Assembly: GCA_963820525.1 (NCBI GenBank)
Contig: CAWGAA010000003.1
Coordinates: 1 to 64,000 of the forward strand
Direction of reading: 5' to 3'
Source: an uncultured Spirochaetota bacterium
Lineage (GTDB): Bacteria > Spirochaetota > Spirochaetia > SZUA-6 > Fen-1364
DNA length: 64,000 nucleotides
Shown: positions 1-64,000 of the stretch, one piece after another
How positions within the stretch are numbered: position 1 is the stretch's first letter
Layout: each line of letters opens with the position of its first letter
Translations under genes and position numbers: made by a program
The notes under the pieces: model-generated
What the model was told of the DNA's origin: nothing
What the model saw: the letters and a program-made list of their open reading frames with translations, nothing else
Database searches by the model: none

Positions 1-600
1 ACAGCGCAAGGGGATCGTCATCGCCGCCTATGAGGCTGGAAGCATGGGATTCGATCTCGCCAGGGTTCTCTCCGACATGACGATTCAGTGCGTCGTCGCC
101 GCACCGGGGAGGATCGCTCGTCAACCTGCGGAACGGGTCAAGACCGATCGGCGAGATGCGCTGATGATCGCTAAACTTCTCAGGAACTCGCAGCTTGAGG
201 CGGTCCACGTTCCTACCCCTGAAGATGAAGCGGTGAGGGACTACCTCAGAGCTCGGGCCGATCTCAAGCTCGACTACACGCGTACCAAACAGCGGCTGTC
301 GAAGTTCCTCCTGCGTCACGGCTACCTCTACCAAGGGAGCCCGTGGACGCAACGCCACATGGAGTGGATGAAGGGTATCGAGTTTCCCCAGCCCATGTTG
401 GCGGATACCTTCGAGCGCTACCTGGGGACCCTCCTCACTCAGAAGGAACAGCTCAAAGCGATGGATGCCCAAATCGAATCCTTGGCAACGGGTCCGCGCT
501 ACGCCGCGGCGGTGGTGAGACTGCGGTGTCTGAAAGGCATCGACTATCTGACGGCGCTCAGCCTTGTCTGTGAGGTGGGAGACTTCCGCCGATTCGAAAG
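1..600 (+). pseudogene. IS110 recombinase/transposase, 5' part (DEDD RuvC-like domain and coiled coil), interrupted
   Basis: Motifs AYEAG, RVKTDRRDA and LKGIDYLTALSLVCEVGDFRRF. The reading frame runs into the IS256 terminus after 600. Confidence 0.9.
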
Positions 601-2218
601 GGGATATTGTCAATTCTTGTGGATCAGGATTGCGAGCGTATCCCACGATGATTTCGAAACTGCTGTTGACCCCTATGCCCTCCTTTCCTCGAGACTGGGC
701 GCCGTAGAGGGGGTGTCCAGATACCACCTCGCCTTCGAAAACGCGTTGTAGGCCCACCACGACGCACGTTTTTTCGGTCGATGGCTCGTCGAACACCCCC
801 AAGACGATTTGCAGCCTCCTGTTCGCCGCCGATCTTCCCAGCCCCGGGTGGCTGACGGAGGCCGTTACGCGGCCTGCTCCTTGAGCTCTCCGTCGATGAA
901 GCGTTTGCCCTCCAGTACCATCGGGATCCACTTCGCCCCGTCCAGGCACCGCCAGCTCTTCTCCGCCTCCTGGCAGAGCTTGAACACCATCGACAAGGTG
1001 GCCGCCCGCGATCCGCACCCCTTGGTCTTCGCCGTGCGCAACCTCACCGTCGCGAACGTCGACTCGATCGGGTTGGTCGTTCGAATGTGAATCCAGTGCG
1101 CCGCGGGAAACTCGTAGAACGTGAACAGCGCCTGCTCGTCCTTCTCCAGGCATTCCACCGCCTTGGGGTACTTGTCCTTGAAGCTGGCGATGAACAGCCC
1201 ATACGCTTTCAGCGCCGCCTCCTTCGTCTCGGCCTGGTACATCTCGTGCAGCATCGCCTTGGCCTTCGACTGCACCCCCTTGGGCAGCTTGTCCAGAACG
1301 TTGGCCGTCTTGTGCACCCAGCAGCGTTGATGCTTCATCCCCGGGAATACCTCCTCCGCCGCTGCCCAGAATCCCAGCGCCCCGTCACCAATGGCCAGTT
1401 TTCCCGCCATTTTCAGCCCCCGGGCCTTCAGGTCCAGCAGCATCTCCCGCCAGCTGGCCTTGCTCTCGCGATATCCGTCGCTGACGGCCACCAACTCCTT
1501 CTTGCCCTCCCGTGTGGCCCCGATGAGGACCAGCAGACAACTGCGCTCGTCATCCAGACGCACGTTGACGTAGATCCCGTCCGCCCACAGGTACACGTAC
1601 TCCTTGTCCTCCAGGCTGCGGCTGCTCCACTGCGTGTGCTCCTCCAGCCACCCTTCCTTCAGCCGCGTGATCGTCGAGGCCGACAGCCCCTTGGCCCCTT
1701 CGCCCAGGATCGCCGCCAGGGCCTCGCTGAAGTCCCCCGTGGAGATGCCCTTCAGGTACAGCACCGGGATCAACCCCTCCAGGCTCGGCATCTTGCGCAT
1801 GAAGCGCGGCAGGATCGCGCTGGAGAACCGCTCGCCCCCTTCGATGTCGCGAAGCCCGCGGTCGTCCACGCGCGGCTGACGGATCGGCAGCGGCCCGATG
1901 CCGCTGAGGATGGTCCGCTGGGGCATGTAGCCGTTGCGCACCGCCTTCCGGTGGCCTTTCTCGTCTCGGAAGTGCGTGAACCTCTGCAGGAACTGGTTGA
2001 CTTCTTCCTCCAGGGCCGCCTGCAGGGCGCTGCGCGCGCCCGCGCGGACCAGCTGCTCCAGCAGATCCTGGGAATTGCCCTCTTCGATCTTCAGCCCGGA
2101 TGTGATACCTTCGTCCATGAGCGTGTCCTCCAATCGGTGATTCCTTGGTGGTGCTTGGTTTCACCGAAGGATACGCTCTTTTTATTCCCTGTCCATCCAC
2201 AAGATTCGGTTATATCCC
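601..2218 (-). mobile_element. IS256-family insertion sequence, complete
   Basis: Imperfect 24-bp terminal IRs: GGGATATTGTCAATTCTTGTGGAT at 601 versus the reverse complement of 2195-2218, GGGATATAACCGAATCTTGTGGAT (19/24 identical). 9-bp direct repeat ATTCGAAAG at 592-600 and 2219-2227. Confidence 0.95.
865..2133 (-). CDS. IS256 (mutator-type) DDE transposase
   Basis: Motifs RNGY, YLWADGIY, IGDGALGF, HQRCWVHK and IRTTNPIES. Confidence 0.95.
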   Translation of the reverse strand: MEDTLMDEGITSGLKIEEGNSQDLLEQLVRAGARSALQAALEEEVNQFLQRFTHFRDEKGHRKAVRNGYMPQRTILSGIGPLPIRQPRVDDRGLRDIEGGERFSSAILPRFMRKMPSLEGLIPVLYLKGISTGDFSEALAAILGEGAKGLSASTITRLKEGWLEEHTQWSSRSLEDKEYVYLWADGIYVNVRLDDERSCLLVLIGATREGKKELVAVSDGYRESKASWREMLLDLKARGLKMAGKLAIGDGALGFWAAAEEVFPGMKHQRCWVHKTANVLDKLPKGVQSKAKAMLHEMYQAETKEAALKAYGLFIASFKDKYPKAVECLEKDEQALFTFYEFPAAHWIHIRTTNPIESTFATVRLRTAKTKGCGSRAATLSMVFKLCQEAEKSWRCLDGAKWIPMVLEGKRFIDGELKEQAA

Positions 2219-2580
2219 ATTCGAAAGAGCCGAGCAGTTCATGGGATTCCTTGGGATCGTCCCCTCTGAACGGACCAGTGGCCCCAAGCGCCGCCAGGGA
2301 GGGATCACCAAGGCGGGCAACGTTCACCTGCGAGAAGCTCTTGGTGGAAGCCGCGTGGCATTATCGCTACCACGCCTGCGCTTCCAAGAGACTTATCGAG
2401 AGGCGTAGCGGACAGAAGGCCGAGGTGGTCGCGTATGCCGAACGGGCAAGGGAGAGGCTGCAGAAGAAGTTCGCCCGTCTTGTGCATGGAAAGGCCAAGA
2501 AGAGCCAGGTGGCGGTGACCGCGGTGGCTCGCGAGCTTGCCGGCTTCGTGTGGGGTCTCATGGTGGGGAAGGTTGCCTAG
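2219..2580 (+). pseudogene. IS110 recombinase, 3' part (Tnp domain), with a 1-bp frameshift near 2333
   Basis: FLGIVPSERTSG...GITKAGNVHLR in one frame, then KLLVEAAWHY...AVARELAGFVW in another frame. Confidence 0.9.
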
Positions 2581-2604
2581 ACATCCCGGGTGCGTGAAGG
2601 AGAG

Positions 2605-2810
2605 CCTTCGGGTACAGAGATGGAGAGAGAACGCCGCACGGTAAAGGAGAATCCTCGGCCTAACTGTAAGGCACCCTGTAATAGGGCGATCCTTGTGTGC
2701 AGAATGAGGCAGCTCCCGATGAATCCAATGTCATGCGTTAACCAATACGCGAATATTAGTCTGATCAATCGTCGCGGTTCCGGCTCTCTCTCCTTCCCTG
2801 TACCCGGAGG
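2605..2810 (+). ncRNA. Putative IS110 bridge/seek RNA
   Basis: Closing stem 2605-2630/2785-2810 (24 of 26 positions pair, counting G-U) encloses two internal-loop hairpins. The loop sequences match the target flank (CCTAACT) and the element right end (ATATTAG). Confidence 0.7.
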
Positions 2811-2870
2811 ATAGAATATGGTAGAAAGAAAAAGCGATTCGAGCAGGGTACGTCGGTCACATCATATTAG

Positions 2871-3170
2871 TTAGGATTCGTGCACTGGATCCTTGCCACG
2901 CCCCTGGTGTAGTTCCCGCAGTCCAGGAAACGCCGGACTACCCTGCGGATCCTCTCCAGGCGGATCCGTCCCAGGCGGCGGGCGTAGTCCGCTTCGTAGC
3001 GCGCGCAAAATTCGGCGAAGTGCCTCTGAAATAAACTTTGGAGCGTACTGGCGCCCCGCTGCCGATAGGTGCAGGGTGACGCCGTCTCCAGAGCAAAGGC
3101 CAGCTGATCTGCCACACAGGGAGCCAACGGCCCCAGAAACGCCGCGCTTGCCTTGTGGGCGTCATCACCT
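2871..3170 (-). pseudogene. IS91-like transposase, N-terminal zinc-binding fragment, cut by the IS110
   Basis: YRQRGASTLQSLF...FLDCGNYTRGVARIQCTNPN aligns by eye with 47903-48637 (YRQRGTSSLQSLF...FLECGDYTKGIARIQCTNPRC). Confidence 0.85.
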
Positions 3171-3252
3171 CACCTTAGCTGTTACATTATCTGTAATATT
3201 ATTTTTTTCGCACTCCCTACAAGCCATTGCAAGTCCCTGTAAGTTCAAAGAC

Positions 3253-3450
3253 ATGTTCGACAAGGATTTCTACCTCAACCTGGTGAACCTGGAGTATCGA
3301 AACGAGCTGGAAAAGCCGAAGTTCGACCCCACCCGGCCGGCCAGGTACTTCGCGGAGAACAGCGCTTCCCTGGCTGAAGAGATATCCGCGACCACACTCG
3401 CCAGCTTCGAAAAGATGTTCAAGACCTTCAACGCTTTCTGCGCGCCGTAG
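3253..3450 (+). CDS. Short hypothetical ORF, probably a C-terminal gene remnant
   Basis: Coding-like composition (MFDKDFYLNLVN...RPARYFAEN...FEKMFK) but no clear RBS. Confidence 0.35.
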   Translation: MFDKDFYLNLVNLEYRNELEKPKFDPTRPARYFAENSASLAEEISATTLASFEKMFKTFNAFCAP

Positions 3451-3517
3451 TCGTTCGGATCGCCGCAGGCACCGGCGCGGCAATCTTGCCGCGCGCCTCT
3501 TCCCGCGGGCGTGCCCG

Positions 3518-6196
3518 CTACGCCTCCGGCGCTGAAACCGAGGGCTGCTCCGCGTCCGGCATCAGGCCATCCTTCTCCACCCGCGCGGTTTCTTTCTTGT
3601 GCGCGCGCTCACGCGGCCGATCAGCCGGCCCTGCCGCGGTATAGTCCGCCTCGAAGAGAATGCCCAGGGCGTCCAGCACCGAGTCGGCGAACATGAAGGT
3701 CAGGCTCGAGAAAACCTCGTTGGGAATCTCCTCCAGGTCCTTCTCGTTCTGCCGGGGAAGCAGGACGTGGGTCATCTTGTAGCGGTGCGCGGCAAGGACC
3801 TTCTCCTTCACGCCGCCGATGGGCAGCAGCCTTCCCGTGAGCGTGATCTCCCCCGTCATGGCGAAACCGCTCCGGCAGGGAACTTTCTTGACCGCGGAGA
3901 GGAGGGCCGTCGTGAGGGTGATGCCCGCAGAAGGACCGTCCTTCGGGATGGCCCCCTCGGGAACGTGGATGTGGATGTCACGCTCCTTGTTGAAATCTGC
4001 CGGGATGCCCAGCCGCTCATAGTTGGCGCGGAGGAACGAGAGGGCCGCCTGCGCGCTCTCCTTCATCACGTCTCCCAGGCTTCCCGTAAGCATCAGGTCG
4101 CCCTTTCCCGAAAGGATGGCAACCTCAACGGGGAGGAGCTGGCCGCCCAGCTCGGTCCACGCAAGACCGTACGCAAGGCCGGGCTTGTCCTCCCGCGAGA
4201 AGAGGGGATCTATGAACTTCTCCTTGCCCAGGAACTTGTCGACGTTGCGGTTGGTGATGACGAAACGGAACGGCGCCGGCGCCTCTCGTGAAGGCGTCGA
4301 GCGGGAAGCGTCGGCGGAGGGCTGCCCGGCAAAAGCGGGCTCTCCCACGGGGGCGGTTTCGCCGGCGGCGTCTGCCGCTGGCTCGGCGGCATCTGCCGCG
4401 GGCTCGGTGGTGTCTACCGAGGACTCGGCGGCCGGCGCGCCCGAAGGCGAGTCGCCGGTGCTTTTCGCGCCCTCCGTTGCCGCGATAGGCTCGGAGGCGG
4501 GCGGCATCAGGCCGCGCTTCACCGCCTCGCGGGCGATCTTTCGGAGCACGTTAGCGATCTCCCTCTCGAGGTTCCTCACCCCCGCTTCCAGGGTGTAGTT
4601 TCTGATCATCTTCAGAAGCGCTGAACGATGGAAGCGGATATCGGCCCAGTCGAGGCCGTTCTCGGCCATCTGCTTGGGAACCAGGAATTTCTCGGCGATC
4701 TTCTCCTTCTCGATCTCGGTATAGCTCGAGATCTCGATCACCTCCATCCTGTCCCGAAGCGGATAGGGTATGTTGTGCACCGAGTTGGCGGTGGTGATGA
4801 ACATGACGTCGGAGAGGTCGTAGGGGACCTCGAGATAGTGATCGAGGAACGTGGAGTTCTGCTCGGGGTCCAGCACCTCCAGGAGCGCCGCCGTGGGATC
4901 TCCCCGCCAGTCGGAGCTCATCTTGTCCACCTCGTCAAGGAGAAACACGGGATTCACCGTCCCCGCCTTCCGCATGGACTGGATGATCTTTCCCGGAAGC
5001 GCGCCGACGTAGGTCTTCCTGTGTCCGCGGATCTCGGCCTCGTCACGCACCCCGCCCAGAGATACCCGCACGAACTGCCTTCCCAGGGAGCGCGCCACGG
5101 ACCTTCCCAGGGAGGTCTTTCCCGTCCCCGGCGGCCCAATGAAGCAGAGGATGGGCCCCTTCACCTTGCTCTTGAGCTGCCGCACGGCGATGAAATCGAG
5201 AATCCGCTCCTTGACCTTTTTCAGGTCGTAGTGGTCCTCGTCGAGGATTGTGCGGGCACGCTCGATGTCCCGGTTGTCGGCGCTGGTCTCCTTCCAGGGA
5301 AGGTCCGCGATCCACTCGAGGTAGGTGCGAAGCACGGCGGATTCCGGAGACAGGGCCTGCATCCTGCTCAAGCGCTTGAGCTCCTTCTGGCACTTCTCCG
5401 ACACTTCGGTGGGAAGGCCCTTTGCCTTCAGCTTCTCCTCCAGCTCCCGTGCGCCCGTGGGATCGTCACCCTCGGATCCCAGCTCCCGCTGGATCTCCTT
5501 GAGCTGTTCGTTGAGGAAATAGTCCTTCTGGGACTTCTCCATCTTCCTGCGGACCTTGTTCGTGATCTCCTGCTCCAGGGCCATGACCTCGATCTCCGAG
5601 GCCACCACGGCGACGCACCGCTCCAGCCTTTCCACCGAATCCTCGATGGAGAGAAGCTCGAGCTTCCTCTCGGATTTCAGCGGGAGGTTTCCCGCGATCA
5701 GGTCCACCAGCATGTCCGGCGCGTCCGCGCTCTCTATGGCCGCGGCGATCTCGGGCGGCACCTTCTTGTAGAGGGCATTGTAGCGGGCGAAATGGTCCAC
5801 GGCGCTGCGCATGAGGGCGGCCATCCGCGGGCCGGTCTCATGCGATTCCTTGATGGGCCGCACCACGACGCGGAAGGCGTCCTTGGTCTCGGTGTGACGG
5901 GCGATGACGGCCCTCTCGATGCCCTCCACGAGGAGCCGGATCTTGCCGTCGGGCAGCTTCAGCGACTGTAGTATCCGGGCAACCGTGCCCACCGCATGCA
6001 CGTCGCGCTCGCCCGGCTCGTCAACCGTCGTCTTTTTCTGCGTCACGAGGAAGATGAGCCGGCCCTGGTTCATTGCCTCGGTGACGCTGGCAAGCGAGCG
6101 CTTGCGGCCCACGAAGAACGGCGACACCATGCGGGGAAAAACGACGATGTCCCGCAGGGGGACCATGTAGTATTCGTGCTTCTTGAGGATCTTCAT
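3518..6196 (-). CDS. lon: ATP-dependent protease La (LonA) with a low-complexity insertion
   Basis: LON N-domain, Walker A GPPGTGKT, LLDEVDK, catalytic PKDGPSAG and GGVKEK. Confidence 0.97.
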   Translation of the reverse strand: MKILKKHEYYMVPLRDIVVFPRMVSPFFVGRKRSLASVTEAMNQGRLIFLVTQKKTTVDEPGERDVHAVGTVARILQSLKLPDGKIRLLVEGIERAVIARHTETKDAFRVVVRPIKESHETGPRMAALMRSAVDHFARYNALYKKVPPEIAAAIESADAPDMLVDLIAGNLPLKSERKLELLSIEDSVERLERCVAVVASEIEVMALEQEITNKVRRKMEKSQKDYFLNEQLKEIQRELGSEGDDPTGARELEEKLKAKGLPTEVSEKCQKELKRLSRMQALSPESAVLRTYLEWIADLPWKETSADNRDIERARTILDEDHYDLKKVKERILDFIAVRQLKSKVKGPILCFIGPPGTGKTSLGRSVARSLGRQFVRVSLGGVRDEAEIRGHRKTYVGALPGKIIQSMRKAGTVNPVFLLDEVDKMSSDWRGDPTAALLEVLDPEQNSTFLDHYLEVPYDLSDVMFITTANSVHNIPYPLRDRMEVIEISSYTEIEKEKIAEKFLVPKQMAENGLDWADIRFHRSALLKMIRNYTLEAGVRNLEREIANVLRKIAREAVKRGLMPPASEPIAATEGAKSTGDSPSGAPAAESSVDTTEPAADAAEPAADAAGETAPVGEPAFAGQPSADASRSTPSREAPAPFRFVITNRNVDKFLGKEKFIDPLFSREDKPGLAYGLAWTELGGQLLPVEVAILSGKGDLMLTGSLGDVMKESAQAALSFLRANYERLGIPADFNKERDIHIHVPEGAIPKDGPSAGITLTTALLSAVKKVPCRSGFAMTGEITLTGRLLPIGGVKEKVLAAHRYKMTHVLLPRQNEKDLEEIPNEVFSSLTFMFADSVLDALGILFEADYTAAGPADRPRERAHKKETARVEKDGLMPDAEQPSVSAPEA

Positions 6197-6229
6197 GCCT
6201 GCTTGTGCTCGACCGTGCCGGCCCCGGCG

Positions 6230-7460
<1,231 letters not shown>

Positions 7461-7483
<23 letters not shown>

Positions 7484-8081
7484 TCTTGCTCCGCCTCAGG
7501 ATCTTGTCGATGAGGCCGTACTCGAGGGCCTCGTCGGAAGACATATAATAGTCCCTCTCCAGATCTTTCTCAACCGTCTCGGGCTTGCGCCCCGTATGCT
7601 CGCCGAAGTAGGAGACGATGAGCTTCTTGATCCGGATGAGCTCGCGCGCCTGGATCGAAATGTCGACGGCCTGGCCGGACACGCCGCCCCAGGGCTGGTG
7701 GATGAGGATGCGCGAAGAGGGGAGCGCCACGCGCTTGCCGTGGGTTCCGCAGGCCAGGAGAAGGGCCCCCATCGAGGCGGCCTGCCCGAGGCAGATGGTC
7801 TGGACGTTGGGCTTGATGTACTGGATCGTGTCGTAGATGGCAAGCCCTGCCGTCACGGTGCCGCCGGGCGAGTTGATGTAGATGTGGATGTCCTTCTCCG
7901 GGTCCTGGGATTCGAGGAAGAGGAGCTGCGCCACGACGAGGTCCGCGTTCACGTCGTAGATCTCTCCGTCGACGAACACGATTCTGTCCTTCAGCAGGCG
8001 CGAGTAGATGTCGTACGAGCGCTCGCCGCGCCCGGTCTGTTCGATGACTATGGGAACGAGATTCGTGTCCATCTCAGCCAT
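7461..8081 (-). CDS. clpP: ClpP protease proteolytic subunit
   Basis: [25 protein letters not shown] and IHQPWGG. The ATG at 8081 has a GAGGAG RBS. Confidence 0.97.
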
Positions 8082-8115
8082 GAGATCTCTCCTCATCCTT
8101 TCTGCCCTAGTGTAC

Positions 8116-9465
8116 TCAATTTCCCGCAAGGATGTCCAATACCTTCTTGCTCCCGGCCTTTCGGATGGAGGTCTTCGAAAGCACGTAATCGTAGAGCTTG
8201 TCGACCTTGAGGTTGCTCTTCATGTAGCCGATGAGGTTCTGCTTGGAGAGGCTCTCCCGCAGCTCCCCCGCCTCCACCTGCCGCGACTCGGCCATGCGGG
8301 CGATCTCCGCGTCCATCTCCGCCTCGTCGATCTCGATGCTCTCCCGCTTTCCGATCTCCGAGATGACCAGTTGGAGCCTTGCCCTCTTCTCCGCGGCGGG
8401 CATCCAGTCCTTCCTGATGTCCTCGACGCTCTTTCCCTGACGCTCCAGGAGCTGGAGCAGCGTTTTCTCTTCGATGCGAAGCCGGCTCATGTAGTCCTCC
8501 CACATGAGGCCGAGCTGGTATTCCACCAGGGACTTGGGCAGGGGAATGGTCGAGCTCTCCACCACGCGGTCCAGAACCGTGTTGAGGGCTCGCGAGCGAA
8601 GCGCCCCCTTCACGGCATCTTCCAGCTTCCTGGTGATGTCCTTTTTCAGATCTTCGAGCGTCTGGAACTTGTCGCTGATGTCCTGGGCAAGCTCGTCGTT
8701 GATTTCGGGAAGCTTCTTCTCCTTGATGGTGTTGAGCGTGACCTTCAGGGAGACCGACTTTCCGGCGAGCTCCTTGTTCTCGAAGTCCTCGGGGTAGCTC
8801 TTGGGGAAGGTCTTCATCTCCGCCGTTTTCATTCCGACGATCTCCTCGTCGATCTTGTAGAAGTTGTATCCTGTGCCCACCTCGAACACGAATGCCTCGC
8901 GCTTGGTGCCGGGCTTTTCCGCGCCCGCCTCGTCGAGCTCCATGTAGTCGATATTGGCGATATCGCCCATCTCGACGGCCCCACCTTGTTTATCGGTGAA
9001 CATCGCGTTCTGGCCCTGAATTTCCTTGAGCTCCCTGCCGATGTCCTCCTCGCCGATCTGCCACTCCGGCTCCTCCACCTCGATTCCCGTGTACGGGCCG
9101 AGCTCCACCTTGGGGTAGGTGTCGTAGACAAGCTCGAAGGCGAAGTCCTTGCCGATCTCCAGGGCGCCTTCGGCTTTCACGTCGGGGCTGTCGTAGGGCA
9201 GCGGTTTCTGCTCCAGGGAGGGGAGGATCTCGGTGATGGTCTTCTCGAGGACCTGGGCGCGCGTCTCGTCCACGAGGGTCGGGCCGAGCTTCCTGATGAG
9301 CACATCGGGCGGGACCTTTCCCTTTCGAAATCCGGGAATGCGCACCGTGGCGCAGTATTCCTTGACGAGCGTGTCGTATTCCTTTTTGATCTCGTCTCCC
9401 GGGACGCTGATCTTCACCTTGACCTGGGAGTTCTCCAGAAGCTCGATTTCCTTGGTCGCGTTCAC
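8116..9465 (-). CDS. tig: Trigger factor
   Basis: [10 protein letters not shown] ribosome-binding signature, FKBP-like middle domain, upstream of clpP. Confidence 0.96.
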
Positions 9466-9499
9466 CTGATTTCCTCTTTCCGGTGTGGGATGCGAATCG

Positions 9500-9537
9500 A
9501 AAGAAAAAGGCGACCGGGAAACGTCCCAGATCGCCTT
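9500..9537 (-). terminator. Intrinsic terminator-like hairpin after the tRNA genes
   Basis: Minus strand reads AGGCGA-TCTGGGACGTTTCCCGG-TCGCCT followed by TTTTCTTT. Confidence 0.6.
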
Positions 9538-9544
9538 CGCCGTG

Positions 9545-9617
9545 AGCGGGAAACGGGACTTGAACCCGCGACATCCACCTTGGCAAGGTGGAGCTCTACC
9601 AACTGAGCTATTCCCGC
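9545..9617 (-). tRNA. tRNA-Gly(GCC)
   Basis: GCGGGAATAGCTCAGTTGGTAGAGC...TTGCCAA...GGTTCAAGTCC...CCCGCT cloverleaf. Confidence 0.97.
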
Positions 9618-9631
9618 AGGGCCTCTCCCAA

Positions 9632-9715
9632 TGCGAGAGAAGGGATTTGAACCCTTACGCCTTTGGGGCACCAGATCCTAAGTCTGGCGTGTCTGCCAAA
9701 TTGCACCACTCTCGC
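9632..9715 (-). tRNA. tRNA-Leu(TAG)
   Basis: GCGAGAGTGGTGCAATTTGGCAGAC..., anticodon loop CTTAGGA, long variable arm, GGTTCAAATCC. Confidence 0.95.
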
Positions 9716-9720
9716 TTGGT

Positions 9721-9749
9721 ATAGTAGCAAGCCGGAGGGTCAAAGTCAA
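9721..9749 (-). promoter_or_regulatory. sigma70-type promoter for tRNA-Leu/Gly
   Basis: TTGACT-17 bp-TACTAT, 5 bp before tRNA-Leu. Confidence 0.65.
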
Positions 9750-9806
9750 CTGTCGGCGCTCGGCGCGCGCCGATACTCGCTTCAGCCCTCACGCTCGCCG
9801 CCGTCT

Positions 9807-9879
9807 TGAGCCGCGCAGGACTCGAACCTGCGACCCGAAGATTAAGAGTCTTCTGCTCTACCAACTGAGCTAGCGGCCC
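9807..9879 (-). tRNA. tRNA-Lys(CTT)
   Basis: GGGCCGCTAGCTCAGTTGGTAGAGC..., anticodon loop CTCTTAA, GGTTCGAGTCC. Confidence 0.97.
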
Positions 9880-9891
9880 GTATCACACAAT

Positions 9892-9965
<74 letters not shown>

Positions 9966-9999
9966 AACGCACAGCGAGCAACCACCCAACCTCACGACG

Positions 10000-10073
10000 G
10001 GTGGGTGATGGGTCTCGAACCCACAACTTCCAGATCCACAGTCTGGTGCTCTGCCAATTGAACTACACCCACC
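10000..10073 (-). tRNA. tRNA-His(GTG)
   Basis: G(-1)GTGGGTGTAGTTCAATTGGCAGAGC..., anticodon loop CTGTGGA, C discriminator. Confidence 0.96.
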
Positions 10074-10084
10074 GTGCGAGGCCA

Positions 10085-10214
10085 AATATGCACAGAGGAG
10101 CCGAGTTTTGTCAATACTGAGGCCTGAGCGGTGCCTTTTACAAGCCGCGGCAGCCCTGGCCAGGCGTCTCGAAGAAACTTCCGACTTGACTTTCACCCAC
10201 CCCCTGCCTATACC
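10085..10214. promoter_or_regulatory. Divergent sigma70-type promoters (tRNA cluster / malic enzyme)
   Basis: Minus strand: TTGACA(10114-10109)-18 bp-CATATT. Plus strand: TTGACT(10186)-17 bp-TATACC(10209). Confidence 0.55.
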
Positions 10215-10240
10215 TGTCGTGCTTCCCAGGAGGCAGCACG

Positions 10241-11557
10241 ATGGCCGAGATTACCCTCAAAGACGTCCTTGATTATCATACGACGGGAAGACCGGGCAAG
10301 ATCGAGGTCGTGCCCACGAAAAAGCTTGACACCCAGCGCGACCTTTCCCTCGCCTATTCCCCCGGCGTTGCCAAGGCGGTGGAGCAGATCGAGCGGCATC
10401 CCGAAGCCGCCTACGAGATCACGGCCCGGGCAAACCTGGTGGCGGTGGTGTCAAACGGCACCGCGATCCTCGGTCTGGGAAACCGCGGCGCCCTGGCTTC
10501 GAAGCCCGTCATGGAAGGCAAGAGCGTTCTCTTCAAGAAGTTCGCCGACATCGATGTTTTCGACCTTGAGCTGGATACCCTGGACCCCGAGGAGCTGGTC
10601 CGCGTGGTGCGGATCCTTGCCCCGACATTCGGCGGGATCAACCTTGAGGACATCAGGGCTCCCGAATGCTTCTTCATCGAAGAAGAGCTCAAAAAGGCCC
10701 TCGATATCCCGGTCTTCCACGACGATCAGCACGGCACTGCCATCATCTCGGGGGCGGCGCTGGCGAACGCCCTCGAGATCACGAGAAAGGCCATCTCCTC
10801 TCTCAAGGTGGTGGTCTGCGGCGCGGGAGCCGCGGCCGTGGCGTGCGCCGAGTTCTCCGTGATGATGGGGGTACCGCGCGATGCGATCCGGCTCGTTGAC
10901 ACCAAGGGTGTGGTCTACCGCGGGCGGACGGATAACATGAATCCGTACAAGGCGCGGTTCGCCGTCCAGACCGGTGAACGCACGCTGGAAGATGCCGTCC
11001 GCGGGGCGGATGTCTTCCTCGGACTGTCCGCCGCGGACCTCCTCACCCCCGAGATGCTCCGCTCCATGGCGCCCAACCCGGTGATATTCGCTCTCGCCAA
11101 CCCCGATCCCGAGATCCGCTACGAGCTTGCCAGGGAGACGAGACCGGATGCCATTGTGGGCACGGGGCGGAGCGACTACCCAAACCAGATCAACAACTTG
11201 CTTGGCTTCCCCTTCATCTTCCGCGGGGCCCTGGACGTGCGTGCGCGGGCCATCAACGACGAGATGAAGCTCGCCGCCTCCAAGGCCCTCGCGCTCCTGG
11301 CGCACGAAGACGTTCCGGAGTGCGTCCTGGAGGCTTTCGGCGTTTCCTCTCTCCGATTCGGCCCCGACTACCTCATCCCGAAGCCCCTGGACCCGAGAAT
11401 CCTCTTCTGGGAGGCCCCCGCCGTCGCCCAGGCCGCGATGAGCTCGGGGGTGGCGCGCGTGCCGGTGGATCTCGCCTCCTACCCCGCCCTTCTCAGCGAA
11501 CGGCGCAAACACTGCGCACGGCGGTGCCGGTTCGTCGATTCCTGCCTTCCGATCTAG
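10241..11557 (+). CDS. maeB: NAD(P)-dependent malic enzyme (MaeB-type malic domain, no PTA domain)
   Basis: [40 protein letters not shown] and [11 protein letters not shown]. Only 438 aa. Confidence 0.93.
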
Positions 11558-11943
11558 CTCTGCTCCACCGGAAGCACTTCGAGGATCCGCGACCCGATCT
11601 GCTGGCCGTCGATGAAGAAGAGGACCATGTAGGAACCCGCCTGGGGAAAGACGGCGTTGCCCACCTGGATCACGAGCTCCACAACCCGGCGCTGACTGTC
11701 GACGTTTATCTCTCCCGCGGCCGAGAAGACGACCTGCTGCGTGGAATCGGAGACGAGGTTGACGGAGAAGGAGTGCTCTCCCGAGAGGTTCGTGACGGCA
11801 GCGTAGATGAACCAGGGAGGGAGGATGGCCGGAAACTGGCGCACGTTGAAGCGGGTGAATGTGCCGATGATCCCTTTCTTCTGGTTATCCTCGGTGATGA
11901 CTCTGTCCGCCATGAGCAGCGCCACGAATACGGGCTCCGGCAT
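11554..11943 (-). CDS. Small all-beta hypothetical protein (DUF6941-like)
   Basis: ATG with GGAGG RBS. Pattern [21 protein letters not shown]...FPQAGSY. Confidence 0.7.
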
Positions 11944-12201
11944 CGTGCCCTCCTTCCTTTCGGACGGTCGATTGTACCAAAGGCCTGCACACAAGGGAAC
12001 AGGCTCGCCGACGGCCCGCCTCTCCCATCCAGCCCTGCTGAGGAGCGCCTGCGCCGTGACGGGCCGCTCGCTCGCCGCCATGCGCTCGATCCGCGCGCGC
12101 TCTGTCGCTACTCCCGCGAGATATCCTGCCATGGCGGCGGGAACGATTCCGAGAATGTCACATCCTACGCGGCGGCCGCTCCGGCGGGGAGCGCGTTTTC
12201 C

Positions 12202-12230
12202 TTGACGGCTAGCACTACCCGTGGTAGCAT
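12202..12230 (+). promoter_or_regulatory. sigma70-type promoter with internal inverted repeat; probable leaderless transcript
   Basis: TTGACG-17 bp-TAGCAT, with ATG 6 nt after the -10. CTACC-CGT-GGTAG palindrome overlaps the spacer and -10. Confidence 0.6.
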
Positions 12231-12236
12231 CGCACC

Positions 12237-12380
12237 ATGGGAAGCATATTGATTCGGCAGGTGCCCGATCCCGTCCACCAGAGCTTCAAGAAACTCTGTC
12301 AGAAAAAAAACACGAGCATGGAAAAAGAGATCATTCGGCTTCTTCAGAGAGAAGTGGACAAAGGCTCCCGCAAGAAGTAG
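12237..12380 (+). CDS. 47-aa ribbon-helix-helix (Arc/FitA-like) DNA-binding protein, absent from the ORF track
   Basis: MGSILIRQVPDPVHQSFKKLCQKKNTSMEKEIIRLLQREVDKGSRKK: an alternating hydrophobic beta-strand, a helix, an 'SME' turn and a second helix. Confidence 0.75.
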   Translation: MGSILIRQVPDPVHQSFKKLCQKKNTSMEKEIIRLLQREVDKGSRKK

Positions 12381-12404
12381 GAAGGCGCTCAAGCCAGGCC
12401 GGCC

Positions 12405-12614
12405 ATGACCTTCAGCTCATGGTTTTCAGCGCTGCCTCTCATCCTGAAACTCCTGGTCATCCTCGGAATCGTCGTGGGATCCTTTGGCATCGGGGCCTCA
12501 TTCGTCGTTTCAACCGTCAGGGCATGGACTTTCCTGGGAGAGGCCATCTCCCGCCGGATGAAGGACGGCAAGGGCAAGGCTGAAGACGAAGGCGACCGGG
12601 GGCCTCGCCGCTAG
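12405..12614 (+). CDS. Small membrane protein
   Basis: Long hydrophobic segment followed by a charged tail; starts 24 bp after the RHH gene. Confidence 0.6.
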   Translation: MTFSSWFSALPLILKLLVILGIVVGSFGIGASFVVSTVRAWTFLGEAISRRMKDGKGKAEDEGDRGPRR

Positions 12615-12641
12615 GCGGCACGGCTCCCGGCGATTCGTCGC

Positions 12642-13322
12642 CTAGCGCGGACTCTCCCCATCCTGCCCGGCGTCCAGCCGGACGTAGATGTCGCCCGCCA
12701 ACCGCTCGTCGACGGCAAACTGCGAATAGCCGACCTGGAAGCTGAATGACGGCACCCGGCCGATGAGGGAGATGGGGGCGCCGGGGAGGATTCCCATGGC
12801 AAGGAGCTTCTGGACCGCGTGCGGGTCCTCGGAGTGGACATAGACGATGGTTCCCGCCTGGCCCGGCATGAGGCCGGCGAGCGGCCCCACGACCTTGTCG
12901 GAGCTCTCCCGCGCTTCCCGGCAGCAGCGCCCCGGCGGGATCGGCTTTCCGTGCGGGCAGACGTGGGGATGGCCGAGGAGCGTGCAGATCTTTTCGTCGA
13001 TGCCCTTGTGCAGCATGTGCTCGAAACGGCAGGCGGACTCCTCGGAGAGCTCGCCCTTCACGTCCAGGATGTCGATGAACAGGCGTTCGGCGAGGCGGTG
13101 GCGCCTCACCATGGTCCGCGCCTCCTCCAGCCCCGGCTCGCGAAGCGAGAGCTTTCCCGCCGACACGGAGAGAAACGAGAGCCGGACGAGCTCTGTAGCG
13201 GCCTCGCCGGCATCATCGACTCCCAGCTCCCCCACGGTAGCGGAGGGCTTGCCCTTCTCGAAGGTCGCGATCCACAGCCGCTCCAGGATCTCCTCGTGCT
13301 TTTCTCCCAGCGCTTCTTTCAT
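12642..13322 (-). CDS. DtxR/MntR-family metal-dependent regulator with C-terminal FeoA/SH3 domain
   Basis: RRHRLAERLF, ACRFEH, CPHGKPIP, then a FeoA-like KLLAMGILPG. The true start ATG at 13322 overlaps the feoB stop. Confidence 0.88.
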   Translation of the reverse strand: MKEALGEKHEEILERLWIATFEKGKPSATVGELGVDDAGEAATELVRLSFLSVSAGKLSLREPGLEEARTMVRRHRLAERLFIDILDVKGELSEESACRFEHMLHKGIDEKICTLLGHPHVCPHGKPIPPGRCCREARESSDKVVGPLAGLMPGQAGTIVYVHSEDPHAVQKLLAMGILPGAPISLIGRVPSFSFQVGYSQFAVDERLAGDIYVRLDAGQDGESPR

Positions 13323-15334
13323 TGGAGCACCCCCGTGAGCCTGACCAGCCTGTCCACCGCGAAGCCCGCGGCGAAAGCGAAAGGAATGATGAATGCCACG
13401 ATCGCGACGCTCGTCTTCCATCCCCTCTCCTTCGCCATGACGGCGAACTGCGCCACGCAGGGGATGAAGAGGGTGAGGGTGATCGCCGCGACCAGGAGCT
13501 GCCGGTAGGAGAGCAGGCCCTGCTTGGCAAGGTCGAAGAGCCCCGCCGCCCCGTAATCGCGGCGGAAGAACCCGAAGAGGAAGGCGGATCCCGCCTGGGG
13601 CGGCAGGCCGAGAGCTTCCATGACGGGCTTCATGGCGCGAATGAGAAGCTGGAAGAGCCCCGTAATCTGGCCGAGCCAGACGGCCACGCTCACAAGCAGG
13701 AAAACGGGAATGATCTCCCGCAGGTACCAGCGCATGCGGGAGTAGGTCTTGGTGAGGACGTTGCCCAGGCGAGGAAGGCGAATGGGGGGAAGCTCCATGG
13801 CGAAGCTGGGCGGAGCGCCGGGCAGAATGCGGGCCGAGAGCCATCCCACGAGGAGAAAGACTGCGAGGATCACGAACGCCCAGATGGCCAGCGCGATCGG
13901 CGAGCGGGAGAGCAGGGCCAGGATGACCCCGAGCTGGGCAGAGCAGGGGATGGCAAGCGCGAGGAGCAGCGTGGCGATGACCCTCTCCCGGCGCGTCTCC
14001 AGGGTGCGCGTCACCAGGGTCGCCATGGTGTCGCAGCCGAACCCGAGGATGACGGGGATCACGGCGCGGCCGTTCATCCCGATGCGTTTGAACGCCCTGT
14101 CCACCAGAAGAGCGATCCGCGGAAAATATCCGCTGTCTTCCAGTATGGAAAAGGCGAGGAAAAAGGTCCCCACGATCGGCAGGATGATGGCCAGGGCGTA
14201 TCGGAAGCCGAGGGTCAGAACCCCGTAATCGCCGACGAAAAGGTCGCTCACGACCTTCCAGGGCACGAAGCGCGCGAACAACGATACGAGGAATGGATTG
14301 ATGATGCGGCCGAAGAGGGTGCCCTCGATGAAGGTGACCAGGGTGCCGGCGCCGAATATTCCCACGAACCAGTAGAGGCCCAGAAGAACGAGGAGGAGGA
14401 GCGGCACCCCTGTGAGCGGCCGGATCATGAGCCTGCTCACCGTCTCCCCGATCCGCCGCTTGCCGGCGGCGGTGGCGTCGAAACAGCGCTCCAGGATCTG
14501 CCGCACGCGCTCCTGCCTGTGGGAGCTTATCGCGGTGCACAGGGAAGCGTGTGACGCTTCCGCGCTCCGCACCGCCTCCTCGATGTCCGCCGCCGCCTTT
14601 CCCTCCCGCGAGGCGACCAGGACGGCTATCTCGCTGTCCCGTTGAAGGAGCAGGAGGGCTATCGCCCGCCTGGAAAAGCCATAGTCCGAGGAAAGAAGGC
14701 GGGATATCCTCGCGATTGCGGTCTCGATTGCCGGATCGTAGCTGACAGGGGAAGCAGCCGGGAGGCATTCCCCTGACAGCCGCCGGGTGAGCTCATCGAG
14801 CCCCAGGGAGAGCACGCCCGAAGTCTTTGCGACGCCGACGCCGATCTCCCGCTCCAAGACCTCGGCGTTCACGGAGAGCCCCGCTTTTTCAGCCTCGTCC
14901 ATGATGTTGAGGTCGAGCACGACGGAGAGGCCCGCCTCGATGAGCTGGAGGGTGAGGCTGAGCATGCGCTGGAGGTTCTTGGTGTCCACGACGTGCACGA
15001 CGAGGTCCGGCTTCTCTTCCAAAAGGAGCCTGCGCGTCACCCTTTCCTCGTCGGTGATGGAAAGAAGCCCATACATCCCCGGAGTGTCGATGACTTCCTG
15101 GATCCGGCGCGCCTTTCCATTGCCTGCGGCTGCCTTGGCCAACCCCCGGGAAAGCTCCACCGTGGTCCCGGGATAGTTGGAAACCACCGCGTAGGCCCCG
15201 GTCAGCCTGTTGAAGATCACGCTCTTTCCGACGTTGGGGTTTCCGACGAGGGCGATCTTGCGCGCGCAGCCATCGGCGTGAGAAGCGCCGCCGCCGTGGC
15301 AGCCGCGCCTATTTCCTGCCAGAGCGAGCGCCAT
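13319..15334 (-). CDS. feoB: Ferrous iron transporter FeoB
   Basis: GNPNVGKS, NYPGTTVE, DTPG, LEDSGY, GFGCD and IPCSAQ. Confidence 0.96.
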   Translation of the reverse strand: MALALAGNRRGCHGGGASHADGCARKIALVGNPNVGKSVIFNRLTGAYAVVSNYPGTTVELSRGLAKAAAGNGKARRIQEVIDTPGMYGLLSITDEERVTRRLLLEEKPDLVVHVVDTKNLQRMLSLTLQLIEAGLSVVLDLNIMDEAEKAGLSVNAEVLEREIGVGVAKTSGVLSLGLDELTRRLSGECLPAASPVSYDPAIETAIARISRLLSSDYGFSRRAIALLLLQRDSEIAVLVASREGKAAADIEEAVRSAEASHASLCTAISSHRQERVRQILERCFDATAAGKRRIGETVSRLMIRPLTGVPLLLLVLLGLYWFVGIFGAGTLVTFIEGTLFGRIINPFLVSLFARFVPWKVVSDLFVGDYGVLTLGFRYALAIILPIVGTFFLAFSILEDSGYFPRIALLVDRAFKRIGMNGRAVIPVILGFGCDTMATLVTRTLETRRERVIATLLLALAIPCSAQLGVILALLSRSPIALAIWAFVILAVFLLVGWLSARILPGAPPSFAMELPPIRLPRLGNVLTKTYSRMRWYLREIIPVFLLVSVAVWLGQITGLFQLLIRAMKPVMEALGLPPQAGSAFLFGFFRRDYGAAGLFDLAKQGLLSYRQLLVAAITLTLFIPCVAQFAVMAKERGWKTSVAIVAFIIPFAFAAGFAVDRLVRLTGVLQ

Positions 15335-15788
15335 TTGCTTTCCCTTTCGAGTGGGTTTTCCTGCAGGAGGGACAGTACCCGAAGAGCTCCATTCGATGGC
15401 TCACGGGCAGGAATCCGTTCCCCCGCGCAACCTCGGCCTGAAGCCGCTCGATCTCGGGCACGTCGAACTCGACCACCGCGCCGCAGTCCAGACAGATGAG
15501 GTGGTCATGGTGCCCGTCTCCCGTGTTCTCGTAGCGCCTGCGCCCTTCGCCGAAGTCCCGCTGGGCAAGCAGCCCCTTGGAGGTGAAGAGCTTCAAGGTT
15601 CGATAGACGGTGGCAAGACCGATGCGCGGCTCCTCCTCATGGGCCAGAGCGTGGAGCTCTTCTGCGCCCAGGTGCCCTCCCCGCGACAACAGGATATCCG
15701 CGATGAGAAGGCGCCGGCTCGTGGCGGTGATGCCCCGCTGGCGCAGCATCACGTCCACCTCCCCCTCCCTGATCCTCCGTTTCGCCAT
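15309..15788 (-). CDS. fur: Fur-family regulator
   Basis: IGLATVYRTL, HHDHLICLDCG and GYCPSC. Confidence 0.93.
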   Translation of the reverse strand: MAKRRIREGEVDVMLRQRGITATSRRLLIADILLSRGGHLGAEELHALAHEEEPRIGLATVYRTLKLFTSKGLLAQRDFGEGRRRYENTGDGHHDHLICLDCGAVVEFDVPEIERLQAEVARGNGFLPVSHRMELFGYCPSCRKTHSKGKANGARSGRK

Positions 15789-15802
15789 CTTTCTCCCCTT
15801 CA

Positions 15803-15824
15803 AATGAGAATGATTCTCATTATC
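15803..15824. promoter_or_regulatory. Fur box
   Basis: Perfect 9-1-9 palindrome AATGAGAAT-G-ATTCTCATT (15803-15821). The minus strand reads GATAATGAGAATCATTCTC, 17/19 to the consensus GATAATGATAATCATTATC. It lies just downstream of TTGACA(15858)-17 bp-TATCAT. Confidence 0.88.
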
Positions 15825-15922
15825 GCCTCATGATAAGAGAAAAGCCCGCTTCTGTCAATTGCTTCGAATGGATGTCTGCGGGACGAAAGTGGGCAACCGA
15901 CGGGCGCCGCTCGGCCCGCCGG

Positions 15923-16129
15923 TCATTTCGCGGAAACGAGCGCCTCCGCCTCCTGCTGCAGCTTGCCGTGGCTCAAGGCGGCCTTGCAGGTCTTGCATAT
16001 CTTGATGGTCTTTTCCTTCACAGTCACCTCGTAGACCACCTTCACCGCGGTGCGCTTGCACAGGGGACAGGTGGCACGGCCGTGGCTCACCAGGGTGACG
16101 AGGCCTTTGCCGCGATGGGTCTTCGCCAT
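15923..16129 (-). CDS. Small basic zinc-ribbon protein
   Basis: GAGGAGG RBS, CPLC and CKTC pairs, Lys-rich. Confidence 0.8.
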   Translation of the reverse strand: MAKTHRGKGLVTLVSHGRATCPLCKRTAVKVVYEVTVKEKTIKICKTCKAALSHGKLQQEAEALVSAK

Positions 16130-16378
16130 TGTTCCTCCTCTTGTCGAAAACGCCCGGTGAGATAGTACCGGCCGCGAGGGGCAGAGTCAAGCCGGCGGGC
16201 CGGTCCTGTATCAAGGCGGGCCGGTCCTGCCGCGCGCTGCCGGCGCAGAAGCGGCCAAAGGGCGCGCGACAGTTGAGGATTTTCGGCCGGAGATCACGAC
16301 GCGCGCAGCGCGGAGCCGGGGGCCTGCCCGAAGTTTGTCTCTCTCACATCCGCCTTCTATATTGAAAACAGAGAGCAT

Positions 16379-17242
16379 ATGGAAAAGCGGTGGATTGCAT
16401 TGAGTCTTGCGCTTCTTGCGGCGCGATTCGCGGCGGCGGATTCCCCGCCAATGACCCGGCAGGAACTCAGCTACGAGGTCAAAGCCGGCGAGAGAGTGAG
16501 GGACCTGTGCGCGAGGCTCGAGAAGCAGGGGGTCTCCTCGACCGCCCTCTTCCTCCGCGTCGCCTCAAGCGAAGCGTTCCCCTCCTACCCCTTCGTCCCC
16601 CTGCCTCGGCCTGCGATCGACAGGTTCGAGGGGCTTTTCACTCCCGGCGCCTATTTGCTGTCGCTGCCGGAAGCGGCGGGATCTCTCTCTGCCCCGGAAA
16701 AGCTTCTCGTGACCAGGCGGATCGTGAGCCAGCTCCTGTCGGCGAGCTCCCGAAGGTACCGCGGATTGAGCCCGCGCCACGGCCTGAACCTCTACGCTCT
16801 GGCCACCCTGGCCAGCATCGTGGAAAAGGAAGCAGTTGTAGGCAGGGACGACGACAAGGTGGCCTCCGTCTTTTTCAACCGGATGAAGGCCGGAATGACC
16901 CTCTCCTCCTGCCCATCGGTGGAGTACTTCCTGGGGTACCACCGGCCATATCTCACCCGTGCCGACATCGCAATCGATTCGCCTTACAACCTCTATCTTC
17001 ATAGAGGATTGCCGCCCACTCCGATCGCGTTCTTCTCAGACGGGGCGCTCAAGGCCGTTCTCGATCCGGCGGAAACTCCCTTCGAGTTTTTCACCTTCGA
17101 CTGGGCTGCGGGGCGGCTGTATTTTGCCAGGGACTACGCGAAACATCTCTTGAACACGGAGCAGGCACAGAGGAACTTCATCCGCATGTACGGCGCCCAG
17201 GCGATGTTTCGGGAGTACCCGGGCACGTTCTACGCATACTGA
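16379..17242 (+). CDS. mltG: MltG (YceG)-like endolytic transglycosylase
   Basis: FEGLFTPGAY, LASIVEKE, VASVFFNR and SPYNLYLHRGLPPTPI. Confidence 0.85.
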   Translation: MEKRWIALSLALLAARFAAADSPPMTRQELSYEVKAGERVRDLCARLEKQGVSSTALFLRVASSEAFPSYPFVPLPRPAIDRFEGLFTPGAYLLSLPEAAGSLSAPEKLLVTRRIVSQLLSASSRRYRGLSPRHGLNLYALATLASIVEKEAVVGRDDDKVASVFFNRMKAGMTLSSCPSVEYFLGYHRPYLTRADIAIDSPYNLYLHRGLPPTPIAFFSDGALKAVLDPAETPFEFFTFDWAAGRLYFARDYAKHLLNTEQAQRNFIRMYGAQAMFREYPGTFYAY

Positions 17243-17338
17243 CGCCTTCCGGGGCTCCATTTTCCCTTCTTTCATTCTTCCCGATTCTCCGTATAATAAT
17301 GCCGGGAGAGGGTTTCGGCTTTGCGCAACGAAATCAGA

Positions 17339-18073
17339 ATGTCCGCGTTTCTCAGGATCGCCGCCGCCACGCTGTTTGGATACTTTTTCGGGTACCTCAG
17401 CACCGCCATCCTGGTGAGCATCGGGATCGCGGCATCGACGCTCGGCATCCGGAGCTTCATCCTTCCCGGCGTGGCGTTCTGGGGGAACCTCCTGTTCCTC
17501 TACGTTGGAAGACGCCTCCACGTGAGCGGCCGTGCCAACCGGGCCGCGGGCAAGGCGTACCTCGTTCTCGCCAATCACTCCAGCTTCTACGACATACCGG
17601 CCCTCATGGCCGTTGTTCCGGACGCGGCGCTGGTAGGGCGGGAAAAGCTGATGCGGATACCCGTTTTTCGAACCCTTTTGAAGCTCGTCCGCTATATCCC
17701 CATCGATACGGACCGGGTTCGAAAGGCTCACGAGGCCATCGTGGATGCCGCCCACAAGGCCCGGCAGGGGCACTCCATAGCGATGTTCCCCGAGGGAACG
17801 CGGACGCCGGACGGGAAGGTGCAGAAGCTGAAGCGCGGATTCATCTACGTCCTTCGGGAAAGCCGTCTCGACGTTCTTCCCGTCACCATCCGCGGCACCT
17901 TCGCCTTGAAGCCGAAAAGCCGTTTTTCGATAGACCCTTGCGAGCCGATCGAGGTCATCGTTCATCCCCCCATTCCCAACAGGGATCTCTGCGGGCTCCC
18001 TGATCAGCTCATCATGGAAAAAGTCAGAAGCGCGATAGAAGATGGAAAAGGAGGCATTCATGAGCCTGAGTGA
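17339..18073 (+). CDS. plsC: 1-acyl-sn-glycerol-3-phosphate acyltransferase
   Basis: NHSSFYD and FPEGTR motifs. Confidence 0.88.
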   Translation: MSAFLRIAAATLFGYFFGYLSTAILVSIGIAASTLGIRSFILPGVAFWGNLLFLYVGRRLHVSGRANRAAGKAYLVLANHSSFYDIPALMAVVPDAALVGREKLMRIPVFRTLLKLVRYIPIDTDRVRKAHEAIVDAAHKARQGHSIAMFPEGTRTPDGKVQKLKRGFIYVLRESRLDVLPVTIRGTFALKPKSRFSIDPCEPIEVIVHPPIPNRDLCGLPDQLIMEKVRSAIEDGKGGIHEPE

Positions 18074-18998
18074 GGGGTGGGTGTTCATCGTCAATCCCGT
18101 CGCGGGAAACGGGTACGGAGCGGGATGCGCCGGCATCATCAAGGAGATGATGAAGCGCCATGGGGTCTCCGGGGAGATCGTGCTCACCCGCGCCAAGGGG
18201 CACGCCACGGAGCTGTCCGCCTCCTTCGCGGAAAAGGGCTTCCCGAGAATCATCGGCGTCGGCGGCGATGGGACGATGAACGAGGTTGCCCAGGCGCTTG
18301 TCGGCCGCGAGGAGGTGGTTTTCGGGGCCGTGGCGGCGGGCACCGGAAACGACTTCATCCACATCCTCGGCTTCCCCGACCGCTTCGGGGACGGCGAGTG
18401 GCAGGCGCTCTTCGACGCCAAGGCGGCGCGCATGGACGTGGGGCGCTGCAATGGCAAATACTTCTTCAATGGAATGGGCCTGGGATTCGACGCCCAGGTT
18501 GCCTTCGAGAATTACTCGGTGGACGATGGAGGGGCCGTCCGCTCGGGGAGCAAGTCAAAGTACTTCTGGCACATCCTCAAGACCATCTATCTCTACAAGG
18601 AAAAGGACATGCGGCTGACCCTCAACGGCGTTACGGAAAACAGAAAATGCTTCCTCAACACCATCGCCAACGGGAGGAGGCTTGCGGGCGGCTTTACCCT
18701 GACGCCGAAGGCCATGGCGGACGACGGGCTGCTCGACCTCTGCTTGGCGGATCCTCTCTCCCTCCCCATGCGGCTGCGGGAGCTTGCCGCCGTGATGAAC
18801 GGCACGCACCTCAAGGACTCCGTGTTCCACTACTACCAGGTCCCGGGATTGACGGTCGAGTTCGACACGGAAGTCCCCGCGCACCTCGATGGGGAGCTCA
18901 TCTTCGACTCGCGCTTCCAGATCGATGTCGTGGCCAAGGGCCTCAGGGTGATCATCAATCCGCGGGGAGAGCACTACTTTCTCCGGCCCGCGCCTTGA
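18060..18998 (+). CDS. Diacylglycerol/lipid kinase family protein (YegS-like)
   Basis: IVNPVAG, GGDGTMNEV, GTGNDF and HLDGE. Confidence 0.92.
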   Translation: MSLSEGWVFIVNPVAGNGYGAGCAGIIKEMMKRHGVSGEIVLTRAKGHATELSASFAEKGFPRIIGVGGDGTMNEVAQALVGREEVVFGAVAAGTGNDFIHILGFPDRFGDGEWQALFDAKAARMDVGRCNGKYFFNGMGLGFDAQVAFENYSVDDGGAVRSGSKSKYFWHILKTIYLYKEKDMRLTLNGVTENRKCFLNTIANGRRLAGGFTLTPKAMADDGLLDLCLADPLSLPMRLRELAAVMNGTHLKDSVFHYYQVPGLTVEFDTEVPAHLDGELIFDSRFQIDVVAKGLRVIINPRGEHYFLRPAP

Positions 18999-20286
18999 GG
19001 TAGTCGCTTCGCGTCACCAGGCCGATCACCTTCCCCTCTTCCACAATGGGGATGTAGAAGATCGTGTGCTTGAAGAAGATGCTCTCGATCTCCCGCAGCG
19101 TCGTCTCTCGCGTCCCCGAGATGATCTTCCTCGTCATGTAGGAGCGAACCGGCGCGCTCATCTGGCCGGAGCGCCGGCCCTTCATGATATCCCGCAGGCT
19201 CAAGAAACCGCAGAGACTGCCCGCGGGGTCCACCACGGGAGCTCCGGTCCTGTCGATCCTTTCCAGATACAGGGATGCCTCCTTCAGGCTCCAGGAATCC
19301 GGGATCGTGACGACGTCGCGGCACATGATCTTCTCAGCCATGAGGGCGGGAGCAAGGGCCACCCGCAGGTAGGCCTGCAGCGCGTGGAAGACAAGCCGGC
19401 CGGCCGAGTTTTTCACCAGTGCGGATGAGGCCTGGGAATGACCGCCGCCCCCGAAGGTGGCGAGCACGCGGGTCAGGTCTATCGTGCCCCGGGACCTCGC
19501 GATGATCAGGGTGTCGTTCTCCCGGGCGAAATAGAAAACGGCGAACAGCGCGTCGGGATTCTCCACCTCGAAGACCTTCTCCACCACCGCGGCGAGGCCC
19601 CCCGTCTGTCTCTCCATCTCCATGTAGCTCGTTATGATGAAGTGGCCGTGGACGGTCTGATAGGTCATCCTGTTCAACAGGGAATGAAAGAGGGTGATCT
19701 GGGACTCGTCCTTGAGCGACTGCAGGAAGGTCCGCACGAGGGAGAGAGAGGCCCCGTGCTCCAGCAGGTAGCCGGCCACGGTGAAATCGGCCTCCGTCAC
19801 GTTTTCGTGGGTGAAGTTGCCGGTATCGGCGTAGATTCCCGTGAGCGCGATTGTTGCTTCCTCGGGGCTCAGCGCGAGAGACTGCTCGATGGCCTGGAGG
19901 CCAAGAAGGGTCGTGTTGGCGCCCGCGGCGGCATTGTGGATCACCGCTCCGGGAATATCGGATGCCTCGTCGGGGTGATGATCGAACACGTCGATGGACG
20001 CCGGGAGGGGCGAAACGGCCTGGAGGTACTCCTTCACCCGCGCATAGCATCGCGTGTCCACCACGATGATCCGCTCCACGGGCTCTCCCGCCAATTCATC
20101 CACCGAGGCGAGGTCCAGCTGAGGCCTGTAGAAATTGAAGAGATTCCTGGCCACGGGATGAATGAGGTTGCTCGCTACGGCGCGATACTCCGGGTAGAGC
20201 CGTCGGGCGAGAACAAGGGATCCCAGGCAATCGAGATCCATATTGGTATGTCCGACGATGATGCGCATCGGCCGAGCCCCGGCCAT
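18955..20286 (-). CDS. DHH/DHHA1 phosphoesterase with C-terminal CBS pair
   Basis: HTNMDLD, VVDT, DHH, IYADTGNF and GGGGHSQA, followed by CBS repeats. Confidence 0.85.
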   Translation of the reverse strand: MAGARPMRIIVGHTNMDLDCLGSLVLARRLYPEYRAVASNLIHPVARNLFNFYRPQLDLASVDELAGEPVERIIVVDTRCYARVKEYLQAVSPLPASIDVFDHHPDEASDIPGAVIHNAAAGANTTLLGLQAIEQSLALSPEEATIALTGIYADTGNFTHENVTEADFTVAGYLLEHGASLSLVRTFLQSLKDESQITLFHSLLNRMTYQTVHGHFIITSYMEMERQTGGLAAVVEKVFEVENPDALFAVFYFARENDTLIIARSRGTIDLTRVLATFGGGGHSQASSALVKNSAGRLVFHALQAYLRVALAPALMAEKIMCRDVVTIPDSWSLKEASLYLERIDRTGAPVVDPAGSLCGFLSLRDIMKGRRSGQMSAPVRSYMTRKIISGTRETTLREIESIFFKHTIFYIPIVEEGKVIGLVTRSDYLKARAGESSALPAD

Positions 20287-20336
20287 TGTAAACCATAACC
20301 GGCACCCGGAATCAAGAGAAGACCGGCGACGCCGGG

Positions 20337-21272
20337 CTACCGGCCCCTGCCGGTCCACCGCCTGTTGAAGAGCCAGAACACCATCATGATGAGAGCTGAG
20401 GAGGCTACCGAGATGCCCAGAATCAGCCAGAACGAGAAGGGCAGGTGGGCCACGGGGATCATGACGTTCATGGAGAACACGCTCACCACGAACGTGGGAA
20501 CCATGATTGATATGGTGATGATGTTGAGCGTCTTCATGAGGACGTTGAGGTTGTTGTTGACGACGGAAACGCGCGCGTCCATGAGGCTCGCGAAGATGTT
20601 GGAGAAGATCTCGGCCTGCTTGGAGCACTGGTTGTTCTCGATGATGAGGTCGTCCAGGTACTCGAGGGCCTCCTGGGTGAAGCCGAGCTTGAGCGCGATG
20701 GACTTGAGCTTGTCGATCACCACGCCGTTGGAGTGTATCGCGTTGTGGTAGTAGACCATCCCCTTTTCCAGGCTGAAGAGGTTGATGAGGTGGCGGTTCT
20801 CCATGGCCGTGACGATCTTCGACTCCAGGGAATCGCCGATGGAGTTGATGATCTTGAGGTGCTCGATGTAGTGCAGGGTGGTTCTATAGAGGATCCGCAG
20901 CAGGAGGTCCTGCAGGGTCATGATCTTCTGGACGTGTTTTCCCTCGAGCGGCAGCAGGTCTTCCTGGCCAACGATCACGAGTTTGTCCACGAAGAGGAAC
21001 AATCCCATGGAGGCGACCTTGAAAACGAACTTGTCCGCCGCGGAGTAGTTCTTCGGCCTCTTCACGATCATGGCTATGTGCTCCGGCTCGAGCTCCAGGC
21101 GCGAAAGCTCGTCCGGGTCGAGGGCGGAGGCGAGGGTATGCTCGTCCAGCTTCAGATCGTTCACCAGGTATCTCTTCTCCGCCTCGTCGGGATTCGTGTA
21201 CATGAGGATGTTGCACCCGTTTCCCTCGCCACTGCAGAACTTGCCGTCACGGATCTCGTAGGTCTTCAGCAT
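20337..21272 (-). CDS. corA: CorA-family divalent cation transporter
   Basis: NNLNVLMKTL, two C-terminal TM helices, FSMNV (variant of the GMN motif). Confidence 0.88.
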   Translation of the reverse strand: MLKTYEIRDGKFCSGEGNGCNILMYTNPDEAEKRYLVNDLKLDEHTLASALDPDELSRLELEPEHIAMIVKRPKNYSAADKFVFKVASMGLFLFVDKLVIVGQEDLLPLEGKHVQKIMTLQDLLLRILYRTTLHYIEHLKIINSIGDSLESKIVTAMENRHLINLFSLEKGMVYYHNAIHSNGVVIDKLKSIALKLGFTQEALEYLDDLIIENNQCSKQAEIFSNIFASLMDARVSVVNNNLNVLMKTLNIITISIMVPTFVVSVFSMNVMIPVAHLPFSFWLILGISVASSALIMMVFWLFNRRWTGRGR

Positions 21273-23089
21273 AACGCGTCTCCTTCCAGAATCTGGAGCG
21301 CTTCGGCCCCCCGCTCGCGCTCCCAGCGGAACTGCCGGGTAAAGAGTCCGTAGTACAGGCCCCGCGCGCGGATGAGATCCGCGTGGGTGCCCATCTCGGA
21401 GATCCTTCCCCCCTCGATAACGACGATCCTGTCGGCCCGTTTGATCGTCGAAAGACGATGGGCGATGATGAAGCTGGTGCGGCCCTCCATGAGGGTCTCC
21501 ATGCCTTTCTGGATGAGGCTCTCCGTGAGGGTATCCACGGAACTGGTGGCCTCGTCCATGATGAAGATCTCGGGCCGGGCCAGTATCGCTCGCGCGAGGC
21601 TCACCAGCTGCTTCTGGCCGACGGAGAGCCTGCCGCCGCCCTCCCCCACCTCCGTCTCGTATCCACGCTCGAGCTTCGCGATGAAATCGCGGGCCCCGGC
21701 CAGGCGCGCGGCCTCTTGGACATCGGAATCCGAGGCCTCCAGTCTTCCATAGCGGATGTTCTCGAACACGGTCCCCGAGAAAAGGTGCGGCGTCTGAAGA
21801 ACCATCCCGATCCTGGATTGAATGGCGTTGAGGGACAGCGCCAGGTAGTTCCTTCCGCCAAAGCTGATAGTCCCGCGCGCCGGCTCGTAGAAACGGCAGA
21901 GGAGGTTGACGATGGTGGTCTTGCCCCCGCCCGTGGGCCCCACCAGCGCTATGGTCTCCCCGTCCCGCACCTTCAGGCTGAAGCCGGAGAGAACGGGTTT
22001 TCCCGACTCGTAGGCGAAGTCGACGTTATCGAACTCGATGTCGCCCTTGATGCTTCCCGGATCGATGGAGCCCTGCCTGTCCCTGATCTGCGCCGTCGCA
22101 TCGATGAGGGAGAAGCTCCGCTCGGCCGACGCGATTGAATGCTGCATGTCGGCATAGACGCGCGCCAGGTCCTGGATGGGCCACATCATGAAGGTGACAT
22201 AGCCGAGAAATGCCTGGATTCCTCCCACCGTCATGGCTCCGAGCTGGGCCTCGCGGCCGCCGAACCACACGATGGCGCCGACGGCGCACGCCGTGATGAT
22301 CTGCACGACGGGAAGAAAGAGGGCTGAAAGCCACGCCGCGCGGAAACCCGCCGCATACATGTCGGCGGTGAGCCGGGAGAACTCCTGGAGGTTTCTCTCC
22401 TCGCGGCAGAGGGCCTTCACGACGCGCACCCCGGTGATGTTCTCGTTGTAGGAGGCCGTGATCTTTGAATTGAGCCGCCTCACCTTGCGGAACTCCCCGA
22501 TGATCCTGCCCTTGAAGCGTATAGCCACCAGGATCAGAACGGGGATGGCGCCGAAGACGAGAGCGGCGAGCCTCGCGTTGATCACGAACATGAAAATGGA
22601 GGCCGAGACGATATTGGAGATCGCCCAGCAGACGTCGATCATCCCCCAGGTGATGAGCCCGGAGATCCTCCCGGAATCCGAAGTGACGCGCGCCATGATC
22701 CATCCCACGGGCGTCCTGTCGAAGTAGGAGAAGGAGAGCTCCTGCAGGTGGTCGAACATCTTCTTTCGAAGGTCGTACTGCACCCGCTCCCCCAGGGTCC
22801 CGGCGAAGAAGATCATGCCGAATACCGATACGGCCTGGGCCAAAATCACGCCGGCGAAAACGGCCGCAATGGCGGCGAGCCTGGCCGGGTCGTGGCGGGA
22901 GATGGCCTCGTCGATGATCCTCTTGTTGAGGAAGGTGAGAAACGAATCCGCCGCCGCCACCGATGCGATCAGCAGGAGAAACGTCAGGACCCGGGGCCAG
23001 TGCCTGCGAAGCTCCCCTACCATGCGAAGCAGGGTCCTGCCGTTGAAGGAGCTTGAAAACTCTTCTTCCTCGCGCAGCCGCTCAGACAC
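21266..23089 (-). CDS. ABC exporter, fused TMD-NBD (heterodimer subunit)
   Basis: GPTGGGKT, LSVGQKQ, MDEATS and AHRLST. Confidence 0.93.
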   Translation of the reverse strand: MSERLREEEEFSSSFNGRTLLRMVGELRRHWPRVLTFLLLIASVAAADSFLTFLNKRIIDEAISRHDPARLAAIAAVFAGVILAQAVSVFGMIFFAGTLGERVQYDLRKKMFDHLQELSFSYFDRTPVGWIMARVTSDSGRISGLITWGMIDVCWAISNIVSASIFMFVINARLAALVFGAIPVLILVAIRFKGRIIGEFRKVRRLNSKITASYNENITGVRVVKALCREERNLQEFSRLTADMYAAGFRAAWLSALFLPVVQIITACAVGAIVWFGGREAQLGAMTVGGIQAFLGYVTFMMWPIQDLARVYADMQHSIASAERSFSLIDATAQIRDRQGSIDPGSIKGDIEFDNVDFAYESGKPVLSGFSLKVRDGETIALVGPTGGGKTTIVNLLCRFYEPARGTISFGGRNYLALSLNAIQSRIGMVLQTPHLFSGTVFENIRYGRLEASDSDVQEAARLAGARDFIAKLERGYETEVGEGGGRLSVGQKQLVSLARAILARPEIFIMDEATSSVDTLTESLIQKGMETLMEGRTSFIIAHRLSTIKRADRIVVIEGGRISEMGTHADLIRARGLYYGLFTRQFRWERERGAEALQILEGDALC

Positions 23090-24869
23090 GGGCTATCTCC
23101 TCCTCAAGCTCGGATTCGATCCTGGTTTGAAGATCGAATATCTTTCTGTACATTCCCCCGCCGGCAAGAAGCTCGGCGTGGGTGCCGCGCTCCACGATCC
23201 GGCCGGAGTCGAACACGAGGACCAGGTCCGCCTTCATGAGGCTCTGGATCCTGTGGGCGATGACGAAGCTCGAGCGGCCCTTCATAAGCCGCTCCAGGGC
23301 GGAGCGGATGGCGGCTTCCGTCTCCGTGTCCACCGACGAGGTGGAGTCGTCGAGGATGAGGATGGCCGGGTCTTTCAGGATGGTGCGCGCGATCGCGACC
23401 CTCTGCTTCTGCCCGCCGGAGAGGGTCACCCCCTTCTCCCCCACCAGGGTCTCATAGCCGTCGGGAAAACCCATGATGACGTCGTGCATGGCGGCCGCCC
23501 GCGCCGCCTTCTCCACGGCATCCTGCCGGAGATCGCCTGAAACTCCGTAGGTGATGTTCTCCCTGATGGTGCGGGAGAACAAAAGCGGCTCCTGCTCCAC
23601 TATCCCGATCTGCCGGCGCAGGGAGTGCCGCTCGTAGAGGTTGAGCTCCCTGCCGTCCAGGAGGATGTGCCCCCCCACGTAGTCGTAGAAGCGGGGGATG
23701 AGGTTCACGAGGCTCGTCTTTCCCGAGCCTGTGGATCCCAGAAGCGCTATGGACATCCCCGGCTCGCAGCGGAAGCTGATCCCGGTGAGTATCGGCCGTG
23801 CCGCGTCATAGCCGAAGCTCACGTCGCGGAAGTCGAGCTCGCCGCGCAGCCGCCCCGTGGGCTGAAACCCGTGAGCGATAGGCTCCTGATGCTCTTTCAG
23901 GACGGTGGTGACCCGCTCGTAGGAGACAAGCGCGCTTGAGATGTCCACGATCAGCCTACCCAAAAACCGGATGGGCCAGATCAGCTGGGCGATCATTGCC
24001 ACGAAGGCGATGTACGTTCCCAGGGTGATCGTCCCGGAGATTGCGAGCATTGCGCCGAAGGAGAATCCGCCCAGCATCTGGAAGCCGCACACGAGGTCGG
24101 TGAGGGGCCAGAAAAAAGCGTTCAACAGGACGAGCTTTCTCCCCCGCCTGAACTTTTCCCGATTCACCTTCTCGAAGCGCTCCATTTCGAAACCTTGACG
24201 CGCGAAGGCCCTCACCACGCGGGCTCCGGTGAGGTTCTCCTGAAGCGTGGTCGAAAGGAGGGCTTCCTGTTCCTGGTAGCGCTCGTAGCGCTTCGATATC
24301 GAGCGGAAGAACAGGACTGAAATGACGAGGACAAGCGGGATCACCGCCACGGAGACAAGGGCGAGCCGCGAGCTTAAGGTGAAAAGAGCGCTGAAGTTGA
24401 CGATGAACAGCAGGACCACCCTGCCGAATCCGATGGCCTGGTCCGCGTAGAACTTGCGCACGGCATCCATGTCTGAGGTGGCCCGTTCGATGAGATCTCC
24501 CGTCGGTGTCCTGTCATAGTACGAGAAGGGCAGCTTCTGGACATGGTCGAAGAAGCTGTTCCTGAGGCGTCGCGCAATCCCTTCGGCCGTCTGGGAGGAA
24601 AATCGACCGGAGAGGAATGAAAACGATCCCTGGAACAAGGCAAGCCCCAAAAAGCCGGCGGCCGTCCAGATGATGAGAGCGGGCGCGCGCCCGGGAAGGA
24701 TTGCATCGACAAAATACCGCAAGAGCAGATAGGTGCCGGTCTGCAAAACCGCCGCGATCCCCGTGCTCAATGCCGCCGCCAGATACTTGAGACGGTACCC
24801 GGCCATGAGGCGCAGCAGCCCCCGGAGTCGGTTTTTGGAGATGGCGGTGCGCGGGTCAAAGGCTTTCAC
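23082..24869 (-). CDS. ABC exporter, fused TMD-NBD (heterodimer subunit, degenerate Walker B)
   Basis: GSTGSGKT, LSGGQKQR and LDDSTS. Confidence 0.93.
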   Translation of the reverse strand: MKAFDPRTAISKNRLRGLLRLMAGYRLKYLAAALSTGIAAVLQTGTYLLLRYFVDAILPGRAPALIIWTAAGFLGLALFQGSFSFLSGRFSSQTAEGIARRLRNSFFDHVQKLPFSYYDRTPTGDLIERATSDMDAVRKFYADQAIGFGRVVLLFIVNFSALFTLSSRLALVSVAVIPLVLVISVLFFRSISKRYERYQEQEALLSTTLQENLTGARVVRAFARQGFEMERFEKVNREKFRRGRKLVLLNAFFWPLTDLVCGFQMLGGFSFGAMLAISGTITLGTYIAFVAMIAQLIWPIRFLGRLIVDISSALVSYERVTTVLKEHQEPIAHGFQPTGRLRGELDFRDVSFGYDAARPILTGISFRCEPGMSIALLGSTGSGKTSLVNLIPRFYDYVGGHILLDGRELNLYERHSLRRQIGIVEQEPLLFSRTIRENITYGVSGDLRQDAVEKAARAAAMHDVIMGFPDGYETLVGEKGVTLSGGQKQRVAIARTILKDPAILILDDSTSSVDTETEAAIRSALERLMKGRSSFVIAHRIQSLMKADLVLVFDSGRIVERGTHAELLAGGGMYRKIFDLQTRIESELEEEIARV

Positions 24870-25084
24870 TGTGGCGTTCCTCCGAAAATGGCGCCGGGAA
24901 AAAAACGGCGACGCTCGCCCCGAACTCGAGACGAAAGGGCTGATCCCTTCGTGAAAGTGTTTTTCTTAAAGGAAGCGAAAAAGGGCCCGAGAGTCAAGCC
25001 GGACATGGGCCATGGAGGGCAGGTCCCCGGAGGCGCCGGGCCCCGAAGGCGCGGGGCTTTGAAGGCGCCGGGCCCCGATCATCC

Positions 25085-26455
25085 TCAGCGCGCGAAGGCC
25101 CCCTGGAGAAAGCCGCTCAGCTCATCACCGAGCTGGAACCGATCCGCTGCCAGCACCAGGACCGGCAGATTGGCCTTCCATTTCGGGTCCCACGTTATTT
25201 TTATTGGCGGCCGGGCCTTGCCATCGGACTCAATGCGGGAGAGATACAGCGCGGTGAGGCCGCTCTTATCGCGCTTGGATGAAAAAACCAGCCACCGGCT
25301 GTCCGAAGACCAGGCATGCCAGGAGTCCATTGCATCATCCCTGTTGCATTCGAGCCTGCGCATCGTGCCGGTTTCAATGGAAAAAAGCCAGATATCGGAG
25401 GATTGACGGGCGAAATAGCTTTTCGATGCGTCGCCCGAAACAAAGGAAATCCATTTCCCGTCCGGCGAGAATCGGGGAAAATAGCAGAAGTCGGACGGCG
25501 GCATGGCCAAAAGCGGCTTTGCCTCGCCTCCCTTTCCATTATTTACGGCGACGGTGAAGATGGAGACGGGATTCAGATGGATTGCGCCGGGAGAGGGAAC
25601 GTATCTGCAGAATACAAGCGTTTTTCCATCCGGGCTCCACGACGGCGAGTCTTCCACGAAAGCCGGATCCGAGGCCCCGGGAAGAAGCTCCAGGCTCGAT
25701 GAGCTGATGTCGAAAAGCGCAATGTCTCCCTCCGTATAGACCATATCGAAAGGCTCCACGATGGTTGATTTCACCTTTATGAGAGAGCGCGTATGCGCAG
25801 CCATCGCGATCGTCTTTCTGTCCGGGGAAAGGCTCACGAAAGAAAACTCTCCGAGCTTGACATCGGTGAAAGGAGTCTCGCCGTCTTTTCGCGCGGATGC
25901 GATGAGCCGCCTGTCCTGGCCTCGGCGGGCGTTCAGCGCGGCCGCATCGCCGTGGTAGGAGTGGCATCCGACGCACAACGATCCGACGGCGGGAAAGCCG
26001 CCGGGCTGCTCGTCGTCGAGGCGGAAGTGCTTTATCACGGCGTCCTGGTCGGGATTGAACAACGGCTCGACCATCCTGTAGATGATGGTGTCGTCGATCC
26101 TTCCCACATCTATCTTCACCTGGACGGCGTCGCTGACCCGGCCTGTGGCGCCATCCCGGCTGACCACGAAGGCTACCGCGGGGTATTTCAGGAAGGGCGC
26201 GAACTGCTCCCCACTCAGCACGAGCCGCCGATCGGTTGCTGCAAGCGCGAGCCTTTCGTTTCCGGCTGTGATCGTGACGGCGTATTGGGTCCCGGGTGGC
26301 GCATCATCATCCCATTCAAGGAGGGGGTGAAACCAGTTCGCCGGCGCCACCGCCCCGTCCGAGATACTCGTGATGGCGAGCGCCGTATCGTCGGCGGCTG
26401 CCGGAGGCAGAGGGGCGAGAGCGAGCACGGCGAGAAAAGCAAGCGCCCATGTCAT
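25085..26455 (-). CDS. Secreted TolB-like (PD40 repeat) beta-propeller protein with a CxxCH motif
   Basis: Signal peptide, CVGCHS, and SPSWSPDGK / PRFSPDGK / WSSDSRW repeats. Confidence 0.8.
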   Translation of the reverse strand: MTWALAFLAVLALAPLPPAAADDTALAITSISDGAVAPANWFHPLLEWDDDAPPGTQYAVTITAGNERLALAATDRRLVLSGEQFAPFLKYPAVAFVVSRDGATGRVSDAVQVKIDVGRIDDTIIYRMVEPLFNPDQDAVIKHFRLDDEQPGGFPAVGSLCVGCHSYHGDAAALNARRGQDRRLIASARKDGETPFTDVKLGEFSFVSLSPDRKTIAMAAHTRSLIKVKSTIVEPFDMVYTEGDIALFDISSSSLELLPGASDPAFVEDSPSWSPDGKTLVFCRYVPSPGAIHLNPVSIFTVAVNNGKGGEAKPLLAMPPSDFCYFPRFSPDGKWISFVSGDASKSYFARQSSDIWLFSIETGTMRRLECNRDDAMDSWHAWSSDSRWLVFSSKRDKSGLTALYLSRIESDGKARPPIKITWDPKWKANLPVLVLAADRFQLGDELSGFLQGAFAR

Positions 26456-26456
26456 T

Positions 26457-28016
26457 CTAGCAACCTTCGCCGATATACGCAGCTTCTTCCTGGCGATATC
26501 TCTCCAGATCGAACTTGTAGGACTCTATCAGCGTATCGATAAGGGACTGCAGATCGGCCGCCTCGTATTCCTCGAGAGAGGTGAAACCGTGCCCGAGCTC
26601 CGCCGACTCGTCTCCCGCGATATTCACCTCGCCCAGCTTCACGAAGTAGAAGTTCCCCTGGAGGTCGCAGGCTAACTTCGCATCGGTGACGTTTCTCATG
26701 TCCTGGACGCGCCGAAAAAGCTCTTCACCTTCCAGAAGCGAGTAGTTTCGAAGCTCCTGGCTGTTGATCGCCACGCCGGCGGGGAAGCGGCTCAGGGTTC
26801 GAGGGTTCAGGTCGAATTTCGCCTTGTACCAGGGGCAGGCGCGGAATATCGGTCCGACCTTGGGGTCGATGAACCGCGCGCCGTTTCTTGCATGGATTTC
26901 CTTTCGAAGGAGAAGATACCAGTCGAGACCCAATGAGTTCACCGCGTCCGCCAGGTAGCTTGGCGTCGCCATATCCGAATGGTTGAGCTGGATCTTGTCC
27001 AGGTACCCCGCGTATCTCTTGTTGCTGAAGTACAGGATGATTTTCTTTCGAGGGTCAGCCTCGGCCTTGATCGCTTCAATGGTCTTCGCATCCACCAGGG
27101 TTTCGACGTCCGTCACGTGACGGTCAAGCCCTTTGCCCTTCTCCTCCATTGCGGTCCATGCATCAGGCCATGAGAACCGGTAGGTTTCCCCCGCGACTTC
27201 CACGTCCTTGATGAAAAGGGCGTTGAAGCCCAGAACGGGAATCGATGTGACTCCCGTGGGAAGGGAAAACTTCACGGACTCGATGATTTCAACCCACTCA
27301 CGCTCTCGAAGGAGGGCAAGGTTGACACGCTCGCGGGTGGTCATGTCCTTGGCTGCGCGGGACTCGTCCGCGGATACGGGCTTATACCAAGCAGTGCCGC
27401 TGAATATCTTCTTGAGCAGGCCTTCTGAAAAGGCAAGCCCATGGCGGGCGAAGATCTCGTTCCGGAAGAGGCGGGCTGGATTGAGGTAGAGATGATTCAA
27501 GGCAAGCTGGACGTTCAAGGGAACCTCGAGCGTCGCCTCGCCGTATGGAGCGGAAGTGGCGTACAGTCGATCCGGCTTGTATTGGCGAGCGTTCATGAAC
27601 GCCGAGACTACGGTAAAGTCGTACTCATCTTCGATCTTTTTAATCCAGTTGACGTTCCTCACTTCCATCGGAGTAAGGGCGTTGAGGCCCACGGCCGGGT
27701 CCTGCTTGTACCACGGAATCTTTGAGTATATGGCAAGAAGGACCGGGGTCTTGAAGATGTATCCGTGGCGGGCGTACATCTCGTTCCTGATAATGGTCAT
27801 GTGGCTCACTCCCAGATCTCCCAATGCTTCCATCACGCGGTCGGGAGCCGTGAGATCCGCCTCCGTATATGCCCTCTTTGCCCCCTCGTAGCTCTTGCTG
27901 GTGAGCCAGTCCGTGATGGACTTGGAGATGACGTACTGCTGGGCCGCGGCGGGAAGCGCAATGCTGAACAGAAATGCCGCCGAAAGAACTGACATGCCGG
28001 TACGTTTCATTCTCAT
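26457..28016 (-). CDS. Secreted protein with three YARHG-like domains
   Basis: RNEMYARHGYIF, RNEIFARHGLAF and RKEIHARNGARF, each followed by WYK and ExxN; signal peptide. Confidence 0.85.
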   Translation of the reverse strand: MRMKRTGMSVLSAAFLFSIALPAAAQQYVISKSITDWLTSKSYEGAKRAYTEADLTAPDRVMEALGDLGVSHMTIIRNEMYARHGYIFKTPVLLAIYSKIPWYKQDPAVGLNALTPMEVRNVNWIKKIEDEYDFTVVSAFMNARQYKPDRLYATSAPYGEATLEVPLNVQLALNHLYLNPARLFRNEIFARHGLAFSEGLLKKIFSGTAWYKPVSADESRAAKDMTTRERVNLALLREREWVEIIESVKFSLPTGVTSIPVLGFNALFIKDVEVAGETYRFSWPDAWTAMEEKGKGLDRHVTDVETLVDAKTIEAIKAEADPRKKIILYFSNKRYAGYLDKIQLNHSDMATPSYLADAVNSLGLDWYLLLRKEIHARNGARFIDPKVGPIFRACPWYKAKFDLNPRTLSRFPAGVAINSQELRNYSLLEGEELFRRVQDMRNVTDAKLACDLQGNFYFVKLGEVNIAGDESAELGHGFTSLEEYEAADLQSLIDTLIESYKFDLERYRQEEAAYIGEGC

Positions 28017-28027
28017 TCTCCTTTCTC

Positions 28028-28744
28028 TTATTCCTTGAGCGAGAGAGCGTAGCGGGCGGCGAGCATCTGACGCAGACGCTTCATAAAAGCATCACCGGGG
28101 TCGATTTTATCAGTCGGCTTATACGATGGATCTTTCTCGAGATAGAGGGCGAAATGGGGCAGGTCCTTCTTCATGTACTCGTGGTGCCCGATCAGGTACT
28201 CGATTGATGGATGCCGGGAAGCTATCCATGCGCACAGGGCGGCGCAGGATGAAAGCTCGGCATCCGTCAGCTCTTTTTCGTTTTTCGCGACCATTTCAAT
28301 ACCGATGGCACACCAGTTGAAGCCGATGGTGTGCCTGCCGATCACATTCTCCGGCTGAAGGCGGTAGACGGTCCCGTCTTTTGCGATTACGTAATGAATA
28401 CCAACGTTCACGTCTCCGTGCCCGGCTATATCCGTACGGCCTTTTGGAAGGACATCGGGCTTGAACGTGGCAAGACTGTCCGTCAGGCCCGACATCGCGG
28501 TGAAATGGACAACGATCATCTTCGGATCGGCAAGCTCGGTGGATTCGATTCCGAAGTGAACCCTGGCGTATTCCTTGAGAAGCTCCATGCGCTTCTCCGT
28601 GAGCACGGGGTACTCGCGGAGGGCGGGAGGGTCCACCGGAGGCCGGTCCGCGCTCTGGGCCGTGAGGATCCCCACCACCGAGAGCGCGAGCGCCATGACA
28701 AGGCCGGCGCGTATGTATCTCGTATGTCTTATCGTCATCTCCAC
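28028..28744 (-). CDS. N-acetylmuramoyl-L-alanine amidase (Amidase_2/PGRP type), exported
   Basis: IVVHFT, IHYVI, HTIGFN..IGIE, LIGHHE and KIDPG. Confidence 0.88.
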   Translation of the reverse strand: MEMTIRHTRYIRAGLVMALALSVVGILTAQSADRPPVDPPALREYPVLTEKRMELLKEYARVHFGIESTELADPKMIVVHFTAMSGLTDSLATFKPDVLPKGRTDIAGHGDVNVGIHYVIAKDGTVYRLQPENVIGRHTIGFNWCAIGIEMVAKNEKELTDAELSSCAALCAWIASRHPSIEYLIGHHEYMKKDLPHFALYLEKDPSYKPTDKIDPGDAFMKRLRQMLAARYALSLKE

Positions 28745-28793
28745 CTGGCCTCGTTCACTACTGCTGTAAATTCTTCCGAGGTTTATCCAGTTT

Positions 28794-29897
28794 CTATTCC
28801 GCGTTCTCGACAGTTATCTCGACCCGGCGATTGGCCTGCTGCTTGCTCAAGGGGACATCTTTTATCACCGGTTCCGTCGCCCCTTTCCCCACGACTTTCA
28901 CGGAAAGCTCCGTCGCGCCGGGATTTTTCAAAAGGTAATTCTTCACGGCGAGCGCGCGCTCATTGCTCAAGTTCATTTGGGCGTTGGGCATTCCGACGTC
29001 GGCGGTGTGGCCGGTCGCGGTCAGGTCTATTGTTTTCAAGCCTTCCATTCCCTTGAGGATATTATCCAGCTTTCGCTCTTCCCCCGGGAACCATGCATCC
29101 TGGTTGGGTATGAAAAGCAGGGGCGTGTTGTCCTTCACTGTTTGCATAAACTGGCGGGCTAAGGCGGCTTCGGGCGTTTCCGCGTTCTCCACGGGCGCAA
29201 CGGACGGCTCTCTGGACGTTGTTTGCGCCGGCGGTTTGAACAAGAAAATAAAGAAAATCAGCGCGGCAATGGCAGCTGCTCCAAATACTATGATGAGGAG
29301 GGGAAAGAACCGCTTCTTTTCCGGTTTTGATCTAGTGGTCTGCGCCTGCATAGAGATCGTTTGTTGAGGGGGAGGAGGCGCCGACGGCGGTTCATGCGGT
29401 CGGGGTGGCGGCGGCGGCGGTGCAGATGGCCGCTTAGGCGAGGAAGGCGGTGGTGATACCGAAAGCCGTGTTGGTTGAGGAGGAGGCGCTTGTACCGTGG
29501 GCTGTACGGGCGGAGGAGGTGGCGGCGGTGCCGATGGTTGTTTGGGTGGAGGAGGTGGAGGTGGTGCTGATGGCTGCTTTTGTGAAGGTGGAGCCCATCC
29601 TCTGACCACCGTATAGTGATGCTCCTCTTCTTCCTGATCCTTGAACACAGTGGTCGGGCCGGCAGTCTTGTCCCTGTCCGTCAAAAGCCGTTTGACGCCG
29701 CAGGCATCCGCGTATTGGTAAAACTGCTCCAGATTGTGGGGCGCCCAGGCCGGATCCGCCTTGAAATCCTTTATCCTACCGGCCAGGATTTCGCGGTTGG
29801 AGAGGGTATCGGCTTTCCTCCATTTGTCCAGAACATTATTAAGCGCCTGCTCATCCATGGGGATTTGATTTCTGTCATCGCTCGCGTCTGTCGGCAT
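28794..29897 (-). CDS. Single-pass membrane protein with Pro-rich linker and C-terminal OmpA-like domain
   Basis: TM segment FFPLLIIVFGAAAIAALIFFIFLF, then GHTA, LSNERALAVKNYL and NRRVEI. Confidence 0.88.
   Translation of the reverse strand: MPTDASDDRNQIPMDEQALNNVLDKWRKADTLSNREILAGRIKDFKADPAWAPHNLEQFYQYADACGVKRLLTDRDKTAGPTTVFKDQEEEEHHYTVVRGWAPPSQKQPSAPPPPPPPKQPSAPPPPPPPVQPTVQAPPPQPTRLSVSPPPSSPKRPSAPPPPPPRPHEPPSAPPPPQQTISMQAQTTRSKPEKKRFFPLLIIVFGAAAIAALIFFIFLFKPPAQTTSREPSVAPVENAETPEAALARQFMQTVKDNTPLLFIPNQDAWFPGEERKLDNILKGMEGLKTIDLTATGHTADVGMPNAQMNLSNERALAVKNYLLKNPGATELSVKVVGKGATEPVIKDVPLSKQQANRRVEITVENAE
29365..29590 (-). repeat. Imperfect tandem (K/R)QPSAPPPPPPP-type coding repeats
   Basis: Four PSAPPPP units within the OmpA-protein linker. 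Confidence 0.85.
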
Positions 29898-30040
29898 GAG
29901 CTGCTCCTTGTTTATTGCTCCTCACATTCTTGAAAAAAGAGTAATCCAAGTTGGTTCCTCACGCAAGCGAACAGCCGGAGCAAGCCGACCCGGGTAGTAA
30001 TAATGCTTTTTTCTGCTATTATTGAAACGGAGGCGATGAT

Positions 30041-30946
30041 ATGGAAAGTTTTATCGATCATGATGACGCCGAAAAATATATTCCCCAGAAGGTTAAGGAA
30101 CATCTGCGCGGGCTCATTAGCCGTTCCAGGCTTCCGGAAACCGAAGAGACCATGCAAAAGCTCGTCGAAGCCTGGCTTCTGAAAAAGGCGGCTTTTCAAA
30201 AGATGGCCGAACACGGCCGCTTTCAAAATACCCGGGTCCTGGGAAAGGACGACAAAAACGGCTGCCTGGTCCTTACCCTGTCTGGTTCTCTCGTCGTCGT
30301 CGGGCCGCTCGTCGAAGGCAAGCGGGAGATCAAATACTCGAGCATCGGACTCCGCACGGACGTGCCGGAAACGCTTCTGGTGAAAGACGGACGGCTGGCC
30401 CAGGACATCGAATGCAAGAAGCCCATCTTTTTAGTCGACAGCGAGCTTGAAAAAACCTCGCCGGTGACCGACATCGCGGTGGCGCTCGATAATGAGAGCG
30501 AGCGGGAACAAGCCGCCTTCCTCCACAAAGCCGATAAAAAGCTGGAAGGCGATTTTATCCGCTTCAACAAGCAGGCGGTGGAAGAAAAGGGGGCCGACGA
30601 TATTCCGCGCCGGCGGGACGACCTTTTCCAGAAATGGATCATCATCCAGTGGTTTCTCTACGGCGGCCTGGAAAAACACGTGTTCATGGCAAGGGCCAAA
30701 ATCTTGTGGCTCGAGCTTTTCACCACAGTCTACGACGCGTTGAGCAAAAAAAAATCCGATGCCGCGGAACGGGATACCCTGTTTCTGGATTTCACCAATG
30801 TCAAATTCGCCAAATTCTGCGACGACTACAAATGGTACGAATCGGAACACAAGAACTTCGATATCGGGTTGATGAAAGCCCTGGAAGAGCTTCCGGAATA
30901 CGGCGCCTATCTCGATTTCGTGGACGGATATTGCGATCGCGTATAG
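30041..30946 (+). CDS. Hypothetical protein
   Basis: GGAGG RBS, 301-aa ORF with coding-like composition, divergent from the OmpA-like gene. Confidence 0.8.
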   Translation: MESFIDHDDAEKYIPQKVKEHLRGLISRSRLPETEETMQKLVEAWLLKKAAFQKMAEHGRFQNTRVLGKDDKNGCLVLTLSGSLVVVGPLVEGKREIKYSSIGLRTDVPETLLVKDGRLAQDIECKKPIFLVDSELEKTSPVTDIAVALDNESEREQAAFLHKADKKLEGDFIRFNKQAVEEKGADDIPRRRDDLFQKWIIIQWFLYGGLEKHVFMARAKILWLELFTTVYDALSKKKSDAAERDTLFLDFTNVKFAKFCDDYKWYESEHKNFDIGLMKALEELPEYGAYLDFVDGYCDRV

Positions 30947-31090
30947 GTGACCGCCTTTCGGCGGGCTGTCGATCGGTTGATCCCGGTTTGTCTTCCTGAC
31001 GGAACGCTCTGCCTCGCCCATGCTTGCAAAGGCGCGATCATTTGTATAGCATGCGCCGACACGGGGAGCACGTGCGTGCCTGGTTGTTCC

Positions 31091-31771
31091 ATGAAGAAGT
31101 ACCGCGGCTTTCTTTTCGATGCGGACAACACCCTCTTCGACTACGACAGGGCTGAGAGGGAGGCGCTCACGGAATCCCTCCGTGAAGCGATTCCGGGCAT
31201 TGCGCTCCATGAGGCCCTGGCCGCCTACCGGGAGATCAATTCCGGCTTCTGGCAAAGCTTCGAGAAGGGACGAGTGGGCCTGGAAGATTTGAAGGTTGGT
31301 AGATTCCGCGCTCTCCTGGATTCTCTGGGAGTCGAGGGAGATCCCGCGCTCATTTCTTCCCGATATCTGGCCAATCTCTCCACCAAGGCGTATTTCCTGC
31401 CGAGCGCACGACGGGTGGTCGAGCAGCTGTCCCGCTCGGCGCGCCTTGGCCTGATCACCAACGGCATCGGGCTTGTCCAGCGCGGGAGGCTTGAAAAGTC
31501 CGGCATCTCGCCGCTTTTCAGTGCCGTCATCATATCGGAGGAAATCGGCGCGGCGAAGCCCGACCCCCGGTTCTTCAAGGCCGCCATCGAGGCGATGTCC
31601 CTTCCCGCCCAGGCCCTCCTGTGCATAGGCGACAGCCCCAGCTCCGATATCGCGGGTGCCAGGGCTGCGGGGATCGACGCGTGCTGGTTCGCGCCCGCCG
31701 GCCGGCCCTGGCCGGGCCCTGGGGCCGAACCTGAGATGGTGATCCGCGACCTTCGGGAGATTCTGTCATGA
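31091..31771 (+). CDS. HAD hydrolase, YjjG-like nucleotidase
   Basis: FDADNTL, ITNG, KPDPRFF and IGDSPSSDIAGA. Confidence 0.88.
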   Translation: MKKYRGFLFDADNTLFDYDRAEREALTESLREAIPGIALHEALAAYREINSGFWQSFEKGRVGLEDLKVGRFRALLDSLGVEGDPALISSRYLANLSTKAYFLPSARRVVEQLSRSARLGLITNGIGLVQRGRLEKSGISPLFSAVIISEEIGAAKPDPRFFKAAIEAMSLPAQALLCIGDSPSSDIAGARAAGIDACWFAPAGRPWPGPGAEPEMVIRDLREILS

Positions 31772-32499
31772 TTCCCGGCCCAGCAGGCATGGCCGCCGCC
31801 CCCAATCCCCAAGTCCTGTACGACAGCTTTGCCCTGCCGGTAGCGCGCCTGTGCAGGCGTATGATCCGCGACCGGGAGGCTGCGCAAGACGCAGCCCAGG
31901 AGGTCTGGTTCCAGCTCATGAAAAGCCTGCCGTCTTTCTCAGGGCGGTCCTCCATTGGCACCTGGGTCTGGACCGTCGCACGCCGAACAATCTGGTGCCA
32001 CATCAGACGGGAAAAGGTCTATTCAATTCGCTTCATGGAGGATCGCCGGGCCTGGATCCAGCTGGAGTGCGATGAGTGTCTGACCGCAATCCTCCATTGC
32101 GTCCACAACCAGGACCGCTTCATCTACCTGATGCGGACTCTGGCCCACCTCGGATTCGCCCAGATTGGCGAGGTCTTGGGCCTCCAGGAAGCGGCTGCCC
32201 GCCAGAGCTACAATCGCGCCCGGCGAAAAATCGGCAATTTCCTGAGCTCGCAATGCCTGCTCTACAATCCCGACGGCAATTGCCGCTGCCGCATGAAGGC
32301 CCCCATCAAGAAGAATTACAAAGCGTCCGAGTACCGCAAGGTAAGGGAGCTTTCTCGCCGCATCATGTTCATGGAAGCGGCTGAAACCTTCAACCCTCCC
32401 AAGGAGTACTGGCGCGGGCTTCTCGGCATGGCCGCGCCCGAACCCTGCAAGAGCAGCGCCGGCTCGAGTAAAAACCCTGCGGCGGTCTGTCACGATTGA
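31768..32499 (+). CDS. ECF RNA polymerase sigma factor with Cys-rich C-terminal extension
   Basis: Sigma2 AQDAAQEVW...FSGRSSIGTWVWTVAR, a sigma4-like HTH, then CLLYNPDGNCRC. Confidence 0.8.
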   Translation: MIPGPAGMAAAPNPQVLYDSFALPVARLCRRMIRDREAAQDAAQEVWFQLMKSLPSFSGRSSIGTWVWTVARRTIWCHIRREKVYSIRFMEDRRAWIQLECDECLTAILHCVHNQDRFIYLMRTLAHLGFAQIGEVLGLQEAAARQSYNRARRKIGNFLSSQCLLYNPDGNCRCRMKAPIKKNYKASEYRKVRELSRRIMFMEAAETFNPPKEYWRGLLGMAAPEPCKSSAGSSKNPAAVCHD

Positions 32500-32541
32500 C
32501 TCACGGTCGGCCACCAAACACGGCAGAGGAGGAAAATCGCC

Positions 32542-32967
32542 ATGCCCGATCTGAACCTGGTCGCCCCGTGCGGCCTCGACTGCGCCAATTGCGAGCTTTT
32601 CATCCCGAACAATCGAACCGATGTCTGGCAGCGCGCCGCCGCAAGATTGAACAAGAAGCCCGAGGACGTAGCCTGCAAAGGCTGCCGTGCCAACAACGGC
32701 TGCACGGTCCACATGGATTGCGCCACCCTGGCATGCGTTGCGAAGAAAGGCTTGATCTTCTGCAGCGAGTGCGAGGAGTTCCCCTGCTCCCGTCTCATGC
32801 CCGCCGCTGACGGGGCGAGATTCTACCCCCACAATTACAAGCTCTACAATCTCTGCCGCATCAGGCTTCTGGGGCTGGAAAGATTCCTGGAAGAAGCCCC
32901 GATCATCCGCAAGCGTTACTTCCATGGCAAGTTCGTCGTCGGCTTGGGCCCTCAGGATCCGCAATGA
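32542..32967 (+). CDS. DUF3795-like Cys-rich protein
   Basis: APCGLDCANC, CKGCR and CSECEEFPC; GAGGAGG RBS. Confidence 0.85.
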   Translation: MPDLNLVAPCGLDCANCELFIPNNRTDVWQRAAARLNKKPEDVACKGCRANNGCTVHMDCATLACVAKKGLIFCSECEEFPCSRLMPAADGARFYPHNYKLYNLCRIRLLGLERFLEEAPIIRKRYFHGKFVVGLGPQDPQ

Positions 32968-33028
32968 TGCGCCGCGGCCCGCCGCCCTGCTGTCCCTGCC
33001 GCGCGCCATGGACACCGCGGCGGCGTTT

Positions 33029-33084
33029 CAAGCAGGCGCTCGGCTTAGGGATTTCCGAGGCGGCAAGCAGGCGCTCGGCTTAGG
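33029..33084 (+). repeat. 21-bp direct repeat, two copies
   Basis: CAAGCAGGCGCTCGGCTTAGG at 33029-33049 and 33064-33084. Confidence 0.9.
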
Positions 33085-33130
33085 CTCGGGTATGCTGCCG
33101 CTATCCAAGCGCCGGCGGTACTGGTAAGAT

Positions 33131-33538
33131 ATGGCCGCAATGCCCAACAGGTGTCAGGATTGGCTTGACCAGGCTGTAAGGAACCTCGAGCAAGCGGAAG
33201 CGTCTCGGAAGGATGACCGGCACGAGTGGGCGTGTTTCGCCGCCCAGCAGGCCGCGGAGCTTGCCGTGAAAGCCCTCCATCTCTGGCACGGACAGGAAGC
33301 GTGGGGCCATACAGTTGCCCGGCTGCTCGCAGACCTTCCGCAGCCCGCGCCGCGGGAACTCATGGAGAGGTCGAAAGTGTTGGACAATTTCTACGTTCCC
33401 ACGCGCTATCCGAACAGCCATCCCGAGGGTGCACCCTTCCACCATTACGGAGAGTACCAGAGCGGGGAGGCGATCCGCTATGCCGGTGAGATCATTGACT
33501 ACGTCCGTGCTCGCATGGCCGAAAAAAGAGAAGGTTGA
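33131..33538 (+). CDS. HEPN domain protein
   Basis: WACFAAQQAAELAVKA, WGH and YVPTRYPNSH. Confidence 0.9.
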   Translation: MAAMPNRCQDWLDQAVRNLEQAEASRKDDRHEWACFAAQQAAELAVKALHLWHGQEAWGHTVARLLADLPQPAPRELMERSKVLDNFYVPTRYPNSHPEGAPFHHYGEYQSGEAIRYAGEIIDYVRARMAEKREG

Positions 33539-33866
33539 TTCCTCGCTTCGGGTCTGGGCGCGCGGCTGTGCCAGATCCCTTCGCGAGCTCCTGGCCATCG
33601 GATACATCGGCTCCTACGCCAGGGGGGATTGGGGCGTGGGCAGCGACATAGACCTGATCGCTATCCTTGAAAAAAGCGATATTCCCTTTGAAAACAGGCC
33701 TCTCGCCTTCGACACGACCTCCCTGCCGGTACCCGCCGATATGCTTGTGTACACGCGTGAGGAGCTTTCTGCGGTCATGAGCCGAGGCGGACGTTTTGCG
33801 GCTACGTTGCAGCGGGAAATGCAATGGGTGTGGCAGCGCTCCGACTTCCGGGGTTTACCGGACTGA
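33480..33866 (+). CDS. Minimal nucleotidyltransferase (MNT)
   Basis: GSYARGDWGVGSDIDL; overlaps the 3' end of the HEPN gene. Confidence 0.9.
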   Translation: MPVRSLTTSVLAWPKKEKVDSSLRVWARGCARSLRELLAIGYIGSYARGDWGVGSDIDLIAILEKSDIPFENRPLAFDTTSLPVPADMLVYTREELSAVMSRGGRFAATLQREMQWVWQRSDFRGLPD

Positions 33867-34081
33867 CTCCACGAAAGTCCTCAAGCAGGCTCTCGCCGCG
33901 CATCCGTTCTCGTCATTTGATGCGCCGGGACTGGGAACCAGGGTGAGCGCTGCCGCCGCAAGAATGATTATGGCGGCGACTCGCAGGATGGATGCTATCC
34001 TTTGAACGTCCAATTTGAGGGTGGCGAATGTTTAGCAGGCTCCTTCTCACCACAGTACTCGCGCTGCTTCTCGGAGCGTTC

Positions 34082-34235
34082 CTCCCGCCGCAATAGAGAA
34101 TGGCAGCATGACCCTGATCTCCCTGTTCACTCCGGAGGGGCTGGTAAAGGTGGTCGCACCGTGAAGTTCAAAGCCATGTAGGCGCTTGCCGCGGGAAAGA
34201 AGAGGTAGCAGGCGGCAATCAGGAAAGGGTCCATG
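34082..34235 (-). pseudogene. hgcA: hgcA 3' remnant (last TM region)
   Basis: 154 bp that align to 60212-60366 of the intact hgcA, with about 7 substitutions and a 1-bp deletion. Confidence 0.92.
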
Positions 34236-34528
34236 AAAGATCGGCGTTGAGGTCGATGTCGAGCCCATCGCGCTCAGCGTAGACGCGGCGATCGCCTGTG
34301 GGCTGATCCTTGGTGCATGCCGAATCCCCCGGCGCCGTCGTCATAGCGGTGAGCGATGACGGCCGCGGGCTTCCACCCGGCCTTGATTTCCGCAACTCCC
34401 CGTCCCCCGGGCTTCAAATCGTCAACATCATGGTTCGTAGACTAAATGGGACGATATCGCTCGGGGAGGGCGAGGGAACGAGTTTCAGGATCGCCTTCCC
34501 CGAGGAGACTGACGGCGCCACTGCGTGA
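34236..34528 (+). pseudogene. Histidine kinase C-terminal (HATPase) remnant
   Basis: DAAIACGLIL, then in another frame VSDDGRGLP...GLQIVNIMVRRLNG...GTSFRIAF. No 5' part. Confidence 0.75.
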
Positions 34529-34570
34529 ACCGGCCCGCGGGCTGCCGTCATCCACTCAGTCGCCGGAGGC

Positions 34571-36744
34571 TTAGGGCGGGAGCATCCAGTTGCCGTAATC
34601 CGTTCCCAGCCACACGGTTCCGTCATGAGGGCTTACCGTGATTGCCCACACGGTCAAGTCCGGCCCAAGATTGGCGCTGATGTTATCCCAGCTCTCGCCC
34701 GAGTCGGTCGAGCGGAAGATTCCCCGGGCAATGCCGTGCCACACCTCCATTTGACCTGCATAGATCGTCTGGGGCCGGGTAGGGTCCACGGCGATCCAAC
34801 GGAAGCAGAGGTCGCCGAAGAAATTCCTCTCAGGCCATTACCATTACGGTCGTCGCGCACCGTCCATCCGGCGCCGTCGAATATCCAGACTCCTGCGTCA
34901 CCGGCCGCATAGAGACGGTTGGGATCTCCCGGGTCCACATCCACCTCGCCGAGCGCACCGCTGATTCTGCCCGGCAGGGGTGTCCACGTGTCTCCCTGGT
35001 CGGAGGAACGAAGCACCTGCCACTCCCAGCCTCTCGCGTCCTTTTGAACGGCGGCAAACACCACATCCCCATCGCTCGCGAGCATTGCCTTGATCGGATA
35101 CTGCAGCGTGGTCCACGTCCTGCCGCCGTCGCGGGAGCGCAGGCTGTCGTTCACGCGGCCCGCGTACACGATGTTCGGCTTTTGAGGGTGAAAGGCGAGG
35201 AACACGTAATAGCCCACGCTGTCTTTCTGAACCTGCCAGGTGCGGCAGTCGTCTTCGGTCGTACAAATGACCTGCTCGTTCCAACTCCCGACCACGCCGA
35301 TGAGCTTACGGGAACCGGGTGTGGGATCGTATGCGCCGACATTCATCGTAAATGCGCTGGTCCAGCCCTTGATCTGATATTGGCGCGGGGGCGGGCAGTA
35401 GCTAAAGGTGTCCCCGCCATCGGTCGTCAACGTGGTGCCGTAATCAAGGTGGAAGAAAACCATCTTCTTCGGGTCGTCGGGACGGAATGCGATCGAGGTG
35501 CGGCCAAGACGCCGGAAACCGCTGATTCCATCGGATGAATACGTCCAATTCCTTCCGCCATCCGTGGTTTTCCGCACGGACATCAGCACTTGGAACGCGA
35601 TATTGGGGTCCGAGGGGTGGGCCACGATCGGTTCGACCCAATAGTGCTCGGCGCTCGAGGGGTTGTCTGAAAAACAGCGCTCACGAGACTGGACGTGATG
35701 CCAGCTCGCTCCGCCATCGTCCGACCAGCACGGGAATCTCTCCCCGCCGGCCCAATTCGCATCCGCATAGAGCCGCAGTGGATTCACCGGGCTGGAGCAG
35801 ATGCATGCCCAACACGCCGTGGCATCCCAATCCAGGATTCCGTTCATCCGTTTCTGGAAGCTCCGCCCCCCGTCGCCGGATCGCCAGATGCCGCCGGTTC
35901 CCGCGGCCACGGTGAGAACCTCCGGGTCCTTTGCATTGACCGTGATCCCGAGGATCGGGACGGATGCGGGCAGGTTTCCGCCGATCCGCGCGAATGATTC
36001 CCCCGCGTCGTCGCTGCGGAACAAGCCCGTATCCGCCGCCACGAACAGCAGCCTGTGGTTCATCGGGTGCAGGACGACCGCATTGATGATCGTATCGGCA
36101 AGCCCTAGCGATCGCCAGGTGCTGCCCGCATCCGTCGTCACGAGCAGGCCGTCGCCGTGCGTCGCAGCATAGACGGTGCGGTGCTGCGTCCCGTCGAAGC
36201 TATCCGGATCGAAGGCAAAAAACTCGTTCTGCGCCTTGTTGATGTTCTTGGTCAGGAAACCGGCGTTGTGGAGCAGAGCCCAGCTTTCCCCGCCGTCTAT
36301 GCTGCGGTAGATGCCGTCGGCCACGGGGTCGCGATAATCGGCGGGATTGTCGGATCCCCGCATGCCGGCCGCCCAGAGGATGTACGGGCTGGCCGGATCG
36401 AAGGCCACTGACTGCACCCCATTGGACATGATGCCGCTTCGCTTGGGCTTCCAGGAGCGGCCGCCGTCGGTGGAGAGGTACACCGCGGCCGTGTCGATGC
36501 TCACGGCAAGGCAGCTTGGATCGGCGGCGCAGATGGCAATCGACTGCGCCATCTGTCCCATCTCCCCGCCGGCATAGCCCTTGGCCTTCTGAGCGGCCGT
36601 CCGCATCGGAACGCGAACCCAGGGGAAATCGGCGGTGCCTGGTGCTTGCTGAACGGGGGAATTGATCTGTGTTGTCGGAGCGCTCGTGCAGCTCACGATG
36701 ATGACAACAGAGAGAAGGATCAATGCAGAAGCGTTATTTTTCAT
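34571..36744 (-). CDS. BNR/Asp-box beta-propeller lipoprotein (glycosidase-like), frameshifted near 34828
   Basis: Lipobox-like VSC and many SxDGGxTW repeats. The last blade (DPTRPQTIY...RSTDSGESW) continues in another frame. Confidence 0.8.
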
Positions 36745-36978
36745 TTGGACATTTCCCTCCTTGATGATCAGCTATTATTCGATAGCTGAAATAAAAGCCG
36801 AGGACTGAAGGTGATGAGTTCGGTCGAACCGGCTCCCACTTTCATGCCGAGGCCATTTCTGCCTCCGAATAGCCCCGAGTTGCCGAATGGAGGCGACGCA
36901 TAAACGTGAGAATATTACCCTACATCCCGGAAGCCTCTACCGGACAAGTGTAGGTCAGCAACCGTTTTGGGCAGACTC

Positions 36979-38103
36979 TCAGAAAGAAAAGAACTTTGCT
37001 AGGGTTCCGTTACCGCTGACCCACCCCTGGGCGCCCTGGTATCCTGTTCGGGCTACGATATGATAGTTGGGAGAACCAAGAAGTTTCTTCATCAGTTCCA
37101 AAGGGAAAGCCGCTTCAGAGGATGAGCCTTTCATGGCGCAGTTTAGTGTTTTACTGACTTCACTCCAATTCTTTCCGTTGGTGTCCATCCTGCCAATCTG
37201 GGCAAGCCAACGGTTGGCCGCCTGTGGGTTGCTGTCTAAAAAGATCTGGATAACAAGCCAACTTCTCGCGGATTTCACGTCGAGGCCGTATGAGGGATAT
37301 TTATGGCTCGTATCGAAATTGTTGGGATGGAAAAATGAGCTCGGTGTCGTGTCCTTGATGCCAAATCTCATGTAGAACTTGTCCGAGTCAACCGCCAGAT
37401 AGACTTTATCGATACTCAAGCTACCCGTCTTAGCGGAGAAAGAATTGGAAAACGCGGGCGGAACGCCATTCCAATCATCGAAATTGCCATCGATCGTGAT
37501 TGAAGCTTTCGGCAGTGAATCATAACTCGACAATTCTTGCTTCACTACCGCCTGCGGCTGGGCGACAGTCGGCGCCTTTGCCTCCACTGTTATTGACTCC
37601 CCGGGTTGCGCGGCTTCGCTGGTGCTTCGTGTCCCGGCGGCGAGCTTGCTCCCTACCCGCTGCGCGATCTTCATGGTAACCGACGCTTTGCCCTCCTCCT
37701 CATCCGAGGCCTGCCCCGTAATCTCCCCGGTCTTTACGTCAATCATTTTTGCGGTTACGAAGTAGGCCCCGCTCACGACGGAGACCTGCGCCACAACTAC
37801 ATAGGCGGCGCCCAGCCTCGTGTTGAGCTGCTCTCCCGCCTTCTTGATCTCAGCATCGCTCACGAGGCCCGACATTTGAAACTCAATCTCCTTCAGGCTT
37901 TGGCCGACTGTTGTCCTGTCCAATACTATATACTTTCCCGATTCCACCAGCTGTTCGCTGATCTTTTCCGTAACCACGACCGACACGCTCTTCTCCACGT
38001 CCTTGGGAAGAAGGGTGTCCAGCACGGCGACTTTCGGCAGTTGTGCGAAAGCGACAATCGATATAAAAAAGAAGAACACGAGAGGGAAGCGTTTTAATTT
38101 CAT
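36979..38103 (-). CDS. Secreted protein with CsgG/TolB-N-like N-domain and a carbohydrate-binding-like C-domain
   Basis: KVAVLD...YIVLDR...EIEFQMSGLVSD, then ITIDGNFDDW. Confidence 0.65.
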   Translation of the reverse strand: MKLKRFPLVFFFFISIVAFAQLPKVAVLDTLLPKDVEKSVSVVVTEKISEQLVESGKYIVLDRTTVGQSLKEIEFQMSGLVSDAEIKKAGEQLNTRLGAAYVVVAQVSVVSGAYFVTAKMIDVKTGEITGQASDEEEGKASVTMKIAQRVGSKLAAGTRSTSEAAQPGESITVEAKAPTVAQPQAVVKQELSSYDSLPKASITIDGNFDDWNGVPPAFSNSFSAKTGSLSIDKVYLAVDSDKFYMRFGIKDTTPSSFFHPNNFDTSHKYPSYGLDVKSARSWLVIQIFLDSNPQAANRWLAQIGRMDTNGKNWSEVSKTLNCAMKGSSSEAAFPLELMKKLLGSPNYHIVARTGYQGAQGWVSGNGTLAKFFSF

Positions 38104-38409
38104 GGGTTACTCCATTACGGCCTTGCCCAAGTTTTCCATGAGGGCCATGAGCACAGTGACGCTCATCAGACGCTGCTAGTATACACTCCCTGTCAATCGC
38201 CTTCATCGCCCATGTTCGCCGGTCTTCTGAAAGTGCTGTCACCGAGTCTTTCAAACCTCACGTAAATCGCTGCACGTTTCCGCTGTCGGGCCGAACGACG
38301 AGATGCGGCTCGCTGCCGAGACATTTCTCGGCTCGCGAAAAGGGTTCATAAGCGTCAAAGGCACGGCCGAAGCGATGGCCCTTCCGTCGGCATAGCGGGC
38401 AGCGCGCCC

Positions 38410-38822
38410 TCAATTACAGCAGCCGCTCTTCGCTCCACTGCCCCCGCCGCAGTCAGAGGCCGCGGCCGTGCTATTGCCGTCGGCCGACCCGGCCTTGCCT
38501 GCTGCTTGGCCGGCCTCTCCGCATCCGCCTGCCCCTGCCGCTCCCCTGCTCTCCCCACCGCACCCACAAGAGGGCTCTCTGCCGGTAAGGGCGCCGTTGA
38601 TGATCGCCGCGGCGCAACCTACGCCGCTTTTCACCTTTTATGGCTCCAAAGCGGCAGTTGGCTTCGCAGGCGCCGCACTCCATGCACAGGTCGCGGTCGG
38701 TGAGCAGGGCCTTGCCGCCGTTCACCCTATCGGAGTCCGGCATGAACACGCCGTGGGGGCACACCTCCCAGCAGCGGCCGCAGCCCGTGCACGCGGCCGG
38801 ATCGTAGGTCAGGGTCACAACG
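38410..38822 (-). pseudogene. hgcB: Second hgcB copy: 5' end replaced by IS21 sequence, +1 frameshift near 38635
   Basis: CTGCGRCWEVCPH, CMECGAC, then SGVGCAAAII...KSGCCN in another frame; aligns to 59737-60142. Confidence 0.92.
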
Positions 38823-39232
38823 ATCATGGCCTCGCCATACAATCGCGCAATCTCCCCCTCGCTGGGAATCTCCGTGCGCACATCCAGCCAGCCTTCCCGA
38901 AGTGCGAGGTCCCGGACGGCCCGGATAACCGTCTTATGTCGACCCGTGTCCCGATGGATGGCTTTTACCGACTGGCCGAGCCGAAGCCGCTGCACGATCT
39001 CCCGTAGCTCCACCATTTGTACCCTCCTTGGCATGTTCCCCTCCCTGCGCCGATGGATGATGAGATCCATCATGGCATAGGGGGTCGTTATTCCTGCCGA
39101 GAGGGGGGGTCGCCAAACGTGCCGACCGGGGGGTCGTTTTACTTGACGGGGAGGGGGTCGCTATAAATGACGGACTGGGGTCGTTTACTATGCCGGTTTA
39201 CACCAGGGGGTCGCTTACAATGCCGATTTACA
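38823..39232 (-). mobile_element. IS21-family left-end remnant (istA 5' fragment plus terminal repeats)
   Basis: MPRRVQMVELREIVQRLRLGQSVKAIHRDTGRHKTVIR HTH starting at 39034. Six GGGGTCG-N7-TGMCGR repeats at 39081-39226, and TGTAAA termini on the minus strand. Confidence 0.8.
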
Positions 39233-39470
39233 TGGGCGGGCTGCGGTATCATTCCACGTCCGATTCGCTGTAGGCTCGCCGCGTGCGTCTGTGGCGTCCT
39301 CCTGGTCTGTTGTTTTTCACCAACTCAACTAAACCAGATGAGGACGCCTCTTTTCTATCCTCAATTGTGCGAAAGAAAATATACGTTATCGAGCTGAATG
39401 TTGGCGCAGACCAAATCAATAACAAGAAATGCCATTCAGCGAATTGGCCTACTTTTTCAGCGATCCCTGA

Positions 39471-40796
39471 CTAATAGTCTTTGCCGAGAACCGCCGGTGG
39501 AATCTTACCATGCAACTTGAACCAGCGGATTGGGTTGTCCCTCAGTAGCCACTTGCCAACACTGAAAGCCCTTTCTTCGGTCATGGACTTCTCCATTACC
39601 TTGTCAGCAAGCACCTTCGCGATGTTCTCTCTCGCCATCACTGCGTGTCCGTAGCTTCCTTCAATGAAAATGAAATCTCCTCCAAAACCATGGATCTTGT
39701 TTGCCGGAATAGCATCCAGAAAATCGCTCAAGGCCCGACGCCCCGCAGCAGGATTGATGACCCACATCCAACAGAAATCCACTGTTACATTGGGAAAGTT
39801 CTTGGCCAATGTCACCAGCTCCTCCTGGTAGGGGTAGCTTATGTGGTAAATATCGAAGCGCACCTTTGGGTACTTGAAGAATAGGTTTGCCAGCAGTGTT
39901 GCCCTCGAGTTGCCGATAGTATTCCCGTTTCCCTCCTGTAAGCCCGTATGGAACTTCACCGTAAGGTCTTCCCTCGCACATTGCTGCAAGCTGAAATGAA
40001 CAAGATAGTCCTGAACCGCCCGCAACTCATCAATCGAAGGTAGACCAATGTTGCGCTCCCAGGCTGCATTCAAGAGGCGATTGAATATGGGCTCGATCTC
40101 CGACCGGGAGCGATCGGGAAACGCAATCGGCCGGAAATACGCCAGCGGGATCTTTAGCGCAGCAGCTTGCGATGCGTACGCCCTGAAACGCTCTTCAATG
40201 GATTCCAGGTAGTCGTCGAGGCAAAGTATTTCCCGCCCCCAGTGATCCTGCCAGCCCACCTCTTGTATCATTAGATGAGGAGAGAGCAAGTCCTGTATGA
40301 ATAGGCTGCGATCATAGTCCGGCGTCCACATTCGAGGGATAGGCCCAAGCCTGTCAAGACGGTTCCATAAAGCTATTGCTATCCCGGCTTTATTGAACGC
40401 CTCACGGTAGAATCCTGGCCTTCGTCGTTCATTCATTAGTTTTGACAACGGCTCTACCGTATTCTCGTTCAAGCCCTCCAACCCGTATAAGTCGCGGACA
40501 GCAAGTTCGAGGCAACGCCCGTATCCCGTTCCCCGCACGAAACCCCAGTAGGGTTCGATCAGCTTCCACTTCTCCCGTGGGCTCAATGTGTGGTCAGTCT
40601 GAACCTTCTCGACATCCTCCAAAGGGCAGCCAGCAGAGACGAGGTCACAATTTGCATAATGGACAAAAAGTCGCCCGAAGTCGACGCGCTGAGCGCACAG
40701 CTCTTCCTCTGTGTCCAGGTGTTCGTGCGTATCGATAATGCGTACGCTATCCAGATACTTTCGTATTTCCCCTTCAAGCCCTCTATCCGTAGGCAT
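39471..40796 (-). CDS. Amidohydrolase-superfamily protein (uronate isomerase-like)
   Basis: IIDTHEH, KFHTG, DIYH and GFGGD. Confidence 0.85.
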   Translation of the reverse strand: MPTDRGLEGEIRKYLDSVRIIDTHEHLDTEEELCAQRVDFGRLFVHYANCDLVSAGCPLEDVEKVQTDHTLSPREKWKLIEPYWGFVRGTGYGRCLELAVRDLYGLEGLNENTVEPLSKLMNERRRPGFYREAFNKAGIAIALWNRLDRLGPIPRMWTPDYDRSLFIQDLLSPHLMIQEVGWQDHWGREILCLDDYLESIEERFRAYASQAAALKIPLAYFRPIAFPDRSRSEIEPIFNRLLNAAWERNIGLPSIDELRAVQDYLVHFSLQQCAREDLTVKFHTGLQEGNGNTIGNSRATLLANLFFKYPKVRFDIYHISYPYQEELVTLAKNFPNVTVDFCWMWVINPAAGRRALSDFLDAIPANKIHGFGGDFIFIEGSYGHAVMARENIAKVLADKVMEKSMTEERAFSVGKWLLRDNPIRWFKLHGKIPPAVLGKDY

Positions 40797-40986
40797 AGCG
40801 ACCTCCAGTAATTATTGTAACCTCTCGAGCCCGCTCAAAGCACAGCTCAGCATCCGCGGAGAAAATGCACCACCTCGAAATTCGTAAATAGAGAATTCAC
40901 CTATCCTTTCCTACCCGATCTGAATTCATTCAGCGCTACGACCGCGCTTGCGGCGCTCCCTATTATCAGAATTTGATATGTCCGTT

Positions 40987-42492
40987 TTAGGTTAAGTACA
41001 TGCCAATGCGCTCACTGATTTCCTCGTAGCTCAAATGCCTTTCATTCAAATCTTCCAGCTCACCAGCAATTCTGAAATCCCTAAATACAAGTATGCGCCT
41101 GGCTAAATCTATCATTTCAGCCATCTCCGATGAGATCAAGATAATACTTTTACCCTCATCATTTGCCATTTTCCAGATCAAGTCATGTATATACTCTTTG
41201 GCTCCTACATCAACGCCAATTGTTGGCTCATCGAGTATCAGGATATCGCAATCGGCGACAAGAGATTTGGAAATAGACACTTTCTGCTGATTCCCGCCGG
41301 AAAGATTGTTGACTATCTGCATAGGCGATGGCGTCCGTATGTCCAGTTTTTGTATCATTGACATTGTCTGTTCAAATTCTTTTCTAGGACTTATAAAGCG
41401 CGTTATTCGTGATGCAAGCCTTTTCCATATCGTTATATTGACGTTCGTATTCACAGATGCGCTTAGTATTAGACCCTCTTCTCTTCTGTTTTCTGAGATA
41501 TAGCCTATTCTGTACTTCTGCAGACTGTCATGTACTGAGGTGATTTTTGCTTTTTGGCCTTTCACGATTATCTGACCCGATTCATACGGGTATTCGCCTA
41601 TGACTGTCTTTGCTAGTTCTGTACGCCCTGAGCCAACCAGTCCGTAAAGTCCAAGTATCTCACCTTTATAAAGCTTGAGACTTATATTCTTAAACAACTT
41701 GCTAGTCAGATTTTGCAGTTCGAAAACTGGAGCCGACCTGTCACTCTTGAGATAGCCTCGCCACTCATCTCTTGGATTCCGACCTATCATCATGTTGACA
41801 ATATTCTCTCTCAACAAGCCTTCGACAGCTCGCGTGCCTACGCATCTTCCATCACGCAGGACGGTTACCACATCGCAAATCTCTAGTACTTCCTCCAGTT
41901 TATGTGACACAAATACAATGACCACGCCTTGTGATTTCAGTTTTCTTAGCAGCCTGAACAGGTTTTCGACTTCATTTGACGTCAGTGAAGACGTAGGCTC
42001 GTCCAGCAGCAAGACCTTCGCGTCTGCCGATAGCGCTTTTGCGATTAGGGCCAACTGTTTTTGAGCTGTGCTCAATCGCCCTATTTCGATATTCGGCGGT
42101 ACGTTCAAGCCCACTATTTGCATGTACTTACTTGCTTCTTTTTTCAGTTTCTTCCAGTCGATGGCAAGCGATTTTTTAAATAGGTAGAGCTTATCCAGCA
42201 TGATGTTTTCTGCAACAGTGCTCAGAGGGATTACTTGAATTTCTTGGCTGACAAGGCTTATTCGCCTATCGATTGCATCCTTGAAATCATGAAGGGCGAG
42301 CGCTCTTCCGTCGAGAAAGATTTCGCCCTCATCGGGCTTGTAGACACCACACATGATGTTGATCAATGTTGATTTTCCCGCTCCGTTTTCGCCTAACAGA
42401 GCATGTATCTCGTTTTCATTGAACGCCATCGATACATTATATAGCGCCTTAACCCCGGGAAAGGATTTGCTTACTGATTTGATCTCAAGCAC
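40987..42492 (-). CDS. Sugar ABC transporter ATP-binding protein (RbsA/MglA type)
   Basis: GENGAGKST, LLDEPT and LSGGNQQKV. Confidence 0.95.
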   Translation of the reverse strand: MLEIKSVSKSFPGVKALYNVSMAFNENEIHALLGENGAGKSTLINIMCGVYKPDEGEIFLDGRALALHDFKDAIDRRISLVSQEIQVIPLSTVAENIMLDKLYLFKKSLAIDWKKLKKEASKYMQIVGLNVPPNIEIGRLSTAQKQLALIAKALSADAKVLLLDEPTSSLTSNEVENLFRLLRKLKSQGVVIVFVSHKLEEVLEICDVVTVLRDGRCVGTRAVEGLLRENIVNMMIGRNPRDEWRGYLKSDRSAPVFELQNLTSKLFKNISLKLYKGEILGLYGLVGSGRTELAKTVIGEYPYESGQIIVKGQKAKITSVHDSLQKYRIGYISENRREEGLILSASVNTNVNITIWKRLASRITRFISPRKEFEQTMSMIQKLDIRTPSPMQIVNNLSGGNQQKVSISKSLVADCDILILDEPTIGVDVGAKEYIHDLIWKMANDEGKSIILISSEMAEMIDLARRILVFRDFRIAGELEDLNERHLSYEEISERIGMYLT

Positions 42493-42564
42493 AAATCCGC
42501 CCTTTTCTTCGCAAAATGTCCTGCCGGCCCGTAAGGCCGGTAGGACATGATTCGTAAATCACTC

Positions 42565-43587
42565 TCACTTAGAGAGATACTTCACTGTCAGATCAGCTTT
42601 GATTTGCGTTGTTACCTTTTTTAGATCTTCCTTGTAGGTCCTTACATTGTCCTTATTCAGAACAACGATTCCAGCGTTTATCAAATATGGGGCTCCCTTG
42701 GCCGGCTTATAGCCTTTGGCCATGAGCTCCAATATCGACATCGCCAGATATCCTTGACCATACGGGTTTTGTGCGATTGAGCCATCAAGGTATCCCTTCT
42801 CAATTGCATCGAGAATAATGGGGTCATCGTCTATCCCAACGCACCTCAAGTGAATTCCGTTCTTCTTCTCGAAGTCCGTGAGGAACTTCGCAAGAGCAAC
42901 CGTAGGCACAAAACCTGTTACGATCGCTCCCTTGACGTTCGTCATGTTTGCAGACACAGCAGCTTCGATCTTCTCGATAGCCTCCTGCTCAGATCTGATG
43001 TTCGCAATATCCACAAGGGTTATATCTGGATACTTCTCTTTTACCTCATAAATTGAATCTTTGCGAATCTTCGTGTTAGGGTCTTCGAGGAGTTCAAGTA
43101 CGTTGATGATTGTTCCCCTACCTCCAACTGCCTTGAATACGGTCTCAGCAGCTATCTTGGCGGCATAACCCACATCTGTCATCACTGCGAAGCTGGCTGG
43201 AGTAGGCTGAATGGATGAAGCACCATATTGTACAATGGCACCGCCTTGCTTCACGACTTCAGAATAAAGACCGTTACTCGCACTTGGATCAGAAGGAAAA
43301 GCGGCCATGAACTTATAGCCTTGAGCAACGAGAGCAAGAACACCTGTGTTCATGCTGTCCTGGTTCCAATCCGGGCCTACTTGGATTTTTACTTCGATGT
43401 TCGGATTGTCAGCGGCAAAACCTTCCGCCCCCTTCTTGCACGCTTCACCGAATGGATGTGGAGCCGGGTAATACCAGCCGAGCTTGATTTTCCCTCCTCC
43501 TTTTTCACCAGCGCCTCCTGCCCACAGGCAAAACGTGCCTGCCAGTAGCATTAGAATTGCCGCTGCAAGGATTTTCGAACTTTTCAT
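42565..43587 (-). CDS. Sugar ABC substrate-binding protein (RbsB type)
   Basis: Signal peptide, VGIDD and IAQNPYGQGY. Confidence 0.9.
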   Translation of the reverse strand: MKSSKILAAAILMLLAGTFCLWAGGAGEKGGGKIKLGWYYPAPHPFGEACKKGAEGFAADNPNIEVKIQVGPDWNQDSMNTGVLALVAQGYKFMAAFPSDPSASNGLYSEVVKQGGAIVQYGASSIQPTPASFAVMTDVGYAAKIAAETVFKAVGGRGTIINVLELLEDPNTKIRKDSIYEVKEKYPDITLVDIANIRSEQEAIEKIEAAVSANMTNVKGAIVTGFVPTVALAKFLTDFEKKNGIHLRCVGIDDDPIILDAIEKGYLDGSIAQNPYGQGYLAMSILELMAKGYKPAKGAPYLINAGIVVLNKDNVRTYKEDLKKVTTQIKADLTVKYLSK

Positions 43588-43661
43588 GACTCGCTCCTCC
43601 TGTGAATTCTTCGATCGCTCCTTAATAATCCATCAACGATGGATCAATACACATTCCTGCC

Positions 43662-44627
43662 TCAGGTCCTTTCTCCCTTTGCGATTCGCATGCGGAAGAA
43701 GTCAACTCCGACAGCGAGTAGAATGATAAAACCAAGGAAAGTGGACTCGAAATAGATGTTGACTCCAAGCATGATAAGTCCATTGCGGATAAGCGCCATC
43801 AACAAGCCAGAGAAAAAGAAACCAAAAGGGGCTACTGTTCCACCTGCCAGTGACGTTCCGCCTAAAATGGAGACGGCAAAAGAAACAATCAACCAATCCT
43901 GTCCAGTTGCGGGTTGAGCAGTCCCCATGCGTGAAATCCACAACATAGCTGATATTGAGGCGAGAACACCTGAAATGATGTGAGCGAGCATAATCATTCT
44001 GTCAGTCTTTATACCCGAGAGTCTTGCGGCCTGTATGTTCCCGCCGGTAGCCAGCAAGTGTCTGCCCACTATTGTAAATCGAAACACGTAGAAACCGATA
44101 CAAAGCATGGCGATCATCAGAATAAGCATTAGAGGGAATCCTCCCACATCCCCTTTGCCTATGATAGTAAAGGAATCCGATATCAGATATGGCTTTCCTT
44201 TGGATATGCCATTCAATAGGCCGAGGTACACAAAACTCGTTGCGAGCGTGACGATAAATGTGTTCAAGCCCATTTTTGTTATAATCAGACCATTCACTGA
44301 ACCTGCTACAAAGCCTACCAGCAGTCCAGCGGCCACTGCTATTAAAGGATGAACATGAAACACTTCCATCATTACGCCCACAATGACCGTTGTGAGGCCT
44401 CCAATTGAGCCGAGGGACAGGTTCATCCCCCCTACCACTAGCACTACTGCCTGTCCCAGGGCGATGAAAACGTTCTGTGACGCTGAGCGAAACACATTGA
44501 AAAGGTTGAACGGTGTGAAAAAGGCCTCGGCAGAGACTGAGAAGACGATGAACAGAACAATCGTCGCAATAATAGTACTGGAATCGTTGCGCTTTAGAAA
44601 TGAACGGAAGATATTCTGCTTCTGCAT
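43662..44627 (-). CDS. Sugar ABC permease (RbsC type)
   Basis: GGMNLSLGS, GGNIQAARLSGI and ILGGTSLAGG. Confidence 0.93.
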   Translation of the reverse strand: MQKQNIFRSFLKRNDSSTIIATIVLFIVFSVSAEAFFTPFNLFNVFRSASQNVFIALGQAVVLVVGGMNLSLGSIGGLTTVIVGVMMEVFHVHPLIAVAAGLLVGFVAGSVNGLIITKMGLNTFIVTLATSFVYLGLLNGISKGKPYLISDSFTIIGKGDVGGFPLMLILMIAMLCIGFYVFRFTIVGRHLLATGGNIQAARLSGIKTDRMIMLAHIISGVLASISAMLWISRMGTAQPATGQDWLIVSFAVSILGGTSLAGGTVAPFGFFFSGLLMALIRNGLIMLGVNIYFESTFLGFIILLAVGVDFFRMRIAKGERT

Positions 44628-44903
44628 CTTTGCTAGCTCTGAAACTTCATTCGATTTGCAGAGGCTAGATACACATTATCGTCGCGCTGTTTCCTGAAAG
44701 CAATATCTAAAAAGCTATACTTTCCCTTTAAAAAATTGACAAATTCACCCTTAAAACTTGAAACTGGGCTATTTTCTCTTTTTGAGAAGAATTTCCAAAG
44801 GGTCTTCCAGATACAAGACAAGGCTGCAGCAATATCCGCAGAACAGAGACCCACTGACGAGTGCGGCTTGAATCTCTCAATCCGCACGACAAGCTGCCCC
44901 GGT

Positions 44904-46607
44904 TCAGGCCCTTATCCTTAGCTGCGATGGATAAAATCCCTTATACTTTTTGAAGAGGGTGTAGAAATAGCTTACATTCGAATACCCGACGCGCTTCGCA
45001 ACCTGGCACGCCTTTAGGGTTTTGAACCGGAGGAGCTCTTCAGCCTTCCGCAGTCGAAGGTCGTTCAGATAAGTCGTGAAAGACATCCCTATTGCGTCGT
45101 GCAACAATCGCCCAAGGTACGTAGAGGAGAGATTGAACTGACAAGAAAGCACCTTCAGTGAGAGCTGCTCAGAGTAGTTCCTATTGACGTACCGGATTAT
45201 TCTATCTATCTTGCTTTCAGCCCGCTTCTCAAACATGATGGTTCTGATCACATCTTTCGAGATCCGACAAAGCCATTCCAGGGTTTTTCTTGGTGTCTTC
45301 TGGTTGAAGAGGTTCTTATAAAGACTCTCGAAGTCACTCAAGAGGGTCTGTTCATCCAAATCATTGATTCTCAGGAGATGAATGAGAATTGAGAGAACTT
45401 CGATTGAGAAGCCGCGGAAGAACTCCGGCGTTATGAGCTCTGACTCAACAAATGTGTTGTAAACATCCTCGAAGAACTTATCGACCTGGGTTTCATCCCC
45501 GTTTAGGATGGAAGCGGTGAGGAGCTGTAAAGAGACGCTGGAAAACTCAGGCTTCTTTAGCAGGAAGTCATCGACATTTTCCCGGGTTATGATGTTCACA
45601 GGAAGATTGTTGACAGGTTCGATAGCTAGGCCGTTGAACCAGTCAGCAGCTATCTTCATTGGCAGGGCGCCATCCGCCTGAGCAGGCTGGAATGTGAGCG
45701 CGTGGAGTTTTCCTTCCTTCACCAGCTGCATTCCCTTCTGCGTGTTGCCTGCGCTAACCATGATGATATCTTCTCTTCCAGCCTTCCTTATCGCCTCGTT
45801 GATCCCGTCCAGCCATGTTCTGTCGTCTGGGCATATGATCCCCTGTAATCCATGCCCGAACCTCCTGATCCAGCCCGTCACCAAGTTCATAGTCCTTTCG
45901 GCGCTAATCTCACCTTCTTTCCCAGCCGGACTCATTGCCAGACACTTCATCTTCGGGGCGAACTTCTTCAACTCCGTAATGACAGAGTATGTTCTGGAGT
46001 AATAGCAGGAGGTCCCCGGTAGGTGGCGGACGATAACATACCCGCCTTCGAATCCCATGCTCTTAGCGAAATGCCGCGCTAGAATTCGAAACGACCCCCA
46101 ATCGTCAGGGCCACACCAAGAGATGATGTACTTATGCGCTTCGACTTTAGGCATCAGGTTGCTTACGATTATCGGGATACGCTGCGCGTGCATTTCCTTT
46201 ACCCAACTCGTGCACGCCTCTATGTTAATGGGCACCAAGATCACGAGGTCTGGCTTCTCCCGGATCGCCTTTGAAACTTGCCTGCTCTGTCCTTCCATGG
46301 TCATATCCGCAGTCAGCGTCAGTAGCCTGACACCATATCTTTCCGCGATCTTGGATAGACCTTCAGCAAAAGCAGGAAAATACGGATGACGCGTGCCTGG
46401 CTGTAGGTAAACAACTTTCTTGCCCTTGGGGCCGTTTCCCGGGGATTCTGGCAGATTGACTTTCTTGATCCCCCAACCTGCATACTCCATGTTGTACCAG
46501 TGCCGTTCATCATCTCTTGGAAATCGCTCGGCTCTCTGTGGGCGGGGCGGGATGTCCTTGCCCTTCGTGTTCCACAATATCAGTAGACGGTCTTCACTAA
46601 AAAGCAT
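44904..46607 (-). CDS. AraC-family regulator fused to an RbsB-like sugar-binding domain
   Basis: PBP-like core (KPDLVILVP, CGPDDWG, LTFQPAQADG) and C-terminal AraC HTH (VGYSNVSYFYTLFKK). No signal peptide. Confidence 0.85.
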   Translation of the reverse strand: MLFSEDRLLILWNTKGKDIPPRPQRAERFPRDDERHWYNMEYAGWGIKKVNLPESPGNGPKGKKVVYLQPGTRHPYFPAFAEGLSKIAERYGVRLLTLTADMTMEGQSRQVSKAIREKPDLVILVPINIEACTSWVKEMHAQRIPIIVSNLMPKVEAHKYIISWCGPDDWGSFRILARHFAKSMGFEGGYVIVRHLPGTSCYYSRTYSVITELKKFAPKMKCLAMSPAGKEGEISAERTMNLVTGWIRRFGHGLQGIICPDDRTWLDGINEAIRKAGREDIIMVSAGNTQKGMQLVKEGKLHALTFQPAQADGALPMKIAADWFNGLAIEPVNNLPVNIITRENVDDFLLKKPEFSSVSLQLLTASILNGDETQVDKFFEDVYNTFVESELITPEFFRGFSIEVLSILIHLLRINDLDEQTLLSDFESLYKNLFNQKTPRKTLEWLCRISKDVIRTIMFEKRAESKIDRIIRYVNRNYSEQLSLKVLSCQFNLSSTYLGRLLHDAIGMSFTTYLNDLRLRKAEELLRFKTLKACQVAKRVGYSNVSYFYTLFKKYKGFYPSQLRIRA

Positions 46608-46662
46608 ACGGAATCTCCAATAAAAGGGCCCCACGAAGCATTGAAGGCACGGTCAGCGAGCG

Positions 46663-48640
46663 ATTGATAGCAACTACTATAGGTCCTCTGCGGGTGATTG
46701 CCAAGTGGTGAGGCCGCGAGGCGGCATAAAGCGGGTCTTGCAAGCCGTGAGCTGCGGATTGAGTAGCCGCCCATGAGGGGCATCAAGGGGAGAATCGACG
46801 CGCGAGTTGCGGCGGGCAGAAGAAGGGATGCCATCGCTCTCTGTATCCACACTGAAAGGACGGACTGGCCCCCAGGGTGGAGGGAGGGGAGAGGAATCAG
46901 TTCAGCGACGCGGGGTGCAAGCCGGGTGGAGCCTTGCCGGTCTTGATGAGATGTCGCAGGATCTTGAGGACCTGCTTGGGGTCTGTGATGACGGCAAGCA
47001 CCTTCATCGGTTCGCCGCATCGCGCGCAGATCAACGGATCCGCGTCGTAGACCTTCTTGATCAGCCGAGCCCAGGCGGCACGGCTCTGCTTGGCCGACAC
47101 GGAGTCATCGGATTGGTGATCGTCGGGTGCACTGATGCGAACGGAAAGGTGGGGTGAATGCGCGCTCTTCCAGCCGTCGGGAGCGAGCCGCACGATGTAC
47201 GGGCTGGTAAGCCATGTGCCTCGACCGCGCGAGGAGTACAACCCGTAGCCGCGGATCAAGCGTGTGCGCGAGTCGGGCAGGTGCTGCAGGACCTCGGCGA
47301 CAAACTCGGTGGCGGGGAAGACTTTGGTGTCGGTGCGGAAGTAGTCGTTGTAGGGGGCATGGTAGACGACGGTATCCGTGCCTCCCTCGTCCACGAGAAG
47401 CTTCTTCAGCGAAAGGGGCGGCCGCACGATGTACTGCGAGAGCGCTTGGGGGCCTTGAGGGAACCCACGGGGATGCGGACGGATCCGTCAACGGAGAAGC
47501 CGGAGTGAGTCCAATCGACCATGCTCCTCGCCAGTCGTTTGTTCAAGAGCTTCCGCTGCAGGAAGAACGCGATGACCCTCTGGCGGAACCATGCACTCAT
47601 CTTCGCGAGGTCCACGACGGGGAGGTGGATGAATCTCCCTGTTGACACCGCTCGGAAACTGACCCTTTCACCGCCCGGAAATTGACCCACCTCCAGCCCT
47701 ATCTCCGGTAGAATCAGGTTGCCTAAACCAATCCACCGGAGGGAAGGATACTGAAGATGGGTCAAGCGCATGTTATCAGGCACAAGGTCTTCATAGAAGG
47801 CCGTTCCATTCGTCAGGTCACCGCACGCACAAACGAAAGGCAAAAGGAGGGCGAGAAGCTTCGGGTTCAGCATAAGGAGCCCGAGTGACACGGTGTGTCG
47901 CTTCATGTATAGTCCCTACGGCTGGGGTGGGTCAATTTCCGAGCGGTGAAGTGGATCAATAACCGAGCGGTGTTAGCACTCCCCTCCTTGTCGAACCCTC
48001 CCTCCAGGAAAAGCCCGTGCCAGTGCGGGTTCCATCGAGCGAATTCCCCCGAGCTCTGGAACACGATGACGCCGCCGGTGCGGATCTCCTTGCCCGCGGC
48101 TGCCATGGTGAAATCCCGTACAAACCCATAGACGAGTCGGCTGATCTCGCCGTGAAGCCGGCGGTCGTGACGGAAGAACACCCGCAGCACCTTGGGCACG
48201 GTGAAGACGAACTGCCGATGAGGCAGCCGTAGCAGCAGTTGCTCATTCATGTACTCGCCGAACAGGAGGGTCCGTTTCTGGGAGCAGGAGGGACAGAGGT
48301 GGAATACCTTGCAGGAGAAGGGTCGAAAGTATTCGGTCCTGCATCGCGGGTTGGTGCACTGGATGCGCGCGATCCCCTTGGTGTAGTCGCCGCACTCAAG
48401 AAACCGCTCCACAGCCTTGGTGAGCCGATCCAGGCGGAACCGTCCCACACGCCGGGCGTAGTGCGCCTCGTATCGTGCCGAGAAGCCCCCAAAGTGGGTA
48501 CGGAACAGACTCTGGAGCGAGCTGGTGCCCCGCTGCCGGTATGTTCCGGGTGGCGTCGCATCCAGGGACAGCGCCAGTTGCTCTGCCACAAGGGAGTAGA
48601 TGGCCTCAAGAGCGTGCCGCTTGCTTCCTGCGGGCACGTC
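46663..48640 (-). mobile_element. IS91-like (rolling-circle HUH) element, transposase disrupted
   Basis: Zinc domain (CGD...C..C...FSCK...CPSC), HRQFVFTVP, HUH motif NPHWH, QYIVRPP, RLIRGYGLYS and DPLICARCG. Interrupted at 47640-47978 and frameshifted near 47450. Confidence 0.88.
47640..47978 (+). mobile_element. 339-bp non-autonomous IS21 deletion derivative (MITE-like)
   Basis: TGTTGACACCGCTCGG...CCGAGCGGTGTTAGCA termini with internal repeats. 5-bp TSD CTCCC at 47635-47639 and 47979-47983. Contains the istA start MGQAHVIRHKVFIEGRSIRQV. Confidence 0.88.
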
Positions 48641-48644
48641 CGAC

Positions 48645-49161
48645 GCAAAATGCTCTGGATTGGTGGTTCACCTGTTCGGGAAAGAGTACATGCGCCGATT
48701 ATTTGTCCAAGGAATATGGTTTTCAGGTTTATAGATGTGATGATTATATGTATAAACATATTGAAAAGTCCGATTCTGTAAAGAACCCGACAATGCATAA
48801 ACTTAAAGACATGACGTGGAATGAGATTTGGATGCGACCGGTTGACGACCAGATAATTGATGAAATCAATTTTTATTATGAAGAATTTGAGATGATTATT
48901 GAAGATATTGACGGGATGGAGTATTCAAATGGAATAGTAATTGAAGGAGCTGCAATTTTACCGGATTTGTTAAAAACTATTGGTGTAAAAGATAACCGTG
49001 TGCTATATTTGTTGCCTACTAGAGGATTTCAATATGAAAAATATTCAAAAAGGGAATTCATTAAAGATATTTTAAAGGAGTGCCTAAACCCGGAAAAAGC
49101 TTTTATAAACTGGATGGAAAGAGATCAAGGACTCTCAAAATATACCCTAACGTTGCAATAG
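48645..49161 (+). pseudogene. AT-rich P-loop kinase-like gene fragment
   Basis: LWIGGSP and CSGKST are split by a frameshift; IVIEG motif; markedly AT-rich. Confidence 0.7.
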
Positions 49162-49280
49162 ATCAGGGAGTTAAACGGCTGGGGCAAGACTTTCCATATA
49201 ATGCATTATTTCCTTTCGAGTTACTTCATTGCCACTCATAGTCAAACGAAAACGACCATGAGGTCGGGTCAAACGCCCTG

Positions 49281-49803
49281 GAGATATAACCGAAAGTTGT
49301 GGATGAGGCAAGAAAAAGAGCGTATCCTTCGATGTCCATCAGCCAAACGAAACACCGAAAGGAGTACGCTCATGGAGAAAGACAAAGGTAGTACAGTCAG
49401 CCACAAGATTCAAGAGCAAACATCCGGGATGCTCCTGGAAGAGCTCGCCCGTAAGGGAGCTCAGCAGATTCTGGCACAAGCCTTGGAGAACGAAATCAGT
49501 GAGTTCATCGAGAAGTACCAACAAAGCAGCGATGCGGAGGGCAGGCGGCAGGTTGTCCGCAACGGCTACATGCCTGCCCGCGATCTGGTGACGGGGATCG
49601 GGCCCGTGACGATTCGCCAACCGCGCGTTGACGATCGGCGGCTCGAGGAGACCGAGAGGTTCAGCAGTCGGATATTGCCACGATATTTGAGACGTGTGGC
49701 GAGCGTGGATAACCTGATTCCGATCCTCTATCTCAAGGGAGTGAGCACGGGGGACTTTTCCGAAGCCTTGGAAGCGATCCTTGGCCCGGGTGCTCCCGGG
49801 TTA
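49281..49803 (+). mobile_element. Truncated second IS256 (left IR plus transposase 5' part from 49372)
   Basis: IR GAGATATAACCGAAGTTGTGGAT resembles the end of the first IS256. Motifs VRNGYMP, RQPRVDDR and LYLKGVSTGDFSEAL. Ends at GAPGL. Confidence 0.88.
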
Positions 49804-50996
49804 AGGATGTCGGCGTACGCCGCCCCGTCCTTGAACAAGGGCAGGGACTTGGAGCGGTCCGCGATGGCGAGAATGAGCGGCATGTACTCCGCGTACCTCG
49901 TGATGCCGGCGCCATACGCCTCTTTGGTGACGGGGAGCTTTCCCCAATTGTTGAACTGCCACTGCTGGAAGTCCTTGGAGAAGATGATCTCCCTGATGAA
50001 CGCCTTGGCGACGTCCTTGTTCTTGCTCGCGCTGGGGATCCACACGGAGTGCGTCCATATGATGCTTCCGTTCTTATCGGATCCGGGCCAGCTCACGTAC
50101 CCGATCGAATCTACGGGCTTGCCCGCGCTCAGGACGAGCTCCATCGTGTGGCCCTGCGCGGCAAAGAAGGACCCGGCCTTCCCGGTTTTCCACGCCTCGT
50201 AGCCCGCCGTATCGGTGACGGTGTAGTTCGCGAGCTTCTGCTTGTTCAGCTCCTGGAGCATTCCCAGCCACTTCTTGGCGGCCTCGCTCGACACGTCGTA
50301 GCCCTTCCCGCTCTTGTCCATGAAGGTTCCCGTCATGGCAAGCAGCGGCGCCACGTAGTTGTACTGGATGAACTCCTTGTCCCAGATCTGGACCTGGGCG
50401 CCCTGGTCCGCGTTCGGGGCCATCTTTTTGAACCAGTCGAAGAACGCGGGATCGTTGAAGGCGGGGATGGGCGCCGGCTTGCCGCCGACCCAAAGAACGG
50501 ACGCCTTCATGATCTCGGTGTTGATCCCGACGATCGCAACCTCACCCAGGAAGGGAATGACGGGACAGTAGCTGCCGCTTCCGTCGGCCTTCTTGAAGAG
50601 GCCCTCCCTGAGGAAGCCGCTCACGAAGTTTTCCTTCGCCATGTTGCCCGTGAGCATGTCGTCGAGGGGCTCCAGCCAGGCTCCCTGCCTGAGGATGTCG
50701 GCGAACTGAGCGCCCGTACCGGTCACGAACAGGTCGAACGAGGCCTGACCGGCCTGCCACTCCGGGATATACGCGGGGCCGCCCCACTTGTCCACGGTAA
50801 CGAGCTCGATCTTCACGTTGGGATGCGCCTTCATGAAGGTCTCGATCGACGGCACGAGGGCCGTCTTTGTCTTGGCCCAGGTCTGGGTCGCGATCGTCAG
50901 GGTCCTCGGCCCTGACGCGGAAATGTCCTTCTGTCCCCCGGCGAACAGGGTCGCCGCCGCGAAGACAAGAATGAGCAGGACAACGAGCTTCTTCAT
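49801..50996 (-). pseudogene. Carbohydrate ABC solute-binding protein, 3'-truncated
   Basis: GGAGG RBS, MKKLVVLLILVFAAATLFAGGQKD and SBP motifs. Reads into IS256 sequence after YADILN. Confidence 0.8.
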
Positions 50997-51370
50997 CGTC
51001 ACTCCTCCTTTGATGATTTGGCGATTTCCGAACGAGCCGTACCGGAAAACCCGGCGCGATTCGATCGGCATATTAATAGAAGGCAATATGCATGCCAGAT
51101 CGCGCGAATGATAGATGATTTCCTCGATTTGCCCTGACGATAACTCTTTATCCCGGAAGGAAAAGAAAAGTAGTTTTATGGATCGACGTGCGCCCCCGCC
51201 GAGCCCGACTCATGCCCGGCGTCAAGGCGGCAAAGAATTCCTCCCCACCGGCAATATTTGCCTCTCGCGCCAAGGCCTGCCGTACGCCTGCAAGTGTTCC
51301 CCTTCGTTGACAGGCTCACCCTCCGGTTGTAGGCTTTCCGCGAAGATCCGACCATGGCTCGTGGAGGCCC

Positions 51371-53681
51371 TTGATGCAGAATGGGAGGCGGCGAACGAAG
51401 AAAGCGCGGACCTCGATCCTTCGGCTTTCGTACTTCCGCCGGATCTTTCTCTATTTCACCGCTCTCGTATCCGCGGTGGTGATCGCGAGCGCGGTAGCCT
51501 CATACCTTGTCGCCCGCGCCCAGATCCTCCGCGCGGTCAATGAACGCTCCGAGCGGGACCTCGAGCGGATCGCCGCGTCGTTTTCTTCGATTGTCGCATC
51601 TTCCATCATCCCGGCGGCCGAGCAGGTCTACGAATCCTTCCCCGTGCAGAAGCTGATCTACGGCAGCGCCCTCACGGACCGGGAGCGCCTGGACGCTACC
51701 CAGCTCCTCGACCGTTTCAAGCTCGCCAATCCCCTCATCGACTCCATCGTCGTCTACAACCATCAGTCCTCGTTCTTCTATTCCACCAAATGGGGGCCGC
51801 GGCCGGCGTCGGATCCTGCGATGAGCGGATTGAGCGCGCTTTTGAGCGACATCTCGGTCTTTCCCCTCTACCGCATCATCCCGAGAGTCGCGGAGGGAAC
51901 CCGCCTCTTCACCGTCATCGTCGGATATCCGCCGAGAACCGAAAAGAATCTTCTCGGGGCCCTCGTCGTGAACGTCAACGAACCGGCGGTGAGGTCGCAG
52001 ATCATCGGCGGGATCGAAAGCCAGGGAGGGAGCCTATCGATCCTCGATGGAAGCGGGATCATCCTCTCCGCTTCGGATCCCGTGCTGTTTGGAGCGCGCG
52101 CCTCGACGGGAGGGGCCCTTGCCCAAGCCATAGCCGCCCAGCAGCTGCGGGGTTTTTTCGACAACCCCAAGGAGCGGGAAAGGGTCTCCTATTATCGGGA
52201 TCCCGCGGGGGAATGGCTCTATGTATCCGCGATCCCCGATGCCGTGCTTTTCGCGGAGATCGCCCAGAGGCGAAACCAGCTCGTGCTCGTCTTCGGCGCC
52301 CTCTTCGCCCTCGCGCTCCTGCTCGCGCTCACGACCACCCGCTCCGCCGCGGTTCCTGTGGAGCGGCTCATCGGCCAGGCGCGCGCGCTCCACGAGGAGT
52401 TCCTCGACATGGACCACAGGGGTCCGGCCGGGGATGAGGTGGCGCTCGTATCGGAAACAATGCGCCAGCTCGACGAACGGCTTCGAGCGGTGCGGCTGGC
52501 CATTGAATCGGGAGCCGCGTATCGCGAACGCCGCGCGCTCGGGCGCCTGCTCAGGGGTGAAACCCTCGGCCCGGAGGAAGTCGATGCGCTCAAGGCGAGG
52601 ATCGCCGTCGACGACACCAGTCCGGCCGTCATCGTGCTCGCATCACCGGAACCAGACGGCGTCGGCGCGAAGAGCAACACCGCCCCGGCAGTATTGCATA
52701 GCGGTGAGGAGGCGCCGCCCGATTTCAGCGCCTTCACGGCGGAATTGGAGAAAGCCGTACCCTGCGTTCTGGCCAGCGCGCAGCTCGCGCGGGAGGGGGT
52801 TGCGGCCGTCGTCTCTCCGGGGGATCAATCCACGCTCATCACCGCGCTGGAGCTGTTCGTCGCGGAAAGAGCGGGGTCCTGGACCTTCGGGGTGAGCGAT
52901 GCGGTGGACGAATGGGACGCGCTCCCGGACGCCTTCGAATCCGCCCGCCAGGCCCTCCACTATCGCTTTCGTTTCGGGAAGGGCGCCGTCATCCCCGTCT
53001 CGAAATGCGTCGCCGAACGCCCCTACACCATTCCCGACGAGCGCCTGCGGAGATTCGCCGAGCACGCCCGTCTGCTGGAATCCGAAGAGACCCTCCGCGT
53101 CGCGGGGGAGCTGCTACAAGAAGTGCGCGCGTATACGTATGAGGACTTCATATTCCTGACGCAGCACCTCCTCTACGCCCTCGAACGCCTTTTGCTCGAA
53201 TCGCGCTCGGACGCGCACAACGATCTCGGGGCACTTCCGGTCGTACCGAATGAACACGAAATGGGCGGACACGCCGGAGCACGTTCTGCGGGTCATCGAA
53301 AAATTCTATAGAACGTACGCCGCGCATGGCCGTTTCCAGGCCGGGGACAGGACGGTGAACCTCGTTTCGGAGATTAAAAGGATCGTCGCGGAGAACATCG
53401 GAGATCCCAACCTCGGGGCAAAGCTCATCGCGGAGCGGGTTATGCTCTCCGTGAATTACGTGCGCGGCACCTTCAAACAGGCGACGGGGGGATCCCTCTC
53501 CACTTTCATTACCGACCTCCGCATCGAGAAGTGCGTCGCGCTTCTTCGCGCGACGCAGAAATCCGTGAAGGACATCTGCGCGGAGGCGGGGTTCGCCAAC
53601 TACACCTATTTCTTCACTCTTTTCAAGAAACGAACGGGACACACGCCGCAGGATTATCAGCGCGCGAATCAGAGTTCCTGA
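51371..53681 (+). CDS. Membrane-bound Cache-domain AraC regulator, +1 frameshift near 53230
   Basis: Two TM segments flank an extracytoplasmic domain. The AraC HTH lies in 53250-53681, and removing one G from GGGG at 53228-53231 joins the two frames. Confidence 0.8.
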
Positions 53682-53802
53682 TGGAATTCCCGGATCCGGA
53701 TGCGCGGTTTTCGAAGGAACCGGTGGAATTCGGAGTTTACGGCGCGATGAGCCTCCCCAATAATCGGTCGGAACGAAACGCCGAAGCAAGGAGGATTCCG
53801 AA

Positions 53803-55104
53803 ATGAGACAAAGCAGATCGACAGTACTTTTCATTGCGCTGCTCGTAATGATGCTCCTGGCGGTCCCGATGGTGTTCGGGACCGGGGCATCGGAGGCCGC
53901 GAAAGGGCCTGTGACGATCAAGTACCTGTTGTGGCAGGACCCTACGTACTCGAGCATCATCCAGGCGTTCAATGACTCCCAGAAGGCCATCATCGTGGAT
54001 CCCCAGGTCATTGACTCCGCGGATTACGAGACAAAGCTCACGACGATGCTCGCCGGCGGGGCGCAGATGGACGCCTACATGCAGAAGCGCCAGACCGACA
54101 TGTTCACCCAACACGCCAACGGGTACATTGAGCCGCTGGACGCGCTGATCAAGAAGTACAACTACGACAGGTCGGGGATCGATCGCTTCCTGTCCGCGGT
54201 CACGGTGGATGGAAAGGTCGTCGCCGTGCCGTTCCGCGGCGCCTCGTATTACACCTACTTCAATAAGAAAATCTTCGCCGCCGCGGGGATGGAAACGCCG
54301 GATGTATACGTGAAGCGCGGGGAGTGGACCTGGAAAAAATTCATTGAGGTGGCGGAGAAGCTTTCCACGGGGGATGGAAGGATCTACGGCGGACTGTTCT
54401 ACACGTGGGCCGCCTGCTCCGTCATCCCCGCGATCCAAAACAACATCAAGTTCATCACCCAAGACGGGAAGATCGACATCGATGACAGCGTCCTGCAGAG
54501 CTTCAAGATAAGGAAGGAGCTGGAGAGCAAGAAAGCGATCATCCCGCTCGTCGAGCTGCTCACCACGAAGCTTCACTACTCCAACGCGTTCTTCAAGGGA
54601 AACGTGGCGATGCTCCTTATCGGGGAATGGTTCCCCGGGATGATGATGAACGCGAAGGACAAGAACCAGCTCGAGGGATTCACGTGGAACGATTGGAGCG
54701 TCACCCGGCTCCCCTGCGACCTTCCCACGTACGTCTCCATGGGCTCGCCGACCTTCAGCCACGTATCCTCCAGCTCCAAGCAGAAGGACGCGGCCTTCAA
54801 TTTCATCGGCTGGATGGGAAGCGCTGCCGGGGCGGAGATCGTGGCAAAGGCCGGATTCCTTCCGGCGGTCATGAGCCCCGCGGTGAAAAAGGCGCTGGGA
54901 TCCGCGCTTCCCGACGATCAATCCCTCACCTATTTTACAGAACCCGCGAAGGTGCTCCCGGGCTGGTACACGAAGTACGGCTCACGCGTGGAGCAGGCGC
55001 TCAACGTCGTCATTCAGAAGTACCTCCTCAACGAGATGTCTGACTCCGAGCTCATGAGCACGCTGCGCAGCGCATTCCAGGAGATCGTGAACACGACCAA
55101 CTAA
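53803..55104 (+). CDS. Carbohydrate ABC solute-binding protein
   Basis: Signal peptide, YIEPLD, YFNKKIF and WTW. Confidence 0.92.
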   Translation: MRQSRSTVLFIALLVMMLLAVPMVFGTGASEAAKGPVTIKYLLWQDPTYSSIIQAFNDSQKAIIVDPQVIDSADYETKLTTMLAGGAQMDAYMQKRQTDMFTQHANGYIEPLDALIKKYNYDRSGIDRFLSAVTVDGKVVAVPFRGASYYTYFNKKIFAAAGMETPDVYVKRGEWTWKKFIEVAEKLSTGDGRIYGGLFYTWAACSVIPAIQNNIKFITQDGKIDIDDSVLQSFKIRKELESKKAIIPLVELLTTKLHYSNAFFKGNVAMLLIGEWFPGMMMNAKDKNQLEGFTWNDWSVTRLPCDLPTYVSMGSPTFSHVSSSSKQKDAAFNFIGWMGSAAGAEIVAKAGFLPAVMSPAVKKALGSALPDDQSLTYFTEPAKVLPGWYTKYGSRVEQALNVVIQKYLLNEMSDSELMSTLRSAFQEIVNTTN

Positions 55105-55118
55105 GGACCCAAAAGGAA

Positions 55119-55147
55119 AGGGCGCGCGGGACGGTCCGCGCGCCCTC
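55119..55147 (+). terminator. GC-rich intergenic hairpin (stabiliser or terminator)
   Basis: AGGGCGCGCGG...CCGCGCGCCCT between the SBP and permease genes. Confidence 0.5.
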
Positions 55148-55165
55148 ATGTGAAGGAATAAGGCG

Positions 55166-56065
55166 TTGAGGAAATACCGGACCAATACACCCGCACTCGT
55201 CGTCGCCGCATTTCTGCTCCCCAGCCTACTGGGATTCGTCGTCTTTCTCCTTATCCCGATGATCGCGACGCTTGGGCTCTCCTTCACCAACTACTCGGGA
55301 GGGAGACGGTTGAACTGGCTGGGCATCACCAATTACCTTACGGCGTTTGCCAGCCCGGGATTCCTGCAATCGCTTTGGGTGACGGGCAAATTCGTCGTCA
55401 TGGCCGTGATAGCTCAACTCGTGCTCGGCCTCGTCTTTGCCCTGCTTTTAAATCGACGCCGGGCGGGAAGAACGATGTTTCGAAGCCTCTTTTTCCTTCC
55501 CTGCATCCTCTCCTCGATCGCCATATCTCTCGCCTTCATGATTATCTTCAATCCGACGGTCGGACCCCTGAATGAGCTTCTCCATTCCATTGGTCTACAC
55601 GCTGTTCCCTGGCTCACGAGCCCCAAAACGGCGCTCCTTACGATCGTGATCGTCACGGTCTGGCAATCATTCGGCTACTACATGGTGCTTTTCATCGCCG
55701 GGCTTCAAACCATCAATCCCGCCCTGTACGAGAGCGCGGATTTGGATGGGGCGACGCCGATGCAGAGGCTCATTGCGATCACCCTTCCCATGATCAGTCC
55801 GACGACGTTCTTCTGCGTAACGACGGCGATCATTCGCGGATTCCAGGTCTTCGATCAGGTCTACATGATGACGGGGGGAAGGTTCGGGGGCGGCCCCGCC
55901 GGCGCAACATCGGTCCTTGTATTCGACATCTATGCAAACGCCTTCCAAGTCTTGCGAATGGGCTACGCCTCCGCGGAGGCCACCATTCTCCTTCTCTTCC
56001 TCTTCGTCATCACGTTCATCCAGTACAGGGCTCAGAGGGGATGGGTAACCTATGATACCGCGTGA
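55166..56065 (+). CDS. Carbohydrate ABC permease (MalF/UgpA type)
   Basis: EAA loop LYESADLDGA and GYASA. Confidence 0.92.
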   Translation: MRKYRTNTPALVVAAFLLPSLLGFVVFLLIPMIATLGLSFTNYSGGRRLNWLGITNYLTAFASPGFLQSLWVTGKFVVMAVIAQLVLGLVFALLLNRRRAGRTMFRSLFFLPCILSSIAISLAFMIIFNPTVGPLNELLHSIGLHAVPWLTSPKTALLTIVIVTVWQSFGYYMVLFIAGLQTINPALYESADLDGATPMQRLIAITLPMISPTTFFCVTTAIIRGFQVFDQVYMMTGGRFGGGPAGATSVLVFDIYANAFQVLRMGYASAEATILLLFLFVITFIQYRAQRGWVTYDTA

Positions 56066-56891
56066 GAGCTCGCTCCCCCGCCGGCTTTTACAGACGCTCG
56101 CCATTTACCTGGCTCTCGCTGTCATGGCGGTGATAGTCCTCTTTCCCTTGCTGATCATCGCCTCGTCCTCGTTCAAGAACGAGGGAGAAATATTCAGCTG
56201 GCCCCTGACCATCGTCCCCCACCATCCCATTTTCTCGAACTTTGAGGCCCTCCTGGACCGCTTCCCTCTTTATATATGGAATTCGGTCAAGGTGACGGCC
56301 GCGATCGTCGCCGTGCAATTCATTACGTCCACCACCGGGGCATATGCGTTCTCGAAATTGCGCTGGCGGGGGAGGGACGCCCTTTTTCTGCTCTATATCG
56401 CTTCCATCATGATCCCCTCCAACTCGGTCATCATACCGCAATTCATCATCGTCCGTTCCCTTGGATTGTACGACACCCACGTGGCGCTCGTCCTCGTCTC
56501 CGCTTTCAGCGCCTTTGCGGTCTTCCTCACCAGGCAATACTTCCTCACGATCCCCGATTCACTCCTTGAAGCGGCGCGGATCGACGGCGCGTCGGAGTTC
56601 AGGATCTTCTCCCGGATAATGCTCCCGTTGTCGAAACCCATTGCGGTGACCGTGATAATCTTCTCCTTCCGTTACTTCTGGAACGACTTTTTCACCCCCC
56701 TTATCTATCTCACCTCCCCGGTCCTGAAGACCCTCCCCCTCGGAATGGCGGAGTTCGCCACCGAATACAGCGTCTCTTACGGTCCGCAGATGGCGGCGGC
56801 CCTCATTTCGATTCTTCCCGTGCTTGTGATCTTCATCATGGGACAACGCTATTTCGTAGAGGGTGTCGTGGCCTCGGGGATCAAGGGATGA
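56052..56891 (+). CDS. Carbohydrate ABC permease (MalG/UgpE type)
   Basis: IPDSLLEAARIDGA, WNDF and QRYFVEG. Confidence 0.93.
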   Translation: MIPRESSLPRRLLQTLAIYLALAVMAVIVLFPLLIIASSSFKNEGEIFSWPLTIVPHHPIFSNFEALLDRFPLYIWNSVKVTAAIVAVQFITSTTGAYAFSKLRWRGRDALFLLYIASIMIPSNSVIIPQFIIVRSLGLYDTHVALVLVSAFSAFAVFLTRQYFLTIPDSLLEAARIDGASEFRIFSRIMLPLSKPIAVTVIIFSFRYFWNDFFTPLIYLTSPVLKTLPLGMAEFATEYSVSYGPQMAAALISILPVLVIFIMGQRYFVEGVVASGIKG

Positions 56892-58703
56892 GCGAGAACC
56901 GGCCTTCGAATTTCGATCCCGGCATACACGTCGTCCACTACGCGGACGAGTTCAGGGCCCAGCGGTTGGATCATCGGACGCTCATCAACGATTTCGGACG
57001 GCAGCGCGAACCACTCGACGGAGAGTGGAGCTTCGTCGTGGACCAGTACGACAGCTTCCTGCGCCTCCGCTGGTTCGAGGAGCGCGAGAGGGATCCCGAA
57101 GGCCGGCCCCTTCCCCGGGATTACGATTTCGAGGCGTGGGAACGGATGCCCGTTCCCTCCTGCTGGAACGTGAGAAAGCCCGATTACCTCCTGTACGAGG
57201 GATCCTCGGTCTACACGCGAACCTTCCCATACAAGCCGGCGCAAGCGGGGCGCGCCCGTCAACCCCGCGTGTTCCTCAAGGTCGGCGCGGCCAACTACGA
57301 ATGCTTCGTTTTCCTGAACAAACGCTGCCTGGGCTCCCACCTGGGAGGCTCGACGCCGTTCTTCGTGGAGGTCACCCCGCACCTCCTGCCGGACAATCGC
57401 ATATCCCTCGTCGTGAACAACCGCAGGGAGAGCTTCCACGTCCCGGCGGACAATACGGACTGGTTCAATTACGGGGGGCTGTACAGAAGCGTGGAGCTGA
57501 TCTACGTTCCCGAGACCTTTATCAAGACCTACCAGGTCTCTCTTGTGCCCGGAGGCAGATTCGGCGCATTACGCGCGATGGTGGACCTCGACGGTTCCGA
57601 TGCGGAGGGGGAAGCGACCCTCCGCATCCCCGAGCTCGCGGTGGAGACACGGTTCGCCGTGTCCAAGGGGCTCGGCGCCTGTGAGCTCGAGGCTTACCCC
57701 AAGCTTTGGTCCCCGGAGTCGCCGAAGCTCTACAACGTAGAGATCTCCTATTCCGGTGGATCAGTGACAGACGTCGTGCGCGATAGAGTGGGATTCCGGG
57801 AGATCGCAACGCGCGGAACCTCGCTCCTGTTGAATGGAAAGCCGATCTACCTCAGGGGCGTGAGCTGCCATGAGGACAGCGTGGAGAACGGGAAGGCGGT
57901 ATCGCCCTCCGAGATCAGGGGAATGCTGGAGACCGTGCGGGAGCTCGGCTGCAATTTCCTGCGCCTCGCGCACTACCCCCACGCGGAGGAAGCGGCCCGG
58001 ATGGCCGACGAGCTGGGGATGCTCCTCTGGGAGGAAATCCCCGTGTATTGGGCGATCGACTTCGCGAATCCCGAAACATTCGCCGATGCGTACAACCAGC
58101 TCTCGGAAGCTCGTGCTCCGCGACCGCAACCGCGCCAGCGTGATCCTTTGGTCCGTGGGAAACGAAAATCCGGACAGCGACGAGCGGCTCTCCTTCATGT
58201 CGAGGCTCGCCAGCCGGGCGCGGGAGCTCGATCCCACGCGGCTCGTGACCGCAGCATGTCTCTGGGACACGCGGAACATGCGCATCGCGGACCGGCTTGC
58301 CGAGCACCTCGACGTACCGGGGATCAACGAATACTACGGCTGGTACGTCATGGGCTTCGATCGCCTGGAGCGGTTCTTCCGCGGGAGCGCCCCCGGCAAG
58401 CCGGTCATCGTGAGCGAATTCGGTGCCGATGCTCTGGCCGGGCATATTGGGGAAAAGAATGAGCTTTTCGGCGAAAACTATCAGCTCCACGTCTACCGCG
58501 AACAGATCAGGGTGATAAGCAAAGCCGATTACGTGGTCGGAATGACGCCGTGGATCCTCTTCGATTTCCGCTGCCCGCGGCGGACCAACGCGTTCCAGCG
58601 GGGATACAACCGCAAGGGATTGGTCGCCGCAGACCGCGTCCAACGGAAGCTTGCGTTCGCCGTTCTACAAGAGTATTACCGCGAGCGTGCTGAAAAGGAT
58701 TAG
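56888..58703 (+). CDS. GH2 glycoside hydrolase (beta-glucuronidase/galactosidase-like), +1 frameshift near 58107
   Basis: DWFNYGGLYR and LRLAHYPH, then WSVGNE, VSEFG and NRKGL in the second frame. Confidence 0.87.
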
Positions 58704-59224
58704 CCGCGGGCGGAACGCTCACGCCCCGCCGTGAGCCCGTCCAGGTCGAGCCGCATCGTTTCCCCGTCGAAAAACTCCACGGTCAGTGCTCCGCCATCAA
58801 GGGTCGCCCTTACAACAAGTCCCTCGAGCTGATCGAAGGCTTCGGGCTCGAGGCGGGCCACGATGAGAGCGGCGAAATAGTGCACACCGGCGGGAAGAAG
58901 CCGAATGCCCAGCGTGGGAACGACGCTCCTCAGATAGCGCACGTTCCCCCCCGTGTCCTCTTCTCCAGGGCTTCCCGTGGAAGCAGTCTCCCAACCCGCA
59001 AGCCCGCGTATGAAGCTGACCCTATTTCCCGCCCTGGCGTACCCGGCGGGAGAGTCCGAACACCGTATCTCCGGCTCGCCCTCGTCCCATCCCAGGGGAT
59101 ATCCGCCCTCGCGGAAAAAAAGCGGCCTTGTGCACTCCACGCGATGGACCGTGATGAGGATATCGCCCTTCACCGCGACCCATCCCGAGCCGTGCCCTCC
59201 CTCATCGGTCTCCAGAAGGGGATA
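58700..59224 (-). pseudogene. 3' remnant of an unknown gene, cut by the IS91-like end
   Basis: Coding-like frame (YPLLE...FREGGYPLG...VEFFDGET) with no start of its own; begins at the IS terminus. Confidence 0.55.
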
Positions 59225-59697
59225 ATTGATAGTAACTACTATAGGTCCGTCTGCGGGTGATTGCCAAATGGTGAGGCCGCGAGGCGGCAAAAAACGGGTC
59301 TTGCAAGCCGTGAGCTGCGGATTGAGTAGCCGCCCGTGAGGGACATCATGGGGAGAATCGACGCGCGAGTTGCGGCGGGGAGAAGAAGGGATGCCATCGC
59401 TCTCTGTATCCACACTGAAAGGACGGACTGGCCCCCAGGGTGGAGTGAGGGGAGAGGAATCAATTCAGCGACGCGGGGTGCAAACCAGGTGGAGCCTTGC
59501 CGGTCTTGATGAGATGTCGCAGGATCTTGAGGGCCACTGCTTGGGGTCTGTGATGACGGCAAGCACCTTCATCGGTTCGCCGCATCGCGCGCAGATCAAC
59601 GGATCCGCGTCGTAGACCTTCTTGATCAGCCGAGCCCAGGCGGCACGGCTCTGCTTGGCCGACACGGAGTCATCGGATTGGTGATCGTCGGGTGCAC
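59225..59697 (-). mobile_element. IS91-like 3' (ori-side) remnant
   Basis: Near-identical by eye to 46663-47132; encodes AWARLIKKVYDADPLICARCG. Confidence 0.92.
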
Positions 59698-59736
59698 CGA
59701 CCAACGCTTATGATCACTTGGATGCGTTGCGCGCCC

Positions 59737-60159
59737 TCACTTGCAGCAGCCGCTCTTGGCGCTCCCGCCGGCGTCGGCAGCCGTCACCCCGCTTATGCTG
59801 CCGGCCGACCCGGCCTTGCCTGCTGCTTGGCCGGCCTCTCCGCATCCGCCTGCCCCTGCCTCTCCCGTGCTCTCCCCACCGCATCCGCATGCCGACCCTC
59901 TGCCGGTAAGGGCGCCGTTGATGATCGCCGCGGCGCATCCCACGCCGCTTTTCACTTTTATTGCTCCAAAGCGGCAGTTGGCTTCGCAGGCGCCGCACTC
60001 CATGCACAAGTCACGGTCGGTGAGAAGGGCCTTGCCGCCGTTCACCCTTTCGGAGTCCGGCATGAACACGCCGTGGGGACACACCTCCCAGCAGCGGCCG
60101 CAGCCAGTACACACGGCCGGATCGTAGGTCAGGGTCACCACGTTCGCTATGTATTTCAT
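59737..60159 (-). CDS. hgcB: Mercury methylation ferredoxin HgcB with extended C-terminal tail (140 aa)
   Basis: CTGCGRCWEVCP, the CMECGAC signature, GVGCA and terminal GCCK; ATGA overlap with hgcA. Confidence 0.95.
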   Translation of the reverse strand: MKYIANVVTLTYDPAVCTGCGRCWEVCPHGVFMPDSERVNGGKALLTDRDLCMECGACEANCRFGAIKVKSGVGCAAAIINGALTGRGSACGCGGESTGEAGAGGCGEAGQAAGKAGSAGSISGVTAADAGGSAKSGCCK

Positions 60160-61190
60160 AGAAGGCTCCATTCCTTCAGCTTGGAAAGCACAAGGGCGGC
60201 CATGCTCAATACTCCCGCCGCGATATAGAATGGCAGCATGACCTTGATCTCCTTTTTCACTCCGGAGGGGCTGGTGAAGGTGGTCGCACCGGTGAAGTTC
60301 AAAGCCATATAGGCGCTTGCCGCGGGAAAGAAGAGGTAGCAGGCGGCAATCAGGAAAGGGTCCATGCCGGCGGCCAGGCCCAGGCCGTGCAGCAGTGCCG
60401 CGGTTCCCGCCGCTCCCAGGATCCACCCTTTCACGGAGAACAGGCGGAAGGGAATAAAGGGCAGGAGCACGGGGGCAAGGAACGAGCCGCAAAGGATAGA
60501 TGCCAAGCCCAAGGCGAACAGGGGCAGACCATTGGTCCACCCTCGGCTGAAGACTATTCCCGCAGGCGTCACGCCCATGATCACGAACGCGGCCAGGAGA
60601 AACGCGGGGTAGCGCATGAGGGATTGGCTCAGCTCCATGGGGGCCAGGGTGAGCCGCTCTGTAATGCCGAAACGCACGCGCCGCATCTCCGGGCTCGCCT
60701 TCATGCCCGCGCTCATGTACGCGGGGAGGTCCCGCGCGCGCACCGGCCCGAAGCGGACACGGAACCCCGTCCTCTGCTCCACGACGTGGGCGCGGATCCC
60801 GGGGGCGCCGAGCTGGGGAAGGATGATGGTCCTATGGCGCACTACTTCGGCCAGCCGTGTCGCCTCGATCCGCTCCACCAGCTCTTCGGTGCCGAAGGTC
60901 CCCTTTCCAGCGGCGCACCAGACGTTGATGCCCTTCGTGTCCAGAACGAGGATCCAGCCGTCGATGCCGCCCAGCTCGCGGCGAAGGGTATCGAAGCTGA
61001 GCTTGTAGTTGGCGCTCGCGAAAACGGGGGAATCGAAGCCGGGGCTGCCCATGGCGTACAACCCCTGCGGCACGCTGTATCGGTTGCGATAGCTTCCGAT
61101 GCGGCAGCGCACGGCTCCCCACCTGTCTTCAGGCGACCATGCAGGGTTGGTTCTCAGGTACCTGGGTGGTGAAAGTATCGCGCTCGGCAT
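60156..61190 (-). CDS. hgcA: Mercury methylation corrinoid protein HgcA
   Basis: ANYKLSFD, cap helix GINVWCAAGKG, LPQLGAPG, FGPVRA, and a C-terminal TM domain ending FTGATTFTSPSGV. Confidence 0.97.
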   Translation of the reverse strand: MPSAILSPPRYLRTNPAWSPEDRWGAVRCRIGSYRNRYSVPQGLYAMGSPGFDSPVFASANYKLSFDTLRRELGGIDGWILVLDTKGINVWCAAGKGTFGTEELVERIEATRLAEVVRHRTIILPQLGAPGIRAHVVEQRTGFRVRFGPVRARDLPAYMSAGMKASPEMRRVRFGITERLTLAPMELSQSLMRYPAFLLAAFVIMGVTPAGIVFSRGWTNGLPLFALGLASILCGSFLAPVLLPFIPFRLFSVKGWILGAAGTAALLHGLGLAAGMDPFLIAACYLFFPAASAYMALNFTGATTFTSPSGVKKEIKVMLPFYIAAGVLSMAALVLSKLKEWSLL

Positions 61191-61223
61191 CGAGTGCCAG
61201 GGTACGCCGGGCGGAAATGCCTG

Positions 61224-62504
61224 TCAATTCGCCAGATGGGGCGTCGGCCGCTCCCCCTTCACCCGCATTGCGGCAAGGTGGCCCAGGAACACAACGGAGC
61301 TTGCAAGGAGGAAACCCGCCGCGGCCGCGAATGTCCGTGAATACCCCTGCCCCCTGATGAGATAGCCTCCCGTCACGGCGGAGAAGGCAAGCCCAAGGGT
61401 GGTTGCCATGTTGGCTACTCCGGACATGAGGGGACGCCAGCGTGAAGTGACGATCTGCAGGATATAGACCTGCATGGCCGCCTCGTTGATCGAGTTGGCC
61501 GCCGTCATTCCCGCCCACCCGAGCGCAGCCGCCGCCCAGTGCGGGAAAATCGAGAGGGGAACGACGCTCGCCATCATGACAAGGAGGCTCACCAGGGAAA
61601 CAGGACCTGTTCCCCTGCGTTTTGCCAGGACGGGCATGAGCGGGGTGAACGCGATTGCGGCAATCGAGGAGACGCTCACCAGGAGCCCGACCAGCGCGGT
61701 GGGAAGCCCGAGCTTCTCGTCGAGGTAGACGTTGTAGAAGTTGAGCACGCCCCCGTAGCCCATCTCGCGGAGGAAGCGTATCAGCGCGATCACGGAAACG
61801 ATCCCGAGGGGAAAGCGCCGCACCGAGGCCCTCTCCCTCTCCTCGCCGCCCGGAGCTTCGCGGAACATCGACAGGGCGACCAGACCCGGGATGAGAATGA
61901 CCACCGCCGTCCAGAGCGAAAAGCCATAGGGAGCGGGAGAGGAGAGCGAGCCGAGGTTCAGAGATGAAAAGAGCTGGGGCAGGAGGCCCCCGATGAGGCT
62001 GCCGCCGAAGGACGTGAGGGATACGATCGTGCCGTTGAAGGCGAAGGCGTAGGTGCTGGATCCTCCCCCGGCCGCGCTCATCAGGGCCGGGTTGGAGTTC
62101 ACCAGGAATATCGCACCGCCGATTGACGAAAGCACCCGGGAGGCGACGAGCGTCTCCATGACGCCTCCGCCGGGCAGGAAGGCAGCCACCGGCGCCATCC
62201 CCCAGCCCGCAATCGCCATGATGCCGCCCGATATCATCGACCGCCGGATGCCGAAGCGCACCCCGATCGCTCCGGCGGGCACGCTTGCCGCCATGTGGAT
62301 GATGTATCCGAGGAAATTGAGATTCCCCATCACCTCGGTTCCATATCCGAGACGGCGCACGAAGAGGTTGGTGAGAAGATACGTGATGCCCCAGTAGGTG
62401 AAACCGAGGAGACCGGCTACGGTGAACAGCAGGTAGACATTGCGGTCGAAACCTCGAATCGCGGAAGCCCAGCTCTGCCGCTGCCCCCTGTCAGGTTCTC
62501 TCAC
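61224..62504 (-). CDS. MFS transporter
   Basis: About 12 hydrophobic segments and a motif-A-like GAIGVRFGIRR. Probable GTG start at 62504. Confidence 0.88.
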   Translation of the reverse strand: MREPDRGQRQSWASAIRGFDRNVYLLFTVAGLLGFTYWGITYLLTNLFVRRLGYGTEVMGNLNFLGYIIHMAASVPAGAIGVRFGIRRSMISGGIMAIAGWGMAPVAAFLPGGGVMETLVASRVLSSIGGAIFLVNSNPALMSAAGGGSSTYAFAFNGTIVSLTSFGGSLIGGLLPQLFSSLNLGSLSSPAPYGFSLWTAVVILIPGLVALSMFREAPGGEERERASVRRFPLGIVSVIALIRFLREMGYGGVLNFYNVYLDEKLGLPTALVGLLVSVSSIAAIAFTPLMPVLAKRRGTGPVSLVSLLVMMASVVPLSIFPHWAAAALGWAGMTAANSINEAAMQVYILQIVTSRWRPLMSGVANMATTLGLAFSAVTGGYLIRGQGYSRTFAAAAGFLLASSVVFLGHLAAMRVKGERPTPHLAN

Positions 62505-62534
62505 CTCCGAGTCCCCCGATCCCCAATGTCTTAA

Positions 62535-62563
62535 AGTATCGCGGAGGCCGGGCAAGAGGTCAA
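62535..62563 (-). promoter_or_regulatory. sigma70-type promoter upstream of MFS-hgcA-hgcB
   Basis: TTGACC-17 bp-GATACT. Confidence 0.55.
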
Positions 62564-62628
62564 CGCGTTGCCCCGGAAATCGCGGCCCTTCCGCATCGCC
62601 CAACGCCGCGCTATGATGGGCCTCGCAG

Positions 62629-63423
62629 ATGGCACGAATCCTCATCGGCACGAGCGGCTACTCTTACGACGATTGGGTGGGGCCCCTCTATCCCCCGGGA
62701 ACTCCCAAGAGCGGCTTCCTCTCCCTCTACGCCCGGGAGTTCCCCATTGTGGAGCTCAACTTCTCCTACTATGCCCAGCCGAGCCCCCGCACTCTCCAGA
62801 GAATGGTGGAGAACACCCCCGAGGGGTTTCTCTTCTCCCTGAAGGCGCATCGAAGCATGACTCATGAGATCTCGGATACCTGGGAGAAGGACGTGGCAGT
62901 CTTCCGCGAGGGGATCCAACCCCTCGTGGAGGCGGGCCGCCTGAGCGCGGTGCTTCTCCAGTTCCCCTACAGCTTCGCCTACACTCCGGAGTCCCGGCAG
63001 AGGCTTGCCGCCCTCTGCGACAGGCTCTCGGGCCTGCCGCTCGCCGTCGAGTTTCGAAAAAGCGAATGGCAGAAAGACGCGGTTCTCGAGGGGCTTCGCC
63101 GGCGGTCGATCGGCCTGGTGAGCGTGGACGAGCCAGACCTTCCCCGCCTGCTCAAACCCACAGCCGAGGTCACCGCGGATCTTTCCTATGTTCGATTTCA
63201 CGGCAGGAACAAGGAAAACTGGTGGGCCGGAGACAACGCCTCCCGCTACGATTACCTCTACGGCAGAGAGGAGCTCATTCCATGGGTGCAGAGGATCAAG
63301 GAGATCCTCCACAGGGCCCGCGTGCTCCTTTTGTTCTTCAACAACCACGCGAGGGGAAGGGCGGTTCAGAACGCCCGGGAGATGCGGGAAATCCTCCGCG
63401 AGGAGGGGCTCCCGGTCGCGTGA
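62629..63423 (+). CDS. DUF72 (YecE-like) protein
   Basis: IGTSGYSY, VELNFSYY, LLQFP, YVRFHGR and FFNN. Confidence 0.92.
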   Translation: MARILIGTSGYSYDDWVGPLYPPGTPKSGFLSLYAREFPIVELNFSYYAQPSPRTLQRMVENTPEGFLFSLKAHRSMTHEISDTWEKDVAVFREGIQPLVEAGRLSAVLLQFPYSFAYTPESRQRLAALCDRLSGLPLAVEFRKSEWQKDAVLEGLRRRSIGLVSVDEPDLPRLLKPTAEVTADLSYVRFHGRNKENWWAGDNASRYDYLYGREELIPWVQRIKEILHRARVLLLFFNNHARGRAVQNAREMREILREEGLPVA

Positions 63424-63544
63424 GCCCCACTCCCTGCCCTCCCGTTCGCGAACGGGTGGGAAACCGTGTACGCGTTCTTCGGCATCTCTTCATCCAAGGA
63501 TTCTTCCCGGGCACCGAATCAGTCCGGGACCATGCGGAAGAGCT

Positions 63545-64000
63545 TCAATTATGGGGATGAGCCCGCCGACTCTCCAGCCAGACGGCCAGCCTGGCGAAAT
63601 AAGAGTCATTCGGATTCGAATCGACCGCCTTCAAGAGGGCATTCACAACGTATTTAACCTGACCGTGGATGGGGCTAGTCGGGAAGCACTCCACGAGCGA
63701 GCATCCCGTCTTCAACGCGGCATCGGTGTAGTCGGGGTCGAACTTCATGTATCCGGCGAATCTGATCGGGACCTCCTTTTTCAGGAGGGAGACAACCTCG
63801 TCCTTCGTGTCCTGGAAGAACACCGCAGCCTCTTCGAGGTGCCCGGCGTTCATGACGACGACGGCGATCGGCGTGTTTATATCGCGCCCGGCGAGAGTCC
63901 GGGCAGCCTGGTATACCCAACCGGGAGTGGAGGGCCCATTCACCACGAAAAGGACCACCTCGTCGGCGGGTGTGGGAAGTCCGGTCTCAGGGATGGAGGA
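63545..64000 (-). CDS. 3' part of a gene running off the window, possibly MinD/ParA-like
   Basis: The frame is open to the window edge; VVVMN...FAGYMKFDP...LVECFPTSP pattern. Confidence 0.45.
   Translation of the reverse strand, partial: SSIPETGLPTPADEVVLFVVNGPSTPGWVYQAARTLAGRDINTPIAVVVMNAGHLEEAAVFFQDTKDEVVSLLKKEVPIRFAGYMKFDPDYTDAALKTGCSLVECFPTSPIHGQVKYVVNALLKAVDSNPNDSYFARLAVWLESRRAHPHN

Follow-up and report, generated by a model that had tools for sequence, protein, structure and literature searches.

The locus at the start of contig C3 poses the question of whether the non-coding DNA at the 3' end of a damaged IS110-family element encodes an RNA that guided the element to the site in which it lies, and whether the same RNA also recognizes the element's own ends. 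The window (the whole stretch of DNA analysed) is the first 64 kb of this contig, in an assembly of 5.05 Mb and four contigs. The contig begins within the recombinase gene, with the first catalytic Asp and the left end of the element absent from the assembly, and the remainder of the gene is divided by another mobile element:

2..600, forward strand: IS110-family DEDD recombinase, N-terminal part (Pfam DEDD_Tnp_IS110, PF01548, E 2.3e-13; NCBIfam transpos_IS110, E 2.4e-37)
601..2218, reverse strand: IS256-family element inside the recombinase gene (Pfam Transposase_mut, E 1.8e-63; NCBIfam transpos_IS256)
2219..2580, forward strand: C-terminal part of the recombinase, with the Ser-Gly motif kept and the stop at 2578-2580 (two-frame ORF translations read against the homologue alignment)

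The N-terminal part is 89% identical to a full-length homologue (P0001), which itself scores above the cut-off for NCBIfam NF033542, and the catalytic Glu, Asp-x-x-Asp and Ser-Gly expected of the DEDD RuvC-like and Transposase_20 parts are all readable in the recombinase translations. The IS256 insertion is flanked by a 9-bp duplication (592-600 and 2219-2227), and two further IS256 copies, 93.7% identical to the inserted one, lie on contig C1. The gene carries a second lesion, a frameshift near 2335; the independent public run X1 has a contig that lacks one base at 2335 and otherwise agrees throughout 2316-2473, which leaves a change unique to this genome and a mistake in the assembly as the two explanations. 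The recombinase gene is therefore not intact, which bears on activity and not on IS110-family ancestry. Its stop is followed by a non-coding region of 288 nt, and the upstream non-coding region is ~90 nt in close relatives. A search of the whole genome assembly found no second copy of the element, which is present in single copy only. A distant IS1111-type paralogue (L193, C1:1118137-1118304; 37% identity) has its own bridge RNA with other guides, which by eye fit its own flanks.

An earlier note on this DNA had proposed that the 3' region encodes a bispecific guide RNA with one loop for the insertion site and one for the element's end. Every coordinate and match given there was confirmed by direct reading of the sequence, including the reverse complementarity of CCTAACT (2659-2665) to AGTTAGG (2869-2875) and the identity of ATATTAG at 2753-2759 to 2864-2870. 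The RNA and its two domains were delimited as follows:

2605..2810, forward strand: predicted long RNA, both loops enclosed by an outer stem of 2605-2630 with 2785-2810 (sequence, duplex energy)
2646..2716, forward strand: target-binding domain, with helices 2646-49/2713-16, 2653-56/2706-09 and 2668-71/2691-94 and an apical hairpin (consensus structure, pair covariation)
2717..2774, forward strand: donor-binding domain, with helices 2717-22/2769-74 and 2734-38/2747-51 and an 11x17 loop (consensus structure, pair covariation)

The outer stem, put at 26 bp before, is present at 2605-2630/2785-2810 and contains 24 pairs over the 26 positions, with one G-U and two mismatches. Its duplex energy here is -51.3 kcal/mol; across 140 distinct loci the median was -46.0 kcal/mol for an RNA's own arms vs -20.6 for swapped and -22.4 for shuffled arms, and the stem is conserved as structure. 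Within the target-binding domain, CCTC (2653-2656)/GAGG (2706-2709) and AAGG (2668-2671)/CCTT (2691-2694) surround an 11x11 loop with strands GGCCTAACTGT (2657-2667) and GTGTGCAGAAT (2695-2705). Beneath it lies an additional helix absent from the earlier description, GGAG (2646-2649)/CTCC (2713-2716), two of whose pairs show 6 compensatory changes each. Folded as a single sequence, the RNA reached moderate stability only (z -2.29; 5 of 200 shuffles equally good) and closed part of the target loop. Evidence for an open loop comes from a consensus of 44 aligned RNA cores, in which two-sided changes were present in 13 of 28 pairs (0 of 500 shuffles as high) and 95.9% of cells were paired vs 33-46% in slid controls, scores favoured by the derivation of the consensus structure from the same 44 sequences.

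Scanning of 2200-3600 against Rfam gave two matches, both far under gathering scores, and hence no Rfam family. Neither a promoter (including a sigma-70-like consensus) nor a terminator was found by scanning 2400-2950, and the right end here is without the TTGAC box that is present in 65 of 87 relatives; the missing consensus promoter and the missing box count against easy expression of the RNA in this copy. The lack of an Rfam family, together with the shortness of each individual match and the modest single-sequence z, would favour a reading in which the matches are fortuitous and the region serves only as a terminator-like or protective hairpin; this is weighed below against the insertion site and the relatives.

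The insertion site was reconstructed from the right junction and from uninterrupted copies of the target gene elsewhere in the assembly:

2869..2870, forward strand: right-junction core AG, CT on the opposite strand (similarity to the empty copies begins exactly at 2869)
2871..3127, reverse strand: interrupted IS91-family transposase, N-terminal 86 codons, cut within a Cys-x-x-Pro-x-Cys motif (empty copies, Pfam)

Three uninterrupted IS91-like copies on contig C2 are 97.9-99.7% identical to the window from base 2869 on. An intact copy contains Pfam Y2_Tnp and Zn_Tnp_IS91 domains, which bears out the suggestion that the target lies in another mobile element. The empty sites read TGC-AG-TTAGG in two copies and TAC-AG-TTAGG in one. 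It had been predicted from the target loop that the left flank would end in GC-AG and that the interrupted codons specified Asn-Cys; the left flank is as predicted in 2 of the 3 near-identical copies, the third reading AC-AG, and the codons are Asn-Cys as expected (CTNPNCK). One C2 copy matches the window out to about 3685 and so closely represents the site as it was prior to insertion. The locus thus comprises three nested mobile-element layers, an IS256 element in the IS110 recombinase gene and the IS110 element in an IS91-like gene. Four of 21 public runs were examined, all as assembled contigs. Near-identical pieces of the element with the same guides were present in X1 and X4, and the empty site in X1 and X2. 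One X4 contig spans the junction with only 13 element bases (standard 31) and was not counted as a second insertion. A contig from an RNA run holds the 3' region of a relative with 21 differences, a contig that cannot show transcription.

The target loop's two strands were assigned to the two strands of this site:

2657..2667, forward strand: 5' target guide, in which 2659-2666 is complementary to top strand C-AG-TTAGG, i.e. -1, core and +1 to +5 (empty sites, covariation)
2695..2705, forward strand: 3' target guide, in which TGCAG (2698-2702) is the top-strand sequence from -3 to the core and pairs with the bottom strand (covariation)

Together the two strands match 10 bp of the site, and a candidate handshake base (2703) follows the core in the 3' target guide. 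Each of the 8 variable positions of the guides (-3 to -1 and +1 to +5) matches in this element, as against 0.25-0.40 per position in shuffled pairs. Relatives were collected using the N-terminal recombinase piece as query; 19 homologues were aligned, 80 metagenome and 80 genome loci were retrieved, and further loci from related genomes were added. A covariance model of the kind the earlier note had called for, constructed from homologous 3' regions, was applied to 174 of the 192 sources (duplicates, distant fragments and loci with short 3' flanks, 18 in all, were omitted) and gave 168 matches (in 97 of 100 sources in one batch, and 71 matches in 74 sources in the other), mostly at loci around related transposase genes. 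Element ends were called from the inverted repeat, with the guides not used. A total of 111 of the 168 matches were kept; 57, this element among them, were set aside because an end was missing, a flank was short or the register was unusual, and removal of repeats left 87 distinct guide pairs.

In these 87 elements the loops vary with the targets. The 5' guide matched the right flank at +1 to +5 with frequencies of 0.93, 0.86, 0.85, 0.70 and 0.62 (shuffled about 0.26), and at +6 and +7 no match above shuffled was found; the 3' guide matched the left flank at -1 to -4 with frequencies of 0.95, 0.89, 0.56 and 0.36 (shuffled 0.40, 0.31, 0.26 and 0.24), with no match above shuffled at -5 and -6. 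For positions -3 to -1 and +1 to +5, 0 of 1000-2000 shuffles were as high, and a register of the 3' guide shifted by one base gave background matches only. All 8 positions from -3 to +5 matched in 20 of the 87 elements and 5 or fewer in 21, figures that are conservative because a one-base register shift in some subclades is miscounted by the fixed register. Kinship was controlled with 27 disjoint close pairs, in which differing guide positions matched the element's own site in 132 of 170 cases and the partner's site in 15. The fortuitous-match reading, to which we give almost no credence, is refuted by this guide-flank covariation and the close-pair control, and the left-flank prediction borne out at the empty sites also speaks against it. 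Genome G005 contains seven copies with both ends, sharing one guide and one target. The left flanks of these copies (L182-L188) share about 20 bases beyond the guide-matched part, so their target is a repeat family.

The second loop was compared in the same way with the ends of the element:

2723..2733, forward strand: 5' donor guide, with TGTC (2729-2732) complementary to the G-ACA expected at the circle junction (left end taken from relatives)
2752..2760, forward strand: 3' donor guide, in which ATATTAG (2753-2759) equals the element end plus core (covariation)
2855..2868, forward strand: right subterminal inverted repeat arm, 14 bp, absent from the earlier note (perfect repeat of the left arm in close relatives)

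The left end assigned to this copy is that of L022-L024, L028 and L029; L022, an intact relative, has both ends and is 90% identical to P0001. The left arm, seen in relatives only, is a perfect 14 bp in L022-L026, L028 and L029, and 80 of the 87 elements match 10-11 of 11 positions of the 7/3 register, a count conditioned by an end finder that required a repeat. In every one of the 87 elements, the last base of the element is the same as the base preceding the core of the 3' donor guide (shuffled 0.73); it is C in 74, T in 6, G in 5 and A in 2, the variants being in scattered loci. The 5' donor strand, not assigned previously, matches six junction positions at 0.68-0.93 vs 0.42-0.85 shuffled (a level reached by none of 1000 shuffles at any of the six) and has a conserved mismatch at the first core base. 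Because the second loop tracks the right end in all 87 elements and its other strand matches the left end, it is identified as the donor loop. Base 2760, after the core in the 3' donor guide, is a second candidate handshake base. Over the 87 elements the base following the core matched the other partner at 0.95 vs 0.78 shuffled (3' target guide against left-end +1) and at 0.59 vs 0.28 shuffled, a pattern that resembles the handshake guides of IS621 and gains little from the close pairs (5 pairs; own 5, cross 3). L027, with nearly the same guides, has no AG core at its right end, and the unrelated sequence after its right subterminal repeat may be the end of another insertion sequence.

A rather improbable alternative is that only the first domain (about 2646-2716) acts as a guide, in the manner of a short seekRNA, with the second domain processed off a precursor and the ends read by the protein at the subterminal repeats. 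According to the available text of Siddiquee et al. 2024 (PMC11187229), transposition of ISEc11 was supported by an 82-nt RNA whose only matches were to the target, and the long subterminal repeats here are available for a protein to read. Against this stand the invariable agreement of the second loop with the element end, including its T, G and A variants, and the tracking of the left end at six positions by the loop's 5' strand. Such tracking is hard to explain without pairing, though it is backed by a small number of independent changes (2 close pairs differing at each tested position, own end 4 of 4).

A bispecific RNA encoded at the 3' end, as originally proposed, is thus supported by the empty sites and by covariation of its guides with both flanks and ends, and we consider it very likely that this is the bridge/seek RNA gene of an IS1533-related, IS1111-type member of the IS110 family, working as follows. 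The element would exit as a circle in which the right and left ends meet at the AG core, as the behaviour of the family suggests, and the RNA, probably transcribed from the circle junction, would bind the DEDD recombinase from its place in the 3' non-coding end. The first loop would open the target, its 5' strand pairing with the top strand (-1 to +5) and its 3' strand with the bottom strand (-3 to core), and the second loop would pair likewise with the circle junction, after which the recombinase would connect donor and target at the core by strand exchange. The guide would so specify a site of ~10 bp, here within the codons for the zinc finger in a multicopy gene for an IS91-like transposase. 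The IS256 element would have arrived after this insertion and disabled the recombinase. A copy-out route has been proposed in two preprints, one of them 10.1101/2025.10.25.684509, in their available text. With its recombinase broken and three matching sites left empty, the element looks inactive, and it is probably immobile on its own at present.

Assignment to the IS1111 type would follow from the 3' region, the 7/3 repeats, the guide order and 45-46% identity to a protein labelled IS1533. The IS1111-family seekRNA elements ISEc11, ISPa11, ISKpn4 and ISPst6, as presented in the part of Siddiquee et al. available to us (PMC11187229), resemble this one in that non-coding DNA follows the transposase gene on its 3' side, the inverted repeats are subterminal (extensions of 7 nt at the left and 3 nt at the right), the top-strand match lies 5' of the bottom-strand match, and relatives are naturally reprogrammed. 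For an element of IS1111 type, a 3' RNA and this guide order follow a published rule, so the RNA found here is not surprising. The transposase here, at 364 aa, differs from the 330-350 aa given there for IS1111, and a donor-pairing loop is not described for seekRNA in that part of the paper, whereas the second loop here covaries with both ends. IS1533 is called the most abundant member in the same source. The protein labelled IS1533 by UniRef (P0108) is 46% identical to the N-terminal part here and 45% identical to P0001 over 361 aa, a likeness known from the protein alone; its start agrees by eye with the published IS1533 sequence. IS1533 belongs to a different host, and the element here is broken.

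Resemblance extends to the IS621 bridge RNA, which in the accessible text of PMC11208160 and PMC11208158 likewise has a first loop for the target and a second for the donor, with the core in each strand, a CT core (that of the minus strand here) and handshake bases (PMC11208158) placed, like the candidates here, directly after the core. Relative to what is given there for IS621, the RNA here lies in the right end, the orientation of target and donor is reversed with respect to the gene, the guides are 5 (right) and 3-4 (left) rather than 9 and 4 nt long, and the subterminal repeats are long. ISCARN28, with a predicted IS1111-group bridge RNA (Fig. 6d of PMC11208160, as far as available), has by eye the protein motifs common to this clade. 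Durrant et al. 2024 (PMC11208160, available text) predicted a bridge RNA for 93.0% of IS1111 elements, located for the most part at the right end, and 32,190 loci with such predicted RNAs are reported in the accessible part of a preprint survey (bioRxiv 10.64898/2026.10.21.760802). A literature search, with most subscription journals outside it, found no study of this element, of an IS1533 RNA, or of an IS1111 element targeting IS91.

The element is accordingly a new, disabled member of the IS1111-group bridge/seek RNAs, a kind known since 2024. It leaves the known mechanism unchanged, and the surveys, as far as their text is available, already predict such RNAs for most IS1111 elements. What it adds is a set of guides, target and donor with empty sites in the same genome, in a system already used for programmable genome engineering, and its clade, in which guides vary naturally (87 variants) and close relatives are intact, provides a compact scaffold for studying the second loop of IS1111-type RNAs.

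The guide may be tuned to the zinc-finger codons of IS91-like elements. That it was selected to target them, making the element a parasite of a mobile element rather than the product of a single chance landing, is possible and, in our estimate, doubtful. Across the 5-Mb genome the perfect 10-mer is present just twice, each time in an IS91-like copy, and the site lies in the conserved metal-binding motif of a multicopy gene; yet there is a single insertion, three matching copies are still empty, and the five closest complete relatives have other guides and other sites. When 193 loci were searched with the IS91-like protein, no IS91-like target was found at the junctions of relatives, and the 2 other loci with fragments had them about 120 and 700 bases from the ends. 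To judge from these loci, targeting of IS91 does not characterize this clade, and one insertion cannot show preference. Targeting of mobile elements as such is already known for the IS1111 group, IS4321 and IS5075 targeting Tn21 repeats (Partridge and Hall 2003, by its title as cited in PMC11208160), and here it rests on one insertion.

In 105 of the 129 end calls, both ends carried AG as the core dinucleotide. Differing junctions were seen in 17 distinct elements of correct register, belonging to a few clades; their left dinucleotide was always AG, and in 13 the right one equalled that of the 5' target guide. The right dinucleotide was AA, GG or AC in these 13 (L073, L066, L090, L110, L142, L147, L155, L159, L160, L166, L170, L174 and L180). 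Both junctions and all three guides of L165 read AA. The asymmetry appears to fit the convention by which the left AG is assigned to the element with no duplication (PMC11187229, available text) and the top-strand insertion reported in the accessible text of a preprint (10.1101/2025.10.25.684509). We put forward only tentatively, as something we would not yet expect to hold, that the IS1533-like clade may have a true donor-binding loop with handshake-type bases and junctions that record one-strand integration. If so, natural sequences would indicate that RNAs of the IS1111 type are complete bridges inserting a single strand, a point that would bear on the bridge-versus-seek question.

The surroundings of the insertion gave some further observations. 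The IS91-like copy at C2:64787-65699 has the same neighbouring small ORF and lon 3' end as 2869-3685 of the window, at 94-98% identity, and this shared flank suggests either rolling-circle capture of flanking DNA or strain mixing in the assembly. The small ORF at 3253-3447 is without about 81 bases that the C2 copy has. IS91-like copies and fragments are dense over C2:5700-67000, with at least 12 tblastn pieces in about 60 kb. Beyond the interrupted gene, the reverse strand of 3518-8129 holds what we take, from reading the translations, to be lon, clpX and clpP, the Lon having a long Ala/Pro-rich insert around 4260-4500.

Follow-up and report, generated by a model that had tools for sequence, protein, structure and literature searches.

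The mercury methylation genes hgcA and hgcB are thought to have spread by horizontal transfer, and to our knowledge no vehicle for this transfer is known. The described systems closest to the locus reported here are the ISCR elements and the IS91 family. According to the part of PMC6218425 available to us, 24 bp separate ISCR1 from the sul1 gene upstream of it, the variable DNA adjoins the ori side of ISCR1, and the oriIS region contains outward promoters. The circle-plus-recombination model (Toleman et al. 2006) is used here as given in the available part of PMC7707992; the accessible portions of PMC13393415 and PMC9376610 describe ISCR transposition itself as lacking experimental proof. For IS91 with the transposase supplied in trans, 82 bp of ori suffice, and an ori-to-ori sandwich capture has been reported for ISCR28 (accessible parts of 10.1101/2025.01.24.634351 and 10.1101/2025.01.22.634252, respectively). 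As for hgcA itself, the available text of a large survey (McDaniel et al. 2020; PMC7438021) reports none near insertion sequences or transposases.

The stretch of DNA analyzed, hereafter the window, has a length of 64 kb and contains an intact hgcA gene (60156 to 61190, minus strand) at an ancestral locus. The predicted protein reaches 399.8 bits against NCBIfam NF040863 (cutoff, 275) and carries a canonical cap helix with NVWCAAGKG, a form of N(V/I)WCAAGK that the available part of PMC5255934 names as necessary. The adjoining hgcB gene (59737 to 60159, minus strand; stop codon, 59737 to 59739) is likewise intact, and HgcB reaches 113.5 bits against NF040864 (cutoff, 99), has two 4Fe-4S motifs, and ends in Cys-Cys. 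Judged by these sequence features, both are intact, canonical predicted mercury methylation genes. An MFS transporter gene (61224 to 62504, minus strand; likely GTG start at 62504) lies upstream of hgcA on the same strand and is preceded by a promoter-like site starting at 62563 (a sequence match); beyond it is the ancestral neighbor of MFS-hgcAB, a DUF72 gene (62629 to 63450, plus strand).

Next to hgcB lies a 5'-truncated IS91/ISCR-like remnant (59228 to 59700, minus strand; 473 bp) that retains the last ~75 transposase codons and an oriIS-type end. A preliminary description of this DNA had placed such a co-oriented remnant, with its ori side kept, about 40 bp from the hgcB stop; the inner edge at 59700 is 36 bp from it. 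The element end that had been put at 59225 is present, but its true coordinate is 59228, positions 59224 to 59227 being the target tetranucleotide AATT. The remnant matches the larger IS91-like copy of the window (46663 to 47135) at 96.4% over 476 bp, and its match to NF052416 (ISCR) is weak. Its end motif, TATAGTnGTTnCTAYC, was found 17 times in the genome, versus once for a reversed control, and is common to the remnant, 16 other genome ends, and the element beside rmtE2 in plasmid NZ_KU130396. In every transposase-bearing copy examined, this motif lies downstream of the transposase stop and is followed by GTTN, CTTN, ATTN, or AATN. With a conserved end, an adjacent target tetranucleotide, and no target duplication, as in IS91/ISCR elements, the remnant end is a genuine oriIS-type terminus. 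The remnant lacks terIS, and the sister copies vary in their 5' end point and define no common terIS. Inside the ori end is an outward sigma-70-like promoter match (59238 to 59267, minus strand; TTGGCA-18-TATAGT), a consensus match only, which agrees at 10 of 12 positions (3 sites found versus 0.6 expected) and points away from hgcAB toward the DNA beyond ori. Hairpins were predicted in all five ori ends folded, at stabilities no better than those of shuffled sequences (z-scores, -1.1 to +0.2).

The genome contains 18 ori ends in 5.05 Mb, which gives a chance of ~4 in 10,000 that an ori end lies within 100 bp of a given gene end; this figure overstates the surprise, since the ori ends cluster in few plastic regions. 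The 28-bp spacer between remnant and hgcB has no other match in the genome. Beyond ori, a cut reading frame (58703 to 59227) matched no Pfam or NCBIfam family and nothing in 40 relatives, so that the empty-site allele is not reconstructable. Among the contigs listed, no short-read contig bridges the remnant-hgcB junction, and this 36-bp junction is therefore taken from the genome assembly. A merger of two strains during assembly, which would make this junction and the diverged duplicates described below chimeric, would account for the missing bridge, for the single-base indel errors at 58107, 59249, and 59535, and for differences of 4 to 11% between the duplicates. Such an artifact is very improbable, given a contig of 1.08 Mb, a contamination of 2.3%, the presence of both ori flanks and of the junction between an IS21-like element and the second hgcB in run X1 (which may be the source sample), and the recovery of the ori-DUF72 junction in run X3, which belongs to a different study.

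The gene neighborhood points to an old residence of hgcAB at this site. Matches to hgcA were found in 22 of 24 same-family genomes, and 12 of 13 same-family loci keep hgcA at the same place without an IS91-like gene. DUF72 and/or MFS genes lie beside hgcA in 12 of the 13 same-family 20-kb loci, mostly with LOG and an arg operon, and an MFS orthologue (55 to 62%) adjoins hgcA in 8 of 20 relatives' loci. At 6 of the 13 loci, orthologues of window genes occur 10 to 25 kb downstream; in one relative (G004), orthologues of the genes at 24869 to 21269 and CorA come immediately after hgcB. In a FastTree phylogeny built from 186 of the 190 rows, after exclusion of those that were short or contained stops, HgcA falls into a clade of 15 same-family genomes and 2 metagenome contigs (support, 99), and all three starred HgcA splits recur in the neighbor-gene tree. 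HgcA follows the tree of its neighbors, with both flanks ancestral and hgcAB vertically inherited here. Delivery of hgcAB by the element was rejected on the basis of synteny and trees.

No IS91-like gene was found near hgcA in 20 relatives' loci, in an overlapping set of 29 loci, or in two further sets of 80, namely, the best 80 of 568 metagenome loci (downstream sequence of at least 1.5 kb in 45 and of 5 kb in 22) and the best 80 of 572 GTDB loci (67 and 55, respectively). As 0 of these 160 other loci had such a transposase, the idea that hgcA and IS91-like genes are generally associated was rejected. One locus (L219) lacks a transposase but contains a single ori-like 16-mer, which has one mismatch. 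In the relatives, no ori-motif or transposase match beside hgcA was present among the matches listed, and a location of hgcA on mobile replicons was likewise rejected, with no match in 72,556 plasmids, 50,697 phages, or IMG/VR. The preliminary description had taken this locus for a candidate mobilizable mercury methylation unit and had proposed a screen of hgcA loci and a tree comparison. Both speak against such a unit as the means by which hgcAB spread horizontally (0/160 and congruent trees), and the pattern named there as adverse is largely what was observed: hgcA at the same locus without the IS (8/20 with MFS), a congruent phylogeny, and no circle junction in the contigs. Since relatives keep hgcAB at the same place without the element, the genes are likely a landing pad rather than cargo.

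What distinguishes this locus is ~34 kb of accessory DNA (24870 to 59227) between hgcB and its ancestral downstream neighbor, an ABC pair ending at 24869. This DNA comprises sugar ABC clusters, GH2, and IS256 and IS21 pieces (Pfam), and its GC content falls to 0.49 in 38826 to 46665. The fragments of a second hgcA and hgcB and the two additional IS91-like pieces announced previously are all present: a second hgcA 3' fragment (34082 to 34235, minus strand; 94.8%), a partial second hgcB (38402 to 38825, minus strand; 88.9%) without its first six codons and with one frameshift, a near-full cognate IS91/ISCR-like element (46666 to ~48640, minus strand) interrupted by an IS21-like miniature element of 330 bp (47647 to 47978), and an IS91-like 5' piece (2822 to 3314). 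Furthermore, the 3' end of the DUF72 gene (63377 to 63450; last 74 bp and tail) recurs beyond the window at contig positions 71303 to 71376, fused to an 80-bp ori end (contig 71224 to 71303); this junction was also seen in the run X3 contig. There are thus three co-oriented ori ends, at 46666, 59228, and 71224, bracketed by three diverged partial duplicates (hgcB, hgcA 3' end, and DUF72 3' end) with 8 to 26 kb of accessory DNA between, in three arrangements of the order partial gene copy, accessory DNA, ori, truncated element, and gene copy. A single tandem duplication as the origin of all fragments was rejected because the fragment order is permuted on one strand.

Genome wide, 7 of 29 low-copy non-IS direct-repeat pairs straddle an ori end, versus 0.9 expected (0 of 20,000 placements), and in four of them (59729, 71303, C1:1302474, and C2:65168) the inner copy either overlaps the inner edge of the element or is no more than ~30 bp away from it. 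The seven pairs form only 3 clusters, and the chance of at least 3 clusters is 0.06. This weak enrichment at the cluster level would also suit an incidental neighborhood, in which native hgcAB came to lie beside an IS graveyard, hgcB and a dead IS91-like end became neighbors through an ordinary deletion, and the fragments stem from IS21, IS256, or general duplication and deletion. Most of the 18 ori ends are on truncated copies, IS256, IS21, and miniature-element pieces occur within the same 35 kb, the cognate transposase is interrupted, and the second hgcB is fused to the start of an IS21-like transposase. This explanation is possible and, in our view, rather unlikely: it leaves unaccounted for the uniform polarity with which, at three separate loci, inner copies abut the inner edges of elements, as well as the state of the spare hgcB.

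In the core of the second hgcB (73 codons), we counted 9 synonymous and 2 nonsynonymous changes (pS, 0.176; pN, 0.012; pN/pS, 0.07), and the spare copy diverged as a functional allele under purifying selection. The hgcA fragment (pN/pS, ~0.4; 7 changes) and the DUF72 fragment (~0.3; 2 changes) are too short for a selection test. Contigs of run X1 also show the IS21-hgcB2 junction and the hgcB2 frameshift, and five synonymous bases of the fragment type were seen in contigs of run X4 that lack the frameshifts of the fragments. A 59-bp tract of hgcB (59802 to 59860) is identical to the second copy and breaks up the variable tail (P = 0.0002 for the tail and 0.03 for the whole pair), possibly as a crossover or conversion tract.

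The reading that we favor, with a probability of roughly 55%, is that hgcAB occupies a shared ancestral locus at which an ISCR-like ori end, probably a later arrival, integrated DNA circles, with hgcB and its neighbors serving as homology arms. The integron 3' segment is believed to serve ISCR1 in the same way. Under this model, (i) rolling-circle replication, starting at the ori in a sister lineage, would have copied the truncated element, then hgcB (or hgcA or DUF72), and finally foreign DNA, (ii) the replicated DNA would have closed as a circle at a target-like tetranucleotide, (iii) the circle would have recombined into the resident allele, and (iv) later deletions would have eroded one repeat and fixed the cargo. 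In this way hgcB sequence may have traveled on ori-linked DNA between close relatives, in a traffic that would have brought sugar uptake and surface protein genes to the locus and not mercury methylation. The ISCR-like geometry noted earlier stands, and the locus shows traces of ori-linked DNA traffic in which hgcB took part. Against the landing-pad model, no fewer than three nested events, together with erosion, are required to produce the gene order, and duplications accumulate in IS-rich regions whatever their origin; the spare hgcB, being fused to an IS21-like transposase start, may owe that junction to IS21. The duplicated segments have no clean target-like tetranucleotides at their far ends.

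As previously stated, no intact IS91-like transposase is present within the window, and the search of the genome proposed at that time retrieved several elsewhere. Three of these (C2:57155, C2:65453, and C1:1302179) are apparently intact and of the same clade (open genes with HUH and YxxR motifs), at 61 to 74% to the broken cognate, and the sub-terminal sequences of the elements with intact transposases differ from those of the cognate. The HUH transposase, zinc domain, and catalytic tyrosine are found in the interrupted cognate copy and the three open sister copies, the remnant keeping only the C terminus; an intact copy scores above the NF033538 cutoff (N-terminal zinc domain). The transposase reaches 128.5 bits against NF052416 (cutoff, 925), and the element works like ISCR1 but is not a member of ISCR clade Ia. 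Sister elements carry flanking host DNA of differing lengths to new sites.

The preliminary description had further proposed that a transposase in trans could move hgcB-hgcA-MFS. That proposal made the unit too small. Any excisable piece would be the 11,996 bp between two oris (59228 to 71223), a stretch that is closed past the window end by the third ori, 12.0 kb away, and contains the whole MFS-hgcA-hgcB operon with its promoter. Both nick sites (59228 and 71224) are intact at the last 12 bases, and the second ori keeps 80 bp, close to the length sufficient for IS91 and in an ori-to-ori layout like that of ISCR28, in the parts of these sources available to us. With enclosing oris and three same-clade transposases in trans, excision of the 12-kb piece, looped out with hgcAB, is possible in principle. 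A deletion of 4,070 bp from this unit would yield the ori-DUF72 junction, so that a second copy of the unit may once have existed. Against mobilization stand the vertical phylogeny, the absence of IS91-like genes near hgcA at the other loci screened and of hgcA on plasmids, phages, or IMG/VR, and the divergence of the intact transposases from the cognate and of their sub-terminal sequences. No circle junction joining ori to DNA upstream of hgcA was seen in the contigs of 4 runs (contigs only, a weak test), and hgcAB together with the element was found in different contexts or hosts in 0 of 160 other loci and 0 of 20 relatives' loci. In addition, replication could be terminated prematurely at any of 30 target-like tetranucleotides (7 kinds) situated between the remnant and the operon promoter, and no transfer functions were identified in the unit. 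We consequently regard it as improbable that the unit is excised and delivered to other cells, and just as doubtful that an HUH transposase in trans, starting at 59228 and ending at 71224, frees an hgcAB circle and that hgcB alleles of sister species have already been exchanged at this locus by way of such circles. If true, this circle would be the first defined mobile form of mercury methylation genes.

The locus compares with known systems as follows. (i) As in ISCR1 complex class 1 integrons, the locus has variable DNA on the ori side, a partial anchor duplicate beyond it, and an outward promoter match in the ori end, with hgcB in the sul1 position (36 bp here versus 24 bp from sul1). Unlike there, the anchor is a native chromosomal operon, the element lacks its transposase, the cargo is metabolic, and the duplicates are 89 to 95% alike instead of identical; none of intI1, attI1, and the 3'CS (qacEdelta1-sul1) was found among the 52 window ORFs scanned by Pfam, so that this is not a complex class 1 integron. 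The ISCR1-style architecture here is built on native chromosomal genes of an environmental bacterium, and two other loci of its genome provide parallels. (ii) With the IS91 family (IS91, IS801, and IS1294), the element shares an HUH transposase, an N-terminal zinc domain, no terminal inverted repeats seen, and an ori end located downstream of the gene with a tetranucleotide beyond it; the C2 sister elements have targets of the GTTC/GTTT/CTTA type, similar to the CTTG/GTTC of IS91. In contrast, the window subfamily ends at AATT/AATC and has no defined terIS. Classical IS91-type copies in the genome are YxxRY and the window clade is YxxR, with one tyrosine, which we take to be Y2 and Y1 catalytic regions, respectively. 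(iii) The IS91-family element upstream of rmtE2 in NZ_KU130396, presumably ISCR20, ranks among the top plasmid hits for the intact transposase (39%) and has the same end motif, AGTTCCTATC, 276 bp after the transposase stop, and the ISCR28 sandwich, in the part of its report available, likewise has two sequential ori ends around a gene. Both flank resistance genes on mobile replicons, whereas the locus here is chromosomal and the unit was not seen elsewhere. (iv) Like known and predicted methylators, this bacterium has canonical, chromosomal hgcAB genes, and their vertical inheritance means that the locus does not explain the patchy distribution of hgcAB; partial diverged copies such as these would count as extra alleles in hgcA surveys. 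A literature search, with most subscription papers and bioRxiv supplements outside its reach, retrieved no previous description of hgcAB next to an IS or island. Unlike the loci surveyed in the available text of McDaniel et al. 2020 (PMC7438021), hgcAB here adjoins an IS91-like end at a precise junction and is thus an exception to that survey.

The window, which covers the initial 64 kb of contig C3 in a genome of 5.05 Mb and four contigs, carries an MFS gene, hgcA (60156-61190) and hgcB (59737-60159) as a single minus-strand run, both hgc genes scoring above the NCBIfam cut-off. An IS91-like remnant starts 36 bases beyond the hgcB stop and runs from 59700 down to 59228; it shares 96.4% identity with the end of a larger element (46666-48640), whose HUH transposase gene with a zinc domain is broken by an IS21-like miniature element. 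The latter (47647-47978; 330 bp, with 58-bp inverted ends) has no second copy in the genome. All that the preliminary description observed is borne out; the terminus of the remnant lies at 59228. The Gly/Ala-rich C-terminal tail of HgcB (59737-59920) is ~30 residues longer, before the terminal Cys-Cys, than that of G004, the nearest relative. At 58107, 59249, and 59535, short-read contigs exposed single- or two-base errors in the assembly. Small frameshifts in this genome are therefore not to be trusted, and that in the GH2 gene at 58107 is probably spurious. An apparent feoB frameshift lies near 13320. The remnant-hgcB junction was bridged by no contig among the matches listed for the short-read runs; that the locus itself is an assembly artefact is, in our estimate, very improbable.

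Judged by comparison with related copies, the remnant terminus is a genuine oriIS-type end. The regions 3' of the stop codons differ widely among 16 such copies, 14 of which share a TATAGTnGTTnCYAYC-like end, beyond which similarity breaks off at a GTTN, CTTN, ATTN, or AATN tetranucleotide. This motif occurs 17 times in the genome versus once for a reversed control, and it was also found ~220 bp 3' of related transposases in two relatives (G007 and G018). Its core is present on plasmid NZ_KU130396, 276 bp past the stop of an IS91-family element upstream of rmtE2 that is among the best plasmid matches (39% identity). According to one study (10.1101/2025.01.24.634351), IS91-family elements start at oriIS, insert next to a tetranucleotide without target duplication, and often miss terIS, and 82 bp of ori is enough when transposase is supplied in trans. 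Same-clade open reading frames at C2:57155, C2:65453, and C1:1302179 (448-449 codons from a likely GTG) are 61-74% identical to pieces of the cognate enzyme of 46666-48640 and are putative transposases. On contig C2 (5700-67000), at least 10 copies of a sister IS91-like element, 99% identical and mostly 5'-truncated, were observed, some head to tail (13306-14802) and three cut at one common internal point; this pattern appears to bear signs of recent rolling-circle activity.

The hgcAB operon is native at this locus. (i) HgcA matches were found in 22 of 24 same-family genomes. In a FastTree phylogeny (186 of 190 rows), the HgcA studied here falls, with a support of 99, into a clade that comprises 15 same-family genomes plus two metagenome contigs, and the nearest named relatives outside the family include Spirochaetota. 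Each of the starred splits (11 taxa) was recovered in a tree of six neighbouring proteins. (ii) Of the 29 best non-self hgcA loci, 20 were compared, each over a stretch of up to 20 kb. DUF72 and/or MFS adjoins hgcA in 12 of 13 same-family loci, and in most of these LOG and the arg operon come next; the orthologues of those genes lie here at contig positions 74103-82300. In G004, the genes directly after hgcB are orthologous to the ABC pair and to CorA (window 24869-20337), and 6 of 13 loci examined have, downstream, orthologues of genes that lie at 10-25 kb in the window. Given this synteny on each side, both hgcAB flanks are ancestral, and the inserted DNA therefore amounts to ~34 kb on one flank and 10.7 kb on the other. 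(iii) An IS91-like gene was present at none of the 20 relatives' loci (up to 20 kb each) and near hgcA in none of the best 80 metagenome or best 80 GTDB loci, many of which are short; no match to hgcA was found on plasmids, phages, or viral contigs. The preliminary description had proposed hgcAB as a candidate mobilisable unit; most of what it had named as contrary evidence was found, namely, IS-free relatives at the same locus and congruent trees. As a vehicle for the spread of hgcAB, the unit is not supported.

A group in genus g3, comprising L049-L055, L057, L059, L061, and L063 (genomes G021, G019, G007, G022, G015, G016, G009, G018, G013, G014, and G012) together with L043 (G002), has the orthologous hgcA at this locus with no hgcB adjoining. 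The cap helix of this HgcA drifts (NVWCAAAE, NVWCAAAG/Q, NVACG, DVASG, DVWSA), and several genomes of the set have, at a different locus, another hgcA (~50% identical) that is accompanied by hgcB. The g3 protein looks like an orphan paralogue decaying or changing function after gain of a second hgcAB, and surveys of hgcA would count it falsely as a positive.

Rolling-circle initiators terminate at a second origin. Three ori ends point the same way, at 46666, 59228, and 71224, with spacings of 12,562 and 11,996 bp. Besides hgcB, hgcA, MFS with a promoter-like site, and DUF72, the interval 59228-71224 holds another 7.8 kb of genes. Present mobilisability of hgcAB as such a unit would have a precedent in ISCR28, for which one report describes two sequential oriIS capturing the gene between them (10.1101/2025.01.22.634252). 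Against it, the contigs of four runs contained no circle junction, the sole ori joint being the chromosomal ori-DUF72 one, and we consider it unlikely. This joint is what a deletion of 4,070 bp from the unit would leave, and the unit may therefore once have been present in a second, complete copy.

In three duplicate pairs, the two copies enclose accessory DNA, an ori, and a truncated element, in that order: hgcB (38402-38825 and 59729-60145), the 3' region of hgcA (34082-34235 and 60212-60366), and the 3' end of DUF72 (63377-63450 and, joined to an 80-bp ori at 71224, contig 71303-71376). Genome-wide, with 8 pairs that are IS ends removed and two hits of one pair merged, an ori lies between the copies in 7 of the 29 remaining low-copy direct-repeat pairs, versus 0.9 expected; these form only three clusters, and the chance of three or more is 0.06. 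The duplications of the other two clusters involve parts of sirtuin-type and ATPase-associated genes (labels read off translations) and lie where intact elements have their inner edges; sister elements carry stretches of that flank, differing in length, elsewhere, in one case to a different contig. At C1 1258600-1310300, three diverged sirtuin-type gene copies (82-90%), two with the next gene, are interleaved with three ori ends, which would make this another platform built in the same way. Dozens of spaced repeats at C1 ~700000-800000 resemble an integron-like cassette array.

Over 73 core codons, the spare hgcB shows 9 synonymous and 2 non-synonymous changes and one frameshift (pS 0.176, pN 0.012). 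Because decay after local duplication would not give such a pattern, its codons indicate that it was formerly a working allele. Contigs of run X4 without the fragments' frameshifts show five fragment-type synonymous bases, and a 59-bp identical tract lies within the pair's otherwise variable tail. The simplest reading is that two sister-lineage alleles would have met and recombined at hgcB; alternatively, a long-lived duplicate may have retained ancestral bases. The second hgcB is fused in frame to the left end of an IS21-like element (38826-39230), which has internal repeats and ~80 transposase codons; the hybrid frame (38471-39073) has 200 codons, and its IS21-like piece is single-copy in the genome.

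We read the locus as an ISCR-like capture platform anchored on the native hgcAB operon. Beside the directly observed positions, synteny, trees, duplicates, and selection, we infer that circles composed of ori, truncated element, hgcB (or further), and foreign DNA would have entered by homologous integration on at least three occasions, and that erosion of one repeat would then have fixed each cargo. This circle integration, to which we give slightly better than even odds, has to contend with the fusion of the spare hgcB to an IS21-like start, with far ends of the duplicates that lack clean termination sites, and with ISCR transposition being described as unproven (PMC13393415, PMC9376610). An incidental graveyard of insertion sequences is an alternative that we hold to be less likely.

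McDaniel et al. report no hgcA near insertion sequences (PMC7438021), and our literature search found no earlier report of hgcAB beside one; the adjacency of hgcAB and an IS91-like ori therefore appears to be new. It is limited to a single genome and does not explain how hgcAB has spread. In its architecture the locus is nevertheless of the ISCR1 type. ISCR1 lies 24 bp downstream of sul1, with variable DNA on its ori side and outward promoters in ori (PMC6218425). For complex integrons, two sources describe circles from aberrant rolling-circle replication that recombine at the 3' segment and leave a partial duplicate (PMC7707992, PMC3575428). As in ISCR1, a predicted outward promoter match lies within the ori end, and hgcB holds the place of sul1 beside the element.
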